Positions 1 through 64,000 of a stretch of 64,000 nt of DNA are shown in pieces. The position numbers were made by a program, and so were the translations under genes. The notes under the pieces are model-generated. The model had not been told where the DNA came from. It was given only the letters and a program-made list of their open reading frames with translations, and did no database searches. Numbering within the stretch: position 1 is the first letter of the stretch; each line of letters starts with the position of its first letter. The stretch is from Verrucomicrobiota bacterium. GTDB lineage: Bacteria; Verrucomicrobiota; Verrucomicrobiia; Chthoniobacterales; JAFAMB01. The stretch spans positions 301 through 64,300 of the forward strand of contig JAFBAP010000183.1 of NCBI GenBank assembly GCA_019247695.1, written 5' to 3'.

Positions 1-164
1 TGGCCGCCGGAGTGGTATAAGGCGGCACGCCTGTACGCTCACCTTAACAAACGCCGGTCCCGCCGGGCTGGATTTGCTGAAGGAGCGGCAGAACCGTAGG
101 GAGTCGCTCAAGGCCGTCTCGGCACCGGTTGAACTAACCGTGCGTAAACCTCACCGAGAAATGA

Positions 165-1103
165 TCAGATCGCTCCCGAGACATGGACCTCACGCCGTTC
201 TCGGAAATACGCTCGCGTTTCCGCTTCCCGGAACTGACCGTGATCTTTAACGCTATGAATGATGCTGTGGCCACGCTCCACCAAGGCTTCCGGTCGAGCT
301 AGTAATCCTCGGTGGTCGACGCCAAATGGTTCGTCGTCAGAACTGAAATCCTCGATCAGCAATCCAACCGCGCGGACGTTGAGGGCGATGACCACATCGT
401 CGCCGCAGGGTGTCGCCAGCCACTGGCAGGGATCGTCCAGCATCCCGGCCGCCTGCATCCGGTGCACGGCTTCCTTGGATAAGGCCAGGCCGCCGCCATT
501 GCAGTGTTCGCCCAAGCGGTAGCCGTTAAGCAAGGCGTGGCGAATCGTCTGTCGAATGCGGCGGTAGCGGCCCCACAACGCAAGTTGAAGTGCCGGCAGC
601 TTGCCGCAAGGCGTTCTCCTCCAGATGCTCACCTGACAGAGGAGCTTCTCGATCGCAGGTGCAGCCGGGAAATAATTTTTCAGGTGCGACAAGGAGGTCG
701 GATTAAATCGAAAATTCCCGAGTAAACCCACGTTGTCGTTCGCAGCAAACCGGCAGCAAACCTTGTTGGCAAATGGGGCGATAACCAACGAATCGGGATC
801 AATTTTCAGCACAAACTGCAGGTCCGGCATGGCCTTTAAAATGGCGAGGGCCGCAAGAATGCCCGCCGTGCTGCCTTGGCACCAACCGTCCGCCTTTCCC
901 ATGCGAGGATTCTTGATCGCGCCGGCCGCGCCTCGGCGCTCCCTGGGAACAAGCTCCAGGAGGTCACGTCCGCCCCGGTCGTCATCCACCAGGAGAAGGT
1001 AAAAATCACTCTCATAGTGGTAAAGGGAGGCGACCGTATCCCGAGCCCTTGCCAGCTCCGCCTCGCCGGGTCCAATCATCAGAATCACACCAAAGGTCGG
1101 CAT
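165..1103 (-). CDS. GT-A-fold-like protein of unknown specificity (paralog of 23436..24383)
   Basis: ORF 165..1145 starts on TTG. The ATG at 1103 aligns with the paralog N-terminus (MPTFGVILMIGPG vs MDARFAVILPVGP). Shared blocks: LVDD, K(I/L)D(P/T)DSLVI, LLNGYRLGEHC, IIHSVKDH, TRAYFR. Confidence 0.6.
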   Translation of the reverse strand: MPTFGVILMIGPGEAELARARDTVASLYHYESDFYLLLVDDDRGGRDLLELVPRERRGAAGAIKNPRMGKADGWCQGSTAGILAALAILKAMPDLQFVLKIDPDSLVIAPFANKVCCRFAANDNVGLLGNFRFNPTSLSHLKNYFPAAPAIEKLLCQVSIWRRTPCGKLPALQLALWGRYRRIRQTIRHALLNGYRLGEHCNGGGLALSKEAVHRMQAAGMLDDPCQWLATPCGDDVVIALNVRAVGLLIEDFSSDDEPFGVDHRGLLARPEALVERGHSIIHSVKDHGQFREAETRAYFRERREVHVSGAI

Positions 1104-1364
1104 CGTTGCGTGGCGCGAGTATCTTACAAAGGACGATGGTGTCAAACCGGCACCTCGTCGAGCCTCTGGAAAAGCGAGGCATTATCCGTATTCTCCGGAA
1201 AATCCAGGGGAAAATCCTCTGCGCCCGCTCCGCGGCAAACGACGCCCGGTTAGGACCCTCAAAAGCTCTCGGCAAGGTCCAGCCTTCCGAAGGCCGGTCT
1301 CACCCGGGGCGACGGGACCGGGATCAAGCCGGTTTTAGAAGCGCGCGGCCCTGCCGTCCACCGG

Positions 1365-2522
1365 TCACCGGTCTTGTGATCCGTTACCGGCAGCATTAGC
1401 CGCGACATCCACCACCCGGCACCCCTTTTGCGATTCGAGTGCTGCGGCAAATATCCGTTGGCTCTGAACCGCCTCGGCCGGGGTTGCGCAGCCGAAGCGG
1501 TCACCGAGCGCGCCTTCACGCTCCATCAGGAACGCCGCCCACATCTGCTGGATCACGTCGTTGAAGCCGACCTCGAAAATACCCCCGGTAATCGTCTTGA
1601 ACGGCACCTCGAACCCGAGCTCGGTCCGTTTCCAGGATTGTTCCTTGGTGCGTTCGAAGGTCCAGAAGCTTTTCGGTTCGGCCGTGCTGAACCGGACGCC
1701 GCCATCCGTGCCGAGCACCTCAAAAAACCAGGTGTTGGTCGCGCCGGGTGCCAACCGTTTCATTTCCAATCGCAGCGGAGTTTCCTGTCCTTGAATCCGG
1801 GTCCAGGTATGGAGCAGCGCATTATCCCAGGTATCGCACGGCGCTTTCCCGCCTTTGCCGTCCGGCCGTTCCGGATAACCTTTCTGGAGCTGGGCAAACA
1901 AGCGGACCGGTCCCCACCCCAGCCGCAGGGGCACATGGCAGACGTGCATGCCCAGATCGCCGAGTACGCCGATCTCGCCGCAGACCGCGCTTTGGCGTTT
2001 CCAGTTGGCCGTCTTGCCCGGATCAAGGTCGCTTGAATGATGAAAGCCCGAGACCACTTCCAGGACGCGGCCCAGCCGGCCCGAGCGTACCGCCTGGATG
2101 GCTCGCTGCGTCCCGGGCAGATAGGGGAACTCCGAACTGCACCGGACGAAGCGCCCGGTCGCGGCAGCCGTGCCGGCAATCCGCTCGGCGGCAGCCAGGT
2201 CGACTCCGAACGGTTTTTCGGCCAGCAAATCTTTGCCCGCCTCCAGCACCTCGCAGTAGATCTTTTCGTGCAGGTTGTGCGGGACCGCCACGTAGAGGAC
2301 CTCCACGTCGGGCCGCTCAAGCAACCGGCGGTAATCGGACGTCAGGAACGTCCGGCCGTCATCAAACCATTCCAGGGCCGCCGGATTCAGGTCCGCGACG
2401 CCCGCCAACTGGGGTTCGACGGACACATCGAGCAAAGCCCGCCAGCGCGCAAAGGCGCTGGCAATTTCGCGTCCCATCAGGCCGCCGCCGATAATGCCGA
2501 TTTTGACCGGTTTACGCTTCAT
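1365..2522 (-). CDS. Gfo/Idh/MocA-family NAD(P)-dependent oxidoreductase
   Basis: 385-aa ORF with ATG start. N-terminal Rossmann motif KIGIIGGGLMG, and EKP motif (LLAEKPFG) typical of this family. Confidence 0.85.
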   Translation of the reverse strand: MKRKPVKIGIIGGGLMGREIASAFARWRALLDVSVEPQLAGVADLNPAALEWFDDGRTFLTSDYRRLLERPDVEVLYVAVPHNLHEKIYCEVLEAGKDLLAEKPFGVDLAAAERIAGTAAATGRFVRCSSEFPYLPGTQRAIQAVRSGRLGRVLEVVSGFHHSSDLDPGKTANWKRQSAVCGEIGVLGDLGMHVCHVPLRLGWGPVRLFAQLQKGYPERPDGKGGKAPCDTWDNALLHTWTRIQGQETPLRLEMKRLAPGATNTWFFEVLGTDGGVRFSTAEPKSFWTFERTKEQSWKRTELGFEVPFKTITGGIFEVGFNDVIQQMWAAFLMEREGALGDRFGCATPAEAVQSQRIFAAALESQKGCRVVDVAANAAGNGSQDR

Positions 2523-2539
2523 ACGCTTCCCTTCCAGGT

Positions 2540-3364
2540 TTAAAGGTAGCGGCAGGCATCCTCGGCCTTTGCTCCCTCATGGACGATCGCCATTAAGGCC
2601 TTGGTCATACCGGCCGGGTTTTGGTGCTGAATCACGTTGCGCCCGTAGACAATGCCGGCGGCGCCTTGCCCGATCAACTGTTCGGTGCGCCGCAGGATCT
2701 CCATGTCTTCAGCCTTGCCGCCGCCGCGCACCAGGACCGGCACCCGCGCAACCTCAATTACTCGATGGTAATCAAGCGGGTTATCGGTCGGATCGGCCTT
2801 AATGACGTCGGCGCCGAGTTCGACCGCCTGGCGGACCAGCGGCAGAATCTTATTGATATCGCCGTCGACCATGTAACCGCCGGCTTTGGTGTTAGGCTGA
2901 AACACCAGCGGCTCGATCATCAGGGGAACCGCGTACCGGTCGCAATCCGGTTTGAGCTTCAGGATATTCCGGATGCATTGGTCGGTGACCTCGGGCTGCT
3001 CGGGGATCTGGAACAGGTTCACGACCACGCAGACGGCATCCAACCGCAACGCCTGTTCGACCGCCTGGTCGATCATCCGGCTGAAAAGGGCTCGCGGCAG
3101 CGCGCGCCCGTAGACGTTGGCCACGTCGGTGCGGAGCACCAGCGCCGGTTTTTGTTTTCCGGGAATGCGCTGGAGCACCTCGGCCTGGCCGACCGTCAAC
3201 TGGATGGCGTCCGGGTTGGCCCCGACGAGGGTTTTGACGGCGTTCTCGAGGTCCTCAATGCCGCCGAGAAAGCCGAGTTCGTTGAAAAACCCGTGATCAA
3301 CCGCCACGTCGAAGCAACGCTGCGATTTCGGGTTAAAGAGGCGGTTAAGCCGGAAGAGTTTCAT
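2540..3364 (-). CDS. Class I aldolase of the DhnA/FbaB/LsrF (DeoC-like) family
   Basis: ATG at 3364 (MKLFRLNRLF...; the 3406 start is TTG). Blocks FDVAVDHG, IKADPTD and VLVRGGGK resemble COG1830 aldolases (recognised from memory). Confidence 0.75.
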   Translation of the reverse strand: MKLFRLNRLFNPKSQRCFDVAVDHGFFNELGFLGGIEDLENAVKTLVGANPDAIQLTVGQAEVLQRIPGKQKPALVLRTDVANVYGRALPRALFSRMIDQAVEQALRLDAVCVVVNLFQIPEQPEVTDQCIRNILKLKPDCDRYAVPLMIEPLVFQPNTKAGGYMVDGDINKILPLVRQAVELGADVIKADPTDNPLDYHRVIEVARVPVLVRGGGKAEDMEILRRTEQLIGQGAAGIVYGRNVIQHQNPAGMTKALMAIVHEGAKAEDACRYL

Positions 3365-3402
3365 CGTGGGGGGTAGCGAGGCTCTGCGGTGGGGTGAACA
3401 GA

Positions 3403-4272
3403 TCAATGGGTCCGAACGGATTTCCGGTTCTCAAACCGGCCCGCCAGACAATCGTGCCGGAAGCGCTCGACGCGCTCAAGCAAACGTACATCGAGCTCAT
3501 TCAGATGGTTTCGATCGCTCAGCAATGGTTTGGCCGCCCGCATCACCCGCCGCAGCGCCCGCCGGGCAATAAAGCGGGTTGCCCGCGTGTGCTGGCGGAG
3601 AAAAAAGTCGTTGTCGGGTGGCAGTTCGAACAGGCGCGGCAGCCGGTGCGGTGCATAGTCAAGCCCGACCGAATCGCACCAATCAAGCCACTTGAAATCC
3701 AGAATCCGGTCGTCGATACGCACCGGTACCCAGGGATGAGCCAGCGCGTCCGAGATGATGGCGCCGTGCATCGCTTCGCTCAACAACACTTCGCAATCGC
3801 GGATCTGTGCGATTACGGTTTCGACATCCCCCTGCGGGTCGATGTAGTCCATGCCGACGTCGGCGCAGACGCATTTCCACGCGTCGAGGTTATGGTGGAA
3901 ATGCGGCATTAACGCGAATTTAAAACGCGGGCTCCGCTCCGAGGCGGGGATGAACCGGCGGGCCAGCATGCCGGGATCGGTAATCGCCAGATCCGGGCTC
4001 AACCCAAGCGCCTGAGCCGACCGGGGACCTCGCACACAGTAAATCTCCCAGGAGGAATCCAGGGCGGGCAACTTGCCGTACCCCACGCCGGAACCCATGA
4101 CGACCTTCCGGGGCAGCCTCTCGATCCCATGGTTCTGGTTGAGGATTGTGCCGATCCCCAAAAACACCGTCGACGGATCGTCGTCAAAACATTCAGGAAT
4201 CAGCCGGTGCCAAAGCCAGGCGTTAAGCAAGTCGCCAAAATTCCTGATCGCGCTCCAGTAAAACAGCTTCAT
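3403..4272 (-). CDS. Polysaccharide pyruvyl transferase, ExoV-like
   Basis: ATG at 4272. The N-terminus MKLFYWSAIRNFGDLLNAWL matches the ExoV-type NFGD motif; the length is about 290 aa. Confidence 0.7.
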   Translation of the reverse strand: MKLFYWSAIRNFGDLLNAWLWHRLIPECFDDDPSTVFLGIGTILNQNHGIERLPRKVVMGSGVGYGKLPALDSSWEIYCVRGPRSAQALGLSPDLAITDPGMLARRFIPASERSPRFKFALMPHFHHNLDAWKCVCADVGMDYIDPQGDVETVIAQIRDCEVLLSEAMHGAIISDALAHPWVPVRIDDRILDFKWLDWCDSVGLDYAPHRLPRLFELPPDNDFFLRQHTRATRFIARRALRRVMRAAKPLLSDRNHLNELDVRLLERVERFRHDCLAGRFENRKSVRTH

Positions 4273-4407
4273 GGGTGGGGGCGGCACAAACAAACCAGCA
4301 AATGCGTTTTCGGCAAGCCCGTTAACGTGCCGTCGACGGCCGGAGGGGCTTGACTTGGGGGCGTGCGTGGGGCACTGACAAAGGCCGTACGATCACGCGC
4401 AGTAATT

Positions 4408-5352
4408 ATGGAGGATAAATTTTCGGCGAGGGTCGCGTTACTTCTTCCGGCGTACAATTCCGCGGCTTACCTGCCGGAGATGGTGGCCCAGGCCCGGCAG
4501 CAAACGGTGCCGTTTGCCGAAATTATCTGTTACGATGACGCCAGCCGGGATGATACCGCCGCGGTGGCGGACGGGTTGGGCATCAGAGTGATCCGCGGGG
4601 CCGAGAACCGCGGGGCCGCATTTGCCCGCAACCGCCTGCTGGAGGCGACCCGTTGCGACTGGGTTCACTTCCACGACGTTGATGACGAGCTTTCGCCGCG
4701 GTTCCTCGAGAAGATGGTGCAACTGCTGTGCGATCCCCGGACCGCTGCGGTCTGCGCCACCAGAAAAACCTGGGACGATAACTCCCGACCAACGCGCATC
4801 GAAAGATTTCCCCGGCTTGAGTCGGAACCGGACCTGCTGGCATTCTTCCTGACCCATTTCATTCACCTCAACGCGTTCATCTTTCCCAGAGCGTTCCTCC
4901 TGCAGATCGGCGCTTTTCGCGACGAGTTACGCCTGGCGGAAGACACGGAGTTTGAGGCGCGGGCCGCCGCCCGCGGTTTAAAATGCCGGTACCTGGATGA
5001 AGCGTTGGTGGGTTGGCGGATCCACCCGCAATCGACCACCGGACGGGTCTCGCGACAGCTGCGCTGGCAATACGATCAACTTTACATCAAGAGGCTCCTG
5101 GAATGCCTGAATGCCCGTTACCGCCGGATCCTGGGGGAATCCTGGCTCTATCGGGCATGGTGGCTGTATTACACAGGCCAGGACATGTCCGATCGCCGCT
5201 ACATCGATATCGCCCGGCTCTGCGGCGTACGCCACCTTGCCGGCGCGAGCATGCTGGAGCGCCTGCTCAGCCACGGCGGCGGTCCGCGAACCGCCTTTTT
5301 TCTCAAGAAGTTCTGGTCGCGGCTCCGTCACGGCCGGGCCGGCGTGCATTGA
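4408..5352 (+). CDS. Glycosyltransferase family 2 (paralog set A)
   Basis: ATG at 4408 (the ORF opens on GTG 4363). Motifs LLLPAYNSAAYL, CYDDASRDDT and HFHDVDDEL (DxD). Paralogous to 5374..6345 and 21256..22224. Confidence 0.85.
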   Translation: MEDKFSARVALLLPAYNSAAYLPEMVAQARQQTVPFAEIICYDDASRDDTAAVADGLGIRVIRGAENRGAAFARNRLLEATRCDWVHFHDVDDELSPRFLEKMVQLLCDPRTAAVCATRKTWDDNSRPTRIERFPRLESEPDLLAFFLTHFIHLNAFIFPRAFLLQIGAFRDELRLAEDTEFEARAAARGLKCRYLDEALVGWRIHPQSTTGRVSRQLRWQYDQLYIKRLLECLNARYRRILGESWLYRAWWLYYTGQDMSDRRYIDIARLCGVRHLAGASMLERLLSHGGGPRTAFFLKKFWSRLRHGRAGVH

Positions 5353-5373
5353 GCCTGATCTCGTCCCTCGCCC

Positions 5374-6345
5374 ATGAATCTCAAACGGAGCGTTTCGCTG
5401 CTGATCCCGTGCTATAACGCCGCCCGGCACCTGCCGGGCCTCGCGCAGCAAATCGCAGCCCAGACGTCAGTTTTCGCCGAAGTGATCTGTTACGATGACA
5501 AAAGCCAGGACGACACTGCCACGGTGGCGCGGGCTCTCGGCTTCGACGTCATCACCGGGCGCGAGAACCGCGGCGCGGCGTTCGCTCGAAACCGGTTGTT
5601 GGAAGCCGCCTCTGCACCGTGGGTCCATTTTCACGATGCGGATGACGGGTTGGACCCGCGATTTCTGGAGCGACTGAGTTCCTGTCTCGGTGAGGAGCGC
5701 ACGGCCGTCATGTGCGCCGTCCGGAAGCGATGGAGCGGCGGCCGGGAACCGGACGTGGTTTACCGCCATCCGGAAGCCGGTACGCACACGGACTGGATCG
5801 CGTTTTTTATCCGGTATTTCGTGCATGTGAACGCGTTCATCTTTCCGCGTTCGGCCATCCTGCGCGCCGGTGGTTTTGCTGAAGATCTGCGGATTGCGGA
5901 AGATCGCGAATTTCTCGTGCGGGCAGCGGTGAGAGGCCTGCGATTCAGGTATGTGGATGAGGCGCTGGTCGACTGGGTGGTGCACCCGGACTCCACGCTG
6001 GGCCGCGCCGAAACGGAGACGCGGTGGCGGTTCGACGGCATCTTTCTGCGACGCTGTTACGATATCCTCGATGCTCCGCACCGGCGCATCCTGGGCGAAC
6101 ATGCGTTGCATCGCGGCTGGTGGCTCTGTTGGAACGGCGTCATACCCGGCGCCCGGGAAAACGTCGCGGTGGCCAACCTGTGCGGCGTGCGTCATGAGCC
6201 CGAGGCAAAGTTTGTGGGGCGAATCATGAGCCGCGTCCTGGGGACGCTGCCCTACTTCGTCCTGAAAAAGCGGTGGGCCAGCCTCGCCGCCCAATGGCGC
6301 GGCGCCGTCCCTGCGGGTGCTCCGGAGGGGTCTGAAACGCCGTGA
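5374..6345 (+). CDS. Glycosyltransferase family 2 (paralog set A)
   Basis: Motifs LLIPCYNAARHL, CYDDKSQDDT, ENRGAAFARNRLLEA and HFHDADDGL. Tandem to 4408..5352. Confidence 0.85.
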   Translation: MNLKRSVSLLIPCYNAARHLPGLAQQIAAQTSVFAEVICYDDKSQDDTATVARALGFDVITGRENRGAAFARNRLLEAASAPWVHFHDADDGLDPRFLERLSSCLGEERTAVMCAVRKRWSGGREPDVVYRHPEAGTHTDWIAFFIRYFVHVNAFIFPRSAILRAGGFAEDLRIAEDREFLVRAAVRGLRFRYVDEALVDWVVHPDSTLGRAETETRWRFDGIFLRRCYDILDAPHRRILGEHALHRGWWLCWNGVIPGARENVAVANLCGVRHEPEAKFVGRIMSRVLGTLPYFVLKKRWASLAAQWRGAVPAGAPEGSETP

Positions 6346-7967
6346 CGAATCAGATTTCGGATATGATGCGCAGGCTGTTCTTCGGCGGCTGGTACATTGT
6401 ACTTTGGTCCGCGGCGCTTTTTCCCGCTGCCCCACGCTCATGGGCAGCCGGCCCGCTGGAAGTGAAATTTGATCGGAACGGCATCTCGTCGCTGGTCTGC
6501 AATGGACAGGAATTCCTCGGCCACGCCGGCAAAGAGTGGTTCGGCGAACCGGGGATGCTGGTCCTTTACGAAGGCGATCCGGCCCTGCATTACGACCGGC
6601 CCGGCGAAACTGCCCGGCCCGATCCTGCCACGCTGGCCCGGGTTTACCCGTGGGGCTCGGTCCAGGTGCGCTACGACGTTCATGCGTCGGACCTCGACAT
6701 TTCCGTGGAGGTCCATAACGGGTCGACCCGGACGATGAGCAAGGTAGAGTGCGACCTCCTGTACCTTGAGTTTCCAGGCGATCGCACGCCGGACAAATGG
6801 GATAACACGAACCCGCCCAAAAATGACAACCGGAATGGCCCCACCATTCTGATCGCGGACTACGGCACCGGCAAGGTTGTGACGGTGGATCCGATGGCGT
6901 CCGTCCCAACCCTTACGCGATGGGGCTCTCGACAGGCACCCGGCCGGTACCAGCTTTCCGTGCAACGACCGGCGCCGCTTGCGCCCGGTGAAACCGTGCG
7001 GATGGCCAGCAGTTTGCGGTTCCGTTCGAGCGACACACCGGTGGATCAGGTCACCGATGACGTCGTCCGAGCGTTTCGCGAGCGCAATCCGCAGGAACTG
7101 GCCTGGCCCGATCGCCGGCCGATCGGTTCGCTGATCCTGGCGCGCGCCAACACCGGATGGCCAACAAACCCGCGCGGATGGTTCAACGACCGGAATATCA
7201 ACGTCACCACGCCGGAGGGACGGGTCACGTTCTTCAACCGTTTGTTCGACCTCGCCAACGGCACCCTCGCCAACCTGCGGGCCACGAACGCGCAGGGAAT
7301 CATCGTCTGGGACATCGAGGGCGAGCAATACCCGCAGGGTGAAGCGACCTACGCCGGCGATCCGCGCCTCGTGGCAAGACTCGCCCCCGAAATGGAACCG
7401 GTCGCCGATGACCTGTTCGCGAAATTCAGCGGCTCCCATTTTCGGACCGGCGTCTGCCTGCGTGCCGACGCCATCACGTTCCGGGCAAACGGCAGTTTTT
7501 ATCAAAAGCCGTTCACCGACCGCGAACTGCTTCGCAAATCTCTCGATGCACGGATTACCTACGCCAGGTCCAGGTGGGGCTGTACCCTGTTTTACATCGA
7601 TTCCTACGGCGGTTCACCGGCCTACCAGCCGGAGGTGTTGAAGGAACTTCATGAGAAGCACCCCGACGTGCTCCTGATTCCCGAATTCGAACAGACGCTT
7701 ACCTATGCCTACGCCGCGCCTTACAAAGAGCTGCGCTCGATCGCCGGCTCCGCCGGCACCGCGATCAGCCCTTGGCGGGCCCAGGCCGTCTACCCTAAAT
7801 GCTTTACCGTCATCAACACCGCAGACGGGCCGGTTGCCGGCAGGCGCGGCGAACTGGTAAAGGCCGTTCGTCGAGGCGATATTCTCCTTTATCGCGCGTG
7901 GTGGCGCGATCGCGATTTCAATACCCTCCGTTCCATTTTGGCGGAGGCAGGCCTCTCGGGACTTTGA
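6342..7967 (+). CDS. Secreted protein of unknown family, possibly a TIM-barrel glycosidase-like C-terminal half (paralog of 8957..10876)
   Basis: GTG at 6342 overlaps the upstream stop; the alternative ATG at 6363 gives signal-like MMRRLFFGGWYIVLWSAALFPAAPRSWAAG. Alternating strand-like blocks end in acidic residues (IIVWDIEGEQYPQ, CTLFYIDS, VLLIPEFE). Confidence 0.7.
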   Translation: MTNQISDMMRRLFFGGWYIVLWSAALFPAAPRSWAAGPLEVKFDRNGISSLVCNGQEFLGHAGKEWFGEPGMLVLYEGDPALHYDRPGETARPDPATLARVYPWGSVQVRYDVHASDLDISVEVHNGSTRTMSKVECDLLYLEFPGDRTPDKWDNTNPPKNDNRNGPTILIADYGTGKVVTVDPMASVPTLTRWGSRQAPGRYQLSVQRPAPLAPGETVRMASSLRFRSSDTPVDQVTDDVVRAFRERNPQELAWPDRRPIGSLILARANTGWPTNPRGWFNDRNINVTTPEGRVTFFNRLFDLANGTLANLRATNAQGIIVWDIEGEQYPQGEATYAGDPRLVARLAPEMEPVADDLFAKFSGSHFRTGVCLRADAITFRANGSFYQKPFTDRELLRKSLDARITYARSRWGCTLFYIDSYGGSPAYQPEVLKELHEKHPDVLLIPEFEQTLTYAYAAPYKELRSIAGSAGTAISPWRAQAVYPKCFTVINTADGPVAGRRGELVKAVRRGDILLYRAWWRDRDFNTLRSILAEAGLSGL

Positions 7968-7997
7968 AGAACCACTGCACGCGGCAGCGCAGGTACC

Positions 7998-8744
7998 TCA
8001 CAAAGGCCGCAGATTGAAATTCTTCCGTATGGCGGGGGTGACCGGACGGGTGCGCAGCGCTTTGGAAACGGTCGCCCGAATTCCGATGCTCTTCGGATTC
8101 GGGCCCGTATTATTTTCTCCGGTCATCTTCACGTAAATGGCGCCCGGGAAAGGCACAACGCTGAGGGGACGTCCGATTGCGGCGAGGTAAGCCGCGATGG
8201 TGTGATGCCCGTGCCGGAGGGCAAAAGAGTTCTCCGCCGGTCCAGCCAAGTCCTCCGGCAGCTCCTCGCGCGCGAACCGGATGATGTGGGAACTCCCGCA
8301 GCGCAGGTGAAAATCGTTGTGCCACTCGAGCCAGCGGGAGCCTTCGTCGTAGCTGTAGCCGCTCCGGATCATCCACCCATGGCTCTGCGGGTGCGCCGCG
8401 GCGAGGGCCGCCAGATCGTGGTGCACCAAGTCATCAGCGTCAACGCCCATCACGAATCCCCCGCCCCGCTCGCGCACCGCCATCAGCCCCCGCCGGACTT
8501 TGGCGGCTTTATCCGCGATCTGCGCCTGCTTGTTCGGGGCTGGAGGAGGGAAACTCTCCCGGATGATCTCAAGGCCGGTATGCGAGGGCAACCCGGTGGG
8601 CACGTCTGTGCAGATCAGAAAGATACGGAACTCTCGTGAGGTTTGCTGGTCGAGAGAAGCCAGGGTCCGCCGGCAGAGCCGCGAGACGCGATCCCAATCG
8701 TGGGAAGCCGCGCGGCCCTTCAGTGGAACGATGAAGTAAAGCAT
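7998..8744 (-). CDS. GT-A-like glycosyltransferase candidate
   Basis: ATG at 8744 (MLYFIVPLKG...). The upstream part of the 316-aa ORF is low-complexity. Has VMGVDADDLV (DxD-like). Sits between the two secreted paralogs. Confidence 0.55.
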   Translation of the reverse strand: MLYFIVPLKGRAASHDWDRVSRLCRRTLASLDQQTSREFRIFLICTDVPTGLPSHTGLEIIRESFPPPAPNKQAQIADKAAKVRRGLMAVRERGGGFVMGVDADDLVHHDLAALAAAHPQSHGWMIRSGYSYDEGSRWLEWHNDFHLRCGSSHIIRFAREELPEDLAGPAENSFALRHGHHTIAAYLAAIGRPLSVVPFPGAIYVKMTGENNTGPNPKSIGIRATVSKALRTRPVTPAIRKNFNLRPL

Positions 8745-8956
8745 GGGGAGGATATTTGCCGGGCGCGGGACAAATGCAATGCGCGTACCCCGGGGCGGCG
8801 CACTGGAGGTGCGGGTGCCGCGGCGGACGCTGGGCCCATTTGGGGCGGCTCGGTGGTCACTCCGGCAACTGCCTAAAGGCTCAGGCGTAATACAGTTATT
8901 ATTAATTTTATGGAATTCATGACGATTATCTACGCAGCGGATCATCATTTGTCGTC

Positions 8957-10876
8957 ATGCCCTTCAAAAAATATTTATCCATTCCTTTCCTGCTCGCCCT
9001 GGCGCTGCTCCTGCCCAACAAAGCAGCTCTCGCCCAGAGCACAGGATCTTCAACCACGACCGTCCCGCCCGGAACCCCCGGACCGGTCGCGATCCAACTG
9101 AACCAATACGGCTTAACTTCCCTGCAGGTGGGTGGCCGGGAGTGGCTCGGCCGGCGCTCCGGCAACACGCTCGTCGGTGACTTTTTCGTCGCTACCTGGA
9201 GAGGCAATAATTCATCCTCCAATTATGAGAGCCGCCTCACGGCCCAGTTAAACGGAACCACCACCAGCCAGACTTACCCGTGGGGATCCGCAACCTGCAC
9301 CTACACCACAACGTACAATACGCTAAACTACGACATTTCGGTAACTAACACCGACCCGACGCCGTTCTCAAAACTCCAGCTGATCCTGGGTGACGTCATG
9401 TTTCCGAATGCGGTTACGCCGAAGGGCTGGGATGATACCGATCCACCCAACGCCGATAATTACAGCGCTCCCGCGGTGTTGATCGGTGATTACGGCACAG
9501 GCATCCTGGGCCTGGTCAACGACGACGTGAACACCCCGGAGGTGACGCAGTTCAGCTCGAAATACTGGGGCGGTTACCCGCTTCGGGTCACGACCGAAAA
9601 GCCCATCCCCTCGGGCGCAACCGTCACGTTTCATGTCAGCCTGCGGTGGGCTGCGGAAGGAAGCACCAAGCAGCAGATTGCGCCGGAACTCTGGGCCGCC
9701 TTCCAGGCAACTCGTGTCCAGGAGTTGAATTGGAAAGACCGGCGGCCCATCGGGTCGATTTTCCTGGCCACCGTTCAGCGCAACTACCCGACCAATCCGC
9801 GGGGCTGGTATAATGATCCGACGATTAACGTTTTCACGGCCGCCGGCCAGGCCAGCTTCAAGTCCCGCATCATGACAACGGCCGCGCAGGTCGTGGCAGA
9901 ACTCAAATCCATGAACGCGCAGGGTTGCATCGTCTGGGACCTTGAGGGCGAGCAGTACCCCCAGGGCCTGGTGACCTTCATCGGGGACCCGACCCTGCTG
10001 CCAACCTTTGCGCCGGAAATGGATCCGATCGCCGATGGCTTTTTCAGCACGATCAAGAACGCCGGCTTCCGTGTCGGCGTCTGCCTGCGCTGCCAGCACC
10101 TCGTGCCCTTCTCCCAGGGCGGCTACGTCCAGGAGGAATACCCCGATAATCAATCGATCTTTAACGCCCTGGATCAGCGCATCACCTACGCCCAGCAGCG
10201 CTGGGGCTGCACCCTCTTCTATATCGACACCAACGGTGGCGTAAATGGGGTTTACGACGTCAGCATCTTCCAGCAATTGCAGGAAAAACATCCCGACGTG
10301 CTGCTGATTCCTGAAGAGAAGTACGATGCGTACTTTGCTTACACCGCGCCCTACTATGAACTTCGTCCGATGGGCACCAGCGCGGGCACGAGCGGCACTC
10401 CGGCAAGCGCCGTGGCGATCACCCCAGGGGCCTTTTCGGTGATCAACGTCGTCGATGGTGATTACGTCAACCGGCGCAACGAACTGCTCGCGGCAGTAAC
10501 ACGCGGCGACATCCTCCTTTACCGCACGTGGTATGCCAGCCCGGAGTTCGCCGCCGTGAAGAGCATCTACCAGCAGGCCACGGCAAACGGCGGACCCGTG
10601 GCGCAGGGAGACGTTTTCTCGGTGCATGCGGGCCAGGATACGGTGCTCGATGTCCTTACAAACGACTTCGACCAGATTGTCGGGCGCACGCCCCTGCAAA
10701 TCATCAGCTACACCCAGCCGACGTCCGGTTCGGTCTACACCCAGAACGGGTCGCTTCACTACGTGGCGCCGCTCACACCACCCGCGAGCGGTTTGAACAG
10801 CTTCACCTTCAAGTATACCATTTCGGACAGTGTCAAGACCAGCACTGCGCCGGTAACGGTTAACGTGGGCCAGTAG
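8957..10876 (+). CDS. Secreted paralog of 6342..7967 with an extra C-terminal cadherin/Ig-like domain
   Basis: Signal peptide MPFKKYLSIPFLLALALLLPNKAALA-QS. Shared blocks YPWGS, DYGTG, YPTNPRGW, IVWDLEGEQYPQG, CTLFYIDT, VLLIPE and RGDILLYR. The tail VLDVLTNDFD...SFTFKYTISD is typical of cadherin-like/VCBS-type Ig repeats. Confidence 0.75.
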   Translation: MPFKKYLSIPFLLALALLLPNKAALAQSTGSSTTTVPPGTPGPVAIQLNQYGLTSLQVGGREWLGRRSGNTLVGDFFVATWRGNNSSSNYESRLTAQLNGTTTSQTYPWGSATCTYTTTYNTLNYDISVTNTDPTPFSKLQLILGDVMFPNAVTPKGWDDTDPPNADNYSAPAVLIGDYGTGILGLVNDDVNTPEVTQFSSKYWGGYPLRVTTEKPIPSGATVTFHVSLRWAAEGSTKQQIAPELWAAFQATRVQELNWKDRRPIGSIFLATVQRNYPTNPRGWYNDPTINVFTAAGQASFKSRIMTTAAQVVAELKSMNAQGCIVWDLEGEQYPQGLVTFIGDPTLLPTFAPEMDPIADGFFSTIKNAGFRVGVCLRCQHLVPFSQGGYVQEEYPDNQSIFNALDQRITYAQQRWGCTLFYIDTNGGVNGVYDVSIFQQLQEKHPDVLLIPEEKYDAYFAYTAPYYELRPMGTSAGTSGTPASAVAITPGAFSVINVVDGDYVNRRNELLAAVTRGDILLYRTWYASPEFAAVKSIYQQATANGGPVAQGDVFSVHAGQDTVLDVLTNDFDQIVGRTPLQIISYTQPTSGSVYTQNGSLHYVAPLTPPASGLNSFTFKYTISDSVKTSTAPVTVNVGQ

Positions 10877-10927
10877 CGGCGCCGGCACCGGGGCCTGACC
10901 CGTCACGTACTAACAACTAAAATGTCG

Positions 10928-10964
10928 AGGCCGGCGGTATTACCTACCGCCGGCCTTTTCTTTC
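10928..10964 (+). terminator. Rho-independent terminator after 8957..10876
   Basis: Perfect 10-bp stem AGGCCGGCGG / CCGCCGGCCT with a 9-nt loop, followed by TTTCTTTC. Confidence 0.8.
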
Positions 10965-10983
10965 TGGTACCGATCAGTCAGGG

Positions 10984-11169
10984 ATGAGGGTCCGCGAAGC
11001 AATCAAGCTCATCGAAAACGATGGATGGTTTCTGGTGCGAACACGCGGCAGTCACCGGCAGTACAAGCATCCTCAGAAGCCCGGCTTGGTCACGATCGCG
11101 GGCAAACCGGGTGATGAGCTTGCTCCTGGTACAACGAATAGTATCCTCAAACAGGCAGGATTAAAATGA
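10984..11169 (+). CDS. hicA: HicA-family mRNA interferase toxin
   Basis: 61 aa. Matches LIENDGWFLVRTRGSHRQYKHP...VTIAGKPGDELAPGTTNSILKQAGL, a typical HicA. ATGA overlap with the next gene. Confidence 0.9.
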   Translation: MRVREAIKLIENDGWFLVRTRGSHRQYKHPQKPGLVTIAGKPGDELAPGTTNSILKQAGLK

Positions 11170-11378
11170 ATCGGTATCTCGTCATCATCGAGCGGACCAG
11201 CAGCGGACTCTCGGCTTACTCGCCGGATTTGCCGGGCTGTGTGGCAACCGGAGCGACCAGGGAGGAGCTCGAACGGAAAATGCACGATGCGATCGAGTTT
11301 CACCTGGAAGGTTTGCGCCTCGAAGGTGAACCGGTTCCCTTGCCGCGGTCGGAGGCGACCTACTGCGAAGCAGGCTGA
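11166..11378 (+). CDS. hicB: HicB-family antitoxin (UPF0150-type N-domain only)
   Basis: 70 aa. YLVIIERTSSGLSAYSPDLPGCVATGATREELERKMHDAIEFHLEGL matches the HicB/UPF0150 fold signature. Confidence 0.85.
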   Translation: MNRYLVIIERTSSGLSAYSPDLPGCVATGATREELERKMHDAIEFHLEGLRLEGEPVPLPRSEATYCEAG

Positions 11379-11413
11379 GATTAACGGGAACCGCGGCAAG
11401 CTTTGCCTGGGAT

Positions 11414-12520
11414 TTACAGTCTTCCGCTCACCTCCTGCAGGACACGCCGCCACGCCTTCCAGGCTTGTTCGAAAGTCCAGCCGGGGCGCAGCGAAGGCTT
11501 CTCTCCCGGCGGCCATTGTTCGTACAGATTTTGAACATACCCGGCCAATGGACCGGCCGCGCCCGGCGGAAAGCACTCGCCGTAACCGCAAACGCGGATC
11601 TCACGGGCAATCGCGCCGTTTTCCGGTCCGATGAAGATTAACGGCCTCGGCAGACACATCAACAATCCCAACTTACTCGGCCAGAGCAGGCCTCGGGTGC
11701 AGGGTTTCTGGGTTACGAGCATCGCGTGCGCCTGAAGGAGAACGTCCGTCAGCCGGTCTTCGGGCGCGTACGGACGCCATTCCACCCGGGCCAGCTTGAG
11801 CTGCTCCGCCCGGCGCCGGGCCGGCTCCCAGGACGCACCGCCGCCCTGGAACGCAAGGGTGACCGGGCACCCGCGATCTTCCAGAATGCGTTGTGCGGCC
11901 ATCGCGGTCTCCCAGTCGTGCGCCTGGCCGAGATTGCCGGAGTACAGCCAGGTAAACCCATCCCTGGACGGATACGCCAGCCGGCCCGGACCGGTCCGGT
12001 CCAGGCCGTGCAGCAGCCATGGACGGATGATTTCAGTGTCGATCCCGTACCGGCGCTTGAGGTGGTCCCGCATGTCTGCATCCAGACAGATCGTTCGGGT
12101 GGTGGCCCGGTAGCACGAACCCGTCGCCGTATGCAGAATGCTCCGGATGGGTGCGGGCACCGCGCCACCCAGCGCCAGCGCCAGCTCCGGGTAGAGATCG
12201 AGCGCCCAGTGAACGGATTTAGCCCGCTTGAGCGCGCAGAGTGCCGTGGCGACCAGCAGGATCGCTGGCGGCGATGACGTCGAGATCACGACGTCAGCCC
12301 GCCCGGCCAGCAGGCCCCGGCACAGGAGACGGCTCAAGGCCTTGAGCTCCCGCCCCGCGCGCGAATACCGGCTCTTGGCGCGAACCCGGTAATCCTGGCC
12401 GGAATCGATCATTACCACCTGATGACCTTCGCCCCGCAGCGCCGCCGCCAGATCCCCCACCAGCTTCGCCGTCGGCGAAGGGTCGGGTGGTTTGTACTGG
12501 TTAAGAATAAAGACGCGCAT
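11414..12520 (-). CDS. Glycosyltransferase family 4 (WcaI-like)
   Basis: N-terminus MRVFILNQYKPPDPSPTAKLVGDLAAALRGEGHQV is typical of GT4/GT-B. 368 aa. Confidence 0.8.
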   Translation of the reverse strand: MRVFILNQYKPPDPSPTAKLVGDLAAALRGEGHQVVMIDSGQDYRVRAKSRYSRAGRELKALSRLLCRGLLAGRADVVISTSSPPAILLVATALCALKRAKSVHWALDLYPELALALGGAVPAPIRSILHTATGSCYRATTRTICLDADMRDHLKRRYGIDTEIIRPWLLHGLDRTGPGRLAYPSRDGFTWLYSGNLGQAHDWETAMAAQRILEDRGCPVTLAFQGGGASWEPARRRAEQLKLARVEWRPYAPEDRLTDVLLQAHAMLVTQKPCTRGLLWPSKLGLLMCLPRPLIFIGPENGAIAREIRVCGYGECFPPGAAGPLAGYVQNLYEQWPPGEKPSLRPGWTFEQAWKAWRRVLQEVSGRL

Positions 12521-13070
12521 CCGGCACCGCTTCCCTGATCTCCTTGACGACTTCAGCCGGATTGCCTCGAACCAGGCAGTAAGGCGGAACCGGCGCGGTC
12601 ACGATAGCACCGGCGGCAACGACCGCACCGGGCCCAACCGTGACGCCCGGTCCCACGAACGCGCCGGCCGCAATCCAACTCCCCGCCCGGATCTCGATCG
12701 GTTTGGTGACCAGGTCGAACGTTTCCCTGCGGTAGTCGTGGGAACCCGTGCATAAGTAGCACCGCTGCGAAAGGCAGACGTTCTCGTGCAGCGTCACCCT
12801 GGCCAGGCTGAGGATCCAGACCCCATCACCGATCCAGACATCGTCGCCCACCTCCAGCCGCCAGGGAAACGAGATTTTCACCTGCGACCGGACCACCACG
12901 CCCCGGCCGATCTTCGCACCGAAACACCTCAGCAGGGCAACCTTCAGGCCGGACGGAAAAGGCACCGGCGTCTCGAAAAAGGCGCACCGAACCAGCGCCC
13001 AGAGGGCTTCACGCCACCTCGGCATGCCGCGGTTGAATCCGGCGGTTGAAAACTTGCGCAGATTAATCAT
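12501..13070 (-). CDS. Hexapeptide-repeat O-acetyltransferase, WcaF-like
   Basis: 189 aa. N-terminal RWREALWALVRCAFFETPVPFPSGLKVALLRCFGAKIG plus a left-handed beta-helix region (IGDGVWI, AGAFVGPGVTVGPGAVVAAGAIV). Confidence 0.85.
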   Translation of the reverse strand: MINLRKFSTAGFNRGMPRWREALWALVRCAFFETPVPFPSGLKVALLRCFGAKIGRGVVVRSQVKISFPWRLEVGDDVWIGDGVWILSLARVTLHENVCLSQRCYLCTGSHDYRRETFDLVTKPIEIRAGSWIAAGAFVGPGVTVGPGAVVAAGAIVTAPVPPYCLVRGNPAEVVKEIREAVPDARLYS

Positions 13071-13358
13071 AGCGAAACGGCGCTTCGCCTCACCCGCGGT
13101 CGCGGCCCGCCCTGCCGCCGTCCCGGGCGCAGCGGAACCGGCGGGATTTGACCCCGAACGATTTTGCCTCTAAGCGTGTCACGCACAGGTCTTATATGTA
13201 TGGATCGAACAGTATGTCCAATTAATCATAATATTACGAACTTGAAGCCGCGCACGGCCGATCCTGGCGCTTGAAATGGCCGAACTGCTGGAAAAATCAA
13301 GCTTTGGGCAGGGTCGAACCCTGAGAATTATAAAACGTTCCAGACAACGCAACGGCGA
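13071..13358. promoter_or_regulatory. Divergent promoter region (acetyltransferase operon / exosortase operon)
   Basis: Intergenic region between divergent genes. Contains a locally AT-rich block (13190-13240, ...tatatgtatggatcgaacagtatgtccaattaatcataatattacg...). No specific -35/-10 assignment is made. Confidence 0.3.
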
Positions 13359-14930
13359 ATGCTGAATCACCTCGATCGAATCTTTGCGCGTAAACCCGGT
13401 CTCGCCGGTTGGCTGCTGGCGTTGGTCGCGGGCTACGCCTGGGTACTGCTCCTGTGGCACTTGTCCGCCTTCTGGCGAGTCCTGGAGGACTACGAGTACG
13501 GGTGGGCCGTCCCGGTCCTGGTCCTCGCCCTGCTGTGGCGGCGGCGGCACCTGCCGGCACCCGAACCGAAGACGTCGGTCACGGCGTTTGCCGGTGTTTT
13601 CCTGGGCACGCTGCTGCTGCTCCCGTTGCGGATAATCCTCGACGCAAACCTGGATTGGCGGCCCGCCGTCTGGGCTTTGGCTGCAGTCGTGATCACGGTG
13701 ACCCTGTGCGCGATCTATCTGGCGGGAGGCAAACCGTGGCTGGCAGCTTTGGCGTTCCCCGCCCTTTTTGTCCTTACCGGCGTTCCCTGGCTGGGCAGGT
13801 TGGAACTCCCCATCACTTCCGGTCTCATGCGGTTTGGAGCGTTTGTCGCGACGGAATTGTTGAACCTTATCGGCGTGGCCGCCTGCCAGCGCGGGAGCGT
13901 GGTCGAAACCGCGGCCGGCCTGATCGGGGTCGATGAGGCGTGCAGCGGGATTAAAAGCCTGCAAACCATGGTTGCCGTAGGGCTCTTTCTTTCCGATTTT
14001 ACCGCTTGGCGTGGGCCCAGGCGTTTCCTGATCGTGCTCATCGGTGCGGTGCTGGCGACGGCGGCGAACCTTGGCCGGTTGGTCCTGCTCGCCTGGGTGG
14101 GCAGCCAGGGAGGTTCCGGCGGTGTGGAACGGTGGCATGACCCGGCGGGCGCCGTGGCATTTGCCGCGGCGTGCCTCGCGCTGGTGGCCATCGTACGCAA
14201 GCTGCCCGCGGCGCCGCCCGCCCCGCCGCCGGCGGTGCATCCGAGGCCGGCGATAGCCGCTTCCCGCCCTTCGTGGGCGTTCCCCGGCCTGGTTCTTTGC
14301 GTCCTCTGGCTGGGCGGGGCCGAACTGGTGCGTCTTTACTGGTTTCAGCCCCGCCAAGTCTCGGCCGGGGCACGCTGGACGGCGGTCTGGCCGGAACCTT
14401 TCAACGGGGCAGGTTTAAAAGTGCTGCGCGTCTCGGACGCCGTCCGCAACCAATTGCAATGCGATACCGGAAAGGCGGTGCGCTGGTCCGACCGGCCCGG
14501 TACGGAATGGATCGGTTACTTTTTCGAATGGCGCCCCGGTTTGCACGCCTACTTCGCACGCTCGCAGCACTCCCCGGAAATCTGCCTGCCTGCGACCGGC
14601 CGGCGCCTGCACAAGGACCTGGGATTCTTCGACATCAAAGCGCCCGGGCACCTGATCCAGGTTCACCACCTCCTGTTTGAAGACGACTCGGGCCCGTTGA
14701 ACGTCTTCTTTATCGTGGACGGCTCGGCGGTCCGCGACAACGTCGAGCAGCGGCAGGCCGGTTCCGTCACCGGCCGGCTCCGCAGCGTCTGGGAACGGCA
14801 CAAAGAGGCTGATCGCCGGTCCCTGGAGTTAATCGCGGCCGGTTACCTGACCCCGCAGTCTGCTCGAGAGGAAGCGCAACGCTGGCTGACGCAGATCATC
14901 CGTCCGGAAAACGGGCCGGTGACCCTGTAA
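13359..14930 (+). CDS. Exosortase fused to a C-terminal EpsI-family domain
   Basis: Multi-TM N-terminal half with the ordered exosortase signature: Cys (DEACSGIKSL), Arg (ANLGRLVLL) and His (ERWHDPAG). The soluble C-terminal ~190 aa resemble EpsI (HSPEICLPATG). Confidence 0.85.
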   Translation: MLNHLDRIFARKPGLAGWLLALVAGYAWVLLLWHLSAFWRVLEDYEYGWAVPVLVLALLWRRRHLPAPEPKTSVTAFAGVFLGTLLLLPLRIILDANLDWRPAVWALAAVVITVTLCAIYLAGGKPWLAALAFPALFVLTGVPWLGRLELPITSGLMRFGAFVATELLNLIGVAACQRGSVVETAAGLIGVDEACSGIKSLQTMVAVGLFLSDFTAWRGPRRFLIVLIGAVLATAANLGRLVLLAWVGSQGGSGGVERWHDPAGAVAFAAACLALVAIVRKLPAAPPAPPPAVHPRPAIAASRPSWAFPGLVLCVLWLGGAELVRLYWFQPRQVSAGARWTAVWPEPFNGAGLKVLRVSDAVRNQLQCDTGKAVRWSDRPGTEWIGYFFEWRPGLHAYFARSQHSPEICLPATGRRLHKDLGFFDIKAPGHLIQVHHLLFEDDSGPLNVFFIVDGSAVRDNVEQRQAGSVTGRLRSVWERHKEADRRSLELIAAGYLTPQSAREEAQRWLTQIIRPENGPVTL

Positions 14931-15153
14931 ACGCCTGGCTCTGATCAGAAATTATCACTTTTCAGTTTATAGGGTAGCGAACTCTTGTGAATGGAGCCAT
15001 CCGTTAAAATTCTGACCTCGGCGGCACCGCCAACAATTCAAATCCATATGAAATTTTTAATTAATTTTGCATTAATGAGTGCTATTATCCGCACGGTTGA
15101 TAGCATTGGGGGTTGTAAAGTGGGTTCAGCACCCATATGAAAATCGGAAAAGC
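14931..15153 (+). promoter_or_regulatory. AT-rich leader/promoter region upstream of the PEP-CTERM gene
   Basis: The strongest AT-rich tract in the locus (aaatttttaattaattttgcattaatgagtgctattatcc), immediately 5' of 15154. The element assignment is tentative. Confidence 0.3.
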
Positions 15154-15936
15154 ATGAAAAAACTATGGATAATGTGCTTGGGCGCGGGATTGGGCTTGGC
15201 CAGTCTTACCGCTCAAGCCAGCATAACGCTCGATTGGAATGATCAACCGCAAGGTACGTTGAGCCGCACGAACCAGAATACTTATCAGGGTTCATTCACG
15301 GCCTCAGACGGCGGCGCCGTAGACGCCACCGTGCAGTTGTCGGGCAACGTCACGGCGTTTCGCTCCGGACCTACGCACTTACAGACGCCGGCGGTCACCA
15401 ACACCATCTTTGATGGAGGGTTGCCGTCCGGAAACTCAAACCTGGCCATCGTAGCGAATTTCAACAGGCCAGGCGTGAGTGCGACGCCGGGCACAGTAGA
15501 AGTCACGCTCGACTTTGCCGGGTACAAACAAGGGGTCAAAAATGTCACGTTTGATTTATTCGACGTGGATGCCCGTGACCGTGCCAATTTCGTGGACCAG
15601 ATCCAGTTTATCACTCCGGGCGTCGCCCTGACGGCCGGTGCGGACAACACGGTCACGGGCAGCACGGTCACCGGTACGGGTCCTTCACCGAATCACGGTC
15701 CGGACAGCGGTGCCGGTAACGTGCGCGTCGCGTACGGTTACCTGCCGCTGCATCAGATCGTGTTCGATTTTACCAGCCCGACGCCTAACAGGGCCCTGCA
15801 CGGGTTCGCCATCAGCAACCTCTCATTCGCGCCGGTGCCGGAGGCCAGCCAGCTTGCAATCGGCTTGGCGGCATGCGCGTTCGGGGCGCTTTGGCTCCGC
15901 AAGGCGGATCAGCGCAGGACGGCCGGTATTGCCTGA
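15154..15936 (+). CDS. PEP-CTERM-sorted secreted protein (putative exosortase substrate)
   Basis: ATG at 15154 gives signal peptide MKKLWIMCLGAGLGLASLTAQA. The C-terminus is PVPEASQLAIGLAACAFGALWLRKADQRR: a (V)PE(A) motif, a TM helix and a basic tail. Confidence 0.85.
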   Translation: MKKLWIMCLGAGLGLASLTAQASITLDWNDQPQGTLSRTNQNTYQGSFTASDGGAVDATVQLSGNVTAFRSGPTHLQTPAVTNTIFDGGLPSGNSNLAIVANFNRPGVSATPGTVEVTLDFAGYKQGVKNVTFDLFDVDARDRANFVDQIQFITPGVALTAGADNTVTGSTVTGTGPSPNHGPDSGAGNVRVAYGYLPLHQIVFDFTSPTPNRALHGFAISNLSFAPVPEASQLAIGLAACAFGALWLRKADQRRTAGIA

Positions 15937-15975
15937 TCTGAAAGGCACGGACTTTGACCAACCATTAGCCAGGTC

Positions 15976-16012
15976 TGCACCCTCGAAGGTGAGGCCCACT
16001 TTCGGGGGTGCA
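15976..16012 (+). terminator. Stem-loop after the PEP-CTERM gene (possible attenuator or weak terminator)
   Basis: 12-bp stem TGCACCCTCGAA / TTCGGGGGTGCA (one G-U pair) with a 12-nt loop. There is no clear U-tract. Confidence 0.35.
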
Positions 16013-16033
16013 CTGTCTTGAACGTTCGAAAAA

Positions 16034-17734
16034 ATGACTTGGCCTCAAGCGGCTGCACTCCTCTTTCTGAGCCTTACACCGGTTCACGGCGGTTTGCTGG
16101 ATCAGTTTCGCGTGTGGCAAAGCCAGCAATCCACGCGTACCGCGGCCCAGGCGCTTAAGGATAATAAGCTCGACGAGGCGACGGTCGCAGTCCGCCGGGC
16201 GATCCAACTCGATCCGAATAATGCCGAAGCCATCGATCTGATGGCGCAGCTCAGCGCGTTGGTGTCGCCGGAGGAAGCGGTGAAATGGCGCGAGCGGATG
16301 ACGAAGCTTGCGCCGCAATCTCCGGAGGCGTGGTTAAGCCTGGCCGAAGCCGCGATGAACGCCCGGCAATACCAAGCGGCCGGCAGCGCGCTCGACCGCG
16401 TGCCCGGGCCGGCCCGCTCCCTTCGCTTTTACCGTGATGCGGGTGTGCTGGCCCTGGCGATGAACAACCGGTCTGAGGCGGATGATTTTTTCCGGCGGGC
16501 CGCGGCCGCGCCGGGAGCAACCAATGCGGACCGTCTAAACCTCGACGCGCTCGACCTCTCCTCCGGCCAACCTGACCGCGTTTCGTCCGCCAAGGCCGGT
16601 CTTACGGCCCTGGCCACCGATCCGTCCGTCGCGGAAAAATGCCACCGCCTGCTGGCCACCTTCGAGATTTCGAACCACGATTTTACCGGGGCCGAGCCGC
16701 ATGTGGACTATTTGCTCCAGCTGCCGCAGGTCCGGTTTGAGGATGTGCTCATCGCGCTGGATCTGTTTCTGCAAACGGACCGAACCAGGTTCGACCAACT
16801 GCTGCATAACTGCGTCGTCCGCTTCCAGGACGAACCGTTGCCGGCTTCCGAGGTGGTGCGCTGGTTGAATGCAAAAAATCTGCCGGCCGAAGCTCACAGC
16901 GTCGTTTCCAAGGTGACCCCGCACGTGGCAAATGATCCGGGGTTCAAAGCGATCCTGGCGGACACCTTCGTGCGCCAGAAGGATTGGGCAGGTCTCCAGG
17001 AGTGGACCAAGGCCCCGGACTGGGGCACAAATGAATACCTGCGGGTTGCCTACAACCTTAAGGCGCGCCGTGAACTGGGCAACCTGGTGCTTTCAGAAGC
17101 GCTGAATGCGTGGCGCGAAAGCCTGGCCCGGGCCGGACAGCAGGCGGAATGCGTATCGGTCCTCTTCCACCTGGCCATGGAGTGGGGTTGGCAAACCGAG
17201 GCTGAAAGCGCGCTCTGGGCCGCGGCGGATGCTTCCTCCGATCGGCGTGAGGCGCTGGCGGCGCTCTGGCGCTGGTATGGCCGGAAGCAAAATACCCAGG
17301 GGCTGTTCCGCGTAGCCAACCGGCTTCTGGAGCTCGATTTCAACGATCGCGCCGTCAAGAACAATGTCGTGATGCTCGGTTCTCTCCTCGGCATCAAGAA
17401 CGGGTCATTCCTGGATTGGGCCCGGGACAACTGGGAGAATGACCGGGGCAACCACCCGCAGTTCGGCACCACGTACGCTTTCACGCTTTTTCAAAAAGGC
17501 GATCTCGACGACGCCGCCCGGGTGCTTGCACAAATCAACCCGGACGTCCTGAACAACCCGGATGACGCCTTGTACGCCGGCATCATCAAAGCTGCCCTGG
17601 GCCAGCAGGAAGACGCCAGGAAACTTTTGGAAGCGGCTTCACGGGGCGCGCTCTTGCCTGAAGAAAAAGATTTGTTGATGAAAAGCCGCTTATCTTTAGC
17701 GGCAGGAGCGCCTTTGCACTCCGGGCGACGGTAA
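16034..17734 (+). CDS. TPR-repeat protein with signal peptide
   Basis: 566 aa. N-terminal MTWPQAAALLFLSLTPVHG, and repeated TPR-like helices (AIQLDPNNAEAIDLMAQL, etc.). Confidence 0.75.
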   Translation: MTWPQAAALLFLSLTPVHGGLLDQFRVWQSQQSTRTAAQALKDNKLDEATVAVRRAIQLDPNNAEAIDLMAQLSALVSPEEAVKWRERMTKLAPQSPEAWLSLAEAAMNARQYQAAGSALDRVPGPARSLRFYRDAGVLALAMNNRSEADDFFRRAAAAPGATNADRLNLDALDLSSGQPDRVSSAKAGLTALATDPSVAEKCHRLLATFEISNHDFTGAEPHVDYLLQLPQVRFEDVLIALDLFLQTDRTRFDQLLHNCVVRFQDEPLPASEVVRWLNAKNLPAEAHSVVSKVTPHVANDPGFKAILADTFVRQKDWAGLQEWTKAPDWGTNEYLRVAYNLKARRELGNLVLSEALNAWRESLARAGQQAECVSVLFHLAMEWGWQTEAESALWAAADASSDRREALAALWRWYGRKQNTQGLFRVANRLLELDFNDRAVKNNVVMLGSLLGIKNGSFLDWARDNWENDRGNHPQFGTTYAFTLFQKGDLDDAARVLAQINPDVLNNPDDALYAGIIKAALGQQEDARKLLEAASRGALLPEEKDLLMKSRLSLAAGAPLHSGRR

Positions 17735-17757
17735 ACGGAGCGCTGCGGACGGCCGTT

Positions 17758-18609
17758 ATGCAAATAAGAGAGGGCTACGAGATCGAAATTCGCCCCCGCC
17801 AAAACTGGCTGAAGGTGGATTGGGAAAGCCTGGTGGAATTCCGGGACCTTTTCCTGTTGCTGGTCCGGCGGGATTTCGTGGTGAAATACAAGCAGACGTT
17901 ACTGGGACCGCTCTGGTTCGTGATTCAGCCGCTGCTGACTACCCTGGTGTTCACCGTAATTTTCGGCGGCGTGGCTAAAATATCGACGGAGGGCATTCCT
18001 CCCATGGCTTTTTACCTCAGCGGCTTGACGGTATGGGCCTATTTTTCCCAGTGCGTCAATACTAACGCGACCACGTTTCTCACCAACGCCAACCTGTTCT
18101 CGAAAGTGTTTTTCCCGCGGCTGATTGTGCCATTAAGCACGACGGTGTCCACTCTGTTTGCCCTCGCGGTTCAACTCGTCAGCCTGATCGCGTTTATCAC
18201 CTATTTCAAAGTCAACGGCGCGCCGGTCTACCCGACCGCACTTGCAATCGTCACCGTGCCTTTGGTGATCTTCCAATCGGCAGTCCTGGCGCTCGGCTTC
18301 GGCCTGCTGTTTGCATCGTTCACGGCGAAATACCAGGATCTCGTTCATCTCATCGGCTTCGGCCTGCAGATCTGGATGTACGCAAGCCCGATCATCTATC
18401 CCGCCTCGAAAATCCCGGCCAGGTACGCCTGGCTGATCTGGGTAAATCCGGTAGCGCCCGTCATCGAGAATTTCCGCGCAGGCTTTCTCGGTACCCCATT
18501 CATGCCGGCCCCGGTCACCGTCTGGTCCATCATTCTGACCGGATCGATCTTCTTTGCCGGCCTGTTCCAGTACCAGCGGGCCGAGCGCACCTTCATCGAC
18601 ACGATATAA
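17758..18609 (+). CDS. ABC-2 type polysaccharide export permease (Wzm/TagG/KpsM-like)
   Basis: 283 aa. LFLLLVRRDFVVKYKQTLLGPLWFVIQPLLTTLVFTVIFG is the canonical ABC-2 permease N-terminal signature, with about 6 TM segments. Confidence 0.85.
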   Translation: MQIREGYEIEIRPRQNWLKVDWESLVEFRDLFLLLVRRDFVVKYKQTLLGPLWFVIQPLLTTLVFTVIFGGVAKISTEGIPPMAFYLSGLTVWAYFSQCVNTNATTFLTNANLFSKVFFPRLIVPLSTTVSTLFALAVQLVSLIAFITYFKVNGAPVYPTALAIVTVPLVIFQSAVLALGFGLLFASFTAKYQDLVHLIGFGLQIWMYASPIIYPASKIPARYAWLIWVNPVAPVIENFRAGFLGTPFMPAPVTVWSIILTGSIFFAGLFQYQRAERTFIDTI

Positions 18610-18622
18610 AATGCCACCGCAG

Positions 18623-18960
18623 AAAATGCCACAAATGGAAGACGGGTGTCGGGTGTCGGGTGTCGAGTTCGGAGTTCGGAGTTCGGAGTTCGGAGCGGCT
18701 TCGCCCCACGGGTCCTTAATCTGTGTCAATCTGTGTAATCTGTGGATGCTTCCTCTTTTCTGCGTCCTCTGCGTGTTCTGCGGATGATTCGGTCTTCCCA
18801 CCGTGTGAACGTGACCCTCGGGGTAGATCGGACCCGCTTCTACGATGCCTCCGAACTCCGAACGCCGAGCCCCGAACTCTTCCCCTTCCCGCCGCGGCTC
18901 TCCGTGTGACCGGCACTCGACACTCGACACTCGACACCCGTCTTCAATTTGTGGCATTTT
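18623..18960. repeat. Composite palindromic repeat element, copy 1 (full, with 46-nt TIRs)
   Basis: 18623-18668 is the reverse complement of 18915-18960 at 43/46 positions (hand alignment). Nested tandem 7-mers (GGTGTCG x3, GAGTTCG x4) are mirrored on the other arm. The 99-nt core at 18756-18854 is shared with copy 2. Confidence 0.85.
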
Positions 18961-18962
18961 AA

Positions 18963-20219
18963 ATGAATGTTCTCGTCGATAACGGTTTACCCGAACTGAC
19001 GAACCTGGGTGACCTGGCGATGTTAATGGCGGCGTGTCGCGGGATTCGCCGGAGGTGGCCCGGCGCGAGGATTTTTACGTTCGCCACCAGTCCCGAGCGC
19101 CTGAAGGCGACGTTGCCTGACGTGGCGGCCGTGGACCCGGTCGGCCGGGAATTATGGTCGCAAGCGGCCGCCCTGGGCTGGCTGGTGGAGACCAAGGTGC
19201 CCCGGCTGCAAGGCCCGGCGCGCGTCTACCGCAGGCTGACGGGCCGGCCTTCACTTGCACCCTTGATCGAACTCGGGGCGCGCAGCGATAAACCGCGCGA
19301 AGGCGCGGTCTCGGCGTTTCTGCATTTCCTCCGCGAAGTCGACCTTTACTTCTGGGCCGGGGGCGGCTACCTGGCCGATCCGTTCGGATCATTGGCCACC
19401 AAACTGGCCAATACGCTTGAGGCGCTGTCCGGGCGCAAGGTGCCGGCAGCAGCTTTCGGGCTGGGCATCGGCCCGCTTCACCGGCCGCGCATCCTCAGGA
19501 CCGTACGTGCAACGATGCGCAATCTTTGCGCGATCGGGGTTCGGGAAGGAAGTTCACTGCAACTGCTGCAAGGTTGGTCACTGGATGGAGCTGACCTGTG
19601 TCTGACCGGAGACGATGCCGTTGCCGGGGCATTTGCCGAGCGACGGCCGGCACTCGGGGATGCGCTTGGGGTCAGCATCCGGCTCGAGTACTACTCCGAG
19701 CTCGCCGCCCGGCACTTGGCGGTGATCAAGGAGGTGGCACATGAATTCTGCGTCCGGCAAGGCGCCGGGATGACCTCGATTCCGATCGCGCCGGGCGACT
19801 TCGCACCCAACGCGAGGTTGCGCGCCGGTGCCGTGCCCTTCGAGGCGCCCGCATTCGAACTCGGGGCGGTTTACGCGGCGATCCGCCGTTGCCGGGTGGT
19901 GATCACCGCTTCTTACCATGCGGCCGTCTTTGCGCTCTCGATGGGAATTCCCGCCATCGGACTGGCCGGCAGCGAATACTACGTCCAGAAATTCCGGGGA
20001 CTGCAGAAACAATTCGGGGGTATCCCGCGGCTGATCTTGTGCCGGGCGCAAACGCCGGTCGACGCGTTCCGGGATGAACTTCGCGAAGCGCTCACGGGCT
20101 TTTGGTCAGATGCGCCCCGGGTTCGTCCAAGCCTTCTGGCGGGCGCGGCGGCACAGGTTGCCATCAACGACGCGTTTCGTGAGCGCGTATTTGACCGGTT
20201 GGAGGCGCAATTCCGGTAA
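18963..20219 (+). CDS. Polysaccharide pyruvyl transferase family protein (WcaK/CsaB-like)
   Basis: 418 aa. Has NLGDLAML near the N-terminus, WAGGGYLADPFG, and GVREGSSLQLL, which are typical PS_pyruv_trans blocks. Confidence 0.7.
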   Translation: MNVLVDNGLPELTNLGDLAMLMAACRGIRRRWPGARIFTFATSPERLKATLPDVAAVDPVGRELWSQAAALGWLVETKVPRLQGPARVYRRLTGRPSLAPLIELGARSDKPREGAVSAFLHFLREVDLYFWAGGGYLADPFGSLATKLANTLEALSGRKVPAAAFGLGIGPLHRPRILRTVRATMRNLCAIGVREGSSLQLLQGWSLDGADLCLTGDDAVAGAFAERRPALGDALGVSIRLEYYSELAARHLAVIKEVAHEFCVRQGAGMTSIPIAPGDFAPNARLRAGAVPFEAPAFELGAVYAAIRRCRVVITASYHAAVFALSMGIPAIGLAGSEYYVQKFRGLQKQFGGIPRLILCRAQTPVDAFRDELREALTGFWSDAPRVRPSLLAGAAAQVAINDAFRERVFDRLEAQFR

Positions 20220-20261
20220 GGCCACTGCGCGGTGCGCTGCATCGCGTAGAGCATTCGCCGG

Positions 20262-21248
20262 ATGGTGACCACGATGGGATCAATTCAAGGCAGGATAGCA
20301 AAGGTAACGATCGGGATTCCCGTTTACAATTGTGAACGGTGGATCGCGGACACAATTCGCGCCGCGCTGGCGCAGACGTGGGAACACAAGGAAATCATCG
20401 TGGTGGATGACGGTTCATCCGACGCCACCCCGGAACTCTGCCGTGAGTTCGGCGACCGGATCCGGTTTGTAGCCCAGGGACGCCGCGGCGGCAACGCGGC
20501 ACGCAACCATGCATTGCGTCTGGCCTCAGGCGATTGGGTGCAATTTCTGGATGCGGACGATTCACTGCCGCCGGAGAAAATCGCCATCCAGTTGGGTGCA
20601 AAAGCGGCCGCCGGCCGCGACGTGATCTGCAGCCCGGTGATCTTCGAAAAGTGGCACGGCGACCGGCTCGTCCGGCGCGGCGCGCAGCAAATTGCGCAGC
20701 CCGTCGATTGGAAAGCGGAATGGCTTCGCTGGAATCTCCCGCAGACCGGTGGCTGCCTCTGGTCCCGAGAGGCGCTTCTGGATATCGGGGGCTGGAATGA
20801 GGATTATCGCTTCAACCAGGAATACGAGCTTTATTTTCGTGCGCTGCGGGCGGGATTGAACTTCGCCCTGGTGGACGGGCCGCGCGCGATCTACCGGCTC
20901 TGGTCCGAAAACACGGTTTGCAGAAGGGATAAGTCCGGCGTCGTGCTCGGCAAGACCCGGCTGATCCACGCCTTCCTTGACTGGCTGGCAACGGCGGCGC
21001 CCGACGACCTCCCCCATTATCGGCGCCTGGCCGGAGTTGCGTGCTTCGAAATGGCGCGCACGCTCGCCGCCCAGGATCTCGTGCTGGCGCGGAACTTTTT
21101 CCTGGATCGACGACGGGAAGGGTTGATCACCCTGGACGGGCCGGCTGCACCGTGGAAGTACCGGTTTACGCTTCGTGTGCTTGGCTTTGCTGCTGCCGAA
21201 AAGCTCGCCCGCCTCACGCGACGCAACACGGCCGCTGCAGCGGCCTGA
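20262..21248 (+). CDS. Glycosyltransferase family 2
   Basis: Motifs TIGIPVYNCERWI, IIVVDDGSSDAT and VQFLDADD. Confidence 0.85.
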   Translation: MVTTMGSIQGRIAKVTIGIPVYNCERWIADTIRAALAQTWEHKEIIVVDDGSSDATPELCREFGDRIRFVAQGRRGGNAARNHALRLASGDWVQFLDADDSLPPEKIAIQLGAKAAAGRDVICSPVIFEKWHGDRLVRRGAQQIAQPVDWKAEWLRWNLPQTGGCLWSREALLDIGGWNEDYRFNQEYELYFRALRAGLNFALVDGPRAIYRLWSENTVCRRDKSGVVLGKTRLIHAFLDWLATAAPDDLPHYRRLAGVACFEMARTLAAQDLVLARNFFLDRRREGLITLDGPAAPWKYRFTLRVLGFAAAEKLARLTRRNTAAAAA

Positions 21249-21255
21249 TTTCCCA

Positions 21256-22224
21256 ATGACGACCCCGATGAGCAAGGCGATTTCATTGCTGATTCCCTGC
21301 TACAATGCAGCCGCATTTCTGCCGGGACTTTTTGACCGGATCAATCGCCAGACCACCCCGTTCAACGAGGTGATCGTCTACGACGACCATAGCAGCGACA
21401 AGTCGGCAGAACTTGCCGGGCGATTTGGGGCCAGGGTGCTTCGAGGCTCGAGGACGCGCGGCCCGGGGTTCGCCCGCAATCGCCTGCTGGAGGCCGCCAC
21501 CTCGCCGTGGGTGCATTACCATGACGCCGACGATTGGCTCTCCTCCCGTTTCGTGGAACGAATGAGCGACGCCCTGCTTTCGCCCGATCACGGGGCGGCT
21601 TGCGCCCTGCGGGTCGTATACCTGGACGGCTCGGAACCTGATTCGGTCCTGCGCTTTCCGGAGGTGGCGACCACGGACAACCTGGTGGCGCTGATGATCA
21701 GGCAATTCATCCACCTCGATGCGCTCGTGTTCCCCAAACATCTGATCAAGGCTGCGGGTGGCTTCGTCGACCAGATGCGCTTCAGCGAGGACCGCGATTT
21801 GCTGGCCCGCATCGCGGAAACGTCCGTCCGTTTCGGCTACATCGATGAACCGCTTGCAACCTGGACCAAACACGCGAGATCACTGACGCGGTCCCGCCCG
21901 ACGCTGGCGCAGGCGCCTTACCGGCGCTGGTACCTGCATCGCTGTTACCATAAACTCAGCCGGCGGCACCGTAAAACCATCGGTAACCAGGCGCTTTACG
22001 TTGCCTGGATGTTTTATTTCGACGCCGCCGGACCCGAAGCCGACGCGTACCGGCGTGAGGCGCGCCGCTGGATCTATTTGGCGCGCCTTTGCAACCAGCG
22101 ATACGAATCCTGCCGCTCTCTGCCGGAACGCCTCGTTGGCCGCTTTCTCGGACCGGAAGTGGTCTTTCGGGCGCGACGGTGGTATGCAAAGAGACGGGCT
22201 CGGCTCCTCGCCGCCGGAGGCTGA
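21256..22224 (+). CDS. Glycosyltransferase family 2 (paralog set A, third member)
   Basis: ATG at 21256 (MTTPMSKAISLLIPCYNAAAFL). Motifs VYDDHSSDKS, FARNRLLEAATSPWVHYHDADDWL. Confidence 0.85.
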   Translation: MTTPMSKAISLLIPCYNAAAFLPGLFDRINRQTTPFNEVIVYDDHSSDKSAELAGRFGARVLRGSRTRGPGFARNRLLEAATSPWVHYHDADDWLSSRFVERMSDALLSPDHGAACALRVVYLDGSEPDSVLRFPEVATTDNLVALMIRQFIHLDALVFPKHLIKAAGGFVDQMRFSEDRDLLARIAETSVRFGYIDEPLATWTKHARSLTRSRPTLAQAPYRRWYLHRCYHKLSRRHRKTIGNQALYVAWMFYFDAAGPEADAYRREARRWIYLARLCNQRYESCRSLPERLVGRFLGPEVVFRARRWYAKRRARLLAAGG

Positions 22225-22230
22225 ATCGAG

Positions 22231-23496
22231 ATGCGAATTGCCTTTATCGTCGGCCCGTTTCCGGTCTTGTCCGAAACGTTTATTCTCAATCAGATCACCG
22301 GGTTGCTTGATCGCGGCCATGAGGTGGACATCTTCGCCCTGGCCCGGCCCCCGGCAGGTTCGGTTCATCCGGACTTCGAACGTTACCGTCTCCATGAGCG
22401 GACCTGTTACGTGGAGGCAACCCCGGACCGGGTACGCCGGTTGGCCGTTGCCGCGCAAACCGCGGTTCGCGCGTTGCGAACCCGGCGGCTCCGGCCCTTC
22501 CGGGCCCTGAACCCCCTCCGGTTTGGGCGCGATGCCCTGAGCCTGTCGCAGTTCACCAGTTTCGGCCCCTTTATCGGCCGGCCGGAGTATGACGTGATCC
22601 ACAGTCACTTCGGGCCGTCAGGCCTTTTTGCGCAGCTTTTGCGCAGCGTTGACGCACTTCGCGGTCCGCTTATCACGACTTTTCACGGCTATGATATCTC
22701 TTCATACCTCCATGAACGCGGCCATTCCATCTACGCCGGCCTCTTCCGGTACGGCGATGCGTTCACCTGTTCCAGCCTCTACATCCGAAACCGGTTGGTG
22801 GCGGCCGGTTGCGACGCCCGGAAACTCGTCCGCTTCAAGCTCGGGACGGACCTCGCCAAGTTCCCGTTTCGGGAACGCCGGCCGACGGCGGATGGTCCGT
22901 TGCGTATTCTGACGGTGGCGCGGCTCACCGAGAAAAAAGGGTTTGAATACGCCATTCCGGCGGTGGCAAAAATCCTGCCCGCCTTCCCCAACGTGCGATA
23001 CGATATCGTGGGCGACGGCCACCTGAGGGGGCGCCTTGCTCAGCTGATCCAAGAGCTGGGAGCCGGCGCCAGCATCCGGTTGCTCGGCTGGAAAAACGAG
23101 GCGGAGGTTCGTCAGATCTTCGCCGATTCGCACCTGTTCCTCCTCGCCAGCGTGGAAGGCCCGAATGGCGACGTTGAAGGCCAGGGCATGGTCTTGCAGG
23201 AAGCCCAGGCCATGGGTTTGCCGGTGATCTGTACCCGGCACAACGGCTTTCCCGAAAGCATCCTGGACGGGCGCTCCGGTTTTCTGGCGCCCGAACGTGA
23301 CAGCGACGCGCTCGCCGCCACCTTGCACCACGCCATCTCGCAGCCTGAACGCTGGCCCGAACTTGGCCGGGCAGGACGGGAATACGTGGAGCGGGAGTAT
23401 GACCTGCAAGAGCGAAACGACGCGCTGGTGGAGCTTTACCGGAGCCTGCAAGAAGCCGCGCCGGGCCGCGCCACTGAGCGCATCTGCCTGAAATAA
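22231..23496 (+). CDS. Glycosyltransferase family 4 (WcaL-like)
   Basis: Motifs MRIAFIVGPFPVLSETFILNQI, RLTEKKG and EGQGMVLQEAQAMGLPVICT (E-x7-E region). Confidence 0.85.
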   Translation: MRIAFIVGPFPVLSETFILNQITGLLDRGHEVDIFALARPPAGSVHPDFERYRLHERTCYVEATPDRVRRLAVAAQTAVRALRTRRLRPFRALNPLRFGRDALSLSQFTSFGPFIGRPEYDVIHSHFGPSGLFAQLLRSVDALRGPLITTFHGYDISSYLHERGHSIYAGLFRYGDAFTCSSLYIRNRLVAAGCDARKLVRFKLGTDLAKFPFRERRPTADGPLRILTVARLTEKKGFEYAIPAVAKILPAFPNVRYDIVGDGHLRGRLAQLIQELGAGASIRLLGWKNEAEVRQIFADSHLFLLASVEGPNGDVEGQGMVLQEAQAMGLPVICTRHNGFPESILDGRSGFLAPERDSDALAATLHHAISQPERWPELGRAGREYVEREYDLQERNDALVELYRSLQEAAPGRATERICLK

Positions 23497-24383
23497 GCAC
23501 GCGTCTGCCCTTCGCGGTATTCCTTGTGATCCTTCACGCTGTGGATGATGGCGTAACCGCGTCGCCCCAGTTCCTCCGGAGCGGCCAGCAGGCCCAGGTG
23601 CTTCACCCCAAAAACCTCGCGTTCAGCTTCGTTCTGTTGAATGCAAAAGCCGACGGCCTGAACGCAGAGCGACAGGACCGTATCTTCCCCTAACGGGGTT
23701 TTCAACCAGAGCAGCGGGTCATCCAGAAGCCCCTCCGTTTCGAGAGCCCGGACGGCCCGCATCGACATGGCATACCCGCCACCTGAGCAGTGTTCGCCCA
23801 AGCGATACCCATTGAGCAAGGCGCGCCGGATGACGTTGCGGATGCGCCCGTACCGGCCCAGAAAACCCACCTGCAACGCCGTTCCCCCAAGCGGGGTCCG
23901 CCGCCAGACGGCCCACTGCCGCAAAAGCTTTTCAAGGGCCGGGGCTGATGAACTCTCCCGGTCCGAAGCGGGACTAAACTGGTAAGCGCCCATGATCCCC
24001 ATCTCCCGCCGCCGTTGAAATGCCTCCAGAACGCGTTCGGAAAACGCGTCAATCACCAGGGAGTCGGTGTCCAGCTTGACGACGAAGTCGTGATCATCCG
24101 GAAGCCCCACCACGGTTTGGAGGGCCGCCAGGGTCCCGGCCGCCGCCCCTGAACCCCAGCCGCTGCCCCGCCCCCTTCGAGGGTTCGTGGTCACCACGCG
24201 AGGGTAATCGGCCTCACCGGCAATTTCACGGTCCAGATCCCGGGCGCCAGCATGGTCATCCACCAAAACCAACGTAAAATTCCCGGCCTCATACGCCTGC
24301 AGCGAATCCAGCAGGTCGCGAGCCCGGACGATTTCCTCCGTTGCCGGGCCTACCGGGAGAATGACCGCGAATCGGGCGTCCAT
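23436..24383 (-). CDS. GT-A-fold-like protein of unknown specificity (paralog of 165..1103)
   Basis: 315 aa with ATG start. Collinear similarity to 165..1103 across the full length. Its 3' end overlaps the convergent GT4 gene by 61 nt. Confidence 0.65.
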   Translation of the reverse strand: MDARFAVILPVGPATEEIVRARDLLDSLQAYEAGNFTLVLVDDHAGARDLDREIAGEADYPRVVTTNPRRGRGSGWGSGAAAGTLAALQTVVGLPDDHDFVVKLDTDSLVIDAFSERVLEAFQRRREMGIMGAYQFSPASDRESSSAPALEKLLRQWAVWRRTPLGGTALQVGFLGRYGRIRNVIRRALLNGYRLGEHCSGGGYAMSMRAVRALETEGLLDDPLLWLKTPLGEDTVLSLCVQAVGFCIQQNEAEREVFGVKHLGLLAAPEELGRRGYAIIHSVKDHKEYREGQTRAYFRQMRSVARPGAASCRLR

Positions 24384-24641
24384 GGCGGGGTGCGTTTCCG
24401 GGGTTCACGCGAGAACGAACGCAGCCCTCCCTTCCTTTGTTGTGTATGATCTTTCAAGCCGTGGCCGGTGCGGTGCCCTCGCTCGAGCGGGCGTTCCGGG
24501 GTGCCGGGCCTCCCCCGTTGCCCGGCGGCAATCGGTTCGCCGTCTCCATCGAAACCATCCAACCTGGAACTTGCCGTTTCAGCCGGCCGGCTCATACCTC
24601 GTGCTCCTTGCAAACCGCCATTTCGTCCTGCAGAACTGTTT

Positions 24642-25466
24642 TCACGGCAAGACGCCTAACCCGTGTGCCAACAATTTTGCAGAACGTTTCACTAAAGGAT
24701 CGAGGTGCTTCGGCAGCTTCCCGGCATCATATTCAAACGCATCCGAATTCTGTTGTTTCAGGCCGGCGGAGGCCTGCAGCTTTTCACGCCAGACGGCCGC
24801 CCGGGCATGCTCCCAGCCGGTGAAGCCGCCCGCCACCGATTTGAGCCGCGTCTGCAGTCGTAGCTGCGTCTGTTCCGGCGATCGGTATTTGTAGTGCTTG
24901 TAAAGCAGGCGCTTCGGGTAAACCGGGCCCATATTCAGCGGCCAACCCGTGTTCGCCGGCCAGACCAACCGCTCGCGGTCCCGGAAAAATCGAGGTTCCG
25001 AGTTGTTGACGGAGTAATACGTGAGCCGGCCGAGGTCCGCCTCCGGCACCTCCGGCCGCAACTGGTAGTCGGGAGCGACATCTTTTTCAGTCAGATAGAA
25101 CTCGACGGCAATCCCCCAGACGACGTGGTAGGGCCACGGCACCCGGGACAGGAACCGCCTCGGGTCTTCCACATAGAACTCGTCCGCATCCAGGTGACAC
25201 CACCAGTCGCCCGAACGCGATCCGTCCCGAAAGGCGTTAAAGACCTCCGCACGCAGACTTTCCTGGAAGACCTTGCCGTCCTGCTTCCAGGGGACGATCT
25301 TTTCGCCGGCCATACTGCAGGCGATGTCCCACGTGTTATCGTCGCTCTGGCCGTCGTAGACGATAATCCGGTCAGCCCACTCGGAGGCAGCCTGTAGACC
25401 GGCGCGCAGGATATCGCCTTCGTTTTTGACGACGCAGATGCAATGGATCTTAAAATTGCGAGACAT
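24642..25466 (-). CDS. Glycosyltransferase family 2-like protein
   Basis: Has CICVVKNEGDILRAGL...IIVYDGQSDDNTWDI...HLDADEF (a DxD-type signature). Confidence 0.7.
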   Translation of the reverse strand: MSRNFKIHCICVVKNEGDILRAGLQAASEWADRIIVYDGQSDDNTWDIACSMAGEKIVPWKQDGKVFQESLRAEVFNAFRDGSRSGDWWCHLDADEFYVEDPRRFLSRVPWPYHVVWGIAVEFYLTEKDVAPDYQLRPEVPEADLGRLTYYSVNNSEPRFFRDRERLVWPANTGWPLNMGPVYPKRLLYKHYKYRSPEQTQLRLQTRLKSVAGGFTGWEHARAAVWREKLQASAGLKQQNSDAFEYDAGKLPKHLDPLVKRSAKLLAHGLGVLP

Positions 25467-25664
25467 CAGTCAGGGAAGCGCTGTAACCGGATGCGGCAGG
25501 TTCGGTCTCATTGGCTATAATGCGTAGAACAGGTAATCAAAGCGGGCATCCAGTCAAAAAATATCCGCGGTCATCATCGCGCGTGCCGCGCGTGCTTGAA
25601 GCCTCTCATTTTTGTAATTTTTGCACTTGTGAAATTTGTAATGTTTCATTATAGGCGCTGACGC
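25467..25664. promoter_or_regulatory. Divergent promoter region with duplicated TTTGTAAT motif
   Basis: AT-rich intergenic region between divergent genes. TTTGTAAT occurs at 25611-25618 and 25635-25642, just upstream of ATG 25665. Confidence 0.3.
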
Positions 25665-26609
25665 ATGCCTGTTATTTCGGTCGTTATCCCGACGCACAAC
25701 CGGTGCCACCTCCTGGCACGCGCTTTGGATTCGCTCCCGCCAAGGCCGGACGGCCTGCTCGAGGTCATCGTGGTCGATGACGGTTCCACCGATGACACCG
25801 AATCAGTCGTGCGTAAGAGCGGGCGAGAGGTGACCTTCCTTCAGCAGGCGCAAGCCGGCCCGGGCGCCGCGCGTAACCTCGGCCTGGACGCGACTTCCGG
25901 CGAGTATGTGGCTTTTCTGGACAGCGACGACGTCTGGCTGCCGTGGACCTTTTCAGTTTACCGGCAGGTTTTAGGGCAGTACCCGGGCGCCGGTTTTATC
26001 GCCGGCTCTCCTTTCTGGTTTACCGATGACTCGGAAATCGCCGTTGCCGCCGTTGCAGCGGCAGGTGAACTCGACGCACGCTTTTTCCCCGATTACTTCG
26101 CCTCGGCGACGCACCCGATCTGGCTGGGGGCCTCGTGCCTGCTCGTCCGCCGGCATCGCCGGCCGCGCTTTGAACCAAGCCACATGAACGCCGAAGACCT
26201 CGATTTCGCGCTCCATTTCGGCGCAGAACCGGGTTTTGTCTGGATCCGGCACCCGCGCACCTTCGGCTACCGGCGTCACGGCCCCAGCGCGGTGGGGAAC
26301 TTTACGCGGACCCTGCAGGGGATCAATCACCTGGTGGACGAAGAACGGCGCGGGCGTTACCCCGGAGGTAATGCTCGCCGCCGGGAACGGCTCGCTTTGA
26401 TTACCCGAGCCGTGCGGCCACCGGTCGTCGAAGGCCTGAAACGCGGCCAATGGCGGCAGGCCTGGCACCTTTATCGTCGAACCTTCGGATGGCACCTGGC
26501 GTTGCGACGCTGGAAATTTTTGCTGGCCTGCCCGGCGCTGCCGCTGCTTTCCACCAGCGCCGGAATGGGAAAAACCGCCGGCGAAACAACCCAACCGAGC
26601 TACGGATGA
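25665..26609 (+). CDS. Glycosyltransferase family 2
   Basis: Motifs ISVVIPTHNRCHLL, VIVVDDGSTDDT and VAFLDSDD. Confidence 0.85.
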   Translation: MPVISVVIPTHNRCHLLARALDSLPPRPDGLLEVIVVDDGSTDDTESVVRKSGREVTFLQQAQAGPGAARNLGLDATSGEYVAFLDSDDVWLPWTFSVYRQVLGQYPGAGFIAGSPFWFTDDSEIAVAAVAAAGELDARFFPDYFASATHPIWLGASCLLVRRHRRPRFEPSHMNAEDLDFALHFGAEPGFVWIRHPRTFGYRRHGPSAVGNFTRTLQGINHLVDEERRGRYPGGNARRRERLALITRAVRPPVVEGLKRGQWRQAWHLYRRTFGWHLALRRWKFLLACPALPLLSTSAGMGKTAGETTQPSYG

Positions 26610-27544
26610 GCGAAGCTGCTGACGACCAATCGCCGGCGCAAGCCCGAGCGCGGGTTTCGGCCGTGATTCCCACCAGGAACCGCAAGGAACTGCTGCGCCG
26701 GGTATTACACGCCTTGCAGGCACAGACCGTCCGCTCGGAAATCATCTGCGTCGATGACGGTTCGACCGATGGCACAGCCGCGATGCTGGGCGCCGAGTTC
26801 CCGCAGGTCAGGACGTTGCGCCGGGAAGTAAGTCGCGGACCGGCCGCCGCCCGCAACGCCGGCGCGAGGGCCGCCACCGGCGAATTTCTTCTGACCCTGG
26901 ACGATGACTGCGTCCTCACGACCACCGACGCCATCGAACGGACCCTGGAACTGTTTGACCGCCCGGAGATTGCCGGGGTTACGCTGCCGTTCGTAAACGT
27001 CCGGCTGGACCGCCGGATCACGACGGCTGCACCGCAGGCCGGCGGCACTTTTGTGACCACGGACTATTACGCCGGCATGGTCATCCTCCGGCGCGACAAC
27101 TTCCTGCAGGCGGGCGGGTATCGGGAACCGTTTTTCATGCACCACGAGGAAGCTGATCTCGCCATCCGCCTGCTGGACAAACGGCGCTTTATCCGGAACG
27201 GGTTTCAGGCTCTGATCGACCATCACGAATCGCCGGTGCGAGACCGGCTGAAGCTCTGGCGGCTCGGCGCGCAGAACGCCGTTCTCTTTGCGATCTACAA
27301 TGTGCCCTGGCCGTGGTTCCCGATTCACCTCGGATCGACCATCGTCAAAACACTCGTTTACGCCTGGCGTCGCGACGGCGCGGTTCCCGTGGTGCAAGGC
27401 TTTTGTGCGGCCATCCCGATCGCGCGGCGGACCCTCGGGCTGCGGGCCCCGGTTAGGAGCCGGACTTACCTCGCCTTCCGCACCCTTAAGAACGGCGGGC
27501 ACCTACCCCTGGATTGCATGCAGGAGTTGTTAGGCCATGGTTGA
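26606..27544 (+). CDS. Glycosyltransferase family 2
   Basis: ATG at 26606 (ATGA overlap with the upstream stop). Motifs VSAVIPTRNRKELL, IICVDDGSTDGT and LLTLDDD. Confidence 0.85.
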   Translation: MSEAADDQSPAQARARVSAVIPTRNRKELLRRVLHALQAQTVRSEIICVDDGSTDGTAAMLGAEFPQVRTLRREVSRGPAAARNAGARAATGEFLLTLDDDCVLTTTDAIERTLELFDRPEIAGVTLPFVNVRLDRRITTAAPQAGGTFVTTDYYAGMVILRRDNFLQAGGYREPFFMHHEEADLAIRLLDKRRFIRNGFQALIDHHESPVRDRLKLWRLGAQNAVLFAIYNVPWPWFPIHLGSTIVKTLVYAWRRDGAVPVVQGFCAAIPIARRTLGLRAPVRSRTYLAFRTLKNGGHLPLDCMQELLGHG

Positions 27545-28694
27545 TCTCGCGTTTGCCGCTACCAACCCTTGTCACCTCTACCCGCTCGCGCAGGCGACGA
27601 CGGCGCTCGGGGTTCACACGACGTTCTACAGCGGCTATCCCGCGTGGCGGCTGGAGGAACCGCACCCCACCCGCCTGCGGACTCACAGCCTGCGAACCGT
27701 TGTCACTTACGGGCTCCTGCGGATACCCGAACGTTTCCGGCCGCGTGCCCGGACCCTTTTTGTGTGGCAGGACCGGCATTTCGATCGGTGGGTGGCCGGC
27801 GCGCTGGCCAGACACCATTTCGTGCACGCTATCCCGGGCCAGGCCGGGGAGATCTTCCGCCGGGCCAAAACCCTCGGGGTCACGACGGTGCTGAATCATG
27901 CCACGGGCCCGTCGCGCCATTGGGTGCAGGTCATGCGCCGGGAGTACGAAAAGGCGGGACTCTCCATCGAGCGAGCGACCGTTTACGACGCTGCTTTCCG
28001 GCGCCGGGAGGAGGAAGAGTATGCCCTGGCCGATCGGCACTGCGCGGCTTCAACCGTCGTGCGCGATCAACTCGTCGCATTCGGCGTCCGGCCGGAACGG
28101 ATCTGGGTTGTGCCTTACGGCGCGGCCCCCGACGTCTTCTTTCCGGCTTCGGATGAGGGCAGCCCCGGCACGTTCCGGATCCTTTTCGCCGGCCAGGTCA
28201 GTTTGCGCAAGGACCTTGGCACCCTGCTCCGCGCTTTGGAAAAGGTTGGGCGGCCGGACTGGGCGCTTGATGTTTTCGGAGGCGTCGGTGACGAGGTTAA
28301 AGCCGAGCTTGCCGGCTATCGCGGCGCTACCCCGCTGACGGTTCACGGGCCGGTGAGCCAGCGACGGTTGGCGGACGAGATGAGGCGATCCTCGGTCCTG
28401 GTGTTGCCTTCTCTGGAAGAGGGGTTCGGCCTGGTGGTAGTTCAGGCATTAGCCTGCGGAACACCGTGCGTGGTGAGTGATGCCGTGGGCGCCAGAGATT
28501 TGATCGATATAAGGATAAACGGTTCCGTATTTCCGGCCAGGGCCCCAGACGCGTTAGCGGTGGAGCTCGAGTTCTGGGCCGGCCAACCAACACGAGTAGA
28601 CGGCGATTATTCCTGGACCGGTCCGGCCAGGGCCCTTTACCGCCTCTCCGAGCACGCGCTCGGCAGTTCGGTCGCTTCGGTATCAGCCTCATAG
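27537..28694 (+). CDS. Glycosyltransferase family 4
   Basis: Motifs FRILFAGQVSLRKD and LVLPSLEEGFGLVVVQALACGTPCVVSD. 8-nt overlap with the upstream gene. Confidence 0.8.
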   Translation: MVDLAFAATNPCHLYPLAQATTALGVHTTFYSGYPAWRLEEPHPTRLRTHSLRTVVTYGLLRIPERFRPRARTLFVWQDRHFDRWVAGALARHHFVHAIPGQAGEIFRRAKTLGVTTVLNHATGPSRHWVQVMRREYEKAGLSIERATVYDAAFRRREEEEYALADRHCAASTVVRDQLVAFGVRPERIWVVPYGAAPDVFFPASDEGSPGTFRILFAGQVSLRKDLGTLLRALEKVGRPDWALDVFGGVGDEVKAELAGYRGATPLTVHGPVSQRRLADEMRRSSVLVLPSLEEGFGLVVVQALACGTPCVVSDAVGARDLIDIRINGSVFPARAPDALAVELEFWAGQPTRVDGDYSWTGPARALYRLSEHALGSSVASVSAS

Positions 28695-28701
28695 GAGCCT
28701 C

Positions 28702-30180
28702 ATGATTGACGGAACGAAACTTGTTTCCCGCCCGAATGGCGAAGCTACCGTTTGCTGGCTGGCGGGCCTCTTCCTCTCGTACTTCATGCTTTTCGGCGAG
28801 ACGTCCACCGAGGTCGCCTCCCACGGCGCCCTGTGCCTGGCCGGCACCTTCGCCGTGGCGACAGGCTTCGAAACCGTGCGCAATTGGAAAGCCCTCCTCC
28901 GGCCTGATATTGTTGCGTTGCTGGCGCTGTACGGCCTGACTTTCTTTGAGTTCCTCCTGCCCCAGCCGGAGGTAAACGAAATGGTTCACGCCAAATCGAT
29001 GCACACCGCGTGCGCCCTGGCGTTTCTGGCTTTCGGATCCATGGTGGTGGGCCGGCACTTCGCACCGCGCGCCCCGAAATTCCTGGAAGACCTGGTCCAG
29101 AGGCCGACGCCGCCGCGGGTCCTGCTTACCGTCTTCTGGCTCAGCTTTTTCCTGGGCACCTTCTACATGCTGCTGGCCGTCAATTTCAACGTCCTCAAGA
29201 TGATCGACGCGATGATGGGACCGCGCTTCACCCAGCCTTGGGGCCGTGGACGGTACGGAGACGCTCGCGCCCTCCTCAATGAACTGGGCGCCATGGTCAA
29301 CCTGGTGCCGCCCGTCGCCGGGTTGATCCTGTCCAATCGGGAAAAATACCGGCCCTTGACCTGGATGGCGGTGGCGCTCGTTTACGCGTTTTGCCTGTTC
29401 ATGGGCCTCGCCGGCTCAACCCGCAACGTGCTGGCCGCCTACCTCATCACCTTTCTGATCGCTTACAGCCTTAGCCTCACCCGCAAACGGATCCTGGAAT
29501 TCGGCCTTCTATGCGTGTGCGCCGCCGCCGGCTTTTTCGTCTCTTCAAAAATTATGCTCGAGACCCGCACGGTGGGTTTGAAAGGTTACCTCAGGATGCG
29601 ATCCGAGGCGCGGGCCATGCCGAAGCTCAGCGTTGGGGTTTCTGAGACTGAGAGCTTTTTCGTGGACCTCAACCTGGTTAACGTGGCCCAGTTGGCGGAG
29701 GTTTTTCCGTCCGCGCACGACTTTCTGGGCTTGGAAGTGCCATACGTCGCCCTCACCCACCCCATCCCGCGGGCCCTCTGGCCGGGCAAGCCGGAAGGGT
29801 TAAGCGTGTCGATGGAGGACGCACTCGGGGTCGATCCGCAAATGACCATCTCTTCAACCTACATCGGTGAAGCTTACATGGCCGGCGGCGCTTTGGCCGT
29901 CGTCATCACCGGGCTGCTCTTCGGTGCGCTGACGGGCTGGTGGGCTCGTTTCGCCGTTGGCTTGTCTTCAGGTCTCGGCCTTCTGATTTACGCTTCCGGC
30001 TTCCTGGCCATCGCCATTTCCATGCGCAGCCTTTACGTGTTCAGCGTGGCTATCCTGCCGACGATTGCCGCCATGGTCCTGGCCATGCTGTTAAACCCAA
30101 AACCCAGGCGCGAACCGCGCGGGACGGCGTTAGGGCCGCTTTTCGACGCGCAGGATCATCACGCAGGCGCCGGCCGCTGA
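28702..30180 (+). CDS. Polytopic membrane protein, Wzy / O-antigen-ligase-like polymerase candidate
   Basis: 492 aa and highly hydrophobic. GLAGSTRNVLAAYL resembles the Wzy_C SR(G/N) block. AGGAG sits 5 nt upstream of the ATG. Confidence 0.6.
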   Translation: MIDGTKLVSRPNGEATVCWLAGLFLSYFMLFGETSTEVASHGALCLAGTFAVATGFETVRNWKALLRPDIVALLALYGLTFFEFLLPQPEVNEMVHAKSMHTACALAFLAFGSMVVGRHFAPRAPKFLEDLVQRPTPPRVLLTVFWLSFFLGTFYMLLAVNFNVLKMIDAMMGPRFTQPWGRGRYGDARALLNELGAMVNLVPPVAGLILSNREKYRPLTWMAVALVYAFCLFMGLAGSTRNVLAAYLITFLIAYSLSLTRKRILEFGLLCVCAAAGFFVSSKIMLETRTVGLKGYLRMRSEARAMPKLSVGVSETESFFVDLNLVNVAQLAEVFPSAHDFLGLEVPYVALTHPIPRALWPGKPEGLSVSMEDALGVDPQMTISSTYIGEAYMAGGALAVVITGLLFGALTGWWARFAVGLSSGLGLLIYASGFLAIAISMRSLYVFSVAILPTIAAMVLAMLLNPKPRREPRGTALGPLFDAQDHHAGAGR

Positions 30181-30199
30181 GGGGCTTCTCGCAACGGAC

Positions 30200-31312
30200 A
30201 TGCACACTTTTGATCTCGGCGTCATTTCGGTCGTACCGTCGCCTTACCAGCGCGACCTCTTTCGCGCCCTGAACGCCCGGCCCGACCTGCGGCTGCAGGT
30301 TTACTACCTTGAAGCGAGCGCCCCGGATTCTCCCTGGCCGCAAGTGCCGCTGCAGCCGTACGAAACGATCCTACCCGGCTTCTGGTTCTCGATCGCCGGC
30401 GCCAGATTCCACGTCGTGACAAAGATGCCTTCGCTCAAACGGCACGATTTTGTAGCGCTGAATTCGCTGACTTCATCGGTTGCGCAATGGCTGCTGCGGT
30501 TCCGGCCAAAGCGCCAGCGGCTGCTTTTCTGGGCCGAGGCACTCCGGGACCAATGCAGCTCAGGGCGGGCCCGCATCCAGCGCGTCTTATCCGACCCCAT
30601 CCGCAACGTCGATGCGATCGTCGCGATCGGCTCGCGCGCGCAAGCGGCTTACCAGGGCCGTTTTCCAGGCACCCCTTGCTTCAATGTCCCCTACCATTGC
30701 GATCTGGCGGCCTTCTCCAAACGGCCGCCTAAAACCGATCCCTCAACCGATCCCTTGCATGCCGGGATGGTTTTTCTGTTTTGCGGCCAGTTGATCGCGC
30801 GCAAGGGCGTAGACGTTTTGCTGGAGGCATTTGACCAGCTGATTCGAAACGGACACCGCGCCCGCTTGCGGCTGGCGGGGCGCCGGGCGGACCTGGACCG
30901 CATGCTCGCCAACCTCTCCATCGCCACTCGGGAACGGATCAGCTACGAAGGTTTCTCTGACCCCGAGCACCTGCCGCAACTCTTTTCCGAGGCGGATGTG
31001 TTTGTGCTGCCGAGCCGTTACGACGGCTGGGGGGTGGTCGTCAACCAAGCCCTGGGTGCGGGCCTGCCCGTGATTTGTTCCGAAGCGGTGGGAGCCGGCG
31101 TTGACCTGATCAAACCCGGCGTTAACGGGATCCGCTTTGCCACCGGCCGGAGTGCGGCGCTCGCCGGCGCGATGGAGCATTTCATCACCCGGCCGCACCT
31201 GCTCCGCCAGTACGGGGCGGCTTCCCGGAAAATGGCCATGGATTGGACGCCGGTTCGTGGTGCGGAAAAGTGGGTGACGGTCCTTTCTGATCTCAGCAAC
31301 AGCCCCCGGTGA
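30200..31312 (+). CDS. Glycosyltransferase family 4
   Basis: Motifs LFCGQLIARKGVDVLL and FVLPSRYDGWGVVVNQALGAGLPVICS. Confidence 0.85.
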   Translation: MHTFDLGVISVVPSPYQRDLFRALNARPDLRLQVYYLEASAPDSPWPQVPLQPYETILPGFWFSIAGARFHVVTKMPSLKRHDFVALNSLTSSVAQWLLRFRPKRQRLLFWAEALRDQCSSGRARIQRVLSDPIRNVDAIVAIGSRAQAAYQGRFPGTPCFNVPYHCDLAAFSKRPPKTDPSTDPLHAGMVFLFCGQLIARKGVDVLLEAFDQLIRNGHRARLRLAGRRADLDRMLANLSIATRERISYEGFSDPEHLPQLFSEADVFVLPSRYDGWGVVVNQALGAGLPVICSEAVGAGVDLIKPGVNGIRFATGRSAALAGAMEHFITRPHLLRQYGAASRKMAMDWTPVRGAEKWVTVLSDLSNSPR

Positions 31313-32466
31313 TGCGAATCCTCCTTGTTTCTTCCAGTTCGGGATCGCGGGGTGGCGGCGAGCTTTTCCTCCTGAGCCTGGCGGAGTCGCTGCGCGGCCT
31401 GGGCCACGAACCGGGCCTGTGGGCTTCGGACCACCCGCGCATGGACGAACTTGCACGCAGGTTCGTCCCGATCGGGCCGGTACACCGGGAGTCCTACCTT
31501 AATACGTACGACCGCCGGCTTCGCTCGTTCAGTGATGCCGTCGACCTCCGGTCCGGCCGGCGCGTGGCGGCTGCCTGGAGAAAACTTGCGCCGGACGTCG
31601 TTCACCTGAACAAACAGAACCTCGAAGACGGGCTCGACTTGATCTGGGCCGCACGCTTCGCCTCCCTGGCGACGGTCTGCACCATCCACGTAACCCAGAC
31701 CGCCCGGTACCTGAACGCCCGCCACGGCTGGGCGCGCGACGCGGTAGCGCGCGCCCTCCTGCACCGGTACCCGGGCCGGCTGGTCGCCATCGGCGCAAGC
31801 CGCCGGTCAGACCTGAATCGTTTTCTGGGATGGCGCAACGGCCGAAGCGCCACCCTCGTGGAGAATGGTGTAACGCTCCCGAGCCGGCAGAGGCTGAGCC
31901 GTCTCCGGCAGGAAACGCGGCTGCGACTCGGCCTGCACGACGGCCATTTGCTCGGCCTTGGGGTAGGCCGCATGGTCGAGCAGAAACGGCCCCTGTTATT
32001 TCTTGAGCATGCCGCGCAGGTTGCCGCCGTTGAACCTCGGGCCAGGTTTTGCTGGGTAGGGGACGGACCGCTTCGGCCGCAATGGGATGCCGAGGTTATC
32101 AGGCACGCATTGGACGAGCGCGTGTTGACCCCCGGTTGGGCACAGGACGTGCTCCCCTATTACGCCGCAGCCGATTTTTTGCTGCATGCCGCTGCGTACG
32201 AAGGCCTTCCATTGGCACTGCTGGAAGGGATGGCGGCGGGTCTGCCGTGCGTGGTGACGTCTAATTTGTATGATGATTTAGAATTTTTAAAATCTGCAGG
32301 CGTCCTCCGCGCGGGTGAAGAAGGGTGGATCACCACGCTTGCCTGCAGCTCCCGCAGACAAGCACTCGGCGAGCGCTGCCGCGACCTCGCGGCGCGCCAA
32401 TATTCGGTCGAGCGCATGGCGCGGGATTACATCTACCTGTACGAACTGGCCACCGCGGCGAATTAA
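31312..32466 (+). CDS. Glycosyltransferase family 4
   Basis: ATG at 31312 (TGATG overlap). Motifs MRILLVSSSSGSRGGGE and AAYEGLPLALLEGMAAGLPCVVT. Confidence 0.85.
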   Translation: MRILLVSSSSGSRGGGELFLLSLAESLRGLGHEPGLWASDHPRMDELARRFVPIGPVHRESYLNTYDRRLRSFSDAVDLRSGRRVAAAWRKLAPDVVHLNKQNLEDGLDLIWAARFASLATVCTIHVTQTARYLNARHGWARDAVARALLHRYPGRLVAIGASRRSDLNRFLGWRNGRSATLVENGVTLPSRQRLSRLRQETRLRLGLHDGHLLGLGVGRMVEQKRPLLFLEHAAQVAAVEPRARFCWVGDGPLRPQWDAEVIRHALDERVLTPGWAQDVLPYYAAADFLLHAAAYEGLPLALLEGMAAGLPCVVTSNLYDDLEFLKSAGVLRAGEEGWITTLACSSRRQALGERCRDLAARQYSVERMARDYIYLYELATAAN

Positions 32467-32467
32467 T

Positions 32468-33541
32468 ATGCGCATCGGTTATTTTATTCCACCCGCGCCG
32501 CTGCGCGCCGGAGGCTTGGATCTGGCCATCGCCGGTTTAGCCAGAGAACTGCCCCTTGCCGGCCTTGAAATTGTAGTCGAACCCGCCACGCTCGACGGCC
32601 TGGATGCAGTACACCTGCACGGCCTGTGGCAACCCCGGTTTATCCGACTCGCCCGCGAGTGCCGCCGGCGCGGATTGCGCTACGTCGTGTCCCCACACGG
32701 CATGCTGGAACCGTGGGCATGGCGGCATCGCTGGTGGAAAAAGTGGCCCTACTTTTACCTTCGGGAACGTTCGGTGCTGAACCGGGCCGGCGCGCTTCTG
32801 GCAACAAGCCGGATTGAAGCCTCCAACCTGCGACGGTTCAGGTTCAGCCCCTCCATCGTTACCTTACCGCTCGGATTAACCTGCTCGAAACAAGTAAGTT
32901 ATAAGGAAGCGCGCGCCGGCCTGGGTTGGGCGGCGCATGAGTTCGTGCTGCTTTACCTTTCCCGTCTTCACCCCAAAAAGGGCATGCACCTGCTGCTCGC
33001 GGCCCTCACCAGCCTGAACCTGGATCCAGACGCTTACCGGCTCGTTGTGGTGGGCGACGGCCCGGAAGCTTACACCCGCCGCCTCAAAAGAATAGCGAAG
33101 GCAAATCAGGCACAACTGCCCCGCATTGACTGGCTTCCGGCCGTTTGGGACGACCGCAAGTGGAGTTACCTTCAAGGGGCGGATCTCTTCTGCCTTCCCA
33201 CTTATTCGGAGAACTTCGGGTTGGCGATTCTGGAAGCGTGTCAGGCAGGCACACCGGTTCTGACCACTCGCGAAACGCCCTGGGTTGAGTTCCTCGGCAG
33301 GCACGGTTTGCCGGTCGCAGGTCCCGACGCTGAATCGATCCGGGGATGCCTGACGCGCATTTTGCAGGCGGGCAAAATGCATCCTGTGCAGCGTGCTAAC
33401 CTGGCCTCAGCCACTCGCCGGGAATTTGGTTGGGAGCACCTCCGGCCGGGGTACCGTTCGTTGTACGAAGCAGCGTCGGAGTTCGGCGTTCCCGGTACGT
33501 TCAGGGGACCAAATGTTAATAGGGAGAATTTTAATCATTGA
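32468..33541 (+). CDS. Glycosyltransferase family 4
   Basis: ATG at 32468. Motifs LLYLSRLHPKKG and FCLPTYSENFGLAILEACQAGTPVLTT. Confidence 0.85.
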   Translation: MRIGYFIPPAPLRAGGLDLAIAGLARELPLAGLEIVVEPATLDGLDAVHLHGLWQPRFIRLARECRRRGLRYVVSPHGMLEPWAWRHRWWKKWPYFYLRERSVLNRAGALLATSRIEASNLRRFRFSPSIVTLPLGLTCSKQVSYKEARAGLGWAAHEFVLLYLSRLHPKKGMHLLLAALTSLNLDPDAYRLVVVGDGPEAYTRRLKRIAKANQAQLPRIDWLPAVWDDRKWSYLQGADLFCLPTYSENFGLAILEACQAGTPVLTTRETPWVEFLGRHGLPVAGPDAESIRGCLTRILQAGKMHPVQRANLASATRREFGWEHLRPGYRSLYEAASEFGVPGTFRGPNVNRENFNH

Positions 33542-33670
33542 TTTTATAAAGGATATGGGATATGCGGGTCGAACCATCCCACGAGCCGCTCGTTCGCCGC
33601 TGCGTCTTGGAAATGATACCGGCCTTTGATAGCCGCTTCAGTCTCGTAAAAAGGAGGCATTCCGGGGTTT

Positions 33671-35083
33671 ATGCCAATGATGTCGACAGGAAGTTTATCA
33701 AATTTAACGCTAAGGAGGACAGGCGCGCCGAACGTTTATGAACGGCGCACTGGGCTAGGCTGGGGAATCAGCTGGTTACCGGCGTTTACACTGGTCAGTA
33801 ACGATCTGCTTGCATGGCCGGCTATCTTCCTGATCTTTTCCGAGCTCCGAACGCTGCTGTTCGGGACACCGGGCGAGATTGTCTGGCAGATGATAGTTAT
33901 CCCGGCGATTGTCACCGTACTGACTTTCCACATCCTGGGCGGGTATGACCGGCGTACCAACATGCTCAGCTTGTCTTATTCGGTTGAACACTTTCTGGGT
34001 CTGGCGGTCGCCATGATGGTTTCGGCCACATTGGTTTATGGCCTGTGCACTTTCGGCTCGGTCACCCAGCAGCCCAGCCGCCTGTTTTTCTTCCTGGCGT
34101 TCCTGGTGTTTGGCGTCCATGCCCTGGCGACCCGCCGGTGGATCACGGGGGCGTTGCGCACTCACCATGCGGGCCGCCATTTTGTTCTCCTGGCCGCCGC
34201 CGACAGCGCGGCGCGGTTTGCCGTCCTTTTCGGACAGCGGAGGATGGATCAGGAGCTGCGGACTTTTTCCGACTTCGAGGATGCCTTCCCGCACCTGAAC
34301 GCAAATGCCGACGGCCTGATCATCGGGTATAAGCCATCCAGCCTGGACCCGCAGTTGGGGCAGTTTCTGGCTTACGTGCACTTCCGGCACATCCCGGTCT
34401 ACACGCTCGAATCGTTCCATGAAACGTTCTGGCGGCAGGTTCCCGTCCAAAGCATCGAAGCCTGGTGGGCGTTCGCGCGCGAGTCGCTGCTGGTTCGCGA
34501 TTCAATCTACGATCACGTTAAACGCGTTTTCGATTTTGCGGTCGCGGTAGCCGGTTTGATCTTTTGTGCGCCGCTGATGCTGCTGACTGCTCTCGTGGTG
34601 CGTCTCGAAAGCCCGGGTCCGGCGATCTTTCGGCAGACGCGGATCGGGCGTGATGGCCGGCCTTTCACGCTTTTCAAGTTTCGCTCGATGCGCAAAGGCG
34701 CCGAGACCGGCTCGATCTACACGGAAGACCGGGATCCGCGCGTGACGCGGATCGGGCAAATCCTGCGCAAGACCCGCATGGATGAACTTCCGCAGCTCTG
34801 GAACGTGCTTCGCGGCGATATGAGCATCATCGGGCCGCGGGCAGAGTGGATCAAATGCGTGGAACGTTATGACGGCGCAATCCCGTTTTATGGTTATCGT
34901 CACCTGGTCCGCCCGGGCATTACCGGTTGGGCCCAGGTTAACTATTCCTATGGGTCCAGCAGTGAGGATGCCGAAGAAAAACTGAAGTACGATCTCTATT
35001 ATATCCGGCACTATTCGATGGCGCTTGACTTCGCGATCATCCTGAAGACGCTGCAGACCGTGTTATTTGCCAAGGGCCGTTAG
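33671..35083 (+). CDS. Priming polyprenyl-phosphate sugar-phosphate transferase (WbaP/EpsL-type bacterial sugar transferase)
   Basis: N-terminal TM region plus C-terminal [22 protein letters not shown]...[24 protein letters not shown]...[20 protein letters not shown]. Confidence 0.9.
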
Positions 35084-35311
35084 TTAATCCGGTCGGGAAC
35101 AGGCCGTTAAATTCACTCATTCGCACCGTATAGAGACTTCTTTAACGAACGCATTTTTGTCCGTGCGCCGCGGCTCCCCTTCCCGTTTACAGGCCCGCGC
35201 CCGGGTCTCGTCCCGCCGGGAACGTCCGGCGGCGTGCCGTCTGCAACGGGCAGACCTGAATCCACGATGATCCCAGTCGTCACCACGCCAGGTCCGGCAG
35301 CTGCGCCCTTG

Positions 35312-36637
35312 ATGAAAGGATGGTCCCGCGCGTTGGGAATCGGCGCCCTGATGTTCCTGCTCGTCTCAGGCCCGGCCGCTCAGGCCCAGGAACCGGTACG
35401 CGCGTCCCTCTCGCGCGCACTCGGCGCCGCTGATTTCGAGCCTTATACCGAAAGCGCGCTGGTGAGGTTCGGGCCCGTGCAAGGCAACCTGGACGCCGGC
35501 GTATCCCTCTTCTATATCGATAACGCCGCCCTCTCGAACACCTCCACCAGTCCGCGGCTGCAGTTAAATGAAACTCTTAACCTGGACCTGCTTTGGCCAT
35601 TCACAATCCACAACTCGCTCCACCTCCGCCTGGGTGCATCATTCGGACAGGTGCTGGCCGGCAGCGGGGGCAACCGGTTCAGCCTCGCCGTGGCGCCCGA
35701 TTCGCAAATCAGCTGGCTGGTGGGCATTGGGGATTTTCGGATCCGCCTGTATGATCGTTTTGCCCTGATTCAAGATCCGACTACCGACCCCACGGCCACC
35801 AACGTGTTCGACCTCAACCGTTTCCGCAACGACGTGGGCACCGCGGTTGACTGGGACCTGAACAAACTCGTGTTGACGCTGCTAATCGATGACACCTACG
35901 TCACCCAAAGTGCCCGCACCGATAACCAGATCCCCCTCACCTCCGTCACGAACGGCGACCGGAACACCATCCGCGGCAGCCTGCAAGCTGCGTACCAACT
36001 GACACCCACCGTCTCGTTCGGCCCGTCGTTTTCTGCGAGCCAGAGCTCAGGGACATCCGCAACCGAGGTCGACGCCATCAGCCCGGGTGCATTTCTGAAG
36101 ATGCAGCTCACACGTCTGACCAGCTTCCAACTCGAAGCAGGCGTGAACTTTTTCAGTGTACGTTACCCTGACGTCGGCGTGGTTTTCCTGAACGAGCCGC
36201 AGCCGCCCACGTCAGGTTACTACGTCAGTGCGGTGCTTAGAAATCAGCTGACCCGGCTCGTCAACCTGACCGCATCGGTCTCGCATGACCTGGATTATGC
36301 GGACGGGCTTACGCCCACGGAGCGCACCCTGGTCAGCATCGGCGCAAATTACCGCCTTAATAAACGCGTTTGGCTCAACCTCGAAGGCTATTACGAGGAT
36401 GGAACGGTGTTAAGCCCGCTGAACGGGGGCGATTACAGCCGATTCAGTATCCTCACGGGTATCACCTACCGGTTAGGTCTGAAGCTTTCAACCGCCGTGC
36501 AATACCGGTACACTCAACGGTCATCGAACAACGGCGGTTTCACTTTCGTCAGCAATGGGCGACTGGTCAGCGAGGCTGCCGGCAGCGGAAGTTACAATCA
36601 GAACGAGGTCACACTCAGTGTTAATTATGCGTTTTAG
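35312..36637 (+). CDS. Outer-membrane beta-barrel protein candidate
   Basis: ATG at 35312 gives signal peptide MKGWSRALGIGALMFLLVSGPAAQA. Alternating beta-strand-like composition, with C-terminal ...VTLSVNYAF (terminal Phe). Confidence 0.55.
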   Translation: MKGWSRALGIGALMFLLVSGPAAQAQEPVRASLSRALGAADFEPYTESALVRFGPVQGNLDAGVSLFYIDNAALSNTSTSPRLQLNETLNLDLLWPFTIHNSLHLRLGASFGQVLAGSGGNRFSLAVAPDSQISWLVGIGDFRIRLYDRFALIQDPTTDPTATNVFDLNRFRNDVGTAVDWDLNKLVLTLLIDDTYVTQSARTDNQIPLTSVTNGDRNTIRGSLQAAYQLTPTVSFGPSFSASQSSGTSATEVDAISPGAFLKMQLTRLTSFQLEAGVNFFSVRYPDVGVVFLNEPQPPTSGYYVSAVLRNQLTRLVNLTASVSHDLDYADGLTPTERTLVSIGANYRLNKRVWLNLEGYYEDGTVLSPLNGGDYSRFSILTGITYRLGLKLSTAVQYRYTQRSSNNGGFTFVSNGRLVSEAAGSGSYNQNEVTLSVNYAF

Positions 36638-37307
36638 TCACGTCCTGACCGTCTTTGCCGTCCTGGCGTTTTCTGCGAGCTCCGTCTCAGCTCAAGCCGT
36701 CCCGTCGGGAATTTCCACCGCGTCCACGACAAGCGGCATCTCGTCCATCGGTTTGACCGGGGTGGTTAAATCGATGGACCAACTCGACGGTATCACCCGC
36801 ATCAACATCGGCGACCAACTCAATTTCCGAATCGTCGAAGACGAGGAGCAACCCGTCAGCCTGACCGTCAGCGACTCCGGCCAGGTGGAAGTCCCTTATG
36901 CGGGCAAGGTACCGGCAGCCGGCAAAACCCCTCGCGAACTGGCGTACGACGTGAAACGCGTGCTGGAAAGCGGCCTTTACAAAAAGGCGACCGTGCTGAT
37001 CGCGCTCGACCGGCGTACGGTGCAGTCGCCCGGGACCATCTACCTGACCGGTGAAGTCAGCCGTCAGGGGCCGCTTGAAATCCCGGCCAACGAACAACTC
37101 ACCGTAACGACCGCCATCTTGCGCGCCGGCGGCTTTTCGGATTTCGCGAACCGGCGTAAAGTGAAAGTTCTCCGGAAGACCAGCTCCGGGGAGAAAGTCT
37201 ACCGCGTCGATGTGAAACAGGTACTGGACAAGGCACGCGGCGACCTCGATTTCACGGTGAAACCCGGTGATGTCATCATGGTGCCGGCACGTCTTATCAA
37301 CTGGTGA
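36627..37307 (+). CDS. Polysaccharide export protein (Wza-like; Poly_export + SLBB)
   Basis: ATG at 36627 with signal peptide MRFSHVLTVFAVLAFSASSVSAQA. Motifs GQVEVPYAGKVPAAGKTPRELAYDV and TAILRAGGFSDFA...PGDVIMVP. Confidence 0.8.
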   Translation: MRFSHVLTVFAVLAFSASSVSAQAVPSGISTASTTSGISSIGLTGVVKSMDQLDGITRINIGDQLNFRIVEDEEQPVSLTVSDSGQVEVPYAGKVPAAGKTPRELAYDVKRVLESGLYKKATVLIALDRRTVQSPGTIYLTGEVSRQGPLEIPANEQLTVTTAILRAGGFSDFANRRKVKVLRKTSSGEKVYRVDVKQVLDKARGDLDFTVKPGDVIMVPARLINW

Positions 37308-39403
37308 GCGCTCTGCAGGGCGGTAGTTTTATGGAATCTTTTGATCTCGAAGCCTTTCTCTTTGAAATTCGGCGTTTTTGGTGGCTGATCCTGGTCATCA
37401 CTATCGTCGCCCTCGGATGCGGGTACGCGATACACCTGCTGTCGCCGGTCGAATTCAAGTCAGGCGCAAAAATGGTTGTAGGCGGCAAACTCAACATCCC
37501 GTCAGCGTCCGTGTACAGTGAGCAAGCCGCCGCGGCGGATTTTGTCGGCACCCAGGCAGCCGTCATGCAAAGCCGGGACGTTTGCCGTGAGGCCGACAAG
37601 ACACTCCGGCAACAGGGCAAGCTGCCGCCGGAAAAAGGGGTGGAACTTCAAGCCACCGCCGTTCCGAAAACGACGGTGTTCATCGTGGAGGCCACCAGCA
37701 CCGACCCGGATTACACCCGTGCTTACCTCCAGGAAGCCATCCGGGCTTACATCGAGCTCCGTAAACGAATGCGTTCGGAGCAGTCTCGGGAAGCCGTTTC
37801 CGCGTTGACCGAGGAAGTGGTGCGGGTCCGCGGAGAGGTTGACGCCGCCACCCGGGACCTGAACAGCTTTCAGCAAAAGATCAGTGTGGGCTCGCTCGAG
37901 GACGAGGTTACGGCCGAAACCGCTTACCTGGCGAGTTTGCGCAAGCGTTACGCCGACCTTCGTTTGCAGAAGTCGATCGCCGTAACGGGAGCCCCGGACC
38001 CGAACGCGGCGGCGGCCGGCGCCGTTCAGGACGCCGACACTAACAATCTCAACGGAGTTCTGCCTGATCAGACCGGACAGCAATTGCCTGACCAGCAACT
38101 GCGCCAGGCCAGGCAAAACCTGACCATGCTCCAGGCGGAAAAAGCGCGTCTGCAGAACAACCTGCGTCGGGATCATCCCAGGATTAAGCAAATCGATCTC
38201 CGCATCCGTGAGGCGCAAAACCTGGTCGGTTTCCTGCAGGACCAGATACAACACGGGAACACGGAACGGGTCGAATCGATTGACCGCGAGATGACCGCGT
38301 TGCAGGACGAAATTTCGCAGCGTGAGCACAAGATCAGCCAACTCAACCAGAACATCGCCGAATACCAGACGCTCAAGGACCGGCTCGCTGCCAGTCGTGA
38401 AACTTACCAACGCTTAACTAACAGCGTCCAGAACGTTGATGTGGCGCGGCAGGTCGATCAGGAGGTCATTAACGTCCTGGAGAGCCCATCGACCCCTGTT
38501 CCGGTTCACACCCGTCTACTCGTCACGCTTGCTATGTCCCTGGCGATCGGCCTTGTGATCGGGGTAGGCGCGACGACCCTGTTCTCGCGGCTCGCGCGCC
38601 GTTTCCAGACCATTTCCCAGATCAAGCGGACGCTCGGCTTGCCGGTGTTCGGGAGAATCCTGCACGACGGCTGGGTTAGCCGCCAGCGGACAGTCCTCGA
38701 TTGTACCCGCAAACACATCGGTTTTGCCGAATCGTTCCGGAACCTTCGTTCCACGCTCATGCTGCTTCCGCCGAGCGTGCGCGACCGGCGCTGCATCGCG
38801 GTCACCAGCGCCTTCCCGAACGAGGGTAAATCGACCATCGCCGTAAACATGGCCATTGCGCTCGCGGCCACCAATTCGCGCGTGTTACTGATCGACGCGG
38901 ACCTCCGGCGCGGGAAGCTGCACCAGTTGCTCAAGGTCAAAACCGGTCCCGGTTTCTCTGACCTTCTCATGCGCAAAAGTTCCGTTCAGCAGAGCATCCA
39001 CACCACGCGGATGCAGAACCTGATGTTGCTCCCGTCCGGAAACCGGGTCCCGAACGTCAGTGAACAGATTTTCCGGTCGAACTTTGATCGCACGCTCGAT
39101 GAACTCTGCAGACAGTTCGATTACGTGATCCTCGATACCCCACCCGTGCTTGCAACCGACGATGGCCCAACGATGGCGGCCAAGGCCGAGTGGGCGCTCT
39201 TCGTTGTCCGCCTGCGGCACAGCCGCCCCCGCGAAACCGAAAAGGCACTGGAGGAACTCCGGATGCGCCAGGTCGAAGTACCCGGGGTGGTGGTTAATTC
39301 CGTCAGCAAGCGGGATACCGGGCACAGCTATTACCATTACGCCTACTCGCTGGAAGACCAGCCTTTTGCAGGCACGGGGCTGCCGGAACGTAACCCGTTC
39401 TGA
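37304..39403 (+). CDS. Chain-length determinant / BY-kinase (Wzc/GumC-like tyrosine autokinase)
   Basis: GTG at 37304 (GTGA overlap) or ATG at 37331. N-terminal TM, long coiled-coil, second TM. Walker A PNEGKST, Walker A' LLIDADLRR, Walker B VILDTPP. Tyr-rich tail SYYHYAYS. Confidence 0.85.
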   Translation: MSALQGGSFMESFDLEAFLFEIRRFWWLILVITIVALGCGYAIHLLSPVEFKSGAKMVVGGKLNIPSASVYSEQAAAADFVGTQAAVMQSRDVCREADKTLRQQGKLPPEKGVELQATAVPKTTVFIVEATSTDPDYTRAYLQEAIRAYIELRKRMRSEQSREAVSALTEEVVRVRGEVDAATRDLNSFQQKISVGSLEDEVTAETAYLASLRKRYADLRLQKSIAVTGAPDPNAAAAGAVQDADTNNLNGVLPDQTGQQLPDQQLRQARQNLTMLQAEKARLQNNLRRDHPRIKQIDLRIREAQNLVGFLQDQIQHGNTERVESIDREMTALQDEISQREHKISQLNQNIAEYQTLKDRLAASRETYQRLTNSVQNVDVARQVDQEVINVLESPSTPVPVHTRLLVTLAMSLAIGLVIGVGATTLFSRLARRFQTISQIKRTLGLPVFGRILHDGWVSRQRTVLDCTRKHIGFAESFRNLRSTLMLLPPSVRDRRCIAVTSAFPNEGKSTIAVNMAIALAATNSRVLLIDADLRRGKLHQLLKVKTGPGFSDLLMRKSSVQQSIHTTRMQNLMLLPSGNRVPNVSEQIFRSNFDRTLDELCRQFDYVILDTPPVLATDDGPTMAAKAEWALFVVRLRHSRPRETEKALEELRMRQVEVPGVVVNSVSKRDTGHSYYHYAYSLEDQPFAGTGLPERNPF

Positions 39404-39563
39404 TTCGGCACGGTGCGAGTTATACCATTTCGACGGCCATGGAGGTAAAATTTTGCCTTCCTTCCCGGGTACCCTGCCAGCGTTACACCTATTGGACCGT
39501 ATACACGGGCGAAGCCAAACGGGCCGGCAGACGGTTTGATGGCCTGAAGGGCCAAAGGAACTT

Positions 39564-39598
39564 AGCCCGGGGCTTTACCCCCTGGGTAACCCCGGGCT
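39564..39598. other. Perfect 9-bp stem-loop in the convergent gap
   Basis: AGCCCGGGG ...17 nt... CCCCGGGCT. There is no U-tract on either strand, so function is unassigned. Confidence 0.3.
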
Positions 39599-39743
39599 AT
39601 GTTCCAGCGCCCCTTCAGGGCTGAAATCCGGTCGAAACGTTACCGAGATAATCGCCTGAATGGTATTAGCTCTTACCCAATCGACGCGGGCAAGGAGCGG
39701 GTCAGCAGGTCGATGTTAGCCGCCTTTCGATCAACGAAAGTCC

Positions 39744-40469
39744 TTACGGGTAGCGCCGGCGTAGCAATCCCCTGATCAGGGCTACGCATGCATCCCAGAG
39801 CTCGTTGATCGAAAGCTTGGACCGAAGCAATGCACATTCAGGCAACGGTACGTCCGGATCGGCGAAACGCTTGGCTTCCCGCACCAAACGCTGCAACTCC
39901 GCCTGCAGCGTTTCGTCCGCGGCGGGTGCGGGCAACGGGCGCCCAAACGCAACGAAAATAAATGGGTTCTCCTGGTCCCGGAATTCGTACCGGAGCGCGC
40001 ACGGCAGGATGGCTGCACCGGCCCGGGCGGCAATGTAGGTGGCGCCCCGGCGGACCCGGATAGGTTCGTCGGGCGCCATCAACTTGCCTTGCGGAAAGAT
40101 CCATACCGCCGCGCCCGGCTGCTTGAGGAGCGCCTGCGCGTGCCGGACGGTGGCGAGCGCCTTTCCTGGGGCATCCAGGTCGACGCCGAAGGCGCCGGCA
40201 AAACGAAAAAACCAGTAACGCCGCAAGTGCCGTTCTTCCTGCACCACATAGAATCGTTTACGGAGCCGTTGCGCGGTGAGCAAACCGGCGACAAAACCAT
40301 CCCACCAATTCGTGTGATTGGCGCACACCACCAGGGATTGTTTCCGGCCCAGTGCTTGCAGGTTTTCGGCCCCGATCAGGTAGATGCCTTGGAACCGGCG
40401 GCGCAATGCCAGCCAGATAAGCACGCGCACAAGCAGGACGAACGAACCCTGGCGGCGCGCCTTCAGCAT
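39744..40469 (-). CDS. Lysophospholipid/1-acyl-glycerol-3-phosphate acyltransferase-family protein (PlsC-like)
   Basis: Has the HX4D-type block CANHTNWWDG and a later FPQGK block. Overlaps the crtB stop by 7 nt, so it is the last gene of the carotenoid operon. Confidence 0.8.
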   Translation of the reverse strand: MLKARRQGSFVLLVRVLIWLALRRRFQGIYLIGAENLQALGRKQSLVVCANHTNWWDGFVAGLLTAQRLRKRFYVVQEERHLRRYWFFRFAGAFGVDLDAPGKALATVRHAQALLKQPGAAVWIFPQGKLMAPDEPIRVRRGATYIAARAGAAILPCALRYEFRDQENPFIFVAFGRPLPAPAADETLQAELQRLVREAKRFADPDVPLPECALLRSKLSINELWDACVALIRGLLRRRYP

Positions 40470-41404
40470 GCGACCGCGGATCCGCGGTTGTTGGCCCGGG
40501 TGCGCCGGTAGTCGCGGTACGCCCGTCCGGCCAGGGCGATTTTACGCGCGAGTGAGGTGCTGGCACGCTTCCGGAAAACATCGAATTGCTGTTTTTCAAT
40601 CTCCTCCAGAATGCCGGCGTAGATATGGCGCATCATCCAGACCGTAACCTGGGAACCATCATCGGCCAGCATCGGGATTCCGGCCTCGGAGCGAATGTAG
40701 AAGGCCCGCGCCCGCGCGATTTGAAACTGCATTAATTGCCGGAAAGGTTCTGTAACTCTGCCGCACGCCGCGTCCTCGATCTTCACCCCGAAGCGGGCCA
40801 GTTCATCCGCCGGCAGATAAACCCGGCCCCGTTCCCAATCTTCGCGGATGTCCCGCAGGATGTTGGTCAACTGCATGGCAATCCCCAACTCCACCGCGTG
40901 CTCGGCGCCATCATGGCCACCGGCGAGGCCCAGGACAGGGCACATCGCCAGCCCAACCACCGAGGCCACATGATAACAGTACCGGCGAAGCTCATCCCAC
41001 GTCCGGAGTGCGATCGGGCCGGCGTCCATCAGCACCCCTCGGGTTAGGTCCAAAAACGGTTCCGGAGGTATCCGATACGACTTGACGGAATTGGCAAACG
41101 CGAGGGCAAACGGTGGGCCCGGCACCTCCCCGGAAACCAGGCCCGCGAATTCTTCACGGACCCGGGCAACCAGTTCGGCACCGTTGTGTCCCGGTTGCCG
41201 CTGATCAATCAGGTCGTCCAGGTAACGGCAAAAGGCGTAGAGCGAGTACGCCGCGACTCTCTTACCTTTAGGCAGTGCGAATGAGGCAAAATAAAAGCTC
41301 CGGGCATGCCTGCGGGTGTTCTCCCGGCAATAGCGCTCACTTGCCGCAAGCGTTACATGAGCGGCCACATCCGGCCGGCGGCACCCTGCAGAGATAGCAA
41401 ACAT
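40463..41404 (-). CDS. crtB: Phytoene (or related squalene/phytoene-family) synthase
   Basis: Motifs SFYFASFALPKGKRVAAYSLYAFCRYLDDLID and AMQLTNILRDIREDWERGRVYLP, the two Asp-rich regions of the SQS/PSY family. Confidence 0.85.
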   Translation of the reverse strand: MFAISAGCRRPDVAAHVTLAASERYCRENTRRHARSFYFASFALPKGKRVAAYSLYAFCRYLDDLIDQRQPGHNGAELVARVREEFAGLVSGEVPGPPFALAFANSVKSYRIPPEPFLDLTRGVLMDAGPIALRTWDELRRYCYHVASVVGLAMCPVLGLAGGHDGAEHAVELGIAMQLTNILRDIREDWERGRVYLPADELARFGVKIEDAACGRVTEPFRQLMQFQIARARAFYIRSEAGIPMLADDGSQVTVWMMRHIYAGILEEIEKQQFDVFRKRASTSLARKIALAGRAYRDYRRTRANNRGSAVAC

Positions 41405-41429
41405 AGCCCTGAACTGGTTTCCCTGGCGA

Positions 41430-42995
41430 TCATGCCAGAATGTCCCGGCGGGTCGAGCTTAAACCCGCCGTCGCCCCCGGCGCCGGCACCACCCGGTCCA
41501 ACACTTTGGCGCTGCAGAGCACCCCCGGCAGGCCCGCCCCGGGATGGGTACCGGCGCCAGTGAAATAGAGCGCCTGCACATCTTCACTGACGTTATGGGG
41601 TCGGAACCAGGCGCTCTGCGTGAGAACCGGTTCGAACTGGAACGCAGATCCTGCGTATGCATCAAGTTCGTACTCAAAGTCCGCAGGCGTCATGATGCGC
41701 CGTGTGACGATATGACGGCGCAGATCCGGGCACCACCGTTCCAACGAGGCCAGAATTTGCTCGGCATACGCTTCCTTGACGCCGGCCCAGTCCACGCGCC
41801 CCTGCAGATTCGGCACCGGTGAAAGGACATAGAAGCATTCACAGCCCGGCGGTGCCAGCGTCGGGTCAGTCCGGGTCGGTGCGTGCAGGTAGACTGAAAA
41901 GTCGGAGGCCAGAACCTTGCGGCTGAAAATGTCCTTGAGCAACTCGCCGTAACGCTCGGTCAGGATGATCGTGTGGTGGGCCAGGTCGGGGTAGGTGCGG
42001 TCCGTGCCGAAGTACACGACAAACAGGCCCATTGAATAGCGCATCCTTTGCAGGCGTTGGTCGGTCCACTTCCGGCGCCACTCCGGCGCGATCAGTTTTC
42101 GGTAGGTGTTCGCCGTATCCCCGTTTGACACGACCAGCGCGGTGCGGAACTCGGCGCCGCCGGCCGTCCGTATCCCGGTCGCGCGTCCCCGCTCCACCAG
42201 GATCTGCGACACCGGCGAGTTCAGGTGCAGCACGCCGCCCATCTCGCGAAAGAGTTGCACCAGAGCGTTAACCACTGCCCCGGTGCCGCCCATCGCGAAA
42301 TGCACCCCCCACTTCCGCTCCAGAAAGTGAATCATTGAATAGATCGAACTTGCCTGAAACGGGTTGCCGCCGATTAACAAGGGGTGAAAGCTGAACACCT
42401 GGCGCAGTTGCGGGTCCTGCAGGTAACGGCAGATCAGCCCGTAGACCGATTCGTGCGAGCGCAGGCGGATAAGATCCGGCGCAATTCTGGCCATGTCCCG
42501 GAAAGTCGAGAATGGCCGGTCAGCCAGGTCCACGAACGCACGCCGGAAGATCGCCTCAGATTGCCGGACAAACCGGCGGTAACCCGCGACGTCAGCACGG
42601 TTGAACTTCTCAATTTCGGCGAGGATGCGGCTTTCGTCGCCGGTGTAATCAAACCGGCGGCCGTCAGGAAAAAGGATTCGGTAATACGGGTCGCAGGGGA
42701 CGATCCGCAGGTAATCGGCGAGGTTTCGCCCAGCGAGCGTGAACAGTTCCTCGATCAGGAATGGCGCCGTAATAATGGTGGGACCTGCATCAAACGTAAA
42801 CCCGTCCTGTTCATAAACGTACGCCCGGCCGCCCGGTTTATCCCGCATTTCGAACAGGTGGACCTGGTAGCCGCGCGCCTGCAGACGAATCGCGGCCGCC
42901 AACCCGCCAAAACCGCTCCCGATCACCGCCGCCCGGAGCTGAGGGCCAGGCCGTTCGGCTGATGAAGGTGCGACCGCTGGCGTGCACGTTGTCAT
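41430..42995 (-). CDS. crtI: Phytoene desaturase (CrtI-type FAD oxidoreductase)
   Basis: Motifs AAVIGSGFGGLAAAIRL, PGGRAYVYEQDGFTFDAGPTIIT, and C-terminal YFTGAGTHPGAGLPGV. Confidence 0.9.
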   Translation of the reverse strand: MTTCTPAVAPSSAERPGPQLRAAVIGSGFGGLAAAIRLQARGYQVHLFEMRDKPGGRAYVYEQDGFTFDAGPTIITAPFLIEELFTLAGRNLADYLRIVPCDPYYRILFPDGRRFDYTGDESRILAEIEKFNRADVAGYRRFVRQSEAIFRRAFVDLADRPFSTFRDMARIAPDLIRLRSHESVYGLICRYLQDPQLRQVFSFHPLLIGGNPFQASSIYSMIHFLERKWGVHFAMGGTGAVVNALVQLFREMGGVLHLNSPVSQILVERGRATGIRTAGGAEFRTALVVSNGDTANTYRKLIAPEWRRKWTDQRLQRMRYSMGLFVVYFGTDRTYPDLAHHTIILTERYGELLKDIFSRKVLASDFSVYLHAPTRTDPTLAPPGCECFYVLSPVPNLQGRVDWAGVKEAYAEQILASLERWCPDLRRHIVTRRIMTPADFEYELDAYAGSAFQFEPVLTQSAWFRPHNVSEDVQALYFTGAGTHPGAGLPGVLCSAKVLDRVVPAPGATAGLSSTRRDILA

Positions 42996-44089
42996 GAGGT
43001 TTGAATGAGGCGTCGGATCGTTTGCAAAAGATTGTGCAGTCCGGTCTGGATTTCGGGCCTGAGCATCGGTGATTCGATCGCCAGGCAGGTTTGCTGGAAT
43101 AATTGTTCCACCACCGCCTCCTGCTCGGCCACTGCCTCGCTCTTCACGATGAGCCGTTGCATCTGACGGAGATCCGATGCGGTGCGTGACTTCTGACCCA
43201 GCAAGTTACGCAACTGCATGCGGTCTTCCGGCCCGAGGCGATCGTAAGCGGTGCATAATAGCAAGGTCTTTTTACCTTCTACCAGATCATCGCTTAACCC
43301 GCCCTGAACCCCGCGCACGAATTCTTTCAAGTCGTTCTGAATCTGAAACGCCAGACCGGCCGGCTGCGCCACGGCAGCCAACTGGCGCAATTCCGTTTCC
43401 GTAAGGCCGCCGATGATTCCGGCCAGAACGAGCGGGCATTCGAAGGTGTACCGGGCGGTCTTGCATTGATACATCCACTTGATCTCCCTTGCGCTTACCT
43501 GCGAAATACAACCCTCGCCCAGCAGGATGTCGGCGATCTCGCCATAACCCGTATCAAAAACGTAATCCAGAAGTTTCGAAAGCAAGGTTGCACGGACCGG
43601 GATCCGCGTATCGATGATGCATTTCTGGGCTAACGCAAAAAGCAGGTCTCCGAAAACGATCGTCAGGTTAGAACCGGTGCGGGCCGGTTGGCCGCCCTTA
43701 CTTCGGTCTTCGAGGGAACGGTGCAGCGACGGCAAATCACGCCGGAAATCAGAACTATCGATCAGGTCGTCGTGGATCAGCACGAACGCGTGCAACAATT
43801 CCAGACCGGTCGCAACCGACACAAGCTCATTAAGCAGATGCGCCGATTCTGCTGGCTGGAACAGCTCCGCTGCCTGGAGAAACAGGAGAGGCCGGATGCG
43901 TTTGCCGGGCCTCCGCATATACTCCAGAAGCGCTTCATGAAAAAGGTCCAGGCGTTTGTCGCGGTATAGCTGGGTTAACCCGGCCAACTTGCGTACGAGT
44001 TGGTCGTCTACCAACCGGCGAAAAACCTGCGGGTGAGTAGGCGTGAAATCCTCCGCCGGTAGTCCCTGAGTTAACGGTGCCACGTCCAA
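42992..44089 (-). CDS. Polyprenyl diphosphate synthase family protein (CrtE-like position; atypical second Asp-rich motif)
   Basis: Only the C-terminal ~365 aa of the 753-aa ORF look like this family (GKRIRPLL, FARM LIHDDLID). There is no in-frame ATG upstream of the GKR motif; the candidate starts are TTG 44089 and GTG 44083. ATGA overlap with crtI. Confidence 0.7.
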   Translation of the reverse strand: MDVAPLTQGLPAEDFTPTHPQVFRRLVDDQLVRKLAGLTQLYRDKRLDLFHEALLEYMRRPGKRIRPLLFLQAAELFQPAESAHLLNELVSVATGLELLHAFVLIHDDLIDSSDFRRDLPSLHRSLEDRSKGGQPARTGSNLTIVFGDLLFALAQKCIIDTRIPVRATLLSKLLDYVFDTGYGEIADILLGEGCISQVSAREIKWMYQCKTARYTFECPLVLAGIIGGLTETELRQLAAVAQPAGLAFQIQNDLKEFVRGVQGGLSDDLVEGKKTLLLCTAYDRLGPEDRMQLRNLLGQKSRTASDLRQMQRLIVKSEAVAEQEAVVEQLFQQTCLAIESPMLRPEIQTGLHNLLQTIRRLIQTS

Positions 44090-44124
44090 AAATACGCGAG
44101 GTGTAAATATTTGGATGCTCAGGC

Positions 44125-44456
44125 GGGTTCGGAGTTCGGGGTTCGGGGCTCGGAGCCGTCGTGGAACCGGGTCCGATCTCCTCCGAGGGGCACGCTCACA
44201 TGGCGGGAAGGCAGAATCATCCGCAGAACACGCAGAGAACGCAGAAAAAGAATCCCAAACGCTGGACCTGACAGCGGCAGCCGGCACCCATGATGCCGCT
44301 CCGCACTCCGAACTCCGAACTCCGAACTCCGAACTCTCCTCCTCCCGCCGTGGTCGCCGTGGTCCGCCGTGTTCGCCGTGTGAACTCTGTCGCCGTGCCC
44401 GCCAATCCCGCTGTGCCCGCCGTGTGACCGAACTCCGAACTCCGAACCCCGAACTC
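44125..44456. repeat. Composite repeat element, copy 2 (core inverted relative to copy 1)
   Basis: The core at 44150-44248 is the reverse complement of 18756-18854 at 86/99 positions (hand alignment). It is flanked by GTTCGG(A/G) repeats (44127-44155) and CTCCGAA x4 (44306-44333), then a CGCCGTG(G/T)T tandem module (44344-44429) and more CGAACTC repeats. Confidence 0.85.
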
Positions 44457-44509
44457 ATTGCAGCCCGGGCACACCGGCGTATGGTGATCCCGGTAACCCA
44501 TTTGCCTAC

Positions 44510-45631
44510 ATGACGTTTGCCGAACGCTTCCGTGATCCGAACCGCACCTTGTCCGCCAGCGCCCAATCTTTCCGACGCCTTCTGGAACCTTTGTCGAATC
44601 CGGGTCTGGAGGCGTTGGCGCAGCGCGCGGCCGCCATCACCCGCAAGCATTTCGGGCGCACGATGCGGTTGTTTGCACCGCTTTACTTGTCCAACGAGTG
44701 CATCAACAACTGCGCCTATTGCGGCTTTTCCCGTGACAACCCTATCCTGCGGGTGACCCTGACGGTCGAGCAGGTCCTGGCTGAAGCCCGTTACCTGGCC
44801 GATCGGGGCATCCGCAATGTCCTGCTCGTCTCCGGTGAGCACCCCAAGTACGTGTCCAACGGGTACCTGGCCTCCGTGGTGGCCGCGGTCCGGGACGTGA
44901 TTCCGGCGGTATCCCTCGAAGTGGCGCCGATGGAGGTGGAAGATTACCGCCCCCTGGTGGCCAACGGCGCGGAAGGGCTGGTCGTTTACCAGGAGACTTA
45001 CGATCGCGCCATCTACCGGGAAATGCATACGTCCGGGCCGAAACGCAATTTCGATTGGCGCCTGGAATGTCCCGAACGCGCGTTTGCCGCCGGGTTCCGG
45101 CGGCTGGGGATAGGCGTCCTTTTCGGCTTGGGGGATTGGCGGACGGAAGCGATGCACTTGTTTGAGCACGTGGAATTTCTGCTGCGCAAGTGTTGGCGGG
45201 CACAAATCACGGTAAGCTTGCCGCGATTGCGCCCGGCGGCGGGCGACTTTCACCCGAGGACGACGTTTTCAGAACGCGAACTCGTCCAGCTGGTCTGCGC
45301 GCTCAGGGTCATGCTCCCGCAAGTCGGTCTGGTTCTCAGCACCCGCGAACCGGGGCCCCTCCGGGATGCGCTGATGCCGTTGGGAATCACGATGATGAGC
45401 GCGGGCAGCTGCACGGCGCCGGGAGGCTATACCGGCCAGGGCTGCGAATCGCTCCACCTCACGGTTCGCGGCCGTGCCACGGCCGCCACGAATGTCCCTG
45501 GGAAAGCCGAAGCGCAGTTTGCCATCGACGACGATCGCTCGCCTGAAGAGGTCGCCGCCACGTTGACCCGCCTCGGCCTTGAGCCGGTTTGGAAGGATTG
45601 GGACCCGGCTCTCACCCTGGCGGACGCATGA
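44510..45631 (+). CDS. thiH: 2-iminoacetate synthase ThiH (radical SAM)
   Basis: Radical SAM motif CINNCAYC. Family blocks LYLSNEC, LLVSGEHP and VYQETYD. Confidence 0.9.
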   Translation: MTFAERFRDPNRTLSASAQSFRRLLEPLSNPGLEALAQRAAAITRKHFGRTMRLFAPLYLSNECINNCAYCGFSRDNPILRVTLTVEQVLAEARYLADRGIRNVLLVSGEHPKYVSNGYLASVVAAVRDVIPAVSLEVAPMEVEDYRPLVANGAEGLVVYQETYDRAIYREMHTSGPKRNFDWRLECPERAFAAGFRRLGIGVLFGLGDWRTEAMHLFEHVEFLLRKCWRAQITVSLPRLRPAAGDFHPRTTFSERELVQLVCALRVMLPQVGLVLSTREPGPLRDALMPLGITMMSAGSCTAPGGYTGQGCESLHLTVRGRATAATNVPGKAEAQFAIDDDRSPEEVAATLTRLGLEPVWKDWDPALTLADA

Positions 45632-45828
45632 AAATTCTGATTAACGGCCACCCTTCGGTTCAGTCCGACGACCTCACCGTCGGCGAACTGCTGGCCAGGC
45701 TTAACCTGCCGGAAAAAGCGGTCCTGGTGGAACGTAACCGTGAGCCCGTGGCGCGCAAAGATTTCGACGGGGTCCGTCTTAGGGAAGGCGACGTAGTGGA
45801 GATCGTGCAGATGGTGGCCGGCGGCTGA
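45628..45828 (+). CDS. thiS: Sulfur-carrier protein ThiS
   Basis: ATG at 45628 (ATGA overlap with thiH). 66 aa. MKILINGH...VEIVQMVAGG ends in Gly-Gly. Confidence 0.85.
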   Translation: MKILINGHPSVQSDDLTVGELLARLNLPEKAVLVERNREPVARKDFDGVRLREGDVVEIVQMVAGG

Positions 45829-45882
45829 CCCCGGCCAGGCTGTTGATCCGGGCGCCGGCTGGATTTTGTACAGAGCTGAGAC

Positions 45883-47685
45883 ATGGGGCGTTTTGCACCG
45901 GAAACCATCGAACAGGTTGCAGCCGCGACCGATATCGTCGAGCTGATCGGGTCATACTTTCCCCTTAAACGTGCCGGCACCGAATTTCGGGCCCTGTGCC
46001 CGTTCCACGACGAAAAGACGCCCTCGTTCCACGTCAGCCCGTCCAAACAATCCTATTACTGCTTTGGCTGCGGCGCCGGCGGGTCGGCGTTCCAGTTCCT
46101 CATGCAGTATGAGAACGTCGATTTCCCTGAAGCCGTCCGCCGGCTCGGGCGTCGCGCCGGGATCACCCTGACCGAACTGGAGCGGAGCCCGGAAGAGGAA
46201 GCCCACCGTGAACGCCGGAGCCGCCTGCTGCGCCTGCACGCCGAAGCCGCGGCTTGGTTTCACCACAACCTGCTGCGCCTGAGACAGGCCGATCACGCCC
46301 GGGCTTACATGCAGCAGCGCGGCCTGAACATCGACGTCGCCAAACGCTGGCAGATCGGTTACGCCCCGAACAGCTGGAATCAGTTGAGCCGGTGGGCGGA
46401 AACGGCGGGCTTCCGGCGCGAGGAACTGCTGGAGAGCGGCTTGGTTGTGTTGCGCAACGAACACGAGGGGGATTACTACGACCGGTTCCGCGACCGGCTC
46501 ATGTTCCCCATCCGCAATGACGTCGGCGAAGTGATCGCTTTCAGCGGCCGCGTGCTTGACCCGAATGCTTCCGGGGGCAAATACGTCAACTCGCCCGAAA
46601 CGAGCATCTTTTCGAAAGGGAACATCCTTTTCGGGTTTGACCGGACGAAACGAGCCGTGGCCAAGGCGGGGGTGGCCATCATCCTGGAGGGACAGATCGA
46701 TCTGATCTCCTGCTTCGAAGCGGGCATCGAGAACGTCGTTGCCCCGCAAGGGACCGCGCTCACCGAAAGACATGCCGCCCTGCTCCGGCGTTTTGCGGAG
46801 GAAGTGCTGCTCTTCTTCGATGCCGACCGCGCGGGCGAAAAGGCGGCGGAACGCGCCCTCGAAATCCTTTACGCGGCCGGGTTGCAGGTGCGGATCGGCC
46901 GGCTGCCGCCCAAGGAGGATCCGGACTCCCTGATTCGCAGCCAGGGCGCCGCGGCCTTTCAGGCCCTCGTCGAGCAGAGCAAGGATTTCTTCGACTTCGA
47001 AATCGAACGCGTGTCGGCGCAGACCACAAACCCGACCACGGCCGAGCGGGTCGCGGCTGCGCGCAAACTGGCCCATTTTGTGAGCCTCGTTCCTGACCAG
47101 GTCACCCGCGAAACCATGCTCAGCCGCTTCGCATCACGGTTCAACCTGCCGCGGACGGCTTTGGAAGAGATGATCAGAGCGCCCAAGCCGGCTGCCCGGG
47201 GGCGAACCTTACCTTCCAACGGCCCCAACCCACCCCCGGCCACCCTCCGGCACGACCTGACGGTGCTCGCCAACATCGCCCTGACCGATCGCGCCACCCG
47301 GGAATGGCTGCGGGCGCAGTCCTGGGGTTTTATCCTCGATCACTTGCCGGAGGCCGGGTTCCTTCGCACCGTCCTGGCGGCAGATTTTGACCCGGAAAAT
47401 GCGGCCAGTCTGGCCACGTTCCTCGCCACCCGCGAGCCCGTGGAGGCAGCGCTCGCTTCACAAGTGCTTGCCCTCAAACCCATCGACCCTGAAGTGCGCA
47501 AGGTCTTCTGGCTCGAATTCGCGGCCAAGCATTTGCGCGAACGCCGCGTTCAGCTCGAACGGATCCTGCGGCTGAGCCCTGAGGATTCACCCGCGTCGCT
47601 GGCGGCGGAACGCGAGCTAAAAGAAACTCTTGACCATGAATCGGACGTCAAAGATATTTCGCGACTTTTGACCCGGGCGTTGTGA
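45883..47685 (+). CDS. dnaG: DNA primase
   Basis: Zinc ribbon [35 protein letters not shown] blocks EGQIDLIS and [12 protein letters not shown]. Confidence 0.95.
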
Positions 47686-47773
47686 TCGATGGTGCATCCT
47701 CCTCGTAAAGCTTTTCTCGGTTACGTCTGCCGGTGCGTCCCCGCAACTACTACCTGCGCCTACTCGTTTCGTT

Positions 47774-49633
47774 ATGCCCAAGAAGGTGACCTCAAATAAA
47801 AAGAATCCAAAGGCCGCCCGAACGCCGGCTGCTTCCAAACACACGACAGGCGAAAGGGCTCACCGCGGAACGGTGACCGCAGGTAAAAAGTTGAATTCCC
47901 GGGCTGAAACTAAAATCGAAAGCCTCGCTGCCGATCAAGACGATCCGGTGGAACCAAAAGGTACAAACGGGCTCGTGGGCTCCGAACTAAAATCCGGCTC
48001 CGGTGAGGGCAGCGTGGATCTGCAGGAGCGCCTGCGTGAACTCCTGAAGCTCGCCAAGGAGCAAGGGTACCTTACGTACGACGACATCAACGAAGCCTTG
48101 CCGGACGGCATGGCTGATCCGGACGAAATGGATCAGCTTCTCAGCCGTCTGCGGACGATGGAAGTCGACATCATCGACGCGTCCGAAGTTGACCGGTTTA
48201 AGGACGGTAAAAAGGACCTCGAGGACGACGATGAAGACGGAAAGGATAAAACGATCGACATCCTCGATGACCCCGTCCGCATGTACCTCAAGCAGATGGG
48301 CCAGGTTCCCCTCCTCACGCGGGAACAGGAAGTCGAAATCTCCAAGCGGATTGAAGGCGCCGAAGTGATGGTGCAAAAGCATATCCACCGCTTCGGGTTC
48401 ACCGCGCGGGCTTACCTTGAGCTGGCGCAGAAGTTGGTCGAAGGACGCGAACGCTTCGATCGCGTTATCCTCGATAAGAAGATCGAGAGCCGCGAACGGT
48501 ACCTGAAGGCGTTGCCGAAGCTCTGCGCTCAGCTGGAAAAGGCGTGCAACGACGCCGAACAGTTATACGCCAGGCTCATTCGGGTCCGGGCGGCGGAAGG
48601 CAACCAGGACAATAACACGGCCAGGATCGAGTTTCAGAAGGCGCACACCGCCCTGATGAAGCTTTACCCCCGCTTCTACTTCAAACAGAAGGTCATCGAA
48701 GAATTCGTTCAGTTGGCGGATGACCAATCCCGGCACATTCATAGCCTCCAGAACGAGATCGCCAAGTTCCGGCACCAGCAGGCGACCGAAAAGATGGCTG
48801 AGTACGGCCAGAAACTGCAACAACTCGAAAGCCGGCTCTGGCAGAAACCTGAAGACTTTCTGGCGCAGTACCAGGAGCTCAAGTCATGGTTGCGCAAGGC
48901 CCTGCGCGCCAAAACCGAAATGGTCGAAGCCAATCTGCGGCTGGTCATTTCCATCGCCAAGAAATACACCAACCGCGGCCTCTCGTTCCTGGACCTGATT
49001 CAGGAGGGCAACATGGGGCTGATGAAGGCCGTCGAAAAATTCGAGTACCGGCGAGGTTACAAATTCTCGACGTACGCCACCTGGTGGATTCGACAGGCGA
49101 TTACGCGGTCCATTGCCGACCAGGCGCGCACGATCCGCATTCCCGTGCACATGATCGAGACGATCAACAAGCTGATGCGGGTGCAGAAGCAACTGGTTCA
49201 GGAGTACGGGCGCGAGCCGAATCCGGAGGAGGTGGCCGAAGAAATCCAACTGCCGGTCGAGCGGGTTCGCGCCGTGCTGAAGATGGCGCAACAGCCGATC
49301 TCGTTGCAATCACCGGTTGGCGATAGTGAAGACACCAGCTTCGGAGATTTCATCGAGGACAAAGGCGCGGAAAATCCGAGCGACATGACGGCCATTGTCC
49401 TCCTGCGCGAAAAGATCCGCGACGTTTTGGACACCCTGACCGAACGGGAACGCCAGGTGCTGGAACAGCGGTTCGGTCTAGTGGACGGTTACAGCCGGAC
49501 CCTTGAGGAAGTTGGCCGCCAGTTCCGCGTTACCCGGGAACGTATCCGGCAGATTGAAGCGAAAGCCCTGCGTAAAATGCGTCACCCGACCCGCATCCGC
49601 CAGCTTGAAGGCTTCCTGGAAGCCGGAGACTAA
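47774..49633 (+). CDS. rpoD: Primary RNA polymerase sigma factor (sigma-70)
   Basis: Acidic region 1.1, then region 2 ([27 protein letters not shown]), then region 4.2 ([30 protein letters not shown]). Confidence 0.95.
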
Positions 49634-49778
49634 CTGGAAGACGGGCCACTCCTGAGTTATCTTGGGTCCCGGAGGTATTCCCGGCCGTTTGAAGCGGCTG
49701 GAAACGAGGCTGCGGATTACCTGATTTAGCGTATCTGTTTCGAAACTTTGACCGTAGCCCAGGGTTGAATAACACGAG

Positions 49779-50132
49779 ATGAAGGATCCTGAACAGGACG
49801 AGTTGTGGGCTTTGTTGGGCAAAGCAAGAAGGGTTGAGCCTTCAGCTTTCTTCAGCGCCAAAGTGCTTGCGGCCGTACGGCAGGTTGACGCCAGACGGCG
49901 AAGCTTTTGGCGAAACTGGATTAGTTTCGGGTTGCCTGGTGCGGCTGCCGGGGCTGTGGCTGTGTCCCTGGCAATTTTGGCATTGCCGATTCAGCACAGC
50001 AAAAAGGTTTTTGTGCCGAAACCGATCGTCGTCTCGCAAGCAGAGCCGTCTGATGTCGAAGTTATTGCCGACTTGGACTACGATATGGCTTCAGAGGAAT
50101 CCTCCGTATGGCTAGATTCCTCAGCTCGTTAA
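49779..50132 (+). CDS. Small single-pass membrane protein, unknown function
   Basis: 117 aa with one predicted TM (FGLPGAAAGAVAVSLAILAL). Overlaps the next ORF by 25 nt. No recognisable family. Confidence 0.4.
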   Translation: MKDPEQDELWALLGKARRVEPSAFFSAKVLAAVRQVDARRRSFWRNWISFGLPGAAAGAVAVSLAILALPIQHSKKVFVPKPIVVSQAEPSDVEVIADLDYDMASEESSVWLDSSAR

Positions 50133-50611
50133 GCGCTCTCATCTTTGGTCTTTTTGTCACCGGGCACGCGCAGACGCCAGCACCCACGCCGGTGCCGGGC
50201 TCGCCCCTGAGTTCCCCGTCGTCGTCGGCCCAGCAGCAAACGACAAATCGATTGGAGGAGTTCAGGCATTCCTTTGAGCAACTCACGCCTGAGCAGCAGC
50301 AGAGATTCCTCCAGAATTATCATCGCTGGGAGGATCTCACTTCCGAGGAGCGCGAAATTTTGCGGCAACGCCAGCGCATGCGCGAGAAAAAGCGGGACGA
50401 AGATACCGCTGAAGCCCTGCAAAGATCAGGTCTGCACCTGACCGAGGATCAACGCGAACGGTTCCGCAAACGTTACCAGCAGGAACGGCGCAAGCTGGAA
50501 GAGCAACTCTTGAAAGAGACGCAGGAACGCCGCCAGGCCGGCAATACGGCGATCATCGAGGAATTAAGAAAGGAATTCACCTCGAGCTCACCCTCGAATT
50601 CGATGAGGTGA
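50108..50611 (+). CDS. Secreted charged-repeat protein (DUF3106-like)
   Basis: Signal peptide MARFLSSLSALIFGLFVTGHA. Repeated W/F..L(T/S).E(E/Q)R motifs (HRWEDLTSEEREILRQRQR, LTEDQRERFRKRYQQERRK). Confidence 0.5.
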   Translation: MARFLSSLSALIFGLFVTGHAQTPAPTPVPGSPLSSPSSSAQQQTTNRLEEFRHSFEQLTPEQQQRFLQNYHRWEDLTSEEREILRQRQRMREKKRDEDTAEALQRSGLHLTEDQRERFRKRYQQERRKLEEQLLKETQERRQAGNTAIIEELRKEFTSSSPSNSMR

Positions 50612-50686
50612 GTGGTGCCTTCAGCGGTGCGCGGGGGGAGCGGCGCCGGGGCGAAGCCTCCGGGCTGGCTGCCGGAGTGCTTCCAT

Positions 50687-51385
50687 CTACGCCTTACCCG
50701 GTCTTTTCCGGTAACGCGCCATCAACTTGAAGTATCGAATCGTATCCCGAACGGGTCGTATCTTGCTGGTTTCATCCCGGTAAATTGTCCGGATCGGTAC
50801 GAAGCACACACGGTGACCTTCGCGGCAAGCCAGCAACAGCGTCTCGGTTTCGAAATCAAAGCCGGTGCTGCACCTCATCAGCAGCGGAATCAATTCGCGA
50901 CGCACCAACCGGTAGCCGCACTGGCTGTCGGGAAGCTTCTGTCCGCAAACGGAGCTGATCTGCCATGACATGAACTGGTTCGTCCAGCGGCGAATCAGCG
51001 GCATGCCCGAGAGATCATTCATGCGGTTGCCCACAATCAGGTCCGCCCCGGTCCGGTCCGCGGCATCAAAAAACAGCCGGATATCCCCGGGATCATGCTG
51101 GCCGTCGCCGTCCAGGAGAAAAAATCGTTCCACGCCGGTACCGGCCAGAAAATTCAGCCCGGTCTGAATGGCGGCGCCTTTGCCTCGATTACGTTCGTGG
51201 CGTAACACCAACGCACCCGCGCGCTCGGCTGCCGACGCCGTTCCATCAGGCGAACCATCGTCGACCACCACAACCGGGCCCACTTGTTTCCGGAGTCCCT
51301 GGACTACAGCTCCGATGAACGCTTCTTCGCGATACGCCGGAATAATCGCGCCGGTCCACGGCGACTGTGACGGTTGCTGCCCCAT
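50687..51385 (-). CDS. Glycosyltransferase family 2 (DPM1/polyprenol-phosphate glycosyltransferase-like)
   Basis: Motifs AIIPAYREEAFI, VVVDDGSPDGT, NRGKGAAIQTG and LLDGDGQH. TGATG overlap with lipA. Confidence 0.8.
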   Translation of the reverse strand: MGQQPSQSPWTGAIIPAYREEAFIGAVVQGLRKQVGPVVVVDDGSPDGTASAAERAGALVLRHERNRGKGAAIQTGLNFLAGTGVERFFLLDGDGQHDPGDIRLFFDAADRTGADLIVGNRMNDLSGMPLIRRWTNQFMSWQISSVCGQKLPDSQCGYRLVRRELIPLLMRCSTGFDFETETLLLACREGHRVCFVPIRTIYRDETSKIRPVRDTIRYFKLMARYRKRPGKA

Positions 51386-52281
51386 CAGCGCGAGCGCCGT
51401 CGAGCCGGATGATAATCGGCCGCGTGGTAGGAACTACGCACCAAAGGACCGGACGCGACGTACTCAAATCCTTTTCGTTCAGCAACTTCCTTGTAAAAAG
51501 CGAACGTTTCCGGCCGGACGTATTCAACCACGGGCAGGTGCTGCGGCGTGGGCCGCAAATACTGGCCCAGAGTCAGCACCTGGACCTTGGCATCCAGCAA
51601 GTCGTCCAAGGCCTGAAAAAGCTCTGGTTCCGTTTCACCCAGCCCGAGCATCAGCCCGCTCTTGGTGACCACAGCCGGATCGACTGCCTTCATCCGGCGA
51701 AGCACATTCAGCGATAAGCGGTACTTCGCACGGGACCGAACAAATGGGGTCAAGCGCTCAACCGTCTCCAGGTTGTGGTTGAAAATGTCCGGTTGCGCCG
51801 CCGCCACCGATGCCAGCGCCGGTTCTTTGCCGTTGAAATCGGGCGTCAAAACCTCAATCACGATTTCCGGATCGAGTGCACGCACGGCGCGGATCGTCTG
51901 GGCAAAGTGCTCCGCGCCCCCGTCAGCCAGGTCGTCGCGGGCCACGGCCGTGATCACAATGTGCTTAAGACGCATCCGCCGCACCGCTTCCGCCACCCGC
52001 TGCGGTTCGTCCGCTTCCAGCGCGAACGGTTTTGCCGTTGAGACCGCGCAAAAGCCGCACGCCCGCGTGCAACGTTCTCCGGCGATCATGAAGGTAGCCG
52101 TGCCTTGACTCCAGCACTCCCAGCGGTTCGGGCACTGGGCCGATTCACAAACGGTATGGAGCCGCAGGTCGGAGATGAGCGCTTTGGTTGAGAAGAAAAC
52201 CGGGCTGCTCGGCAGCCGAACCTTGATCCATTCGGGCTTCTTCGCCTGGTGGAGGGACGGGTCAATCTTTTGACACGACAT
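51385..52281 (-). CDS. lipA: Lipoyl synthase
   Basis: CESAQCPNRWEC (auxiliary cluster) and CTRACGFC (radical SAM). 298 aa. Confidence 0.95.
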   Translation of the reverse strand: MSCQKIDPSLHQAKKPEWIKVRLPSSPVFFSTKALISDLRLHTVCESAQCPNRWECWSQGTATFMIAGERCTRACGFCAVSTAKPFALEADEPQRVAEAVRRMRLKHIVITAVARDDLADGGAEHFAQTIRAVRALDPEIVIEVLTPDFNGKEPALASVAAAQPDIFNHNLETVERLTPFVRSRAKYRLSLNVLRRMKAVDPAVVTKSGLMLGLGETEPELFQALDDLLDAKVQVLTLGQYLRPTPQHLPVVEYVRPETFAFYKEVAERKGFEYVASGPLVRSSYHAADYHPARRRSR

Positions 52282-52343
52282 GAGAACTCGAAATTACCGG
52301 GAGCCAGCCCGGTTTGCAAATCGCTGTGGCGGGTCGCGGGTAA

Positions 52344-52463
52344 GGTTCGGAGTTCGGGGTTCGCAGCGGCAGTGTGAAGGGCAAACGTCCATCGCAGCCC
52401 CAAATCCGAAAGTAATCCGCCTTCCCGCCGTCAGCCCCGTGTTCCGCCGTGGCGCCGTGTGAC
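52344..52463. repeat. Composite repeat element, copy 3 (miniature, lacks the 99-nt core)
   Basis: GGTTCGGAGTTCGGGGTTCG (52344-52363) plus ...CCTTCCCGCCG...GTTCCGCCGTGGCGCCGTGTGAC (52419-52463). Shares the heptamer and the CGCCGTG/CCGTGTGAC modules with copies 1 and 2. Confidence 0.7.
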
Positions 52464-52490
52464 AAAAAAGGCGCCGTAAGACGGCGCCTT
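52464..52490 (-). terminator. Rho-independent terminator of rplM-rpsI
   Basis: On the minus strand: AAGGCGCCGT-CTT-ACGGCGCCTT followed by TTTTTT. Located 26 nt after the rpsI stop. Confidence 0.85.
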
Positions 52491-52515
52491 CTGAAAATCT
52501 TGCCGGAACGAAGGC

Positions 52516-52905
52516 TTAACGCTTGGAAAATTGAAACCGCTTCCGGGCACCGGGTTGACCCGCCTTCTTGCGCTCTTTCATGCGCGGATCCCGAGTCAGC
52601 AGACCTTGCTCCTTCAGGGACGGACGCGTTGCCGCGTCGTATTGGAGCAGCGCTCGAGCGATGCCAAGGCGGACCGCGCCAGCTTGGCCGGCGATACCAC
52701 CTCCGTCCGTGCGCACCCGTACGTCAAAGTTGTTTGTGGTCTTTGTCACCTCAAACGGCTTAAGCACCGTTAACTGCAGCGACGGGGTCGTGAAGTATTC
52801 TTCAAATGAACGGCCATTCACGACAATTTTCCCGGTACCCCGCACAAGGCGAACCTGGGCAACGGCGGTCTTACGGCGACCTGTGGCGGCAAAAACTTCA
52901 GGCAT
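52516..52905 (-). CDS. rpsI: 30S ribosomal protein S9
   Basis: 129 aa. [12 protein letters not shown]...[19 protein letters not shown]...RKRFQFSKR. Confidence 0.95.
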
Positions 52906-52918
52906 AATGACAATCGGT

Positions 52919-53344
52919 TCAGTTCAGAGGAATCGGCTGTTGCGCTTGGTGGGGGTGCTGGTCGCCCCGGTAAACTTTCAGCTTCGTAAAGATTCGGCGG
53001 CCAAGACGATTGTGTGGAATCATCCCTTTCACGGCGTGCTCAATCAGAAGCTCAGGACGGCGCTGGCGCCGCTGCTGCACCGTTTCGGACTTGTGGCCCC
53101 CAACGTAACCCGAAAAGCTCATATACGTCTTTTGCGTCTCTTTTTTACCTCCAAGCCAGACTTTTTCGGCGTTGATGACCACCACATAATCACCCGTGTC
53201 CACATGGGGCGTGAAAATTGCCTTGTTCTTGCCCCGGAGGACGTTGGCAATCCTGACGGCAACGCGGCCCAGCGGCTGATCTTTGGCGTCAATGATGTAC
53301 CATTTACGCTCTATCTCGCTCGCTTTGGCTGAAAACGTCTTCAT
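52919..53344 (-). CDS. rplM: 50S ribosomal protein L13
   Basis: 141 aa. [47 protein letters not shown]. Confidence 0.95.
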
Positions 53345-53447
53345 AAAGTGCTTCCAAAAGAGCCGGGAAATTAACTTTCTGCCTTAGGGCTGTCAACCGG
53401 TTTATGGGCGGTTCAACCGCTTGAGCGCCCCAGGCGTAACGTCCTCG

Positions 53448-54878
53448 ATGAAACGCGTCATCCACTGGTTCCGCCGCGACCTTCGGATTTCGGACAATAC
53501 CGCCCTTTACCATGCCTGCAGGGCCGGCGACGAGGTGCTGCCTCTCTACGTCGTGTCGACGTGGAAAGGCCGCCATCCCTGGACCGGCCCGAGCCGCCAG
53601 CAATTCTTGTGCGGCTGCCTGGATTCATTGGCCAAGAACCTGGCCCTGGTCGGAGGGCGCCTCATCATCCGGATCGGTGAACCGTGCGCCGAGCTCGAAC
53701 GTTTGGTCAAAGAAACCTCTGCTGAAGCGATTTATACCAACCGCGGGGTGGACCCTTTCGACGTGACATTGGAAAGCTGTCTCGAAAAAAGGGCGCGCGA
53801 CTGGGGCATCGAATTCCACCGGTTTCTTGACGTGACGATTCAAGCCCCCAATGCCGTCCTGACCCGGTCCGGGCAGCCCTTTCGCGTTTTCGGTCCCTAC
53901 GCGCGCGCCTGGCAGGGCGTCCCGCGTCCGGCGGTACTACCTAAAATCGACCGGTTACATACCCCGGGGACTGTCCCCAGCGAACCCCTTCCCACCCTTG
54001 CCCACTGGAACCTGCAACCCGAAGCCAGCATCGTCGAACCGGGCGAGAAGGCGGCCCGGAATCGCCTCAGACAGTTTCTGGATGGCCCGATCTTCGAATA
54101 CGCTGCTAAACGCAACCTGCCGGCCGAGGCGGGCAACTCGCGACTGTCGCAAGACCTGCGCTGGGGCACGCTCTCGCCCCGTCAGGTGTTAACCGCGGCC
54201 GAAAGACTCCTGCACGGCGGTGATGCCGCCCAACGCCGGAGCATCGGAGCGTTCATCAATGAGCTCATCTGGCGCGAATTCTATCTGCAGATCCTTTGGC
54301 ATTACCCCGAAGTGGTGCATCAGAATTTCGTCCACGGCCTTGATGCGCTGGCCTGGGACGACGACGAAGCCGCTTTCCGCCGTTGGCGTGAAGCCGCCAC
54401 TGGTTTCCCGATCGTCGATGCCGGGATACGCGAGCTATTGGCCACCGGCTTCATGCATAACCGGCTGCGCATGATAACGGCCATGTTCCTGACCAAGGAT
54501 CTGCACGTGCACTGGAAGCGGGGCGAACAGTTCTTCTGCCGAAAACTTGTCGACGGTGAAATCGCGTCCAACAACGGTGGATGGCAATGGAGCGCTGGGA
54601 CGGGGGCGGACGCAGCGCCCTATTTCCGGATCCAGAACCCATGGACCCAGACGAAGCGTTACGATCCCGAAGGCGTGTACATTAAGAAATGGGTACCCGA
54701 ACTCCGCGACGTGAAGCTGATCGACCTTATGCGGCCCCCAAACAGCCCGCTGATTAAAGGTTACCCTCTGCCCATGGTCGACCACGACCGCGAACGGGAG
54801 TTAACCGTCGAACGGTTTCAGCGGGCTCAACAAGGTAAGGCGCCGGAAAAGACGGATTGCCGTGACCCATTTCCGTAA
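53448..54878 (+). CDS. phr: Deoxyribodipyrimidine photolyase / cryptochrome-family flavoprotein
   Basis: ATG at 53448 (the ORF opens on TTG 53421). Motifs IHWFRRDLRISDNTAL, WREFY, TGFPIVDAGIRELLATGFMHNRLRM and NNGGWQW. Confidence 0.9.
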   Translation: MKRVIHWFRRDLRISDNTALYHACRAGDEVLPLYVVSTWKGRHPWTGPSRQQFLCGCLDSLAKNLALVGGRLIIRIGEPCAELERLVKETSAEAIYTNRGVDPFDVTLESCLEKRARDWGIEFHRFLDVTIQAPNAVLTRSGQPFRVFGPYARAWQGVPRPAVLPKIDRLHTPGTVPSEPLPTLAHWNLQPEASIVEPGEKAARNRLRQFLDGPIFEYAAKRNLPAEAGNSRLSQDLRWGTLSPRQVLTAAERLLHGGDAAQRRSIGAFINELIWREFYLQILWHYPEVVHQNFVHGLDALAWDDDEAAFRRWREAATGFPIVDAGIRELLATGFMHNRLRMITAMFLTKDLHVHWKRGEQFFCRKLVDGEIASNNGGWQWSAGTGADAAPYFRIQNPWTQTKRYDPEGVYIKKWVPELRDVKLIDLMRPPNSPLIKGYPLPMVDHDRERELTVERFQRAQQGKAPEKTDCRDPFP

Positions 54879-54901
54879 GGGTTAGCCGGGCACCACGGCG
54901 T

Positions 54902-55924
54902 TCAACCGCTCTCTTCCACCGGCACGGCACGGCCACGGCGCCACACAAACCAACCCCCGACCGCTTTCTCATCCGGCGGATCCCCGGCGGTCACCCCAGC
55001 CTCCCTCAAGTGCTGCGTCGTCCGCGGCCGCACCCGCGCCCCCTGCTCTTCCACAAACGCCCGGCGGCCCAGCACCAGCCCGTAGGTCAGAAATCGCAGC
55101 CGGCACCTCAGCCGCTCCAGCCACGACAGCGCCCCCTGTTCCTGCTCGACCACCCGGCGGGCTGCCTCCAGGCCCAGCGCCGCTTGGCCCGCCTGCGAAC
55201 TGACCACCCCCGTACGATACAGCAATCGCCGGTAGGCCGCCTGCACCTCCGTCCAGTCAGCCCCTGTCTGCGAATCGTAACCCAAGGCGCGCGCAAGCCC
55301 TGCCCGCAACCGGCCTGCCCCCACCGCCTCGCCATAGCCGCAGTAACGGTAATCTTTCGGGTCAGCGCATAATCCAGCCCGCACCGGATTGAGGTCGATG
55401 TAGAGGGCCACGGCCGTCAGCGCTACGCCCCCGTCGACCAGCAGGCTTTTGAATCGTTCGGCCCACAGCGCCCCGTAGCGATCGTGCTTGCGGTTGTACC
55501 ACTGGGCAAAGCGGCTTTTGAGCTCCTGAAGGAAGCGGGACAGGTCGAACATACGCGCTTGGTAGCTTCGCCGTAAGGTTTGGGCAGCTAGCTCGCCTCC
55601 GGGCGTCTTGCCTTGCAGCACCCGCTCGTCGGTGTTGCGGCGTTCCGGCCCATAGAGGGCCTCGACCCGGTCCAGCAACTCCGGGTCGGACAGGAGACGG
55701 GGTTGGGGCACTTCGCACAAGATATGGAAGTGATTGCCCATAAGGGCGTAAGTGAGAATCGTGATGCCGCTGAAAGCCGCCAGCCCGTGCAGAAGGCGTA
55801 CGAAGTACTCCGCTTCTCCGGAGCCGTACCCGGTGGTTTTAAAGATGAATTCGCCGCCGGTGATGCGCGACAGGCAGTGGTAAAAGCAGGTGGGGCCGGG
55901 GCCTTTGAGGCGGGCGAGACGCAT
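54902..55924 (-). CDS. HUH/Y1 transposase-like protein (IS200-like, RAYT-type) with long C-terminal extension
   Basis: HUH motif GNHFHIL, plus QWYNRKHDRYGALWAERFKS and the Tyr-helix block ALYIDLNPVRAGL. These are characteristic of REP-associated tyrosine transposases (COG1943). Confidence 0.8.
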   Translation of the reverse strand: MRLARLKGPGPTCFYHCLSRITGGEFIFKTTGYGSGEAEYFVRLLHGLAAFSGITILTYALMGNHFHILCEVPQPRLLSDPELLDRVEALYGPERRNTDERVLQGKTPGGELAAQTLRRSYQARMFDLSRFLQELKSRFAQWYNRKHDRYGALWAERFKSLLVDGGVALTAVALYIDLNPVRAGLCADPKDYRYCGYGEAVGAGRLRAGLARALGYDSQTGADWTEVQAAYRRLLYRTGVVSSQAGQAALGLEAARRVVEQEQGALSWLERLRCRLRFLTYGLVLGRRAFVEEQGARVRPRTTQHLREAGVTAGDPPDEKAVGGWFVWRRGRAVPVEESG

Positions 55925-56000
55925 GGGTCAGGCGAATTCATAACTCATAAAAACAAAGTTGCAAATACGGATTCTCATTCCCCTTGCCCTGGCGGCAATT

Positions 56001-56446
56001 GGTCTGTCCCTATCGATCCACGCCAACCAGCGACCGCGCTCCCGCGGGTCGCCCCAACCGAGGCCGGGCGCCGATAAAACATCGATCAATTAGGCCTGTC
56101 CGCATCGACGAATAATGGCCAGCTCCGGTAAGCGGGTCTGTCCCGGTCGCCCCACAAGACGTGCCCACCCGTATTACCCTCCCCGACTTGGGCGCAGCGC
56201 CGGGCCAAGGTTGGCCAAATGGGCCGATTTAGCCCGCTGGCGCTCCGGCTGCGCCGCCCCCGGGAAACCTCCGGTACGGGGACAGGCCAGATTATACGAC
56301 GGGGACAGGCCAGATGATACCAGGGAGCGGCCTACAAGGGCCAAGGCTCTCCTCCAGATCGGAAGAGCGGGTCCGTTCTTCCTTGGACCCTGGGCGTACA
56401 TAGGGACAGGCCCGTTTTTCTCCTAGGGACAGGTCCGTTTGTTTCC
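56001..56446. repeat. Noncoding tract with 7 copies of a GGGACAG(G/A)(C/T)C motif, including two 23-bp tandem pairs
   Basis: Minus-orientation copies are at 56001, 56093 and 56134. Plus-orientation copies occur inside the tandem pair ACGGGGACAGGCCAGAT(T/G)ATAC (56276, 56299) and the tandem pair TAGGGACAGG(C/T)CCGTTT(T/G)T(C/T)TCC (56401, 56424). Confidence 0.75.
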
Positions 56447-56592
56447 CGAGTGTGGAATGACGAAAGGCGCAATGACTTGGAGGTTTCTGCCTCGTAATCG
56501 CTGGCACCCGGCACAGTACCGCGGGTACCCCGGACCTAGTGCAATCTCGAAGGACGTGTTGTGAGAGTACCCGGGCCGTGGTAAGCTCGACG

Positions 56593-57696
56593 ATGGAGCC
56601 TCCGTTGTTTGTGCGGCCCTTGACGGCCGAAGAAGTCCAGCAGCTGCGCGCCGGCCTGCAGTCCCGGGACGCCTTCACGCTGCGTCGCTGCCAAATCCTG
56701 CGGGCCAGCGCCCAGGGCCAACGGCCGGCCCAAATCGCCGCCGCCCTGGGCTGCGCCTCCCAAACGGTGCGCAACACCCTCCACGCCTTCGAGCAGCAAG
56801 GGCCCGACTGCTTGACGCGGGGCTCCAGCCGGCCCCACTCGGCCCACCGGCTGCTGGACGCCCCGCGGGCCGAGCGCTTACGGGACTTGCTGCACCAAAG
56901 CCCGCGCGCCTTCGGCTACCCCCAGAGCCACTGGACGTTGCCACTGGCGGCCGAAGTGGCTTACCAGCAGGGGCTCAGCGAGCGGGTGTTGAGTGCTGAG
57001 ACGGTGCGGCAGGCCATCCAGCGGCTGCGCCTGGGCTGGAAGCGGGCCAAGCAGTGGATCACGAGCCCCGACCCGGCCCACGAGCGAAAAAAAAAGCCCG
57101 GGCGCGGCTCTTGAGGTTAGCTGAGGCGCACCCCGACTGGGTGGTGGGTTTTGTCGATGAGACCTGGTGGAGCCGGTTGGCCCGCCCGGCGCTGCACGCC
57201 TGGAGCGGGCCGGAAGGGCCCTTGCGGTTAGAAGAACTTCAGGCCGACAAGGACGACCCGGACCCTAAAGCCCTCTGCTGTTACGGGTTGTTGCGGGCCG
57301 ACACCGAGGCCATCTGGCTGCGCTTCGTGCAAGGCCGGCCGGTTAGTCAGGTCACCGAGGATTTCCTGGGCTGGGCCTGCGAGCGGTTGGCCGCCGAAGG
57401 GCGCCGGGCCCTCTTGTTAGTTTGGGACAACGCGGCCTGGCACAAGAGGAGAGCGGGTGCGCGCCTGGATTCGGGCGCAAAACCGGCGGCTCAAACGCGA
57501 AGGGCGCGTGCGCATCGTGGTTTGCGCCTTGCCGATCAAGAGCCCGTGGCTCAACCGGATCGAGCCTTACTGGGTGCACGGCAAACGCGCCATCCTCGAA
57601 GCGGACCGCAAAGTGACGGCGGCCGAAACCATCGAGCGGGTCTGCGCTTACTTCGGCTGCGAAAGCTTCCCGCCGCTTGCCCAACAGCTCAATTGA
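56593..57696 (+). pseudogene. IS630-family transposase split over three reading frames
   Basis: Frame 1 (56593-57114) holds the HTH part. Frame 0 (to ~57445) holds the first two DDE residues. Frame 1 again (57457-57696) holds the final E. The first shift is at an A9G run; the second has no slippery motif. Confidence 0.7.
57087..57096 (+). promoter_or_regulatory. Candidate -1 programmed frameshift site (A AAA AAA AAG) in the IS630 transposase
   Basis: An A9G run lies exactly where frame 1 (ERKKKPGRGS*) must change to the -1 frame (RAKKKARARLL...) to continue the transposase. Confidence 0.5.
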
Positions 57697-57885
57697 AACT
57701 GCACTAGGGCAGGGCAGGAACGTTTGTCCCCGCCCCCTTACTCTGCAGACGCGGCGCTTGGGTTGAAGCGGCTCAGGGGCCAGACGAGAGCGCCATGATG
57801 ACTCCACACCGCTCGCGGATTAGAGGAATCCGTTTCGCGCAGGGTGTAAATTATCCGTTTGATCCGCAGCGTGTATTAGTTATTT

Positions 57886-58644
57886 ATGCAAGCCTTTTTC
57901 GGTACCCGCCTGCTCTGCCTCTTTCTTTTGTTTATCTCCCCTGCCCTTTCCGTTCATGCTGAGGATTTCGGATCCGCCCTGGCCAGGGTCGACCAACTCG
58001 AAGATCGGGGTGAATTAAAGCCGGCTCTCGAAATTCTTGAGGAGCTCAATCGGACTCACCCGGACAACCCGTCCGTGCTTTACCGATTTTCTAATGTGTA
58101 CGCAGACCTGGTGGACACCGCGCCGGAAAAAGAACAGAGAACGCTTGCGAAACAGGCGCTGACCTACGCGCAACGTGCGGTAACGGGGGCGCCCTACGAT
58201 GCAAAAGCGCACCTTGCGCTCGCCATCGCCTACGGCAAGATGGCCGACTTCGTCGATAACCGAACGAAAATGGAATACTCGAAGTACGTTAAGTCGGAGG
58301 CGGAACGAGCGGTCCGGCTGGACCCGAAACTCGACGATGGATACGAGGTTCTGGCGCGTTGGCACTTCGAGATGGCGACGCTGAACCCGATCCTGGCCGG
58401 AATTGCCAGGATCCTTTACGGGGATTTGCCCCCCGCGTCGAAGGAGCAAGCCTTCGAAAATTTCAACAAAGCCATCGCGATCTCGCCGAACAACATCGGC
58501 TACCATGCCGAGTACGCCAAAGCTTTGGAGAAGAGTGGTCAGGTTCAGGCGGCGAAAGCCGAGTGGCGCAAGGTTCTCCAACTCCCGCCGCAGGACGATG
58601 AAGACCGCCGTTACCAGCGCGAAGCAGCCGCCAAACTGCGTTAA
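57886..58644 (+). CDS. Secreted TPR-like protein, RMD/FAM82-like (paralog 1)
   Basis: Signal peptide MQAFFGTRLLCLFLLFISPALSVHA. ARWHFEMATLNPILAGIARILYGDLPPASKEQAFENFNKAI resembles the regulator-of-microtubule-dynamics family (recognised from memory). Confidence 0.65.
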   Translation: MQAFFGTRLLCLFLLFISPALSVHAEDFGSALARVDQLEDRGELKPALEILEELNRTHPDNPSVLYRFSNVYADLVDTAPEKEQRTLAKQALTYAQRAVTGAPYDAKAHLALAIAYGKMADFVDNRTKMEYSKYVKSEAERAVRLDPKLDDGYEVLARWHFEMATLNPILAGIARILYGDLPPASKEQAFENFNKAIAISPNNIGYHAEYAKALEKSGQVQAAKAEWRKVLQLPPQDDEDRRYQREAAAKLR

Positions 58645-58693
58645 AGGCCACCTTCACGGACACCCAGTCCCCCGCGGCGCCGCCATTCATGCG

Positions 58694-59059
58694 TCAACGC
58701 ACGTTGTCGCGCCTGCCGAACAGCACGGACAACCACCCCAGCAACATCCCGATTCCGCCAAAGGGTGTAATTGCCCCAAAGGCCGAAATGCGGGTGACCG
58801 CGAGAAGGTACAATGAACCGCTAAAGATTACCACGCCCAGAAAAAAGGACCAGAAAGTCAATCGTGAAATGGCGGCCTGCCCGGAGATGGCCAGGAGGGC
58901 CACAGCATGCACCAAGTGGTAAAGTACGGCTGTTTGCCAGACCGGCATCATACCTGCTGCCTCCAGGCTGGGATGCAACGCGTGCGCACCGAAGGCACCC
59001 AACAGCACCCCAAAGAAACCGAGTACAGCCGTCAATTTTCTTGCTAGTTGGACGTTCAT
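58694..59059 (-). CDS. DUF423 (YgdD-like) small membrane protein
   Basis: 121 aa, 4 TM. GAFGAHAL...AVLYHLVHAVALL is typical of DUF423. Confidence 0.8.
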   Translation of the reverse strand: MNVQLARKLTAVLGFFGVLLGAFGAHALHPSLEAAGMMPVWQTAVLYHLVHAVALLAISGQAAISRLTFWSFFLGVVIFSGSLYLLAVTRISAFGAITPFGGIGMLLGWLSVLFGRRDNVR

Positions 59060-59081
59060 TAGACGTTGGATTAAGGATCAA

Positions 59082-59858
59082 ATGAGGCACTTATACCTTT
59101 TTGTGTTCAGTTTCGCTTTGCTGACAAGACTCGCCGCCGCCGCAGCAGCAACAACAACATCAGCAGCAGCAGATCTCGCTGCCAATCTCGCGCAGGCGGA
59201 TCAAGCCGAGCAAGCCGGCGAAACTGACCGCGCCATCGAGATTCTCAAAAGAGCGGAAAACCAGGATCCGGGTAACGCCCAAATCGAAAAACGGCTCAGC
59301 CGCCTGTACAGCTGGAAGATCGAAGACACAAACATTCCCGGCGAACGGAAAAATTACGCGGATCTGGCAGTTAGGCTGGGTGAGAATGCCGTCCGCAAGC
59401 TTCCCGGCGATCCGCAGGCCCACATCGCGCTGGCCGCAGCCTACGGCGAGATCTGCGACATGCTGGACGGCCGCACCCGAGTTGAATACTCCAAACGGGT
59501 TTACCATGAAGTCACGCGCGGACTGCAACTGGACCCGTCCAACGATTACGGGCACCTGATTCTGGCGCGTTGGAATTTTGAAATGGCGAACACCAACCCG
59601 ATCCTACGCGGGATCGCCCAGGTGGTTTATGGGCAGTTCCCCCCTGCCTCCAAGGAAGAGGCGATCGAGAATTTTAGAAAGGCGATTGCGTTGGCGCCCA
59701 ATCGTATCATCCACCACGCCGAGTACGCCAAAGTTCTCGAGGCCATGGGCAATATGCCGGCGGCCCGGGAGCAATGGCAAAAAGTGTCGGAACTAAAGCC
59801 GGTCGACGCGCAGGACCGTCGCTACCAAACCTTGGCGGCGGCTCGTTTGGGCAGATAA
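59082..59858 (+). CDS. Secreted TPR-like protein, RMD/FAM82-like (paralog 2)
   Basis: Collinear with 57886..58644 (ARWNFEMANTNPILRGIAQVVYGQFPPASKEEAIENFRKAI). The N-terminus has an Ala/Thr run after the signal peptide. Confidence 0.65.
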   Translation: MRHLYLFVFSFALLTRLAAAAAATTTSAAADLAANLAQADQAEQAGETDRAIEILKRAENQDPGNAQIEKRLSRLYSWKIEDTNIPGERKNYADLAVRLGENAVRKLPGDPQAHIALAAAYGEICDMLDGRTRVEYSKRVYHEVTRGLQLDPSNDYGHLILARWNFEMANTNPILRGIAQVVYGQFPPASKEEAIENFRKAIALAPNRIIHHAEYAKVLEAMGNMPAAREQWQKVSELKPVDAQDRRYQTLAAARLGR

Positions 59859-59872
59859 ACTGGCGTGCCCTT

Positions 59873-60742
59873 TCACTCAACCGTTTCCAGGAGGGCACGG
59901 TAAGCTGCCAGGACGCCTGCCCGCACCGGCTGAGCTCTTTCCGCCAAGTGGCGCTGCAAACGAACGTATTCACCCCGGCCATCACTGGTTTCCAGGGGGA
60001 TCGGCTCGTACCCTAACGGCTTCAAGTCATACGGGCTTGCGCGCATATCGATCTCCCGCGCGGCCACCGCGAGCAGGAACGCGTCGGCGAGCAATTCGCC
60101 CGCTAACCAAGGGTAAACTTTATAGCAGAACCGGTATAGATCCATGTTCACGTGAATGCACCCGCGCTGGTCGTGTGCCGTGGTGGTGTCACGGCTCAGG
60201 GCAAGCTCGTTTCGCGGCAGGGCTGCGCCGGTAAAAAAGCGATAAGCGTCGTAATGGGTGCAACACAGGGCTTGTTCTTCCAAAACCCGCTCAAGCTCAC
60301 CGGCAGCCAACCGGAGATTCATCTGGGAATGCCGCGTTCCCCGGCTGCGGTAAACCATCGCCCACTCATGCAAGCCGAGACACGCAAAGGCGGGTGGCCG
60401 CGCACTGGTCGTTGTCAGAAAATGCGCAGCCCACCGCAGGTAATCGAGGCGCGCAGCCGGAAACGGCGCCACGCGAACCCCGCCCGCAACCTCCATAAAA
60501 CCTTTCCTCCCCGCAAACGCCGGACCCGCCCGCGATCCGCCCAGCACCACGCCCGGTCCGGGGCTCCAGCGCAGCAGCGAACCGGGCCGGAACGAGTAGT
60601 ATTCGAACAGAAAATCGTAAATGGGATGTTTTTCCTGGCGCGACTTTCGTGCGAGGGCAGGCAGCACGTACGGTTCGAGGCGGAGCCGATGCCGCTGCAT
60701 CCGTTCCATCCACTCGTCTTCACCCCAAACCGTGCACGTCAT
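59873..60742 (-). CDS. Conserved hypothetical protein (family sometimes annotated 3-methyladenine DNA glycosylase-like)
   Basis: 289 aa. The HPIYDFLFEYYSFRPGSLLRWSPG block is recalled from a widespread uncharacterised family; the function is not supported by the sequence alone. Confidence 0.5.
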   Translation of the reverse strand: MTCTVWGEDEWMERMQRHRLRLEPYVLPALARKSRQEKHPIYDFLFEYYSFRPGSLLRWSPGPGVVLGGSRAGPAFAGRKGFMEVAGGVRVAPFPAARLDYLRWAAHFLTTTSARPPAFACLGLHEWAMVYRSRGTRHSQMNLRLAAGELERVLEEQALCCTHYDAYRFFTGAALPRNELALSRDTTTAHDQRGCIHVNMDLYRFCYKVYPWLAGELLADAFLLAVAAREIDMRASPYDLKPLGYEPIPLETSDGRGEYVRLQRHLAERAQPVRAGVLAAYRALLETVE

Positions 60743-60930
60743 CAGAAGTTTTTAGGGCCATCCGGCACCAACGGCAAACGCGCCGTCGAACCGGCTCGTT
60801 CGTCGCAACGGCGCAGACCGCCCCATCCCGCCGCTTGGTTCCCGCTCCAAAGCCGGCGGGCGCGTACTGGTGCGGTGTCCCGCACAATACGCTTGATTAA
60901 TTGACCCGGGCACGGAATGCTCCGTCGAGC

Positions 60931-62505
60931 ATGCAGTTTACCTATGACGTCGCGGTGATCGGGGGCGCGATAGCAGGTGCCTCTGCCGCTTTCCTGCTAA
61001 AGCATCAGCACCCTGACTTGCGCGTCTTGATCATCGAAAAATCGACCGAATTTGACCGTAAAGTCGGGGAATCGACCAGTGAAGTCAGCGCCAGCTTCCT
61101 GAGCCGGGTGCTCAACCTGGCCCAACACCTCGGTCACGAGCAATTGACGAAGTCCGGACTGCGTTTTTGGTTTTACCGGCAACCAGCCGATAACTTCGAC
61201 CGCTGCGCCGAACTCGGACCGCTGTACCAGACGCGGCTTCCGACTTTTCAACTGGACCGTTCCAAGCTTGATCAGGTGATCCTGGAGAAAGCCGCGGCCG
61301 CCGGCTGCGAACTCTGGCGCCCTGCAAAAATCAAAGATTTATCCCTGGGGGGTGAGGGCCGCAATCAGATCACCGTACGCGTTGGGGAGGAGATGCGCAC
61401 GGTTACGGCCCGGTGGGTCATTGACGGGACTGGCCGTGCAACCATCATCGCGCGAAAGTTAAAGCTCTTCCGTTCTCTTGAAGAGCTTCCGACCAACGCG
61501 GTCTGGGCGCGCTTCAAAGGGGTGACCGACATCGACGGCCTTCAACTCTGGGACGAACGCCCCGATTTTGCCCATTCTTGCAGGGTCATGCGCCAGTGGG
61601 CAACCAACCATCTGATGGGGTACGGCTGGTGGTGCTGGATCATCCCACTTCGAGGCGGAGATTTCAGCGTCGGGATCGTTTACGATCAGCGGATTTATGA
61701 ATTGCCCCCCGGTCCGACCTTGGCCGACCGGTTGAAAGCGCACCTGCTGACCCACCCGCTGGGCCGGAAGCTCTTTGCAAACGCACAGCATATTGAGAAC
61801 GACGTTCGCGCCTATTCGCAGCTTCCCTTTTACAGCGAGCAAACGATGGGGGACGGTTGGATCCTGGTGGGGGACGCGGCCGGATTCCTGGATCCTCTTT
61901 ACAGCCCGGGGCTCGACATGGTGGCCTTCACGGTCAGTGCTGCCGTGGACCTGGTGGCAGACGCATTGGTGGGCCGGGATATTTCGGCCCGGCGAGACGC
62001 TTACAACCGGTCTTACCAAGAACAATATCGCACCTGGTTCGAAGGGGTCTATAAAGACAAGTATTATTACATGGGCGATGCCGAGCTCATGACCATCGCG
62101 TTCCTGCTGGACGTGGGCTGCTACTTTATCGGTCCGGTGCGCCAGGTTTACGGCCGCTGCCCGAAACGTTACACCATTTTTCCCTATACCGGGCCGATCG
62201 GTTCGTCGGTGGGCAGGTTTATGCGACTCTACAATCGCCGCTTGGTCGCGATCGCAAAACGGCGGTACGCGGCCGGTATTTACGGTTCCGCCAACCTTGA
62301 CCGCCGGCTTCTGCTTCCCGGCTTTAGCCCGGACCACACGAGTTTCAAATTCATCCGTCTTGGAGTACGCAAGTGGCTCAGGGCCGAGTGGCAACATCGT
62401 TTTACCCGAATTTCCAAGGGGACCGGCAGCCAGTCTGGAAAAGGGGACCACGGCCAGCCCTCAGAAACGCCAAGCGCTGCGTCCGGGACAGTAAAACAAG
62501 CCTGA
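60931..62505 (+). CDS. FAD-dependent oxidoreductase with flavin-dependent-halogenase signature motifs
   Basis: ATG at 60931. Has GxGxxG-type DVAVIGGAIAGASAA, the WxWxIP motif (WWCWIIP), and FxxPxxSxG (GDAAGFLDPLYSPGLD). Confidence 0.75.
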   Translation: MQFTYDVAVIGGAIAGASAAFLLKHQHPDLRVLIIEKSTEFDRKVGESTSEVSASFLSRVLNLAQHLGHEQLTKSGLRFWFYRQPADNFDRCAELGPLYQTRLPTFQLDRSKLDQVILEKAAAAGCELWRPAKIKDLSLGGEGRNQITVRVGEEMRTVTARWVIDGTGRATIIARKLKLFRSLEELPTNAVWARFKGVTDIDGLQLWDERPDFAHSCRVMRQWATNHLMGYGWWCWIIPLRGGDFSVGIVYDQRIYELPPGPTLADRLKAHLLTHPLGRKLFANAQHIENDVRAYSQLPFYSEQTMGDGWILVGDAAGFLDPLYSPGLDMVAFTVSAAVDLVADALVGRDISARRDAYNRSYQEQYRTWFEGVYKDKYYYMGDAELMTIAFLLDVGCYFIGPVRQVYGRCPKRYTIFPYTGPIGSSVGRFMRLYNRRLVAIAKRRYAAGIYGSANLDRRLLLPGFSPDHTSFKFIRLGVRKWLRAEWQHRFTRISKGTGSQSGKGDHGQPSETPSAASGTVKQA

Positions 62506-62772
62506 TGTTGCTGGTCGTGCCCAACTTGCGGAATCGACCGCACCCATCCCCCGTCAACCAACCACCGCAATTTTGTCACCGTCATCGAATCGTCTGATCG
62601 TCGTCAAAGCGACGGATTGTCACGTGTTTCCAAACCACGGTGCTTCAGAAGTGGCCGTTCCGACGCCCTCCCGGACCAGGTTCGCTTGAGGGCCGGCTTC
62701 AGAGAGACCGTTGCGGCTCCGACCGGCAGAGCGGTTCGCTTACCTCGAAACACCCATTTTTCTTTCGTTGCT

Positions 62773-64000
62773 ATGGCCAAAGATTTCAAACCTACCGTTG
62801 AGGCCCTCCGGCAGATGACGGAGAAGGCTAAAGCGGGACGGCTCGCCGCAGCTGATGAGCAAGCCGGGGCCTCCTCGTTCCGCGATTTAGTCCTCGGCGG
62901 CGGTAAAGCTCTCGCGGCGGCGCTTGAGTTACTCAATGAAGTGCCCTGGTACATTTCCGTGAACGGGACAGTTGACGCGTGGGCGCACCTCACCCCGGCG
63001 CGGAAACGCAGTTTTCTGGCTGCGTTGCGCCCTCTGCAGGCCGAGGTGGCCCTGCGGATGCGGTTAAGCATTGCCCGCGGGCTTTTCAAGGTTGACCCGG
63101 AAAGCGCTCTTAAGTTGATCGTCAGCACCCTGGGGGAAATGCACAAGAGCGGGAACTTACAAGGCCGTGACCGGTCTGCGGTAGCCAACGTGCTGATCGG
63201 GAAAACGAAGCCTTGGCTGTTCCAGCTTGACTTGTCCAAGTTGAGAGCCGCCGACGCAAAGCTCATTGCCGTCTGTGCGCTGGAAGCGTGTACGGTTGCA
63301 AGTCCGCCCGCAGCCTTTGCGGTGATTGAATGGGCCAAACCGTACGCGGCGGTATCAGCCCTGAACGAGGAGGCACGGTCTGAATTGGCGAAAGTCCTGG
63401 CGAAATGGTCAGGCCGCTGGCAGAAACAAATCGCCAAGCTCGACCTTCCGGACGACGTGCGTGCGCAGGTCGGCAGTGCAAAAAGCGCTCAGCCGCAACC
63501 TGCCGCGCCGGATCCCGCACCCGCCAACCCGGCTTCCGTGCCGCCGCCTTCCGCTGATCCGGATGCGCCGGCTCCGGCCGAACCGCAACCGCCTGCATCA
63601 CGCGAGAAAGCGGCCAAGCCCACGAACCCCCGTCACGCGGCCCGGCCGGCACCGGCTCAAAAGACTCCTCAGAAACCGGCTGGGAGAGAAAACCAAAACC
63701 TGGTGATTTCCGATTTGCTCCGGCAAGTCGAACACCGGTTCGAACAAGTAAAAGGGGAATTGCAGGCTGCACGGCAGCAACTTCGCAACCTTACCCCCGT
63801 GAACGGTTCGAGCAGCGGCGGGGCCGCCGGGGCGCACGCGCCGGAGCTCCAGAAGCTGCGGGAAGAGAACTCGCGCCTGACCGAAGAGATTCGGCAACTG
63901 CGTGGAATCCTGGATGAACTGGCGGCAGACCGGTTCGACGTGGCCGTCAGCCGCCGCGCCGATACCGAGCAGCCTGACAATGACCCGCTGTCTCAGTACC
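62773..64000 (+). CDS. Hypothetical protein (5' part; runs off the window) with Pro-rich linker and coiled-coil segment
   Basis: Hand translation from ATG 62773 stays open to position 64000 (MAKDFKPTVEALRQMTEKAKAGRL...PQPAAPDPAPANPASVPPPSADPDAPAPAEPQPP...LQKLREENSRLTEEIRQLRGILDEL). Not in the ORF track because it has no stop in the window. Confidence 0.6.
   Translation, partial: MAKDFKPTVEALRQMTEKAKAGRLAAADEQAGASSFRDLVLGGGKALAAALELLNEVPWYISVNGTVDAWAHLTPARKRSFLAALRPLQAEVALRMRLSIARGLFKVDPESALKLIVSTLGEMHKSGNLQGRDRSAVANVLIGKTKPWLFQLDLSKLRAADAKLIAVCALEACTVASPPAAFAVIEWAKPYAAVSALNEEARSELAKVLAKWSGRWQKQIAKLDLPDDVRAQVGSAKSAQPQPAAPDPAPANPASVPPPSADPDAPAPAEPQPPASREKAAKPTNPRHAARPAPAQKTPQKPAGRENQNLVISDLLRQVEHRFEQVKGELQAARQQLRNLTPVNGSSSGGAAGAHAPELQKLREENSRLTEEIRQLRGILDELAADRFDVAVSRRADTEQPDNDPLSQY

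Follow-up and report, generated by a model that had tools for sequence, protein, structure and literature searches.

The window analysed here, a stretch of 64,000 nt from a Verrucomicrobiota bacterium, contains a ~39 kb EPS cluster of the Wza/Wzc, exosortase-linked kind. More than 12 GT2/GT4 genes are accompanied in it by genes for two pyruvyl transferases, a WcaF-like acetyltransferase, an exosortase, a Bac_transf initiating transferase, Wza and Wzc. Within it lie two related genes, A and B, with a third, X, between them on the opposite strand:

4363..5352 and 5374..6345, plus strand: two GT2 glycosyltransferase genes upstream of A (Pfam Glycos_transf_2, E 2.4e-30 and 4.2e-20, respectively)
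6342..7967, plus strand: open reading frame of paralog A, 541 aa, GTG start
6363..6446, plus strand: signal-peptide-like N-terminus of A, MMRRLFFGGWYIVLWSAALFPAAPRSWA/AGP, from the translation read by eye
7998..8744, minus strand: gene X, putatively GT-A-like (GT2-like), 248 aa
8745..8956, no strand: intergenic region from which X and B diverge, rich in AT at 8880-8940
8957..10876, plus strand: paralog B, 639 aa, ATG start; signal peptide, beta-sandwich, barrel and Ig tail
8957-9034, plus strand: Sec signal-peptide-like N-terminus of B, MPFKKYLSIPFLLALALLLPNKAALA/QST, aa 1-26, from the translation read by eye
10586..10864, plus strand: C-terminal Ig-like domain of B, aa 544-636, of the bacterial Big_9 type (Pfam PF17963)
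10927..10957, plus strand: terminator-like hairpin with a 13-bp stem, 9 G-C pairs and a T-rich tail, starting 50 nt past the B stop codon

A sequence-only reading had described A and B as collinear paralogs, and both genes are present and are just that: BLASTP aligns 506 aa at 41% identity and 59% positives with 4 gaps (E 8e-134), far above chance. The shared blocks to which that reading pointed are all found in both translations, save that A has WPTNPRGW where YPTNPRGW had been given. The stop of the GT2 gene at 5374..6345 overlaps the GTG with which the A reading frame opens. Translation of A probably begins at an ATG, 6363 or 6366, which gives 534 or 533 aa; the database copy (P0001, 100% identical) has 533 aa. 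B matches P0014, ‘hypothetical protein JO015_21235 [Verrucomicrobia bacterium]’, at 100% identity. The signal peptides earlier called on both proteins are borne out by Sec-like N-termini, as judged by eye; residues 1-22 of A have a pLDDT below 50 in the AF2 model, and of 236 family members put through a crude hydropathy test, 181 have an N-terminus that looks like a signal. Several long antisense reading frames (6438..7505, 9368..10906 and others) were dismissed as GC-rich artefacts because the conserved genes are the plus-strand ones.

The ~100-aa tail of B had been read as cadherin/Ig-like. Its Ig part stands, with a match to Big_9 (PF17963) that covers the model at full length, 1-89 of 89 (E 8.3e-9, 36.7 bits against a cutoff of 23.6); the score of Cadherin_5 in the Pfam scan is under threshold. 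The translation shows no PEP-CTERM sorting signal at the end of B. Upstream of B, the region shared with X presumably holds promoters for both genes; on the minus strand, three weak promoter-like sequences in or near it are consensus matches only.

For X itself, a 316-aa reading frame was set aside in favour of the 248-aa form, likely starting at M69, on the evidence of an identical NCBI protein and of the intergenic sequence. That identical protein is named ‘glycosyltransferase family 2 protein’ by NCBI. X has no Pfam match at E <= 1. The best PDB matches of its profile are the GT2 enzymes 5hea (E 0.005) and 6p61 (E 0.019), in alignments that span the DxD and an N-terminal nucleotide-binding Rossmann-like motif, and its DADD motif is invariant in 17 homologues. 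The NCBI name, the profile matches and the motif together lend weak but coherent support to the earlier view of X as GT-A-like.

What family do A and B belong to? None had been recognised for them, and none has emerged: their cores have no Pfam or NCBIfam match, they fall in no curated family, and 40 family members scanned likewise have no Pfam or NCBIfam family on the core at E <= 1. A sequence search of the PDB returned one match, to GroES (8wuc), at chance level and from a single sequence (E 1.3, 10.9 bits), and the family profile returned none at E <= 10. Neither a curated GH family nor a solved structure close enough for transfer of function was found; a literature search gave no description of the A/B family, and tblastn against annotated plasmids and phages no match to it. 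Clustered at 50% identity, the family has 1,643 representatives, and GTDB species genomes contain 371 loci; most hosts are soil bacteria of the Verrucomicrobiota, Acidobacteriota, Armatimonadota and Planctomycetota. Catalinimonas alkaloidigena is a cultivable carrier, and Chthoniobacter, Capsulimonas and Abditibacterium are among the related MAG genera. The smallest forms of the family, of 330 aa, are barrel only. Long members are fused to PA14, Big_7, Laminin_G_3/ConA-like or pectate-lyase-like beta-helix domains, the kind of partner that glycan-active proteins outside the cell typically have; in many relatives there are long adhesin-like arrays of Ig/PA14 domains.

The fold is where A and B become more talkative. 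The full-length AF2 model of A (pLDDT 91.1, pTM 0.88) consists of a beta-sandwich and a canonical (beta/alpha)8 barrel; the barrel modelled as an isolated domain has a pLDDT of 94.1.

6450..7028, plus strand: N-terminal all-beta (beta-sandwich) domain of A, residues ~30-222, 14 strands in the AF2 model
7098..7964, plus strand: (beta/alpha)8 barrel of A, residues ~246-534, from AF2 models and glycosidase-barrel fold matches
Barrel strands b1 to b4 of A in the AF2 model: b1 254-258, b2 312-316, b3 361-367, b4 409-413
Barrel strands b5 to b8 of A in the AF2 model: b5 437-440, b6 454-456, b7 483-485, b8 507-511

The (beta/alpha)8 fold proposed earlier for the C-terminal half is thus predicted with high confidence. 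The beta-sandwich domain, which holds the conserved YPWGS motif and N119, had been overlooked in the sequence-only reading. The best whole-protein Foldseek matches in the PDB are to GH36 and GH31 enzymes, with E from about 2.7e-14 to 5e-12 and probability 1.0 though TM-scores of just 0.42-0.47; they include the GH36 alpha-galactosidases 3mi6, 6phw and 6jhp, the GH36 galactosaminidase 8x1b and the GH31 protein MYORG. With the barrel alone, 50 of the 50 PDB matches listed are glycosidases (GH13, GH29, GH31, GH36, GH18, GH66 and GH5), and these are weak, at E 3.8e-6 or worse and TM-scores of at most 0.54. Against viral structures (BFVD) the matches are weak and generically GH-like.

Such neighbours bear on the idea that the barrel performs non-glycosidic chemistry on the polymer, for instance by stripping off pyruvyl, acetyl or phosphodiester decorations or by acting as a lyase on an acidic EPS. 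Two pyruvyl transferases and an acetyltransferase are encoded at the locus, and the family has several invariant arginines (R252, R271, R367 and R404) that could bind carboxylates. The significant fold neighbours listed, however, are nearly all glycoside hydrolases, the sole exception being the polysaccharide lyase 5nok (whole-protein match, E 4.5e-9), whose ~270 aligned columns are taken to cover the beta-sandwich; and carboxylates at strand ends, considered next, are the classic GH pattern. We regard non-glycosidic chemistry as very unlikely.

The carboxylates in question are encoded as follows:

7317..7319, plus strand: E319 codon of A (WDIEGE, following b2); E in 98% of 258 members
7599..7601, plus strand: D413 codon of A (FYIDS, where b4 ends on its C-terminal side); D in 99% of the 256 members aligned
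7683..7685, plus strand: E441 codon of A (LIPEF, just past strand 5); E in 255 of 256 members
9944-9946, 10226-10228 and 10313-10315, plus strand: codons of the B equivalents E330, D424 and E453, respectively

Two of these, the E of DIEGE and the D of YID, had been named at the outset as acids worth following, and their conservation across the 258 members bears that out. The E of LIPE, not singled out then, is conserved in 100%. Over the same members N269, W316 and R367 are each at 100%, and B retains the equivalents of all six residues. Conservation falls off further round the barrel: E456 at b6 is 60% conserved and no invariant acid lies at or after that strand (454-456), while at b7 N485 stands at 50% and D488 at 72%. 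E319 is a candidate catalytic or substrate-binding carboxylate, with D413 proposed as nucleophile and E441 as general acid/base, roles that are assigned only from strand positions in the predicted model. Might these proteins instead be non-catalytic, carbohydrate-binding or matrix pseudo-enzymes that organise EPS at the surface? The Ig-like tail of B and the adhesin-like arrays of its relatives would suit such a role, which we nevertheless think scarcely to be expected: the three carboxylates at or near strand ends are 98-100% conserved in 258 members from several phyla, the 330-aa barrel-only forms among them, and catalysis is therefore favoured.

To which glycosidases is the resemblance closest? 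Given the N-terminal beta-sandwich, the overall architecture of A and B is GH36/GH31-like, since members of clan GH-D (GH36 3mi6, 6phw, 6jhp and 8x1b; GH31 MYORG 7qqf/7qqh and GAA) share a beta-sandwich followed by a (beta/alpha)8 barrel. In that clan the nucleophile Asp lies at the C-terminal end of strand 4 and the acid/base Asp after strand 6. In the A/B family an invariant Asp (D413) ends predicted strand 4 and may correspond to that nucleophile, but the invariant Glu (E441) comes after b5 and no invariant acid follows b6; the C-terminal beta-domains of GH36 and GH31 are moreover absent. The GH-D HMMs (Melibiase, Glyco_hydro_31, Glyco_hydro_36 and the models of their N and C domains) give no above-noise match to A, B or the 40 members, the one sequence trace of the clan being Glyco_hydro_36N at E 0.036-0.11, far under its 27-bit cutoff, and hhalign of the family profile with E. 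coli YicI (GH31, a single sequence) gives 0.2% probability with just the b3 region aligned.

Clan GH-H (GH13/70/77) has a triad of Asp at b4, Glu at b5 and Asp at b7, set in conserved regions I-IV, and is rich in transglycosylases. The best barrel-only matches are to enzymes of this clan and to GH66 dextranases, among them TreZ (3vgd) and barley amylase (2qps), at E 3.8e-6 with TMq up to 0.54; the highest barrel TM-scores are those to the GH13 and GH66 enzymes 2qps (0.54), 6sav (0.53) and 3vmp (0.51). The nucleophile (b4) and acid/base (b5) positions of GH13 match the spacing of the b4 Asp and b5 Glu in A and B. Together with the retention of both paralogs in a biosynthetic cluster, this proposed arrangement and these scores invite the suggestion that A and B are retaining transglycosylases, remodelling, branching, cyclising or ligating EPS outside the cytoplasm in the manner of the GH13, GH70, GH31 and GH66 transferases. 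Against it, A and B have no sequence similarity to any of those four families, the Alpha-amylase Pfam model matches neither them nor the 40 members, and they lack the GH13 conserved-region signature, R-x-D, NHD and domain B, with the b7 Asp at only 72%. Transfer and hydrolysis are in any case indistinguishable in silico, and we consider transglycosylation distinctly improbable.

A and B are thus probably members of a new glycoside-hydrolase-like family, and good, if unproven, candidates for a new glycosidase family. The idea of GH-like TIM barrels predicted ahead of biochemistry is not new: the Pfam families GHL5, 6, 10, 13 and 15, which belong to the alpha-galactosidase superfamily and are distantly tied to GH27/31/36, are of that sort and share the concept with the A/B family. 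None of the GHL models is matched at E <= 1 by the 40 members scanned, and the family lies outside GHL.

Hydrolases encoded in EPS operons include PslG (GH39), PelA (GH166), the C-domain of PgaB (GH153), BcsZ/CcsZ (GH8/GH5), Sph3 (GH135) and Ega3 (GH114). Mostly these are TIM barrels, and mostly their systems are synthase-dependent. With A and B they have a functional analogy, that of a gene for a secreted or periplasmic hydrolase lying within the cluster that makes its substrate, a paradigm already set out (PMC7710045). The present cluster, unlike the synthase-dependent systems, belongs to the Wza/Wzc type, initiated on undecaprenyl phosphate and linked to an exosortase. None of the six shows sequence relatedness to A and B or is among the top 50 PDB fold matches, be it of the whole protein or of the barrel, and the Pfam/NCBIfam scan of the A/B family shows no match to Glyco_hydro_114 (PF03537), Spherulin4 (PF12138) or GHL13 (PF14883).

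Do A and B, then, cut the polymer of their own cluster? Orthologous EPS/exosortase loci keep the A/X/B cassette, at identities of 83%, 59% and 57%, and it lies in EPS clusters of some Acidobacteria as well as of this lineage. Some distant homologues adjoin Wza-Wzc-Wzx-GT4 or, in Bryobacteraceae, come last in a deacetylase-GT4-epimerase-WecA operon. Across the family the picture is more mixed: by an insensitive test, 22 of 51 loci have a GT within 10 kb and 29 have none. Pfam was run on 222 flanking proteins in total, in two samples. In the first, GTs made up ~2 of 111 and the neighbours were instead LacI/GntR-type regulators, ABC transporters and DUF1559 proteins; in the second, GT4 was the commonest neighbour family (8 of 111). 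Immediate neighbours are mostly unrelated genes. That the family is a universal component of EPS loci was rejected, the BLAST/HMM neighbour counts and Pfam showing a minority association.

As the family is not consistently EPS-linked, its ancestral role may have been the degradation of foreign glycans. Might A and B still be engaged in it, as secreted glycosidases foraging on plant or fungal polysaccharides or the EPS of other microbes, with their place in an EPS cluster incidental or serving competition? The loci with no detectable GT would fit, as would the sugar regulators and transporters among family neighbours, fusions (PA14, ConA-like, pectate-lyase-like) typical of degradative enzymes, and occurrence in soil phyla known for polysaccharide degradation. 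Several features of this lineage and beyond argue otherwise. Here the cassette stays in its EPS/exosortase cluster at 57-83% identity, A is apparently translationally coupled to a GT2 gene, and no product-uptake transporter or regulator adjoins A or B; elsewhere, in unrelated phyla, homologues sit at Wza-Wzc or come last in GT operons. Foraging we accordingly rate as unlikely.

A role for A and B in processing the EPS of their own locus is plausible but unproven. For the reading of them as secreted, two-domain, EPS-cutting glycosidases of an uncurated family, with retaining D413/E441 chemistry, we would put the chances at about even. Both would be carbohydrate-active enzymes of the periplasm or surface, with the beta-sandwich packed on the barrel and an active site at its C-terminal face. 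That site would be formed by near-invariant elements: the N269-P-R-G-W loop after b1, W316-D-x-E319-G after b2, R367 at the end of b3, Y411-x-D413 at the end of b4 and P440-E441 after b5. Retaining glycoside hydrolysis is the likeliest chemistry we infer; in it D413 would serve as nucleophile, and E441 or else E319 as general acid/base. A would be expressed last in a GT2-GT2-A unit, and B from a promoter and terminator of its own. Their action on the polymer could be one of trimming, release or quality control, as with PslG, PelA, BcsZ and PgaB, and the Ig-like tail might tether or space B at the cell surface or on the polymer. A and B may recognise different linkages or decorations; a difference in specificity is suggested because clade-specific signatures, fixed within A orthologues and within B orthologues, adjoin the proposed catalytic positions.

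A bolder version, which we advance tentatively and at rather less than even chances, is that A and B found a new CAZy GH family, a branch of the alpha-galactosidase/alpha-amylase-type barrels with an Asp(b4)/Glu(b5) pair and a GH36-like N-domain. They would then be dedicated endo-enzymes, of differing linkage specificity, for the pyruvylated, acetylated and exosortase-linked EPS of soil Verrucomicrobia, and needed for its biogenesis or release.

No paradigm is challenged by this, as EPS clusters with a hydrolase of their own are already well known. If A and B are active, a new glycoside-hydrolase family would be gained, of ~1,600 clusters at 50% identity in the Verrucomicrobiota, Acidobacteriota, Armatimonadota and Planctomycetota. 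All are soil phyla, abundant but poorly cultured, whose EPS chemistry and turnover are largely unexplored and bear on soil aggregation and carbon cycling. A cognate hydrolase would also be a practical tool, with which exosortase-linked EPS could be fragmented so as to solve its structure, and biofilms dispersed.

The two secreted-looking, glycosidase-like proteins and the gene between them are disposed as follows.

6342..7967 (+): A, 541 aa
7998..8744 (-): X, GT-A-like, 248 aa, most likely the real extent of the gene
8957..10876 (+): B, 639 aa

The sequence-only reading had placed A and B correctly, and the paralogy it claimed for them is borne out by BLASTP (41% identity, 59% positives and 4 gaps over 506 aa, E 8e-134), in an alignment that runs end to end and spans the first 545 residues of B. 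All the motif blocks that it quoted as shared are present, with the one correction that YPTNPRGW is WPTNPRGW in A. Judged by eye, both N-termini look like Sec signal peptides, and a crude hydropathy test gives a signal-like N-terminus in 181 of 236 members of the family (A, B and their homologues). A probably starts at the ATG of position 6363 or that of 6366, its database copy having 533 aa. Two GT2 genes precede it on the same strand, and the longer ORF, which begins at GTG, overlaps the stop codon of the nearer one. The Ig-like tail ascribed to B is a Big_9 Ig-like domain (aa 544-636, E 8.3e-9). Antisense ORFs of 355-512 aa over A and B, namely 5467..6909 (-), 6438..7505 (-) and 9368..10906 (-), were rejected as non-genes typical of DNA of 61-63% GC.

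That A and B belong to no recognised family holds: at a limit of E <= 1, neither their cores nor 40 diverse relatives had a match among Pfam and NCBIfam models. All PDB chains, searched by sequence and by profile, gave nothing meaningful at E <= 10 (the sole single-sequence match, GroES at E 1.3, is at chance level), and every source that names family proteins calls them 'hypothetical protein'. In an exhaustive profile search E was <= 1e-3 for 1,643 representatives at 50% identity and <= 1e-30 for 942 of them, and scanning one genome per GTDB species gave 371 loci, in Verrucomicrobiota (Chthoniobacterales), Acidobacteriota (Bryobacterales, Terriglobia), Armatimonadota (Abditibacterium, Capsulimonas), Planctomycetota, one Victivallaceae genome and a few Proteobacteria; annotated plasmids and phages held no homologue. 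Long relatives append Big_7, Big_2, PA14, ConA-like Laminin_G_3 or peptidoglycan-binding domains, and in one the family domain is fused to a pectate-lyase-like beta-helix, partners that are typical of extracellular, glycan-directed proteins. Several genomes have more than one copy within 10 kb, with three BLAST hits at locus L006 and two each at loci such as L019, L028, L054, L062, L064, L066 and L080. At locus L001 a 529-aa protein without Pfam match, 17107..18696 (-), lies 5.5 kb from the queried gene and was not detected by BLAST as a family member.

AlphaFold2, run on A with a 40-sequence alignment, gave a model of mean pLDDT 91.1 and pTM 0.88 (pLDDT 94.1 for the barrel modelled by itself), with these parts.

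N-terminus: disordered signal region
residues ~30-222: all-beta domain
residues ~246-534: canonical (beta/alpha)8 barrel of eight strand-helix units (b1-b8)

The TIM barrel surmised by the sequence-only reading is thus confidently modelled, and no other fold appeared in its place. Compared with the PDB by Foldseek, the whole model had these among its top-ranked matches.

3mi6, 6phw and 6jhp, alpha-galactosidases, GH36: E 2.7e-14 to 9e-14, TM-score 0.42-0.45
8x1b / 9awt, galactosaminidase, GH36: E about 3e-13 to 5e-12, TM-score 0.46-0.47
MYORG, GH31: E from 2.5e-12, TM-score about 0.4

The 50 matches listed for the barrel alone were all glycosidases, weak and with no preference among families (GH13 TreZ at 3.8e-6, GH29, GH31, GH36, GH18, GH66 and GH5), its best TM-score, 0.54, being to a GH13 amylase. 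What the predicted structure shares with known families is fold and architecture, and the likeness does not extend to family membership.

Alignment of 258 family members to the family HMM (A numbered from the Met at nt 6363) picks out the following residues.

N269-P-R-G-W273, loop after b1: N 100%
W316, D317, E319 and G320, end of b2 or just after: 100%, 95%, 98% and 100%
R367, end of b3: 100%
Y411 and D413, end of b4: 99% and 99%
P440 and E441, after b5: 100% and 100%
W513, after b8: 97%

All are on the C-terminal face of the predicted barrel, the face that carries the active site in TIM-barrel enzymes, and B keeps every one, its acids being E330, D424 and E453. The acids of DIEGE and YID, on whose conservation the glycosidase proposal had been staked, are conserved (E319, D413), and the third, in LIPE, which that proposal had not included, is the most conserved of all. 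Since barrel-only members of about 330 aa retain the same residues, the barrel is the functional core. In clans GH-D and GH-H the nucleophile position is an Asp at the end of b4, and in GH-H the acid/base position is a Glu after b5; because the b4 Asp and b5 Glu of the family match these positions, retaining glycoside hydrolysis may be proposed, with D413 the putative nucleophile, E441 the putative acid/base and E319 a possible alternative acid/base or substrate ligand. The pattern fits neither clan fully: GH-D requires an acid after b6, where the family has no invariant one, and where GH-H has its b7 Asp the family shows only 72% conservation. A retaining GH-H-like pair is compatible with transglycosylases too, an identity for A and B that we consider improbable. 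The conserved arginines may be ligands of an acidic substrate, and as the invariant ones could bind carboxylates there is a slim chance that the reaction is of another kind, directed at decorations or at an acidic backbone. That A and B merely bind glycans, without catalysis, is very improbable given the near-total conservation of three carboxylates.

Roughly nt 1 to 39,400 of the window is one polysaccharide cluster, with these genes.

1365..4293 (-) and 18963..20219 (+): GFO/IDH/MocA oxidoreductase, DeoC/LacD-type aldolase, two polysaccharide pyruvyl transferases
13359..14930 (+): exosortase, 523 aa, EpsH domain in residues 22-280 only
17758..18609 (+): ABC-2 type permease (Wzm-like)
28702..30180 (+): candidate Wzy polymerase or O-antigen-ligase-like protein, at least 8 hydrophobic segments, no Pfam match
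33671..35083: Bac_transf initiating transferase
35234..36637 (+): one N-terminal hydrophobic segment, no Pfam match
36555..37307 (+): Wza
37304..39403 (+): Wzc
also: at least thirteen GT2/GT4 genes, a WcaF-like acetyltransferase, a TPR protein

The oxidoreductase, aldolase and pyruvyl transferases suggest that the polymer (EPS) contains a sugar that is unusual or pyruvylated (acidic). The permease and Wza/Wzc are parts of two different export routes. The C-terminal extension of the exosortase (~240 aa) aligns best with the long XrtD/XrtW type, below all subtype cutoffs. The proteins of 165..1145 (-) and 23436..24383 (-), without Pfam match, have a GT-A-like N-terminal motif in common (…VILMIGPGEAELARARDTVASL… / …AVILPVGPATEEIVRARDLLDSL…) and may be glycosyltransferases too, so far unrecognised; the former has one homologue adjoining the A orthologue in L006 and another in L005 (42-44% identity). 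Between B and a GT4 gene, the 172-aa ORF 11073..11591 (-) is 76% identical to one in the same position in L005, and because of that conservation is probably a real small gene. Past 39.4 kb come carotenoid/squalene genes and dnaG-rpoD, so the DNA is chromosomal. The genes of 39744..45253 (-) encode an acyltransferase, a squalene/phytoene synthase and an amine-oxidase-type desaturase. With them is a protein of 753 aa in which the polyprenyl synthetase domain is confined to residues 438-699, the N-terminal ~430 aa lying outside it. A 339-aa ORF, 54902..55924 (-), matches an IS200-like Y1 transposase weakly and in part (E 8.6e-6), and far exceeds a normal TnpA in length.

The GT-A-like assignment of X is reasonable, though thinly supported: it has no Pfam match and only 27 detectable homologues, while DADD is invariant in its profile (17 homologues), whose best PDB matches are the GT2 enzymes 5hea (E 0.005) and 6p61 (E 0.019), aligned across the N-terminal motif and DxD. 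NCBI names an identical protein 'glycosyltransferase family 2 protein'. An AT-rich spacer of 212 bp separates B from the divergent X, and a strong terminator-like hairpin (10927-10957) is 3' of B. Two other loci have A, X on the opposite strand and B in this order. In one of them A is 83% identical; the other, a metagenomic contig with a 57%-identical A, has pyruvyl transferase, GT2 and methyltransferase genes to one side of the three and genes for GT4, a hexapeptide transferase and an exosortase to the other. In a 59%-identical Chthoniobacterales locus A and X are adjacent and a B-type copy directly follows a GT2 gene. Immediately beside the putative catalytic positions, the A orthologues and the B orthologues are each fixed for residues of their own.

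A-type: CLRADA after b3, YIDS(Y/F)GG after b4, PEFEQT after b5
B-type: CLRCQHL after b3, YIDTNGG after b4, PEEKYD after b5
family consensus: RPQ after b3, VDSNG after b4, PEH after b5

Such a split in sequence would be expected if the duplicates diverged in sub-specificity with both still active. We put at about even the chance that A and B are secreted glycosidases whose substrate is the EPS made by the cluster itself. Foraging for foreign glycans would be a fairly unlikely role here: against it stand the conservation of the cassette and A's coupling to a GT2 gene, in its favour the mixed genomic context across the family. Some distant homologues adjoin Wza-Wzc-Wzx-GT4, one in Bryobacteraceae comes last in a deacetylase(DUF3473)-methyltransferase-GT4-GT4-acetyltransferase-epimerase-GT4-WecA operon, and one barrel-only homologue adjoins a GT4 gene. 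With HMMs built from the window's own GTs, a count that those Wza-Wzc-Wzx-GT4 neighbours show to be too low, at least one GT lies within 10 kb in 22 of 51 long loci and at least two in 13; Wza or Wzc does so in 6. Among 222 flanking proteins scanned with Pfam, two from each side of a locus, no kind of neighbour predominated: GTs made up ~2/111 in one half, beside LacI/GntR-type regulators, ABC transporters and DUF1559 proteins, and in the other Glycos_transf_1 led (8/111), then hexapeptide transferases (5) and Poly_export (2). Glycan-biosynthesis genes are the commonest neighbour class, yet in only a minority of loci, and this mixed context therefore leaves room for foraging in much of the family. 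On two metagenomic contigs (L084 8001..8993, L085 4268..5260) a 330-aa barrel-only member has a large NRPS gene on one side and a GT4 gene on the other; a GH-like protein is an unusual companion of non-ribosomal peptide synthesis.

EPS operons encode hydrolases for their own product, among them PslG, PelA, PgaB, BcsZ/CcsZ, Sph3 and Ega3. PMC7710045 is one example of work on such enzymes. By analogy these would be closest to A and B in proposed function, and GH36/GH31 are closest in predicted shape; A and B fall outside all of them by sequence, HMM or close fold match. Probably they form a new GH-like family in a familiar role. It is large, spans a broad range of taxa and is wholly uncharacterised, while the biology that it implies is expected.

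Follow-up and report, generated by a model that had tools for sequence, protein, structure and literature searches.

To our knowledge, most of what is understood about interspersed repeats comes from Proteobacteria and Firmicutes, and in this respect the Verrucomicrobia are almost unexplored. BOX elements have a modular boxA-boxB(n)-boxC anatomy with three fixed modules of 45-59 nt. Miniature elements (MITEs) such as Correia/NEMIS and Nezha are short, non-coding, multi-copy and intergenic, are bounded by terminal inverted repeats, and may carry promoters or RNase III sites. Foldback (FB) transposons are eukaryotic and kilobase-scale, show target-site duplications and contain a transposase in some copies, and phages possess intercistronic hairpins, such as the T7 RNase III sites and the start-associated and extended start-associated sequences of mycobacteriophages. 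The described systems considered here also include REP, BIME and REPIN-RAYT of Proteobacteria (Bertels & Rainey, PMC3116915; PMC5581495), with BOX described in Streptococcus pneumoniae (Croucher et al., PMC3049150) and the bacterial MITEs, Correia/NEMIS and Nezha included, in a review (PMC10969869). Intergenic heptamers comprise the cyanobacterial STRR, TAACTGA in Beggiatoaceae (MacGregor, PMC4679880) and those of Xanthomonas and Nostoc (PMC4692102); these heptamers are single direct arrays located mostly just upstream of start codons (PMC4679880).

We analysed a window of 64,000 nucleotides, meaning the whole stretch of DNA presented above. Judged by sequence comparison, its element el1 (18623-18960) is one copy of a previously undescribed, many-copy, non-coding family in soil Verrucomicrobia. 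The bacterium carrying el1 is an uncultured verrucomicrobium from soil, of Chthoniobacterales type. This family resembles the REP, BIME and MITE types of repeats, yet it is a member of none. Literature searches with the repeat sequences returned no relevant paper. The first-pass annotation considered tandem-repeat arms atypical of the bacterial repeats described so far, and as far as tested this stands, with no Rfam and no literature match.

Nested repeats between the wzm-like and pyruvyl transferase genes

As the first-pass annotation had claimed, el1 fills the gap between the stop codon TAA (18607-18609) of the wzm-like gene and the ATG at 18963, and its 46-nt outer arms (18623-18668 and 18915-18960) are complementary at 43 of 46 positions (93%). 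We also found an inner inverted pair of 31 nt (18665-18695 and 18849-18879, 90%). The features of the locus are as follows.

17758-18609, plus strand: upstream gene, ABC-2 (Wzm-like) permease (Pfam PF01061, E = 3e-20)
18604-18617, plus strand: first G-box copy ATATAAAATGCCAC, half of the double G box (direct and inverted repeats)
18623-18643, plus strand: left terminal G box AAAATGCCACAAATGGAAGAC, outer end of the 46-nt inverted repeat (inverted-repeat search)
18643-18665, plus strand: outer-arm heptamer array GGTGTCG/CGGGTGT, 3.3 copies, partner of 18914-18937
18665-18695, plus strand: inner-arm heptamer array GAGTTCG, 4.4 copies, pairing with 18849-18879 at 90%
18715-18747, minus strand: Q module, three tandem 9/10-mers, reading ATCCACAGATTACACAGATTGACACAGATTAAG (family comparison)
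18755-18785, minus strand: R module, three tandem 9-mers, reading ATCCGCAGAACACGCAGAGGACGCAGAAAAG (family comparison)
18786-18848, minus strand: P module, the sole non-repetitive segment, reading GGGTCCGATCT..CCGAGGG..CACACGG..GAAGACCGAATC
18849-18879, plus strand: heptamer array CTCCGAA, 4.4 copies, inverted partner of 18665-18695
18880-18913, minus strand: C-module remnant beginning GTCACACGGAGAGCCGCGGCGGGAAGGGGAA, with the GTCACACGG start of C modules elsewhere
18914-18937, plus strand: heptamer array CACTCGA/CGACACT, 3.4 copies, inverted partner of 18643-18665
18938-18962, plus strand: right terminal G box CCCGTCTTCAATTTGTGGCATTTTAA, ending 0-2 nt ahead of the ATG
18963-20219, plus strand: downstream gene, polysaccharide pyruvyl transferase (Pfam PF04230, E = 1e-23)

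The element is composed of nested shells, the outer of G box and GGTGTCG heptamers and the inner of GAGTTCG heptamers, around a polar cargo of Q, R, P and the C remnant, which forms an unpaired bulge in the right arm of the predicted fold (18880-18913). The heptamer arrays in both arms and the nonamer arrays inside them, first noticed by eye, were recovered by Tandem Repeats Finder, the nonamers as TAATCTGTG x3.0 (18717-18744) and TCTGCGTCC x2.7 (18759-18782). The "non-repetitive core" proposed at 18756-18854 has to be narrowed, since it overlaps the R nonamers (18755-18785) and is unique only in 18786-18848.

All reported occurrences of AAAATGCCAC were found, at 18608, at 18623 and inverted at 18951-18960. 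The copy at 18608 belongs to a double G-box module that is conserved in other copies; it is not a target-site duplication. The TAA of the Wzm-like gene overlaps the first G-box copy; in the opposite orientation the module reads GTGGCATTTT-CYGC-GTGGCATT, and the double box is also present at the related loci L004, L009, L081, L101, L143, L144, L168 and L176. In L162, L139, L148, L149, L143 and L153, complete shell elements likewise have the left terminal G box as their left end. A sigma-54 promoter in the double G box was rejected, the GG/GC spacing being 10-11 nt and not 12.

The stop position of the Wzm-like gene is kept in five orthologues and the start position of the pyruvyl transferase is conserved, with orthologue N-termini MNVLVDNG, MRVLVDNG, MNILVDNG and MKILIDNG. 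No Shine-Dalgarno-like sequence is visible before the ATG at 18963, where the right arm of el1 ends. The locus lies in a surface polysaccharide synthesis context with exosortase, Wzm and glycosyltransferases.

Copies, modules and orthologous sites of the family

The window contains related copies, as had been claimed.

44125-44456, plus strand: el2, second family member (tandem-repeat and similarity searches)
52344-52462, minus strand: el3, partial member, C module GTCACACGGCGCCACGGCGG..., ending in GTTCGGA-type heptamers

el2 matches el1 at 76% over 215 nt with the core inverted. It contains, in this order, GTTCGGR heptamers, P, R (44219-44249), an S segment containing TTGACA, CTCCGAA x5.4, CGCCGTG nonamer arrays (inverted C) and CCGAACT x4.1; a radical-SAM gene is located 53 nt downstream. 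el3 adjoins a canonical terminator (52466-52494), and its C module on the minus strand begins right behind the T-run of the rpsI terminator, with lipA downstream.

Through the search beyond the window, we found the R module in about 58 related elements, counted as true elements by the presence of the same modules beside R. Of these, 2 lie in the window, 15 come from a Verrucomicrobiota MAG and about 40 from a single soil metagenome. An exact match to the R 19-mer was detected in 13 contigs of MAG JAFAUY01 and in 72 metagenome stretches. A genome scan using a pattern with 17 specified bases gave 120 stretches, most of them chance matches; the real ones were only the 13 JAFAUY01 contigs. Related loci were chosen via R and the gene calls there were crude (GC3-filtered ORFs), so the counts given here are biased.

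The modules follow one another with fixed polarity: G box, heptamers, C/P/H, R, Q, S/T, inverted heptamers and inverted G box. At least eight module types are present in the family, with units of 7 and 9 nt, and the elements measure 150-600 nt. The G box comprises the outermost 18-20 nt (AATGCCACAAATGRAGAG) and, as a terminal inverted repeat, encloses differing cargos in many copies; many copies have no G box, have only one, or have lost one arm. Heptamer arrays flanking R showed the expected orientation in 77 of 82 cases, and the same heptamer type was found inverted on both sides in 14 of 16 two-armed elements (P about 2e-4). Palindromy in the family arises only from inverted arrays.

R and Q are nearly invariant; it is the heptamer arms and the distal modules that grow, shrink and are exchanged. 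All 63 close family copies of R carried 0-3 mismatches in 31 nt (35 were exact), and the unselected R copies also differed at 0-3 of 31 nt. The first 20 nt of Q were exact in 42 of 68 family hits, with one mismatch in another 15. The P module occurred in about 9-13 copies, from the window and metagenome Ga0213876. The copies are mosaics of shuffled modules and did not diverge from one master. Assemblies break within the element arrays and the T-poor strand of the elements yields spurious long ORFs; recognising the elements would therefore improve the annotation of soil MAGs.

Heptamer arrays ranged among the copies from 17 to 79 nt, or 2.5 to 11 units. This variation and the surface polysaccharide context are consistent with a contingency locus, in which heptamer slippage would switch expression of the flanking polysaccharide genes, but the arrays are placed at gene 3' ends, outside promoters and reading frames, and the genes flanking the copies are mutually unrelated in function (rpsI/lipA, rdgB-like, radical SAM, photolyase neighbourhood). 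Because both arms are present, a change of units would merely shift the register of the stem. The earlier idea of phase variation thus received no positional support, and we regard such a switch as very unlikely.

The family resides at gene 3' ends and in intercistronic gaps, and it has stayed at the same sites for long evolutionary periods. At the wzm site an element is present in the window, L195 and L196, at 82-100% Wzm identity, and absent in L197, L198 and L200, at 71-79%, where the wzm gap is 84-148 nt and contains no modules. Both L101 and L162 have an element at the rdgB-like site, as do the window (el3) and L220 at the rpsI-terminator site, with the same element start. Each occupied pair shared the first module and its orientation; the remainder was unalignable and the distal modules differed. 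Genes flanking the occupied sites are 86-87.5% identical between lineages, and the shared Q-R stretch, as read from the alignments, is about 93% identical or better, above these genes. Occupation of three sites in lineages whose genes have diverged to 86-87.5% identity means that el1 is not a recent insertion, and the empty site in more distant relatives indicates that el1 is dispensable there.

The label MITE-like, given by the first-pass annotation, fits in part: the elements are non-coding, small, bounded by inverted repeats and multi-copy, have recurrent G-box ends, and the gap orthologous to that of el1 is short and empty in three more distant relatives. It does not fit their non-uniform ends, mosaic copies and stably occupied sites, and no target-site duplication was found at el1 or nine other complete G-box elements. 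A classical MITE would have arisen from a DDE transposon by deletion and would be mobilised in trans by cut-and-paste, using its G-box ends, with passenger DNA between them. Consistent with this, the AATGCCACAAATGRAGAG terminal repeat bounds ten or more complete elements with different cargos, the orthologous wzm site is empty in more distant relatives, assemblies break in the arrays as expected of high-copy repeats, and an IS630-like element (56529-57714) is present as the sole DDE transposon of the window. However, the terminal repeats of this IS630-like element (CCCGGACCTAGTGCAATC...) are unrelated to the G box, no transposase adjoins a G box in about 0.5 Mb of related loci, and the ten complete elements lack flanking direct duplications. 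Many copies with one G box or none, and the three sites that stay occupied across 86-87.5% identity while their distal modules are swapped, also argue against it, and we consider a cut-and-paste origin of this kind unlikely.

A RayT-like Y1 transposase gene at 54902-55924 (NF047646 50 bits, cut-off 80; Pfam Y1_Tnp 26 bits) is single-copy and syntenic. The GGGACAGGCC repeats flanking it were found nowhere else in 0.5 Mb and, unlike the family repeats, are not dispersed. A link between RayT and the family was rejected, as no RayT homologue occurred in any family locus retrieved and the GGGACAGGCC flanks are undispersed. No mobilising enzyme linked to the family was found in the window and the related loci.

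Stop codons, predicted hairpins and viral Q arrays

Family elements are intergenic and mostly situated at gene 3' ends. With the crude gene calls, 13 gaps were convergent, 12 co-directional and 4 divergent. k-mer calling of element boundaries (k = 10 and k = 12) was too noisy, and motif-anchored stop-codon offsets were used: a module starts at the last A of TGA or TAA in 6 of 32 family cases (Poisson 4e-6), and G boxes begin 0-4 nt past stop triplets. Genes downstream of copies were co-oriented in only 10 of 29 cases. Core orientation relative to genes in co-directional gaps was random (6 sense, 6 antisense), which argues against a strand-specific RNA function.

Folding the plus strand of el1 gave -185 kcal/mol, compared with -119.7 +/- 5.5 for shuffled sequences (z = -11.8), and the minus strand gave -173.8 (z = -9.0), so the palindrome is not due to chance. 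Many family members without one arm fold weakly on one strand, and the hairpin is therefore not universal in the family. We found no intrinsic terminator (G+C-rich hairpin plus T-run) in 18300-19300, no consensus promoter at el1, and no tRNA or tmRNA. A strand test comparing G-U with A-C mismatches and fold energy was discarded, being confounded by the G/U richness of the R minus strand. Rho loading (rut) at the elements would be a possibility, which we did not adopt: the R plus strand is T-poor, C is only about equal to G in the R and C modules, and a C-rich, G-poor composition is confined to the CTCCGAA arms.

A structured small RNA or riboswitch-like core with incidental repeats is extremely improbable. 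The roughly 60-nt unique P segment common to 9-13 copies speaks for it, and so does TTGACA at a constant 15-nt spacing to CAnnAT in the S segments of both lineages. Yet the window gave 0 hits at the gathering thresholds of Rfam 15, and thus no known ncRNA family; at E <= 10, the sole match of el1 was a 10.7-bit snoRNA (E = 3.8), below the gathering threshold. The covariation analysis of the P core (RNAalifold, 9 copies) showed none of 20 predicted pairs to be compensatory, with a covariation term of +1.05, and a local structure in P was rejected on this basis. As a hairpin, the S segment was rejected, because one-sided deletions are uncompensated and the stem is not maintained; as a promoter it was rejected on the atypical 15-nt spacing, the downstream genes being mostly not co-oriented, and on the lack of S in el1.

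On balance we lean towards the el1 family being a long-lived, REP/BIME-like palindromic intergenic repeat that acts as an mRNA hairpin, the RNA role being the inferred part. The family would be a hairpin repeat of the REP/BIME/REPIN kind rather than a cut-and-paste MITE, and new copies may be made through hairpin-based or recombinational copying that places them immediately behind stop codons. With arms of tandem repeats, the stem would remain able to pair in many registers even when slippage occurs. The hairpin of roughly 330 nt in the wzm-to-pyruvyl-transferase transcript could be a putative RNA barrier or processing site, as a protector of the 3' end, a factor-dependent terminator or the target of a double-strand RNase, and the two halves of the polysaccharide operon may thereby be partly uncoupled. 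A putative sequence-specific partner would hold the R-Q nonamers constant.

Sixteen viral contigs of IMG/VR also contain Q-type arrays. In the viral contig L218, at least four of five Q hairpins lie between a stop codon and the candidate start of the next co-directional ORF, with the candidate starts 6-21 nt downstream of the hairpins; Rfam gave only sub-threshold miRNA-precursor-like hairpin matches on L218. The R, G and C modules were absent from the viral contigs, where three G/C matches were chance occurrences inside coding sequence, and phage and plasmid reference collections returned only marginal matches of 29-31 nt. A perfect TTATCCACA stands at the start of about half of the viral Q arrays. 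A DnaA-box reading of Q was dropped, since the chromosomal family has ACATCCACA and GCATCCACA in place of TTATCCACA.

These arrays bear on whether the elements are cis-regulatory devices, in which the R-Q (and C) arrays would bind a putative trans-acting protein as RNA or DNA and the stop-codon hairpin would control events after the end of translation, namely termination, processing of the RNase III type or coupling to the start codon that follows. R and Q are conserved above neighbouring genes, modules start on the last stop-codon base far beyond chance, the right arm of el1 stops 0-2 nt before an ATG with no Shine-Dalgarno-like sequence visible, and the viral Q arrays with the stop-hairpin-start junctions of L218 agree with this idea. 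But about half of the chromosomal copies are placed between convergent genes, without a downstream start, the core orientation is random relative to genes, the viral contigs have no R, G or C modules, and the wzm site is empty in relatives. We hold such a device to be possible, though clearly less probable than the long-lived hairpin repeat.

Further, we might speculate, with even less confidence, that the family and the phage Q hairpins are a sequence-specific post-termination device read by a putative conserved host factor. The stem base would sit on the stop codon and the stem would end just before the next start or the stop of a convergent gene. The host factor would recognise the invariant CRCAGA-type nonamer arrays and set transcript ends, RNase cleavage or the hand-over of ribosomes between cistrons, and phages of these bacteria would have copied the signal. 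If true, an under-studied phylum would possess operon punctuation of a new kind; and should the stop-anchored hairpins be regulatory, they would offer a way into the operon punctuation of these bacteria and of their phages.

The construction is unusual, in that stems of tandem heptamers could pair in many registers and tolerate slippage. The family joins traits of the selfish type (high copy number and mosaicism) with traits of the functional type (site persistence, a core conserved above neighbouring genes and base-exact placement at stop codons).

Comparison with described repeat systems

Like Correia/NEMIS and Nezha, the el1 family is short, non-coding, inverted-repeat-bounded, multi-copy and intergenic. 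It differs from them in having tandem-repeat arms, non-uniform ends and sites conserved between diverged genomes, with no target-site duplication and no cognate transposase found. The Foldback transposons are similar in their long inverted repeats built of short tandem repeats in variable number and in their variable middle, and no homology is implied. Phage intercistronic hairpins resemble the junctions in viral L218 and at el1, being stop-to-start hairpins in polycistronic units; they are phage-specific and not made of nonamer arrays, and the hairpins described here are predicted from the sequence.

The intergenic tandem heptamers of the STRR and TAACTGA type resemble the family in having arrays of 2 to more than 10 direct heptamers in intergenic DNA, a variable copy number and no known spread mechanism. 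The arrays here differ in being inverted pairs around a conserved core, in their place behind stops and in their sequences.

REP, BIME and REPIN are likewise extragenic, high-copy and hairpin-forming, enriched at 3' ends and between convergent genes, and persistent over the long term, with a RayT-like Y1 transposase gene in the genome. BIMEs also combine several motifs in regular order and alternating orientation, which is an architectural analogy and not homology. The REP unit, however, is an imperfect palindrome of 20-40 nt with a conserved head tetranucleotide, while the family consists of direct 7-mers and 9-mers in elements of 150-600 nt with a polar, sequence-invariant core. The dispersed repeat does not flank the RayT-like gene here as in REPIN-RAYT systems; GGGACAGGCC does.

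BOX elements are similar in being modular, non-coding intergenic repeats with variable tandem internal units and terminal modules pairing as a stem, requiring no target-site duplication and possibly affecting neighbouring transcripts. By description they are set apart, belonging to another phylum and G+C content, and the el1 family is distinguished by at least eight module types, 7- and 9-nt units, nested shells and abutment to stop codons.

Architecture of el1 and module order of its family

The 338-bp nested palindrome el1 belongs to a family of polar, modular, multi-copy, intergenic palindromic repeats with matched, length-variable arms. As described in the first-pass annotation, it occupied the gap between the stop codon of the Wzm-like permease gene (wzm) and the next ATG; the outer arms (18623-18668 and 18915-18960) paired at 43/46 positions as claimed, and we found an inner inverted pair (18665-18695 and 18849-18879) matching at 28/31. 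Tandem Repeats Finder recovered the tandem heptamers (CGGGTGT x3.3, GAGTTCG x4.4, CTCCGAA x4.4 and CACTCGA x3.4) and two arrays of tandem nonamers, and AAAATGCCAC was present in two left-side copies and one inverted right-side copy. The second left-side copy (18608) was rejected as a target-site duplication, being half of a double G box, the outermost terminal inverted repeat module. Compared with dinucleotide shuffles, the fold of the + strand reached -185 kcal/mol (z = -11.8) and that of the - strand -173.8 kcal/mol (z = -9.0). The window corresponds to a 67.6-kb metagenome contig (ENA ERZ27313880); another assembly of this DNA (Logan SRR8113284) broke inside the GGTGTCG array.

el1, its neighbours and the related elements of the window
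18607-18609, stop codon (TAA) of the ABC-2 (Wzm-like) permease, upstream neighbour of el1
18623-18960, el1
18963, ATG of the polysaccharide pyruvyl transferase, downstream neighbour of el1
44125-44456, el2, core inverted relative to el1, 76% over 215 nt
52344-52462, el3, partial family member

The gene order was exosortase, TPR protein, Wzm-like permease, el1, pyruvyl transferase and three glycosyltransferases. Proteins of the window had close homologues annotated as Verrucomicrobia/Chthoniobacterales. The wzm stop codon was inside the first G box, and 0-2 nt separated the end of the right G box from the pyruvyl-transferase ATG, upstream of which no Shine-Dalgarno-like sequence was found.

Module order was constant across the family, with R and Q being tandem nonamer arrays.

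Module order of the family, read in R orientation
Position 1, inverted G box AATGCCACAAATGRAGAG, optional
Position 2, heptamer array, G-rich
Position 3, one of C (nonamers CACGGCGNN, start always GTCACACGG), P (63-nt unique segment, in el1 and el2) or H (small hairpin ATCCGCCGC...GCGGCGGAT)
Position 4, R
Position 5, Q (ATCCACAGATTACACAGATTGACACAGATTAAG)
Position 6, S or T segment, variable
Position 7, heptamer array, C-rich
Position 8, G box, often double, GTGGCATTTT-CYGC-TTGTGGCATT

A further module, TTGATCCGCAATCCGTAT, was common to two related loci, as a single copy beside R in L062 (5420-5450) and as an inverted pair beside the upstream region of a RayT-like gene in L222 (1975-2065).

Three heptamer types (GTTCGGA, GGTGTCG and GTTACCC) and close variants were found, with orientation relative to R as expected in 77/82 arrays. 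In 14/16 elements with an array at each side, the two arrays were of one type and formed an inverted pair (P ~2e-4), and mirror-nested shells were found in el1 and L143. The arrays were 17-79 nt long and the two arms often unequal; a stem of tandem units could presumably pair in any 7-nt register, and gain or loss of units would not destroy it. The closed palindrome was not universal, several members being one-armed with a weak fold on the R strand. G box and heptamers also enclosed unrelated cargos as a shell of their own, e.g. in L162 (183 nt) and L148 (290 nt).

Distribution, site persistence and turnover

Two related copies, el2 and el3, were confirmed in the window, and the R nonamer array ATCCGCAGAACACGCAGAGAACGCAGAAAAG was the stretch most conserved between el1 and el2. 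The 1.1 kb upstream of el2 (42995-44125), flanked by a divergent amine-oxidase gene on one side and a radical-SAM gene on the other, contained no Pfam-detectable gene and no Rfam match. Copies also existed beyond the window: the genome scan revealed true homologues in 13 contigs, all from one MAG, Verrucomicrobiota bacterium CP_BM_RX_22 (JAFAUY01). The exact 19-mer of R was found in 72 metagenome stretches, ~45 of them from one JGI soil metagenome (Ga0213876), and ~58 copies overall had neighbouring modules typical of the family. Short hairpins of R-type nonamers only (CGCAGAANN x3, loop, inverted copy) were observed in four JGI soil metagenome contigs (L123, L160, L169 and L182), the one in L182 being preceded by a stop codon and followed by an rpmI-like start.

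The junction of wzm and the pyruvyl-transferase gene, occupied in the window, could be followed in relatives. In the JAFAUY01 orthologue (L195, Wzm identity 88%), Q and R were oriented as in el1, with GGTAACG heptamers and H where el1 has G box plus GGTGTCG array and P, respectively; a third relative (L196, Wzm 82%) had a double G box followed by a contig break. Empty sites, which had been proposed as a check, were found in three distant relatives (Wzm 79%, 76% and 71%), with gaps of 84, 99 and 148 nt and no modules. Stop and start positions were conserved throughout, indicating that the element replaced the whole spacer and left the genes untouched. In the "empty" gap of a Chthoniobacterales relative (L198, 3870-3890), GGGCAGACCGGCGGG equals the S-segment start of JAFAUY01 elements (L052 and L086), and could be a remnant or a chance match.

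At a second site, behind an rdgB-like gene, the similarity of L101 to L162 extended over the first ~75 nt (q unit, R and start of Q) and no further; at a third, which directly adjoins the T-run of the rpsI terminator, el3 and L220 agreed for 17 nt from the start (GTCACACGGCGCCACGG) before diverging. Flanking coding DNA was 86.0% and 87.5% identical, and the shared Q-R stretch, as judged by eye from alignments, ~93% or better. Additional R copies, taken unselected within the fetched loci, were 0-3 of 31 nt off the consensus and none at 4-7. Site sharing and Q-R conservation together mark the elements as long-established residents, whose core is constrained or homogenised and whose periphery changes fast. 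Fresh insertion of el1-type elements was rejected, because the same sites are occupied in relatives.

The canonical intrinsic terminator after rpsI (52466-52494, - strand; GGCGCCGTCTTACGGCGCC then TTTTTT) is immediately adjoined by el3, and this junction was conserved in L220; the organism thus uses ordinary terminators alongside the repeat family.

The gaps were filled by the family elements. Through crude, GC3-filtered gene calls, 29 gaps were classifiable (13 convergent, 12 co-directional and 4 divergent), and R in the co-directional gaps was split evenly between sense and antisense (6 each). With module starts as anchors for the offset, the start of ATCCRCMGA was the last A of a TGA/TAA closing a long ORF in 6/32 family and 4/13 viral cases, where chance would give ~0.4 and ~0.16 at any one offset (Poisson 4e-6 and 2e-5). 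The GTCACACGG start was 0-1 nt past a stop in 4/20 cases, and G boxes typically started 0-4 nt past the stop triplet. The family is characterized by modules that abut stop codons, by sites that persist while their periphery turns over, and by a near-invariant R-Q core.

Tests for encoded functions and candidate mobilisers

No Rfam 15 family matched el1, no compensatory base pairs were found in P among nine copies, and neither a sigma-70-type promoter nor an intrinsic terminator was predicted in el1. The S segment was rejected as a stem, its candidate stem not being maintained. The R strand was T-poor (11-24% T), which explains spurious long ORFs such as 18133-18957 (-) and a 41-aa gene called in el1. 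Such strands are nearly stop-free, as seen also at 42992-45253 (-) and in L001 (4027-4152), and are a trap for annotation pipelines.

Candidate mobilisers in the window
54902-55924 (-), RayT-like Y1 (HUH) transposase gene, NCBIfam NF047646 50 bits (cut-off 80), Pfam Y1_Tnp 26 bits
55960-56450, seven GGGACAGGCC-type repeats upstream of the RayT-like gene, in opposite orientations (3 and 4), among them a 23-nt tandem pair at 56276-56326
56529-57714, IS630-family element with 33-nt imperfect terminal repeats, transposase split into ORFs 56539-57114 and 57054-57707

The RayT-like protein contained the motifs HFH and Y-x-x-x-N-P, and its gene was single-copy and syntenic, adjoining a photolyase gene in L220 (91% identity) and L222 (75%). 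A motif related to GGGACAGGCC was present in L222; elsewhere in ~0.5 Mb of family loci the motif was not found, and no family modules flanked the gene. Since the motif is not dispersed and the gene lacks family modules, a RayT link to el1 is not supported. The IS630-family element, which separates the RayT upstream region from a TPR gene, is missing at that place in L222; its terminal sequences were unrelated to the G box.

These results bear on the earlier description of el1 as MITE-like. Recurrent G-box ends and empty distant orthologous sites agree with it, but it fails on target-site duplication, on the ends, which are not uniform, and on a cognate transposase, and we hold a classical MITE to be quite unlikely. 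el1 probably behaves as hairpin DNA of REP/BIME/REPIN type and not as a MITE moved by cut-and-paste. Once transcribed, the stem may be a barrier or processing site separating wzm from the downstream glycosyl- and pyruvyl-transferase genes, and a sequence-specific partner may keep R-Q.

Phage hairpins and comparison with known repeats

In IMG/VR contigs, R, G and C modules were absent beyond chance matches in coding sequence. The Q-type array ATCCACAGATTACNCAGATT was detected in 19 viral contigs (16 convincing), with six exact matches on one 29.7-kb contig. Roughly 50% of viral Q arrays open with a perfect DnaA-box 9-mer (TTATCCACA). Contig L218 (UViG_3300035701_004545), with weak tail-protein matches, contained five hairpins between co-directional ORFs.

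Hairpins of L218
959-1011
3463-3571
3976-4040
4222-4300
8976-9092

Each arm comprised three nonamers (ATCCGCAGATTACGCAGATTACACAGAT), each hairpin started on a stop codon or within ~20 nt, and a candidate start codon followed 6-21 nt past the stem in at least 4/5. Hairpins with three-nonamer arms between a stop and the next start were also observed in the phage-like contigs L214/L217, L201 and L206. el1 shares the stop-hairpin-start layout of L218 on a larger scale. This phage parallel gives real support to the main rival reading, that the elements would be regulatory devices in their own right, tied to stop codons, which we consider doubtful; the full reading as operon punctuation seems quite improbable.

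The tandem-repeat arms of el1 have an analogue in eukaryotic Foldback elements. That el1 is not typical of known families, as first suspected, was borne out: it lacks one or more defining features of every known family tested, and the family sequences were absent from Rfam 15 and had no match in the searchable literature. Its nearest analogues also include REP/BIME/REPINs (PMC3116915, PMC5581495), pneumococcal BOX elements (PMC3049150) and intergenic heptamer arrays (PMC4679880, PMC4692102).

Follow-up and report, generated by a model that had tools for sequence, protein, structure and literature searches.

The STRR sequences of cyanobacteria are arrays of tandem heptanucleotide repeats. TAACTGA repeats occur in Beggiatoaceae, Cyanobacteria and Bacteroidetes, as arrays of direct repeats of fixed orientation located just upstream of start codons, with a single inverted set among 170 (PMC4679880). 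The other described systems closest to the present locus are the REP/BIME sequences of the Enterobacteriaceae and the MITEs with terminal inverted repeats, for example Correia elements (both covered by the review PMC3184786), and the REPIN-RAYT systems (PMC3116915).

Here we describe repeat elements from a 64,000-nt stretch of DNA, referred to below as the window, whose genes have their best named protein homologues in Chthoniobacterales. The window is contained in contig k141_569389 of the ENA assembly ERZ27313880, and its organism is also found in run SRR8113284. It is very probable that both copies present in the window belong to a dispersed, non-coding and modular repeat family, organised as nested palindromes, of a Chthoniobacterales-like lineage of Verrucomicrobiota. 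The family is apparently an undescribed mosaic repeat of the REP/BIME/MITE kind, and literature searches yielded no description of it.

Two related elements in the window and their family

The original prediction held that a 99-nt core is present twice in the window, once on each strand. An ungapped comparison of 18756-18854 on the plus strand with the reverse complement of 44150-44248 gives the 86 identical positions out of 99 that had been claimed (87% identity), and the two copies are indeed homologous. Both cores contain an exact 23-nt block, TCTGCGTGTTCTGCGGATGATTC (at 18768 on the plus strand and 44214 on the minus strand), which gave 0 matches in 100 shuffles of the window. The plus-strand frame ascribed to both copies, in which a GTTCGGA array is followed by a CTCCGAA array and a CCGCCG…CCGTGTGACC module, can be seen in each of them, and the core does lie in opposite orientations relative to the CCGTGTGACC module in copy 1 and copy 2. 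The elements are made up as follows.

Copy 1
18610..18962, plus strand: complete element, filling the spacer from the stop codon of an ABC-2 permease gene (18609) to the ATG of a pyruvyl transferase gene (18963)
Left part, in order: inverted terminal motif AAATGCCACAAATGG; (GGTGTCG)3; (AGTTCGG)4; module A (TAATCTGTG, three times)
Right part, in order: core 18756-18854; (CTCCGAA)4; mini-C1 at 18880-18913 (~35 nt); (CACTCGA)3; terminal motif TTGTGGCATTT

Copy 2
44125..44155, minus strand: array of GTTCGGA type as read on the plus strand, 4.1 units, equal to the downstream CTCCGAA array in the orientation of the core
44150..44248, minus strand: 99-nt core, composed of module B (TTTTCTGCGTTCTCTGCGTGTTCTGCGGATGATTC), linker CTTCCCGCC and module C2 (…CTCGGAGGAGATCGGACCCGGTTCCACGACGG), from a 27-copy alignment
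44249..44298, minus strand: module A' (GTCAGGTCCAGCGTTTGGGATTC) and junction GCGGCATCATGGGTGCCGGCTGCCGCT, the 'variable segment' upstream of the core
44299..44336, plus strand: CTCCGAA array, 5.4 units, inverted partner of 44125-44155
44337..44429, plus strand: C1 arm of CGCCGTG-type 9-mers (CTCTCCTCCTCCCGCCGTGGTCGCCGTGG … GCCCGCCGTGTGACC), the upstream, inverted arm in the orientation of the core
44428..44456, plus strand: outer CCGAACT array, 4.1 units, additional to the frame common to both copies

Third family member
52340..52465, plus strand: core-less, with a GTTCGGA array and a C1-type module (CTTCCCGCCGTCAGCCCCGTGTTCCGCCGTGGCGCCGTGTGAC)

Copy 1 is set in a polysaccharide gene cluster and folds into one long imperfect hairpin (predicted dG -185 kcal/mol, z = -11.9 versus shuffles). 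Copy 2, whose folding is weaker (z = -2.1), occupies the spacer that separates the polyprenyl synthase gene from the divergently oriented thiH. The core-less member abuts the intrinsic terminator of rplM-rpsI (52466-52500, minus strand). The A' variants of copy 2 recur in L015, L026, L027, L109 and L118, and L006, a short-read contig of the source sample, begins within the array at 44428..44456, which indicates that the assembly breaks at the repeat.

We searched metagenomes with an 18-mer of the core (module B) and obtained at least 116 loci. About 95 of the 116 matches listed come from one metagenome, Ga0213876, the others being chance matches inside genes. Among the matches listed there are 96 family loci beyond the window, which do not overlap each other and together span 793 kb, with at least 180 element clusters (43 of the 180 touching a locus, that is contig, end) and 134 B modules; these loci are those selected by the B-module 18-mer, mostly from a single metagenome. 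In the species-representative genome set, of which the window's own genome is not a part, a partial element in a Verrucomicrobiota MAG (L003) was the single real relative. Viral contigs contained no family member and gave one chance match in AT-rich DNA.

The organisation of the family was derived by fuzzy matching with ten modules and three heptamer types. In the 96 listed loci, full-length copies measure 150-485 bp and have the form of nested, imperfect palindromes whose layers are inverted and face outwards. Outermost is the terminal motif AAATGCCACAAATG, in its fuller form (A/G)AATGCCACAAATG(G)AAGAG, followed inwards by heptamer arrays of GGTGTCG or GGTAACG, by the C1 module (CGCCGTG-type 9-mers with CCGTGTGACC at the end), and by GTTCGGA heptamer arrays. 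The centre is asymmetric and, in the type studied here, consists of A or A' with B and C2, the latter two being the core of the original prediction; other centre types exist. Any layer can be absent on either side in some copies, and the order is:

Left side, inverted relative to the core: terminus, (GGTGTCG/GGTAACG)n, C1, (GTTCGGA)n
Centre: A or A', followed by B and, if present, C2 or C3
Right side, in the same direction as the core: (CTCCGAA)n, C1, (heptamers)n, terminus

Since module A and module B each consist of 9-mers in a degenerate array, array sequence also makes up most of what was called the core. The outer layers are also found alone around unrelated centres, two types of which recur between loci, and simpler members of the family likewise fold as long hairpins. 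Element ends vary, being formed by the terminal motif, by heptamer arrays or by C1; the terminal motif is found at 55 of 212 tabulated ends, and in its (A/G)AATGCCACAAATG form stands at both ends of about 18 clusters. A short A-run and a short T-run are found at the base of the stem in the termini. The two arms of one element resemble each other more (0.848) than do arms of different elements (0.788), a value reached by one of 300 permutations. The numbers of heptamer units in left and right arms are uncorrelated, suggesting that selection for a perfect hairpin is weak.

The apparent flip of the core

The opposite orientations of the core had been tentatively explained by inversion through recombination between the heptamer arms, and a tabulation of core orientation against the CCGTGTGACC module across copies had been proposed. 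We carried it out on 35 cores of the window's type (B with C2 or C3). C1 lies on both sides of the core in eight, upstream only and inverted, as in copy 2, in ten, and downstream only and direct in another ten; it was detected on neither side in seven, a class under which the scan entered copy 1 because its mini-C1 of ~35 nt is too short, although by eye copy 1 belongs with the downstream-only class. A C1 arm in the wrong orientation next to the core was seen in none of the 35. C1 is therefore a symmetric, outward-facing arm and not an asymmetric frame. Copy 1 retains a minimal C1 downstream only and copy 2 a full C1 upstream only, and since these are different arms read on the same strand, they give the appearance of a flipped core within a fixed frame and make inversion unnecessary. 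The apparent flip thus most likely reflects which arm each copy has kept rather than inversion of the DNA. The complete arrangement of copy 2 is matched at an unrelated locus (L038:13570-13888, 82% over 324 nt), suggesting that it travels as a unit, which also speaks against arm-mediated inversion. The fallback offered by the original prediction, an independent assembly of modules, comes close to the modular pattern of the family.

The loci of the two copies were compared with the orthologous loci of relatives. At the copy-1 locus, L128 and L129 (82% protein identity) carry a truncated element in the same orientation as the window, with arrays, A and B followed directly by the ATG. The contig of a 76% relative (L127) starts 30 nt upstream of the start codon and shows just the part of the element next to the ATG, made up of two terminal motifs. 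L130, a Chthoniobacterales MAG also used for thiH, has a 99-nt spacer there and no element. Upstream of thiH, the same Chthoniobacterales MAG (here locus L125, ThiH 76% identical) has a 129-nt spacer with no module, an 84% relative (L124) has no element, and a 94% relative (L131) carries another array instead, CCGTTAC, in the corresponding position beside the same candidate promoter, where its contig breaks. The element is lineage-specific, long-lived at its locus, stable in orientation and quick to change its modules.

These comparisons bear on the proposal that the segment between the GTTCGGA and CTCCGAA arrays is an invertible switch, its flipping turning a promoter or 5' leader between the neighbouring genes in the manner of phase variation. 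Inverted arrays do flank the core in both window copies, the two one-armed classes are equal in number (ten each), and the polysaccharide gene cluster around copy 1 is a typical setting for invertible promoters. However, the eight two-armed copies account for both one-armed classes through loss of an arm, and the orientation at the copy-1 locus is kept in relatives at 82% protein identity. A short-read contig from the source sample (L007) likewise reads continuously from flank to left array to core, in a single orientation, that of the window. Pfam detected no serine or tyrosine recombinase (resolvase or integrase) among the called genes submitted, which comprised nearly all predicted genes of the window, and a scan of 44000-44600 returned 0 sigma-70-like promoters and 0 terminators. 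With at least 180 clusters in all gene contexts, and 29 of 97 elements lying between convergent genes where there is no start to regulate (see below), we consider a switch extremely improbable. Since a symmetric element has the same grammar whichever way its centre faces, the grammar alone is compatible with a past inversion in copy 2; such an event may have taken place, and nothing requires one.

Surrounding genes and the position of the elements

Copy 2 was said to create a spurious ORF of 753 aa, and this ORF (42992..45253, minus strand) exists and is spurious. Only its last ~365 aa correspond to polyprenyl synthase (Pfam match to residues 52-313 of the 42992-44092 product); the remainder runs through the repeat and then antisense to thiH. 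The false ORF arises because the arrays of the element are free of stop codons, and the 5' extension of the polyprenyl synthase ORF to 45253 is spurious. The features around copy 2 are:

42992..44089, minus strand: polyprenyl synthase, true gene, with a TTG start at 44089 or a GTG start at 44083 (orthologues have 361 aa)
44459..44486, plus strand: candidate thiH promoter TTGCAG-N16-TATGGT, 1 nt outside copy 2, from alignment with relatives
44510-45631: thiH, genuine gene (Radical_SAM and BATS)

The motif TTGCAG-N16-TATG(G/C)T upstream of thiH is kept in four genomes whose spacers are otherwise divergent, and this conservation makes it a candidate for the thiH promoter. As the candidate lies outside copy 2, the element would be upstream of the thiH transcription start and not in the leader. 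Copy 2 appears to occupy the space separating two divergent core promoters, leaving the conserved candidate -35/-10 of thiH untouched. Inspection by eye considered and rejected a sigma-54 -24/-12 site in TGGCAT (wrong spacing), an IHF site (no match) and a DnaA box (TGTGGAT, only 7/9), and Rfam detected no TPP riboswitch upstream of thiH.

The core had been described as pointing, in both copies, towards a gene start 70-120 nt away. Both cores do point to starts; the distances are 109 nt for copy 1 and ~61 nt for copy 2. A 5' UTR or promoter role had been suggested on this basis, and the core might then be a cis-regulatory or small structured RNA (a leader, riboswitch or sRNA) serving the gene to which it points. 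The 87% identity of the two cores and their common aim at a start codon 61-109 nt away favour such an RNA, as does the position of copy 1, which ends ~3 nt before the ATG, so that the mRNA of 18963 must contain element sequence. Against it, Rfam (Rfam 15) found nothing at gathering score in the whole window, and a search of the two element regions at E<=10 produced no more than four matches, all sub-threshold and to unrelated families (snoRNAs, a lncRNA region and the CPEB3 ribozyme). Single-sequence folding of the core is no better than that of shuffles on either strand (z from -0.14 to +1.84), and RNAalifold on the 27-copy core alignment gave a consensus of -9 kcal/mol with 11 pairs and 0 compensatory changes. 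Reading the core as a small ORF fares no better, with only 4 of 13 inter-copy substitutions at third codon positions and single-base indels that break the frame of a 41-aa ORF called in L126.

The wider distribution of the elements was scored against genes predicted with a home-made model of codon usage, for which the training set was the long ORFs of these loci after masking of the elements. The spacers were distributed as follows.

Codirectional: 51 with an element; 388 in all; 147 of at least 50 nt
Convergent: 29 with an element; 69 in all; 45 of at least 50 nt
Divergent: 17 with an element; 93 in all; 68 of at least 50 nt

The distribution of the 97 elements is biased, both against all spacers (chi-square p=4e-5) and against those of at least 50 nt (p=0.02), convergent spacers holding 30% of elements compared to 12.5% of all spacers and 17% of the longer ones. 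The orientation of the core is unrelated to gene starts: its 3'-side flank is a start in 45 cases and a stop in 54, its 5'-side flank a start in 29 and a stop in 39 (Fisher p=0.75), and between codirectional genes core/B shares the direction of the genes 16 times and opposes it 12 times. The two window cores pointing to starts are what chance allows. This indifference to starts counts against both the switch and the regulatory RNA, and the large convergent class (29/97), together with the candidate thiH promoter outside copy 2, also tells against a 5' UTR or promoter role; we consider it very unlikely that the core is a regulatory RNA.

Stop codons show a closer relation to the elements. Of 117 stop-side flanks, 52 have their true stop codon between -10 and +10 nt of the element edge (median 5-6 nt) and 34 have it inside the element; start codons are a median of 48 nt away. 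Of the 52 stops near an edge, 37 are TAA or TAG, compared to a background of 50% (p=0.002). Most elements thus lie directly behind stop codons, with an excess in convergent spacers.

Propagation, possible function and relation to known systems

The repeats might move as a classical MITE or REPIN, with a transposase (of DDE type, or a Y1 'RAYT' such as that at 54905-55924) recognising the AAATGCCACAAATG termini or the arm hairpins and mobilising whole elements. Consistent with this are the well-defined inverted termini that bound many copies at either end, even where their centres differ, the size of 150-485 bp with high copy number, and the presence or absence of the element at orthologous loci. 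No target-site duplication is consistent across copies, which counts against a classical MITE, although such a lack fits the Y1 enzymes of IS200/IS605 and RAYT systems and to that extent favours the proposal. The terminal motif, moreover, is present at only about a quarter of the ends (55/212), and no cognate autonomous element was found. Modules also differ at one locus between relatives of 94% identity, which argues for recombinational turnover more than for clean transposition.

Several candidate sites and parents were considered and rejected. The TA flanking copy 1 is not a target duplication, being absent at other copies and derived from TAA/TAG stop codons; an ancestral site made of overlapping TAAATG is contradicted by the 99-nt spacer of L130; and an IS630-like parent does not fit the inverted termini of the window's degenerate IS630 copy, which are unrelated to those of the family.

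At 54905-55924, next to the degenerate IS630 copy, the window does contain a RAYT-like transposase gene, whose 340-aa Y1 product has an HUH motif. It scores 26.3 bits against Pfam Y1_Tnp (cut-off 23), and NCBIfam REP_Tyr_transpos matches it with E=2e-13 over the C-terminal half of the model only (score 50 versus a cut-off of 80).

The presence of this gene in the same window is in favour of a MITE or REPIN; its score below the NCBIfam cut-off is not. Nor is it flanked by the family, 53500-56500 containing no family modules save a two-unit chance match, and neither the RAYT-like nor the IS630 protein has a homologue in the 793 kb of element-rich listed loci. Taking both sides together, movement as a classical MITE or REPIN seems to us possible and somewhat doubtful.

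We favour a mosaic repeat that would be built in several ways. Heptamer arrays would arise and change length by replication slippage, and whole elements or modules would be copied between loci by recombination, gene conversion or a hairpin-acting enzyme. Selection would then leave elements only in spacers, chiefly behind stop codons. When transcribed, they would most likely be 3'-UTR hairpins that protect mRNA ends or act in a terminator-like manner, or have no effect.

It can also be asked whether the hairpins have been domesticated as bidirectional terminators or stabilisers of mRNA 3' ends, as enterobacterial REP elements are. The convergent enrichment, edges a median of 5-6 nt from stops that leave no room for another terminator, the very stable predicted hairpins, and the A-run and T-run at the stem base of the termini all point in this direction. 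However, the elements lack a T-rich tail of terminator quality, in keeping with the 0 terminators in 44000-44600, and 17 of the 97, copy 2 included, lie between divergent genes. The element at 52340..52465 has a separate canonical terminator beside it, which implies that a terminator role is not general. The uncorrelated unit counts of the arms and the relatives that have no element at both loci are further points against it, and the position pattern is equally expected of neutral insertion tolerated only behind stops. A domesticated function is thus conceivable, and we hold it to be on the unlikely side.

A more ambitious proposal combines both ideas. The family would be a new kind of self-propagating hairpin element, whose layers, as independent inverted-repeat units, would settle preferentially in the loops or edges of hairpins already there, like 'Russian dolls', and which would be moved by a Y1 (RAYT-like) enzyme such as that at 54905-55924. 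Hundreds of genes in the Chthoniobacterales lineage would have adopted it as their usual 3'-end hairpin, and some would take their stop codon from it. We regard this as speculative and distinctly unlikely.

For the polyprenyl synthase/thiH spacer, the result is negative with respect to the switch and leader-RNA ideas, and removes a false lead. What stands in their place is a very abundant and seemingly undescribed family of repeats from a little-studied soil phylum. Contigs end inside its elements, so that short-read assemblies are broken, and it yields long false ORFs and displaces gene-start calls, so that masking it would help annotators of Verrucomicrobiota MAGs. With its nested inverted 7- and 9-nt arrays, its stop-hugging edges and the rapid turnover of modules at a fixed locus, it provides a tractable case for how mosaic repeats of bacteria are built and tolerated.

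How does the family compare with known systems? Like the invertons of polysaccharide and fimbrial loci, it presents a segment bounded by inverted repeats between genes, with one copy in a polysaccharide cluster. Unlike them, it has no detected promoter and no recombinase that was found, shows no orientation polymorphism (copy-1 locus in L128 and L129; contig L007), and occurs in hundreds of copies in all gene contexts.

With STRR and TAACTGA arrays it shares short tandem arrays (2-6 or more units) of a specific heptamer with other heptamers mixed in, an almost exclusively intergenic location, more than 100 sites per genome and the breaking of assemblies. The units are, however, different (GTTCGGA, GGTGTCG and GGTAACG) and the phylum is another. 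In contrast to TAACTGA arrays, the arrays form inverted pairs around a centre, have no orientation bias and favour the sides of stop codons.

The resemblance to MITEs lies in the length (150-500 bp), the intergenic location, inverted termini common to copies with different interiors, and presence/absence polymorphism between relatives. MITEs differ in their target-site duplication, for which the family has no consistent counterpart, and in their termini, as in many copies here one end or both are without the terminal motif; an insertion sequence with corresponding ends that could be the parent was not found. Similarly to REPIN-RAYT systems, the inverted repeats form one long hairpin, there is no target duplication, and the window codes for a Y1 transposase that resembles RAYTs (54905-55924). 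Its gene is, unlike that of a RAYT, not flanked by the repeat and scores below the curated cut-off, and in place of the fixed REP doublet of a REPIN the elements are multi-layered, with variable arms and heterogeneous ends.

Finally, the family recalls REP/BIME sequences in being extragenic, high in copy number (at least 180 clusters in 793 kb) and biased towards 3' ends, in being a hairpin-forming mosaic of few motifs in alternating orientation, and in confusing ORF callers and assemblers. REP/BIME units are imperfect palindromes of 20-40 nt, whereas those described here are heptamer and nonamer arrays with non-palindromic modules. Their arms of 7-nt and 9-nt units lie hundreds of bases apart, nested around an asymmetric centre, and they have no sequence similarity to REP/BIME and belong to another phylum. 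The family thus shares the lifestyle of REP/BIME, REPINs, MITEs and heptamer arrays, and departs from each of them in at least one defining feature.

Elements at gene 3' ends

The repeat family seems to reshape the 3' ends of its neighbouring genes. Among the metagenome loci, the stop codon falls within the element for 34 of the 117 genes adjoining one (for example in L012, L025, L112 and L119), and such internal stops are often the TAA of the GTAACGG arrays. TAA and TAG together are enriched among stops near elements (37/52 compared with 50%).

Element composition at copy 1 and elsewhere

In a relative carrying the orthologous copy-1 locus (L128:930-960, compared with window 18768-18965), we find that CAA-ATG comes straight after module B. 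Here 171 nt of the window copy are cleanly absent, comprising C2, the CTCCGAA array, the short C1 arm (mini-C1), the heptamers and the terminus. Two other centre types occur within the same outer arms as in the family, one at L073:3636-3821 and L050:5819-6126, the other at L091:8783-9065 and L042:3467-3732. Each is common to two loci, and as read in the fetched loci its two copies are mutual reverse complements.

In the public annotation, an ORF of 41 aa (MIRSSHRVNV…) is called within copy 1 (L126:1322-1447, equivalent to window 18784-18909). We rejected it as a gene and regard it as an annotation artefact, since its frame varies across family copies.

Genes around the family members

Copy 1 lies inside a very large polysaccharide locus (window 1-39400). 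This locus encodes about 15 glycosyltransferases, a priming sugar transferase and two pyruvyl transferases, together with an ABC-2 exporter, a Poly_export/SLBB protein and a Wzz-tyrosine-kinase-like protein. The following cluster (39744-44089), whose synteny is kept in relatives, contains acyltransferase, phytoene/squalene synthase, phytoene desaturase-like oxidase and polyprenyl synthase genes.

11166-11375, plus strand: small HicB-like antitoxin ORF within the polysaccharide cluster (Pfam, E=9e-9)
13359-14927: EpsH-type exosortase of the polysaccharide locus
39744-44089, minus strand: carotenoid- or squalene-type cluster
52340-52500: third, core-less family member together with an adjoining terminator on the minus strand

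The terminator directly adjoining the core-less member is a canonical hairpin with a T-run and belongs to the rplM-rpsI operon (minus strand). A TPP riboswitch might be expected upstream of thiamine genes; none was detected upstream of thiH-thiS (44459-44509), where a conserved promoter candidate, TTGCAG-N16-TATGGT, is found.

Transposase-related genes

54905-55924, minus strand: RAYT-like protein of 340 aa with an IS200-like Y1 transposase domain (Pfam)
56529-57714: degenerate IS630-family element
56539-57111: its HTH ORF
57457-57693: its DDE_3 fragment

The inverted ends of the IS630-family element (33 nt, 73% complementary) are unrelated to the repeat-family termini. Within the 600-nt non-coding gap separating it from the RAYT-like gene, seven GGGACAGGCC-like motifs lie at 56000-56440; the first three read on the minus strand and the next four on the plus strand, and the set includes two 23-nt tandem pairs. 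These motifs may represent a binding-site cluster or an element end.

No repeat-family modules flank the RAYT-like gene. Its product scores 26.3 bits against Pfam (cut-off 23) and 50.4 bits against NCBIfam REP_Tyr_transpos, below the cut-off of 80, and carries the RAYT-like signatures HFH and YIDLNPVRAGL…DPKDYRY.
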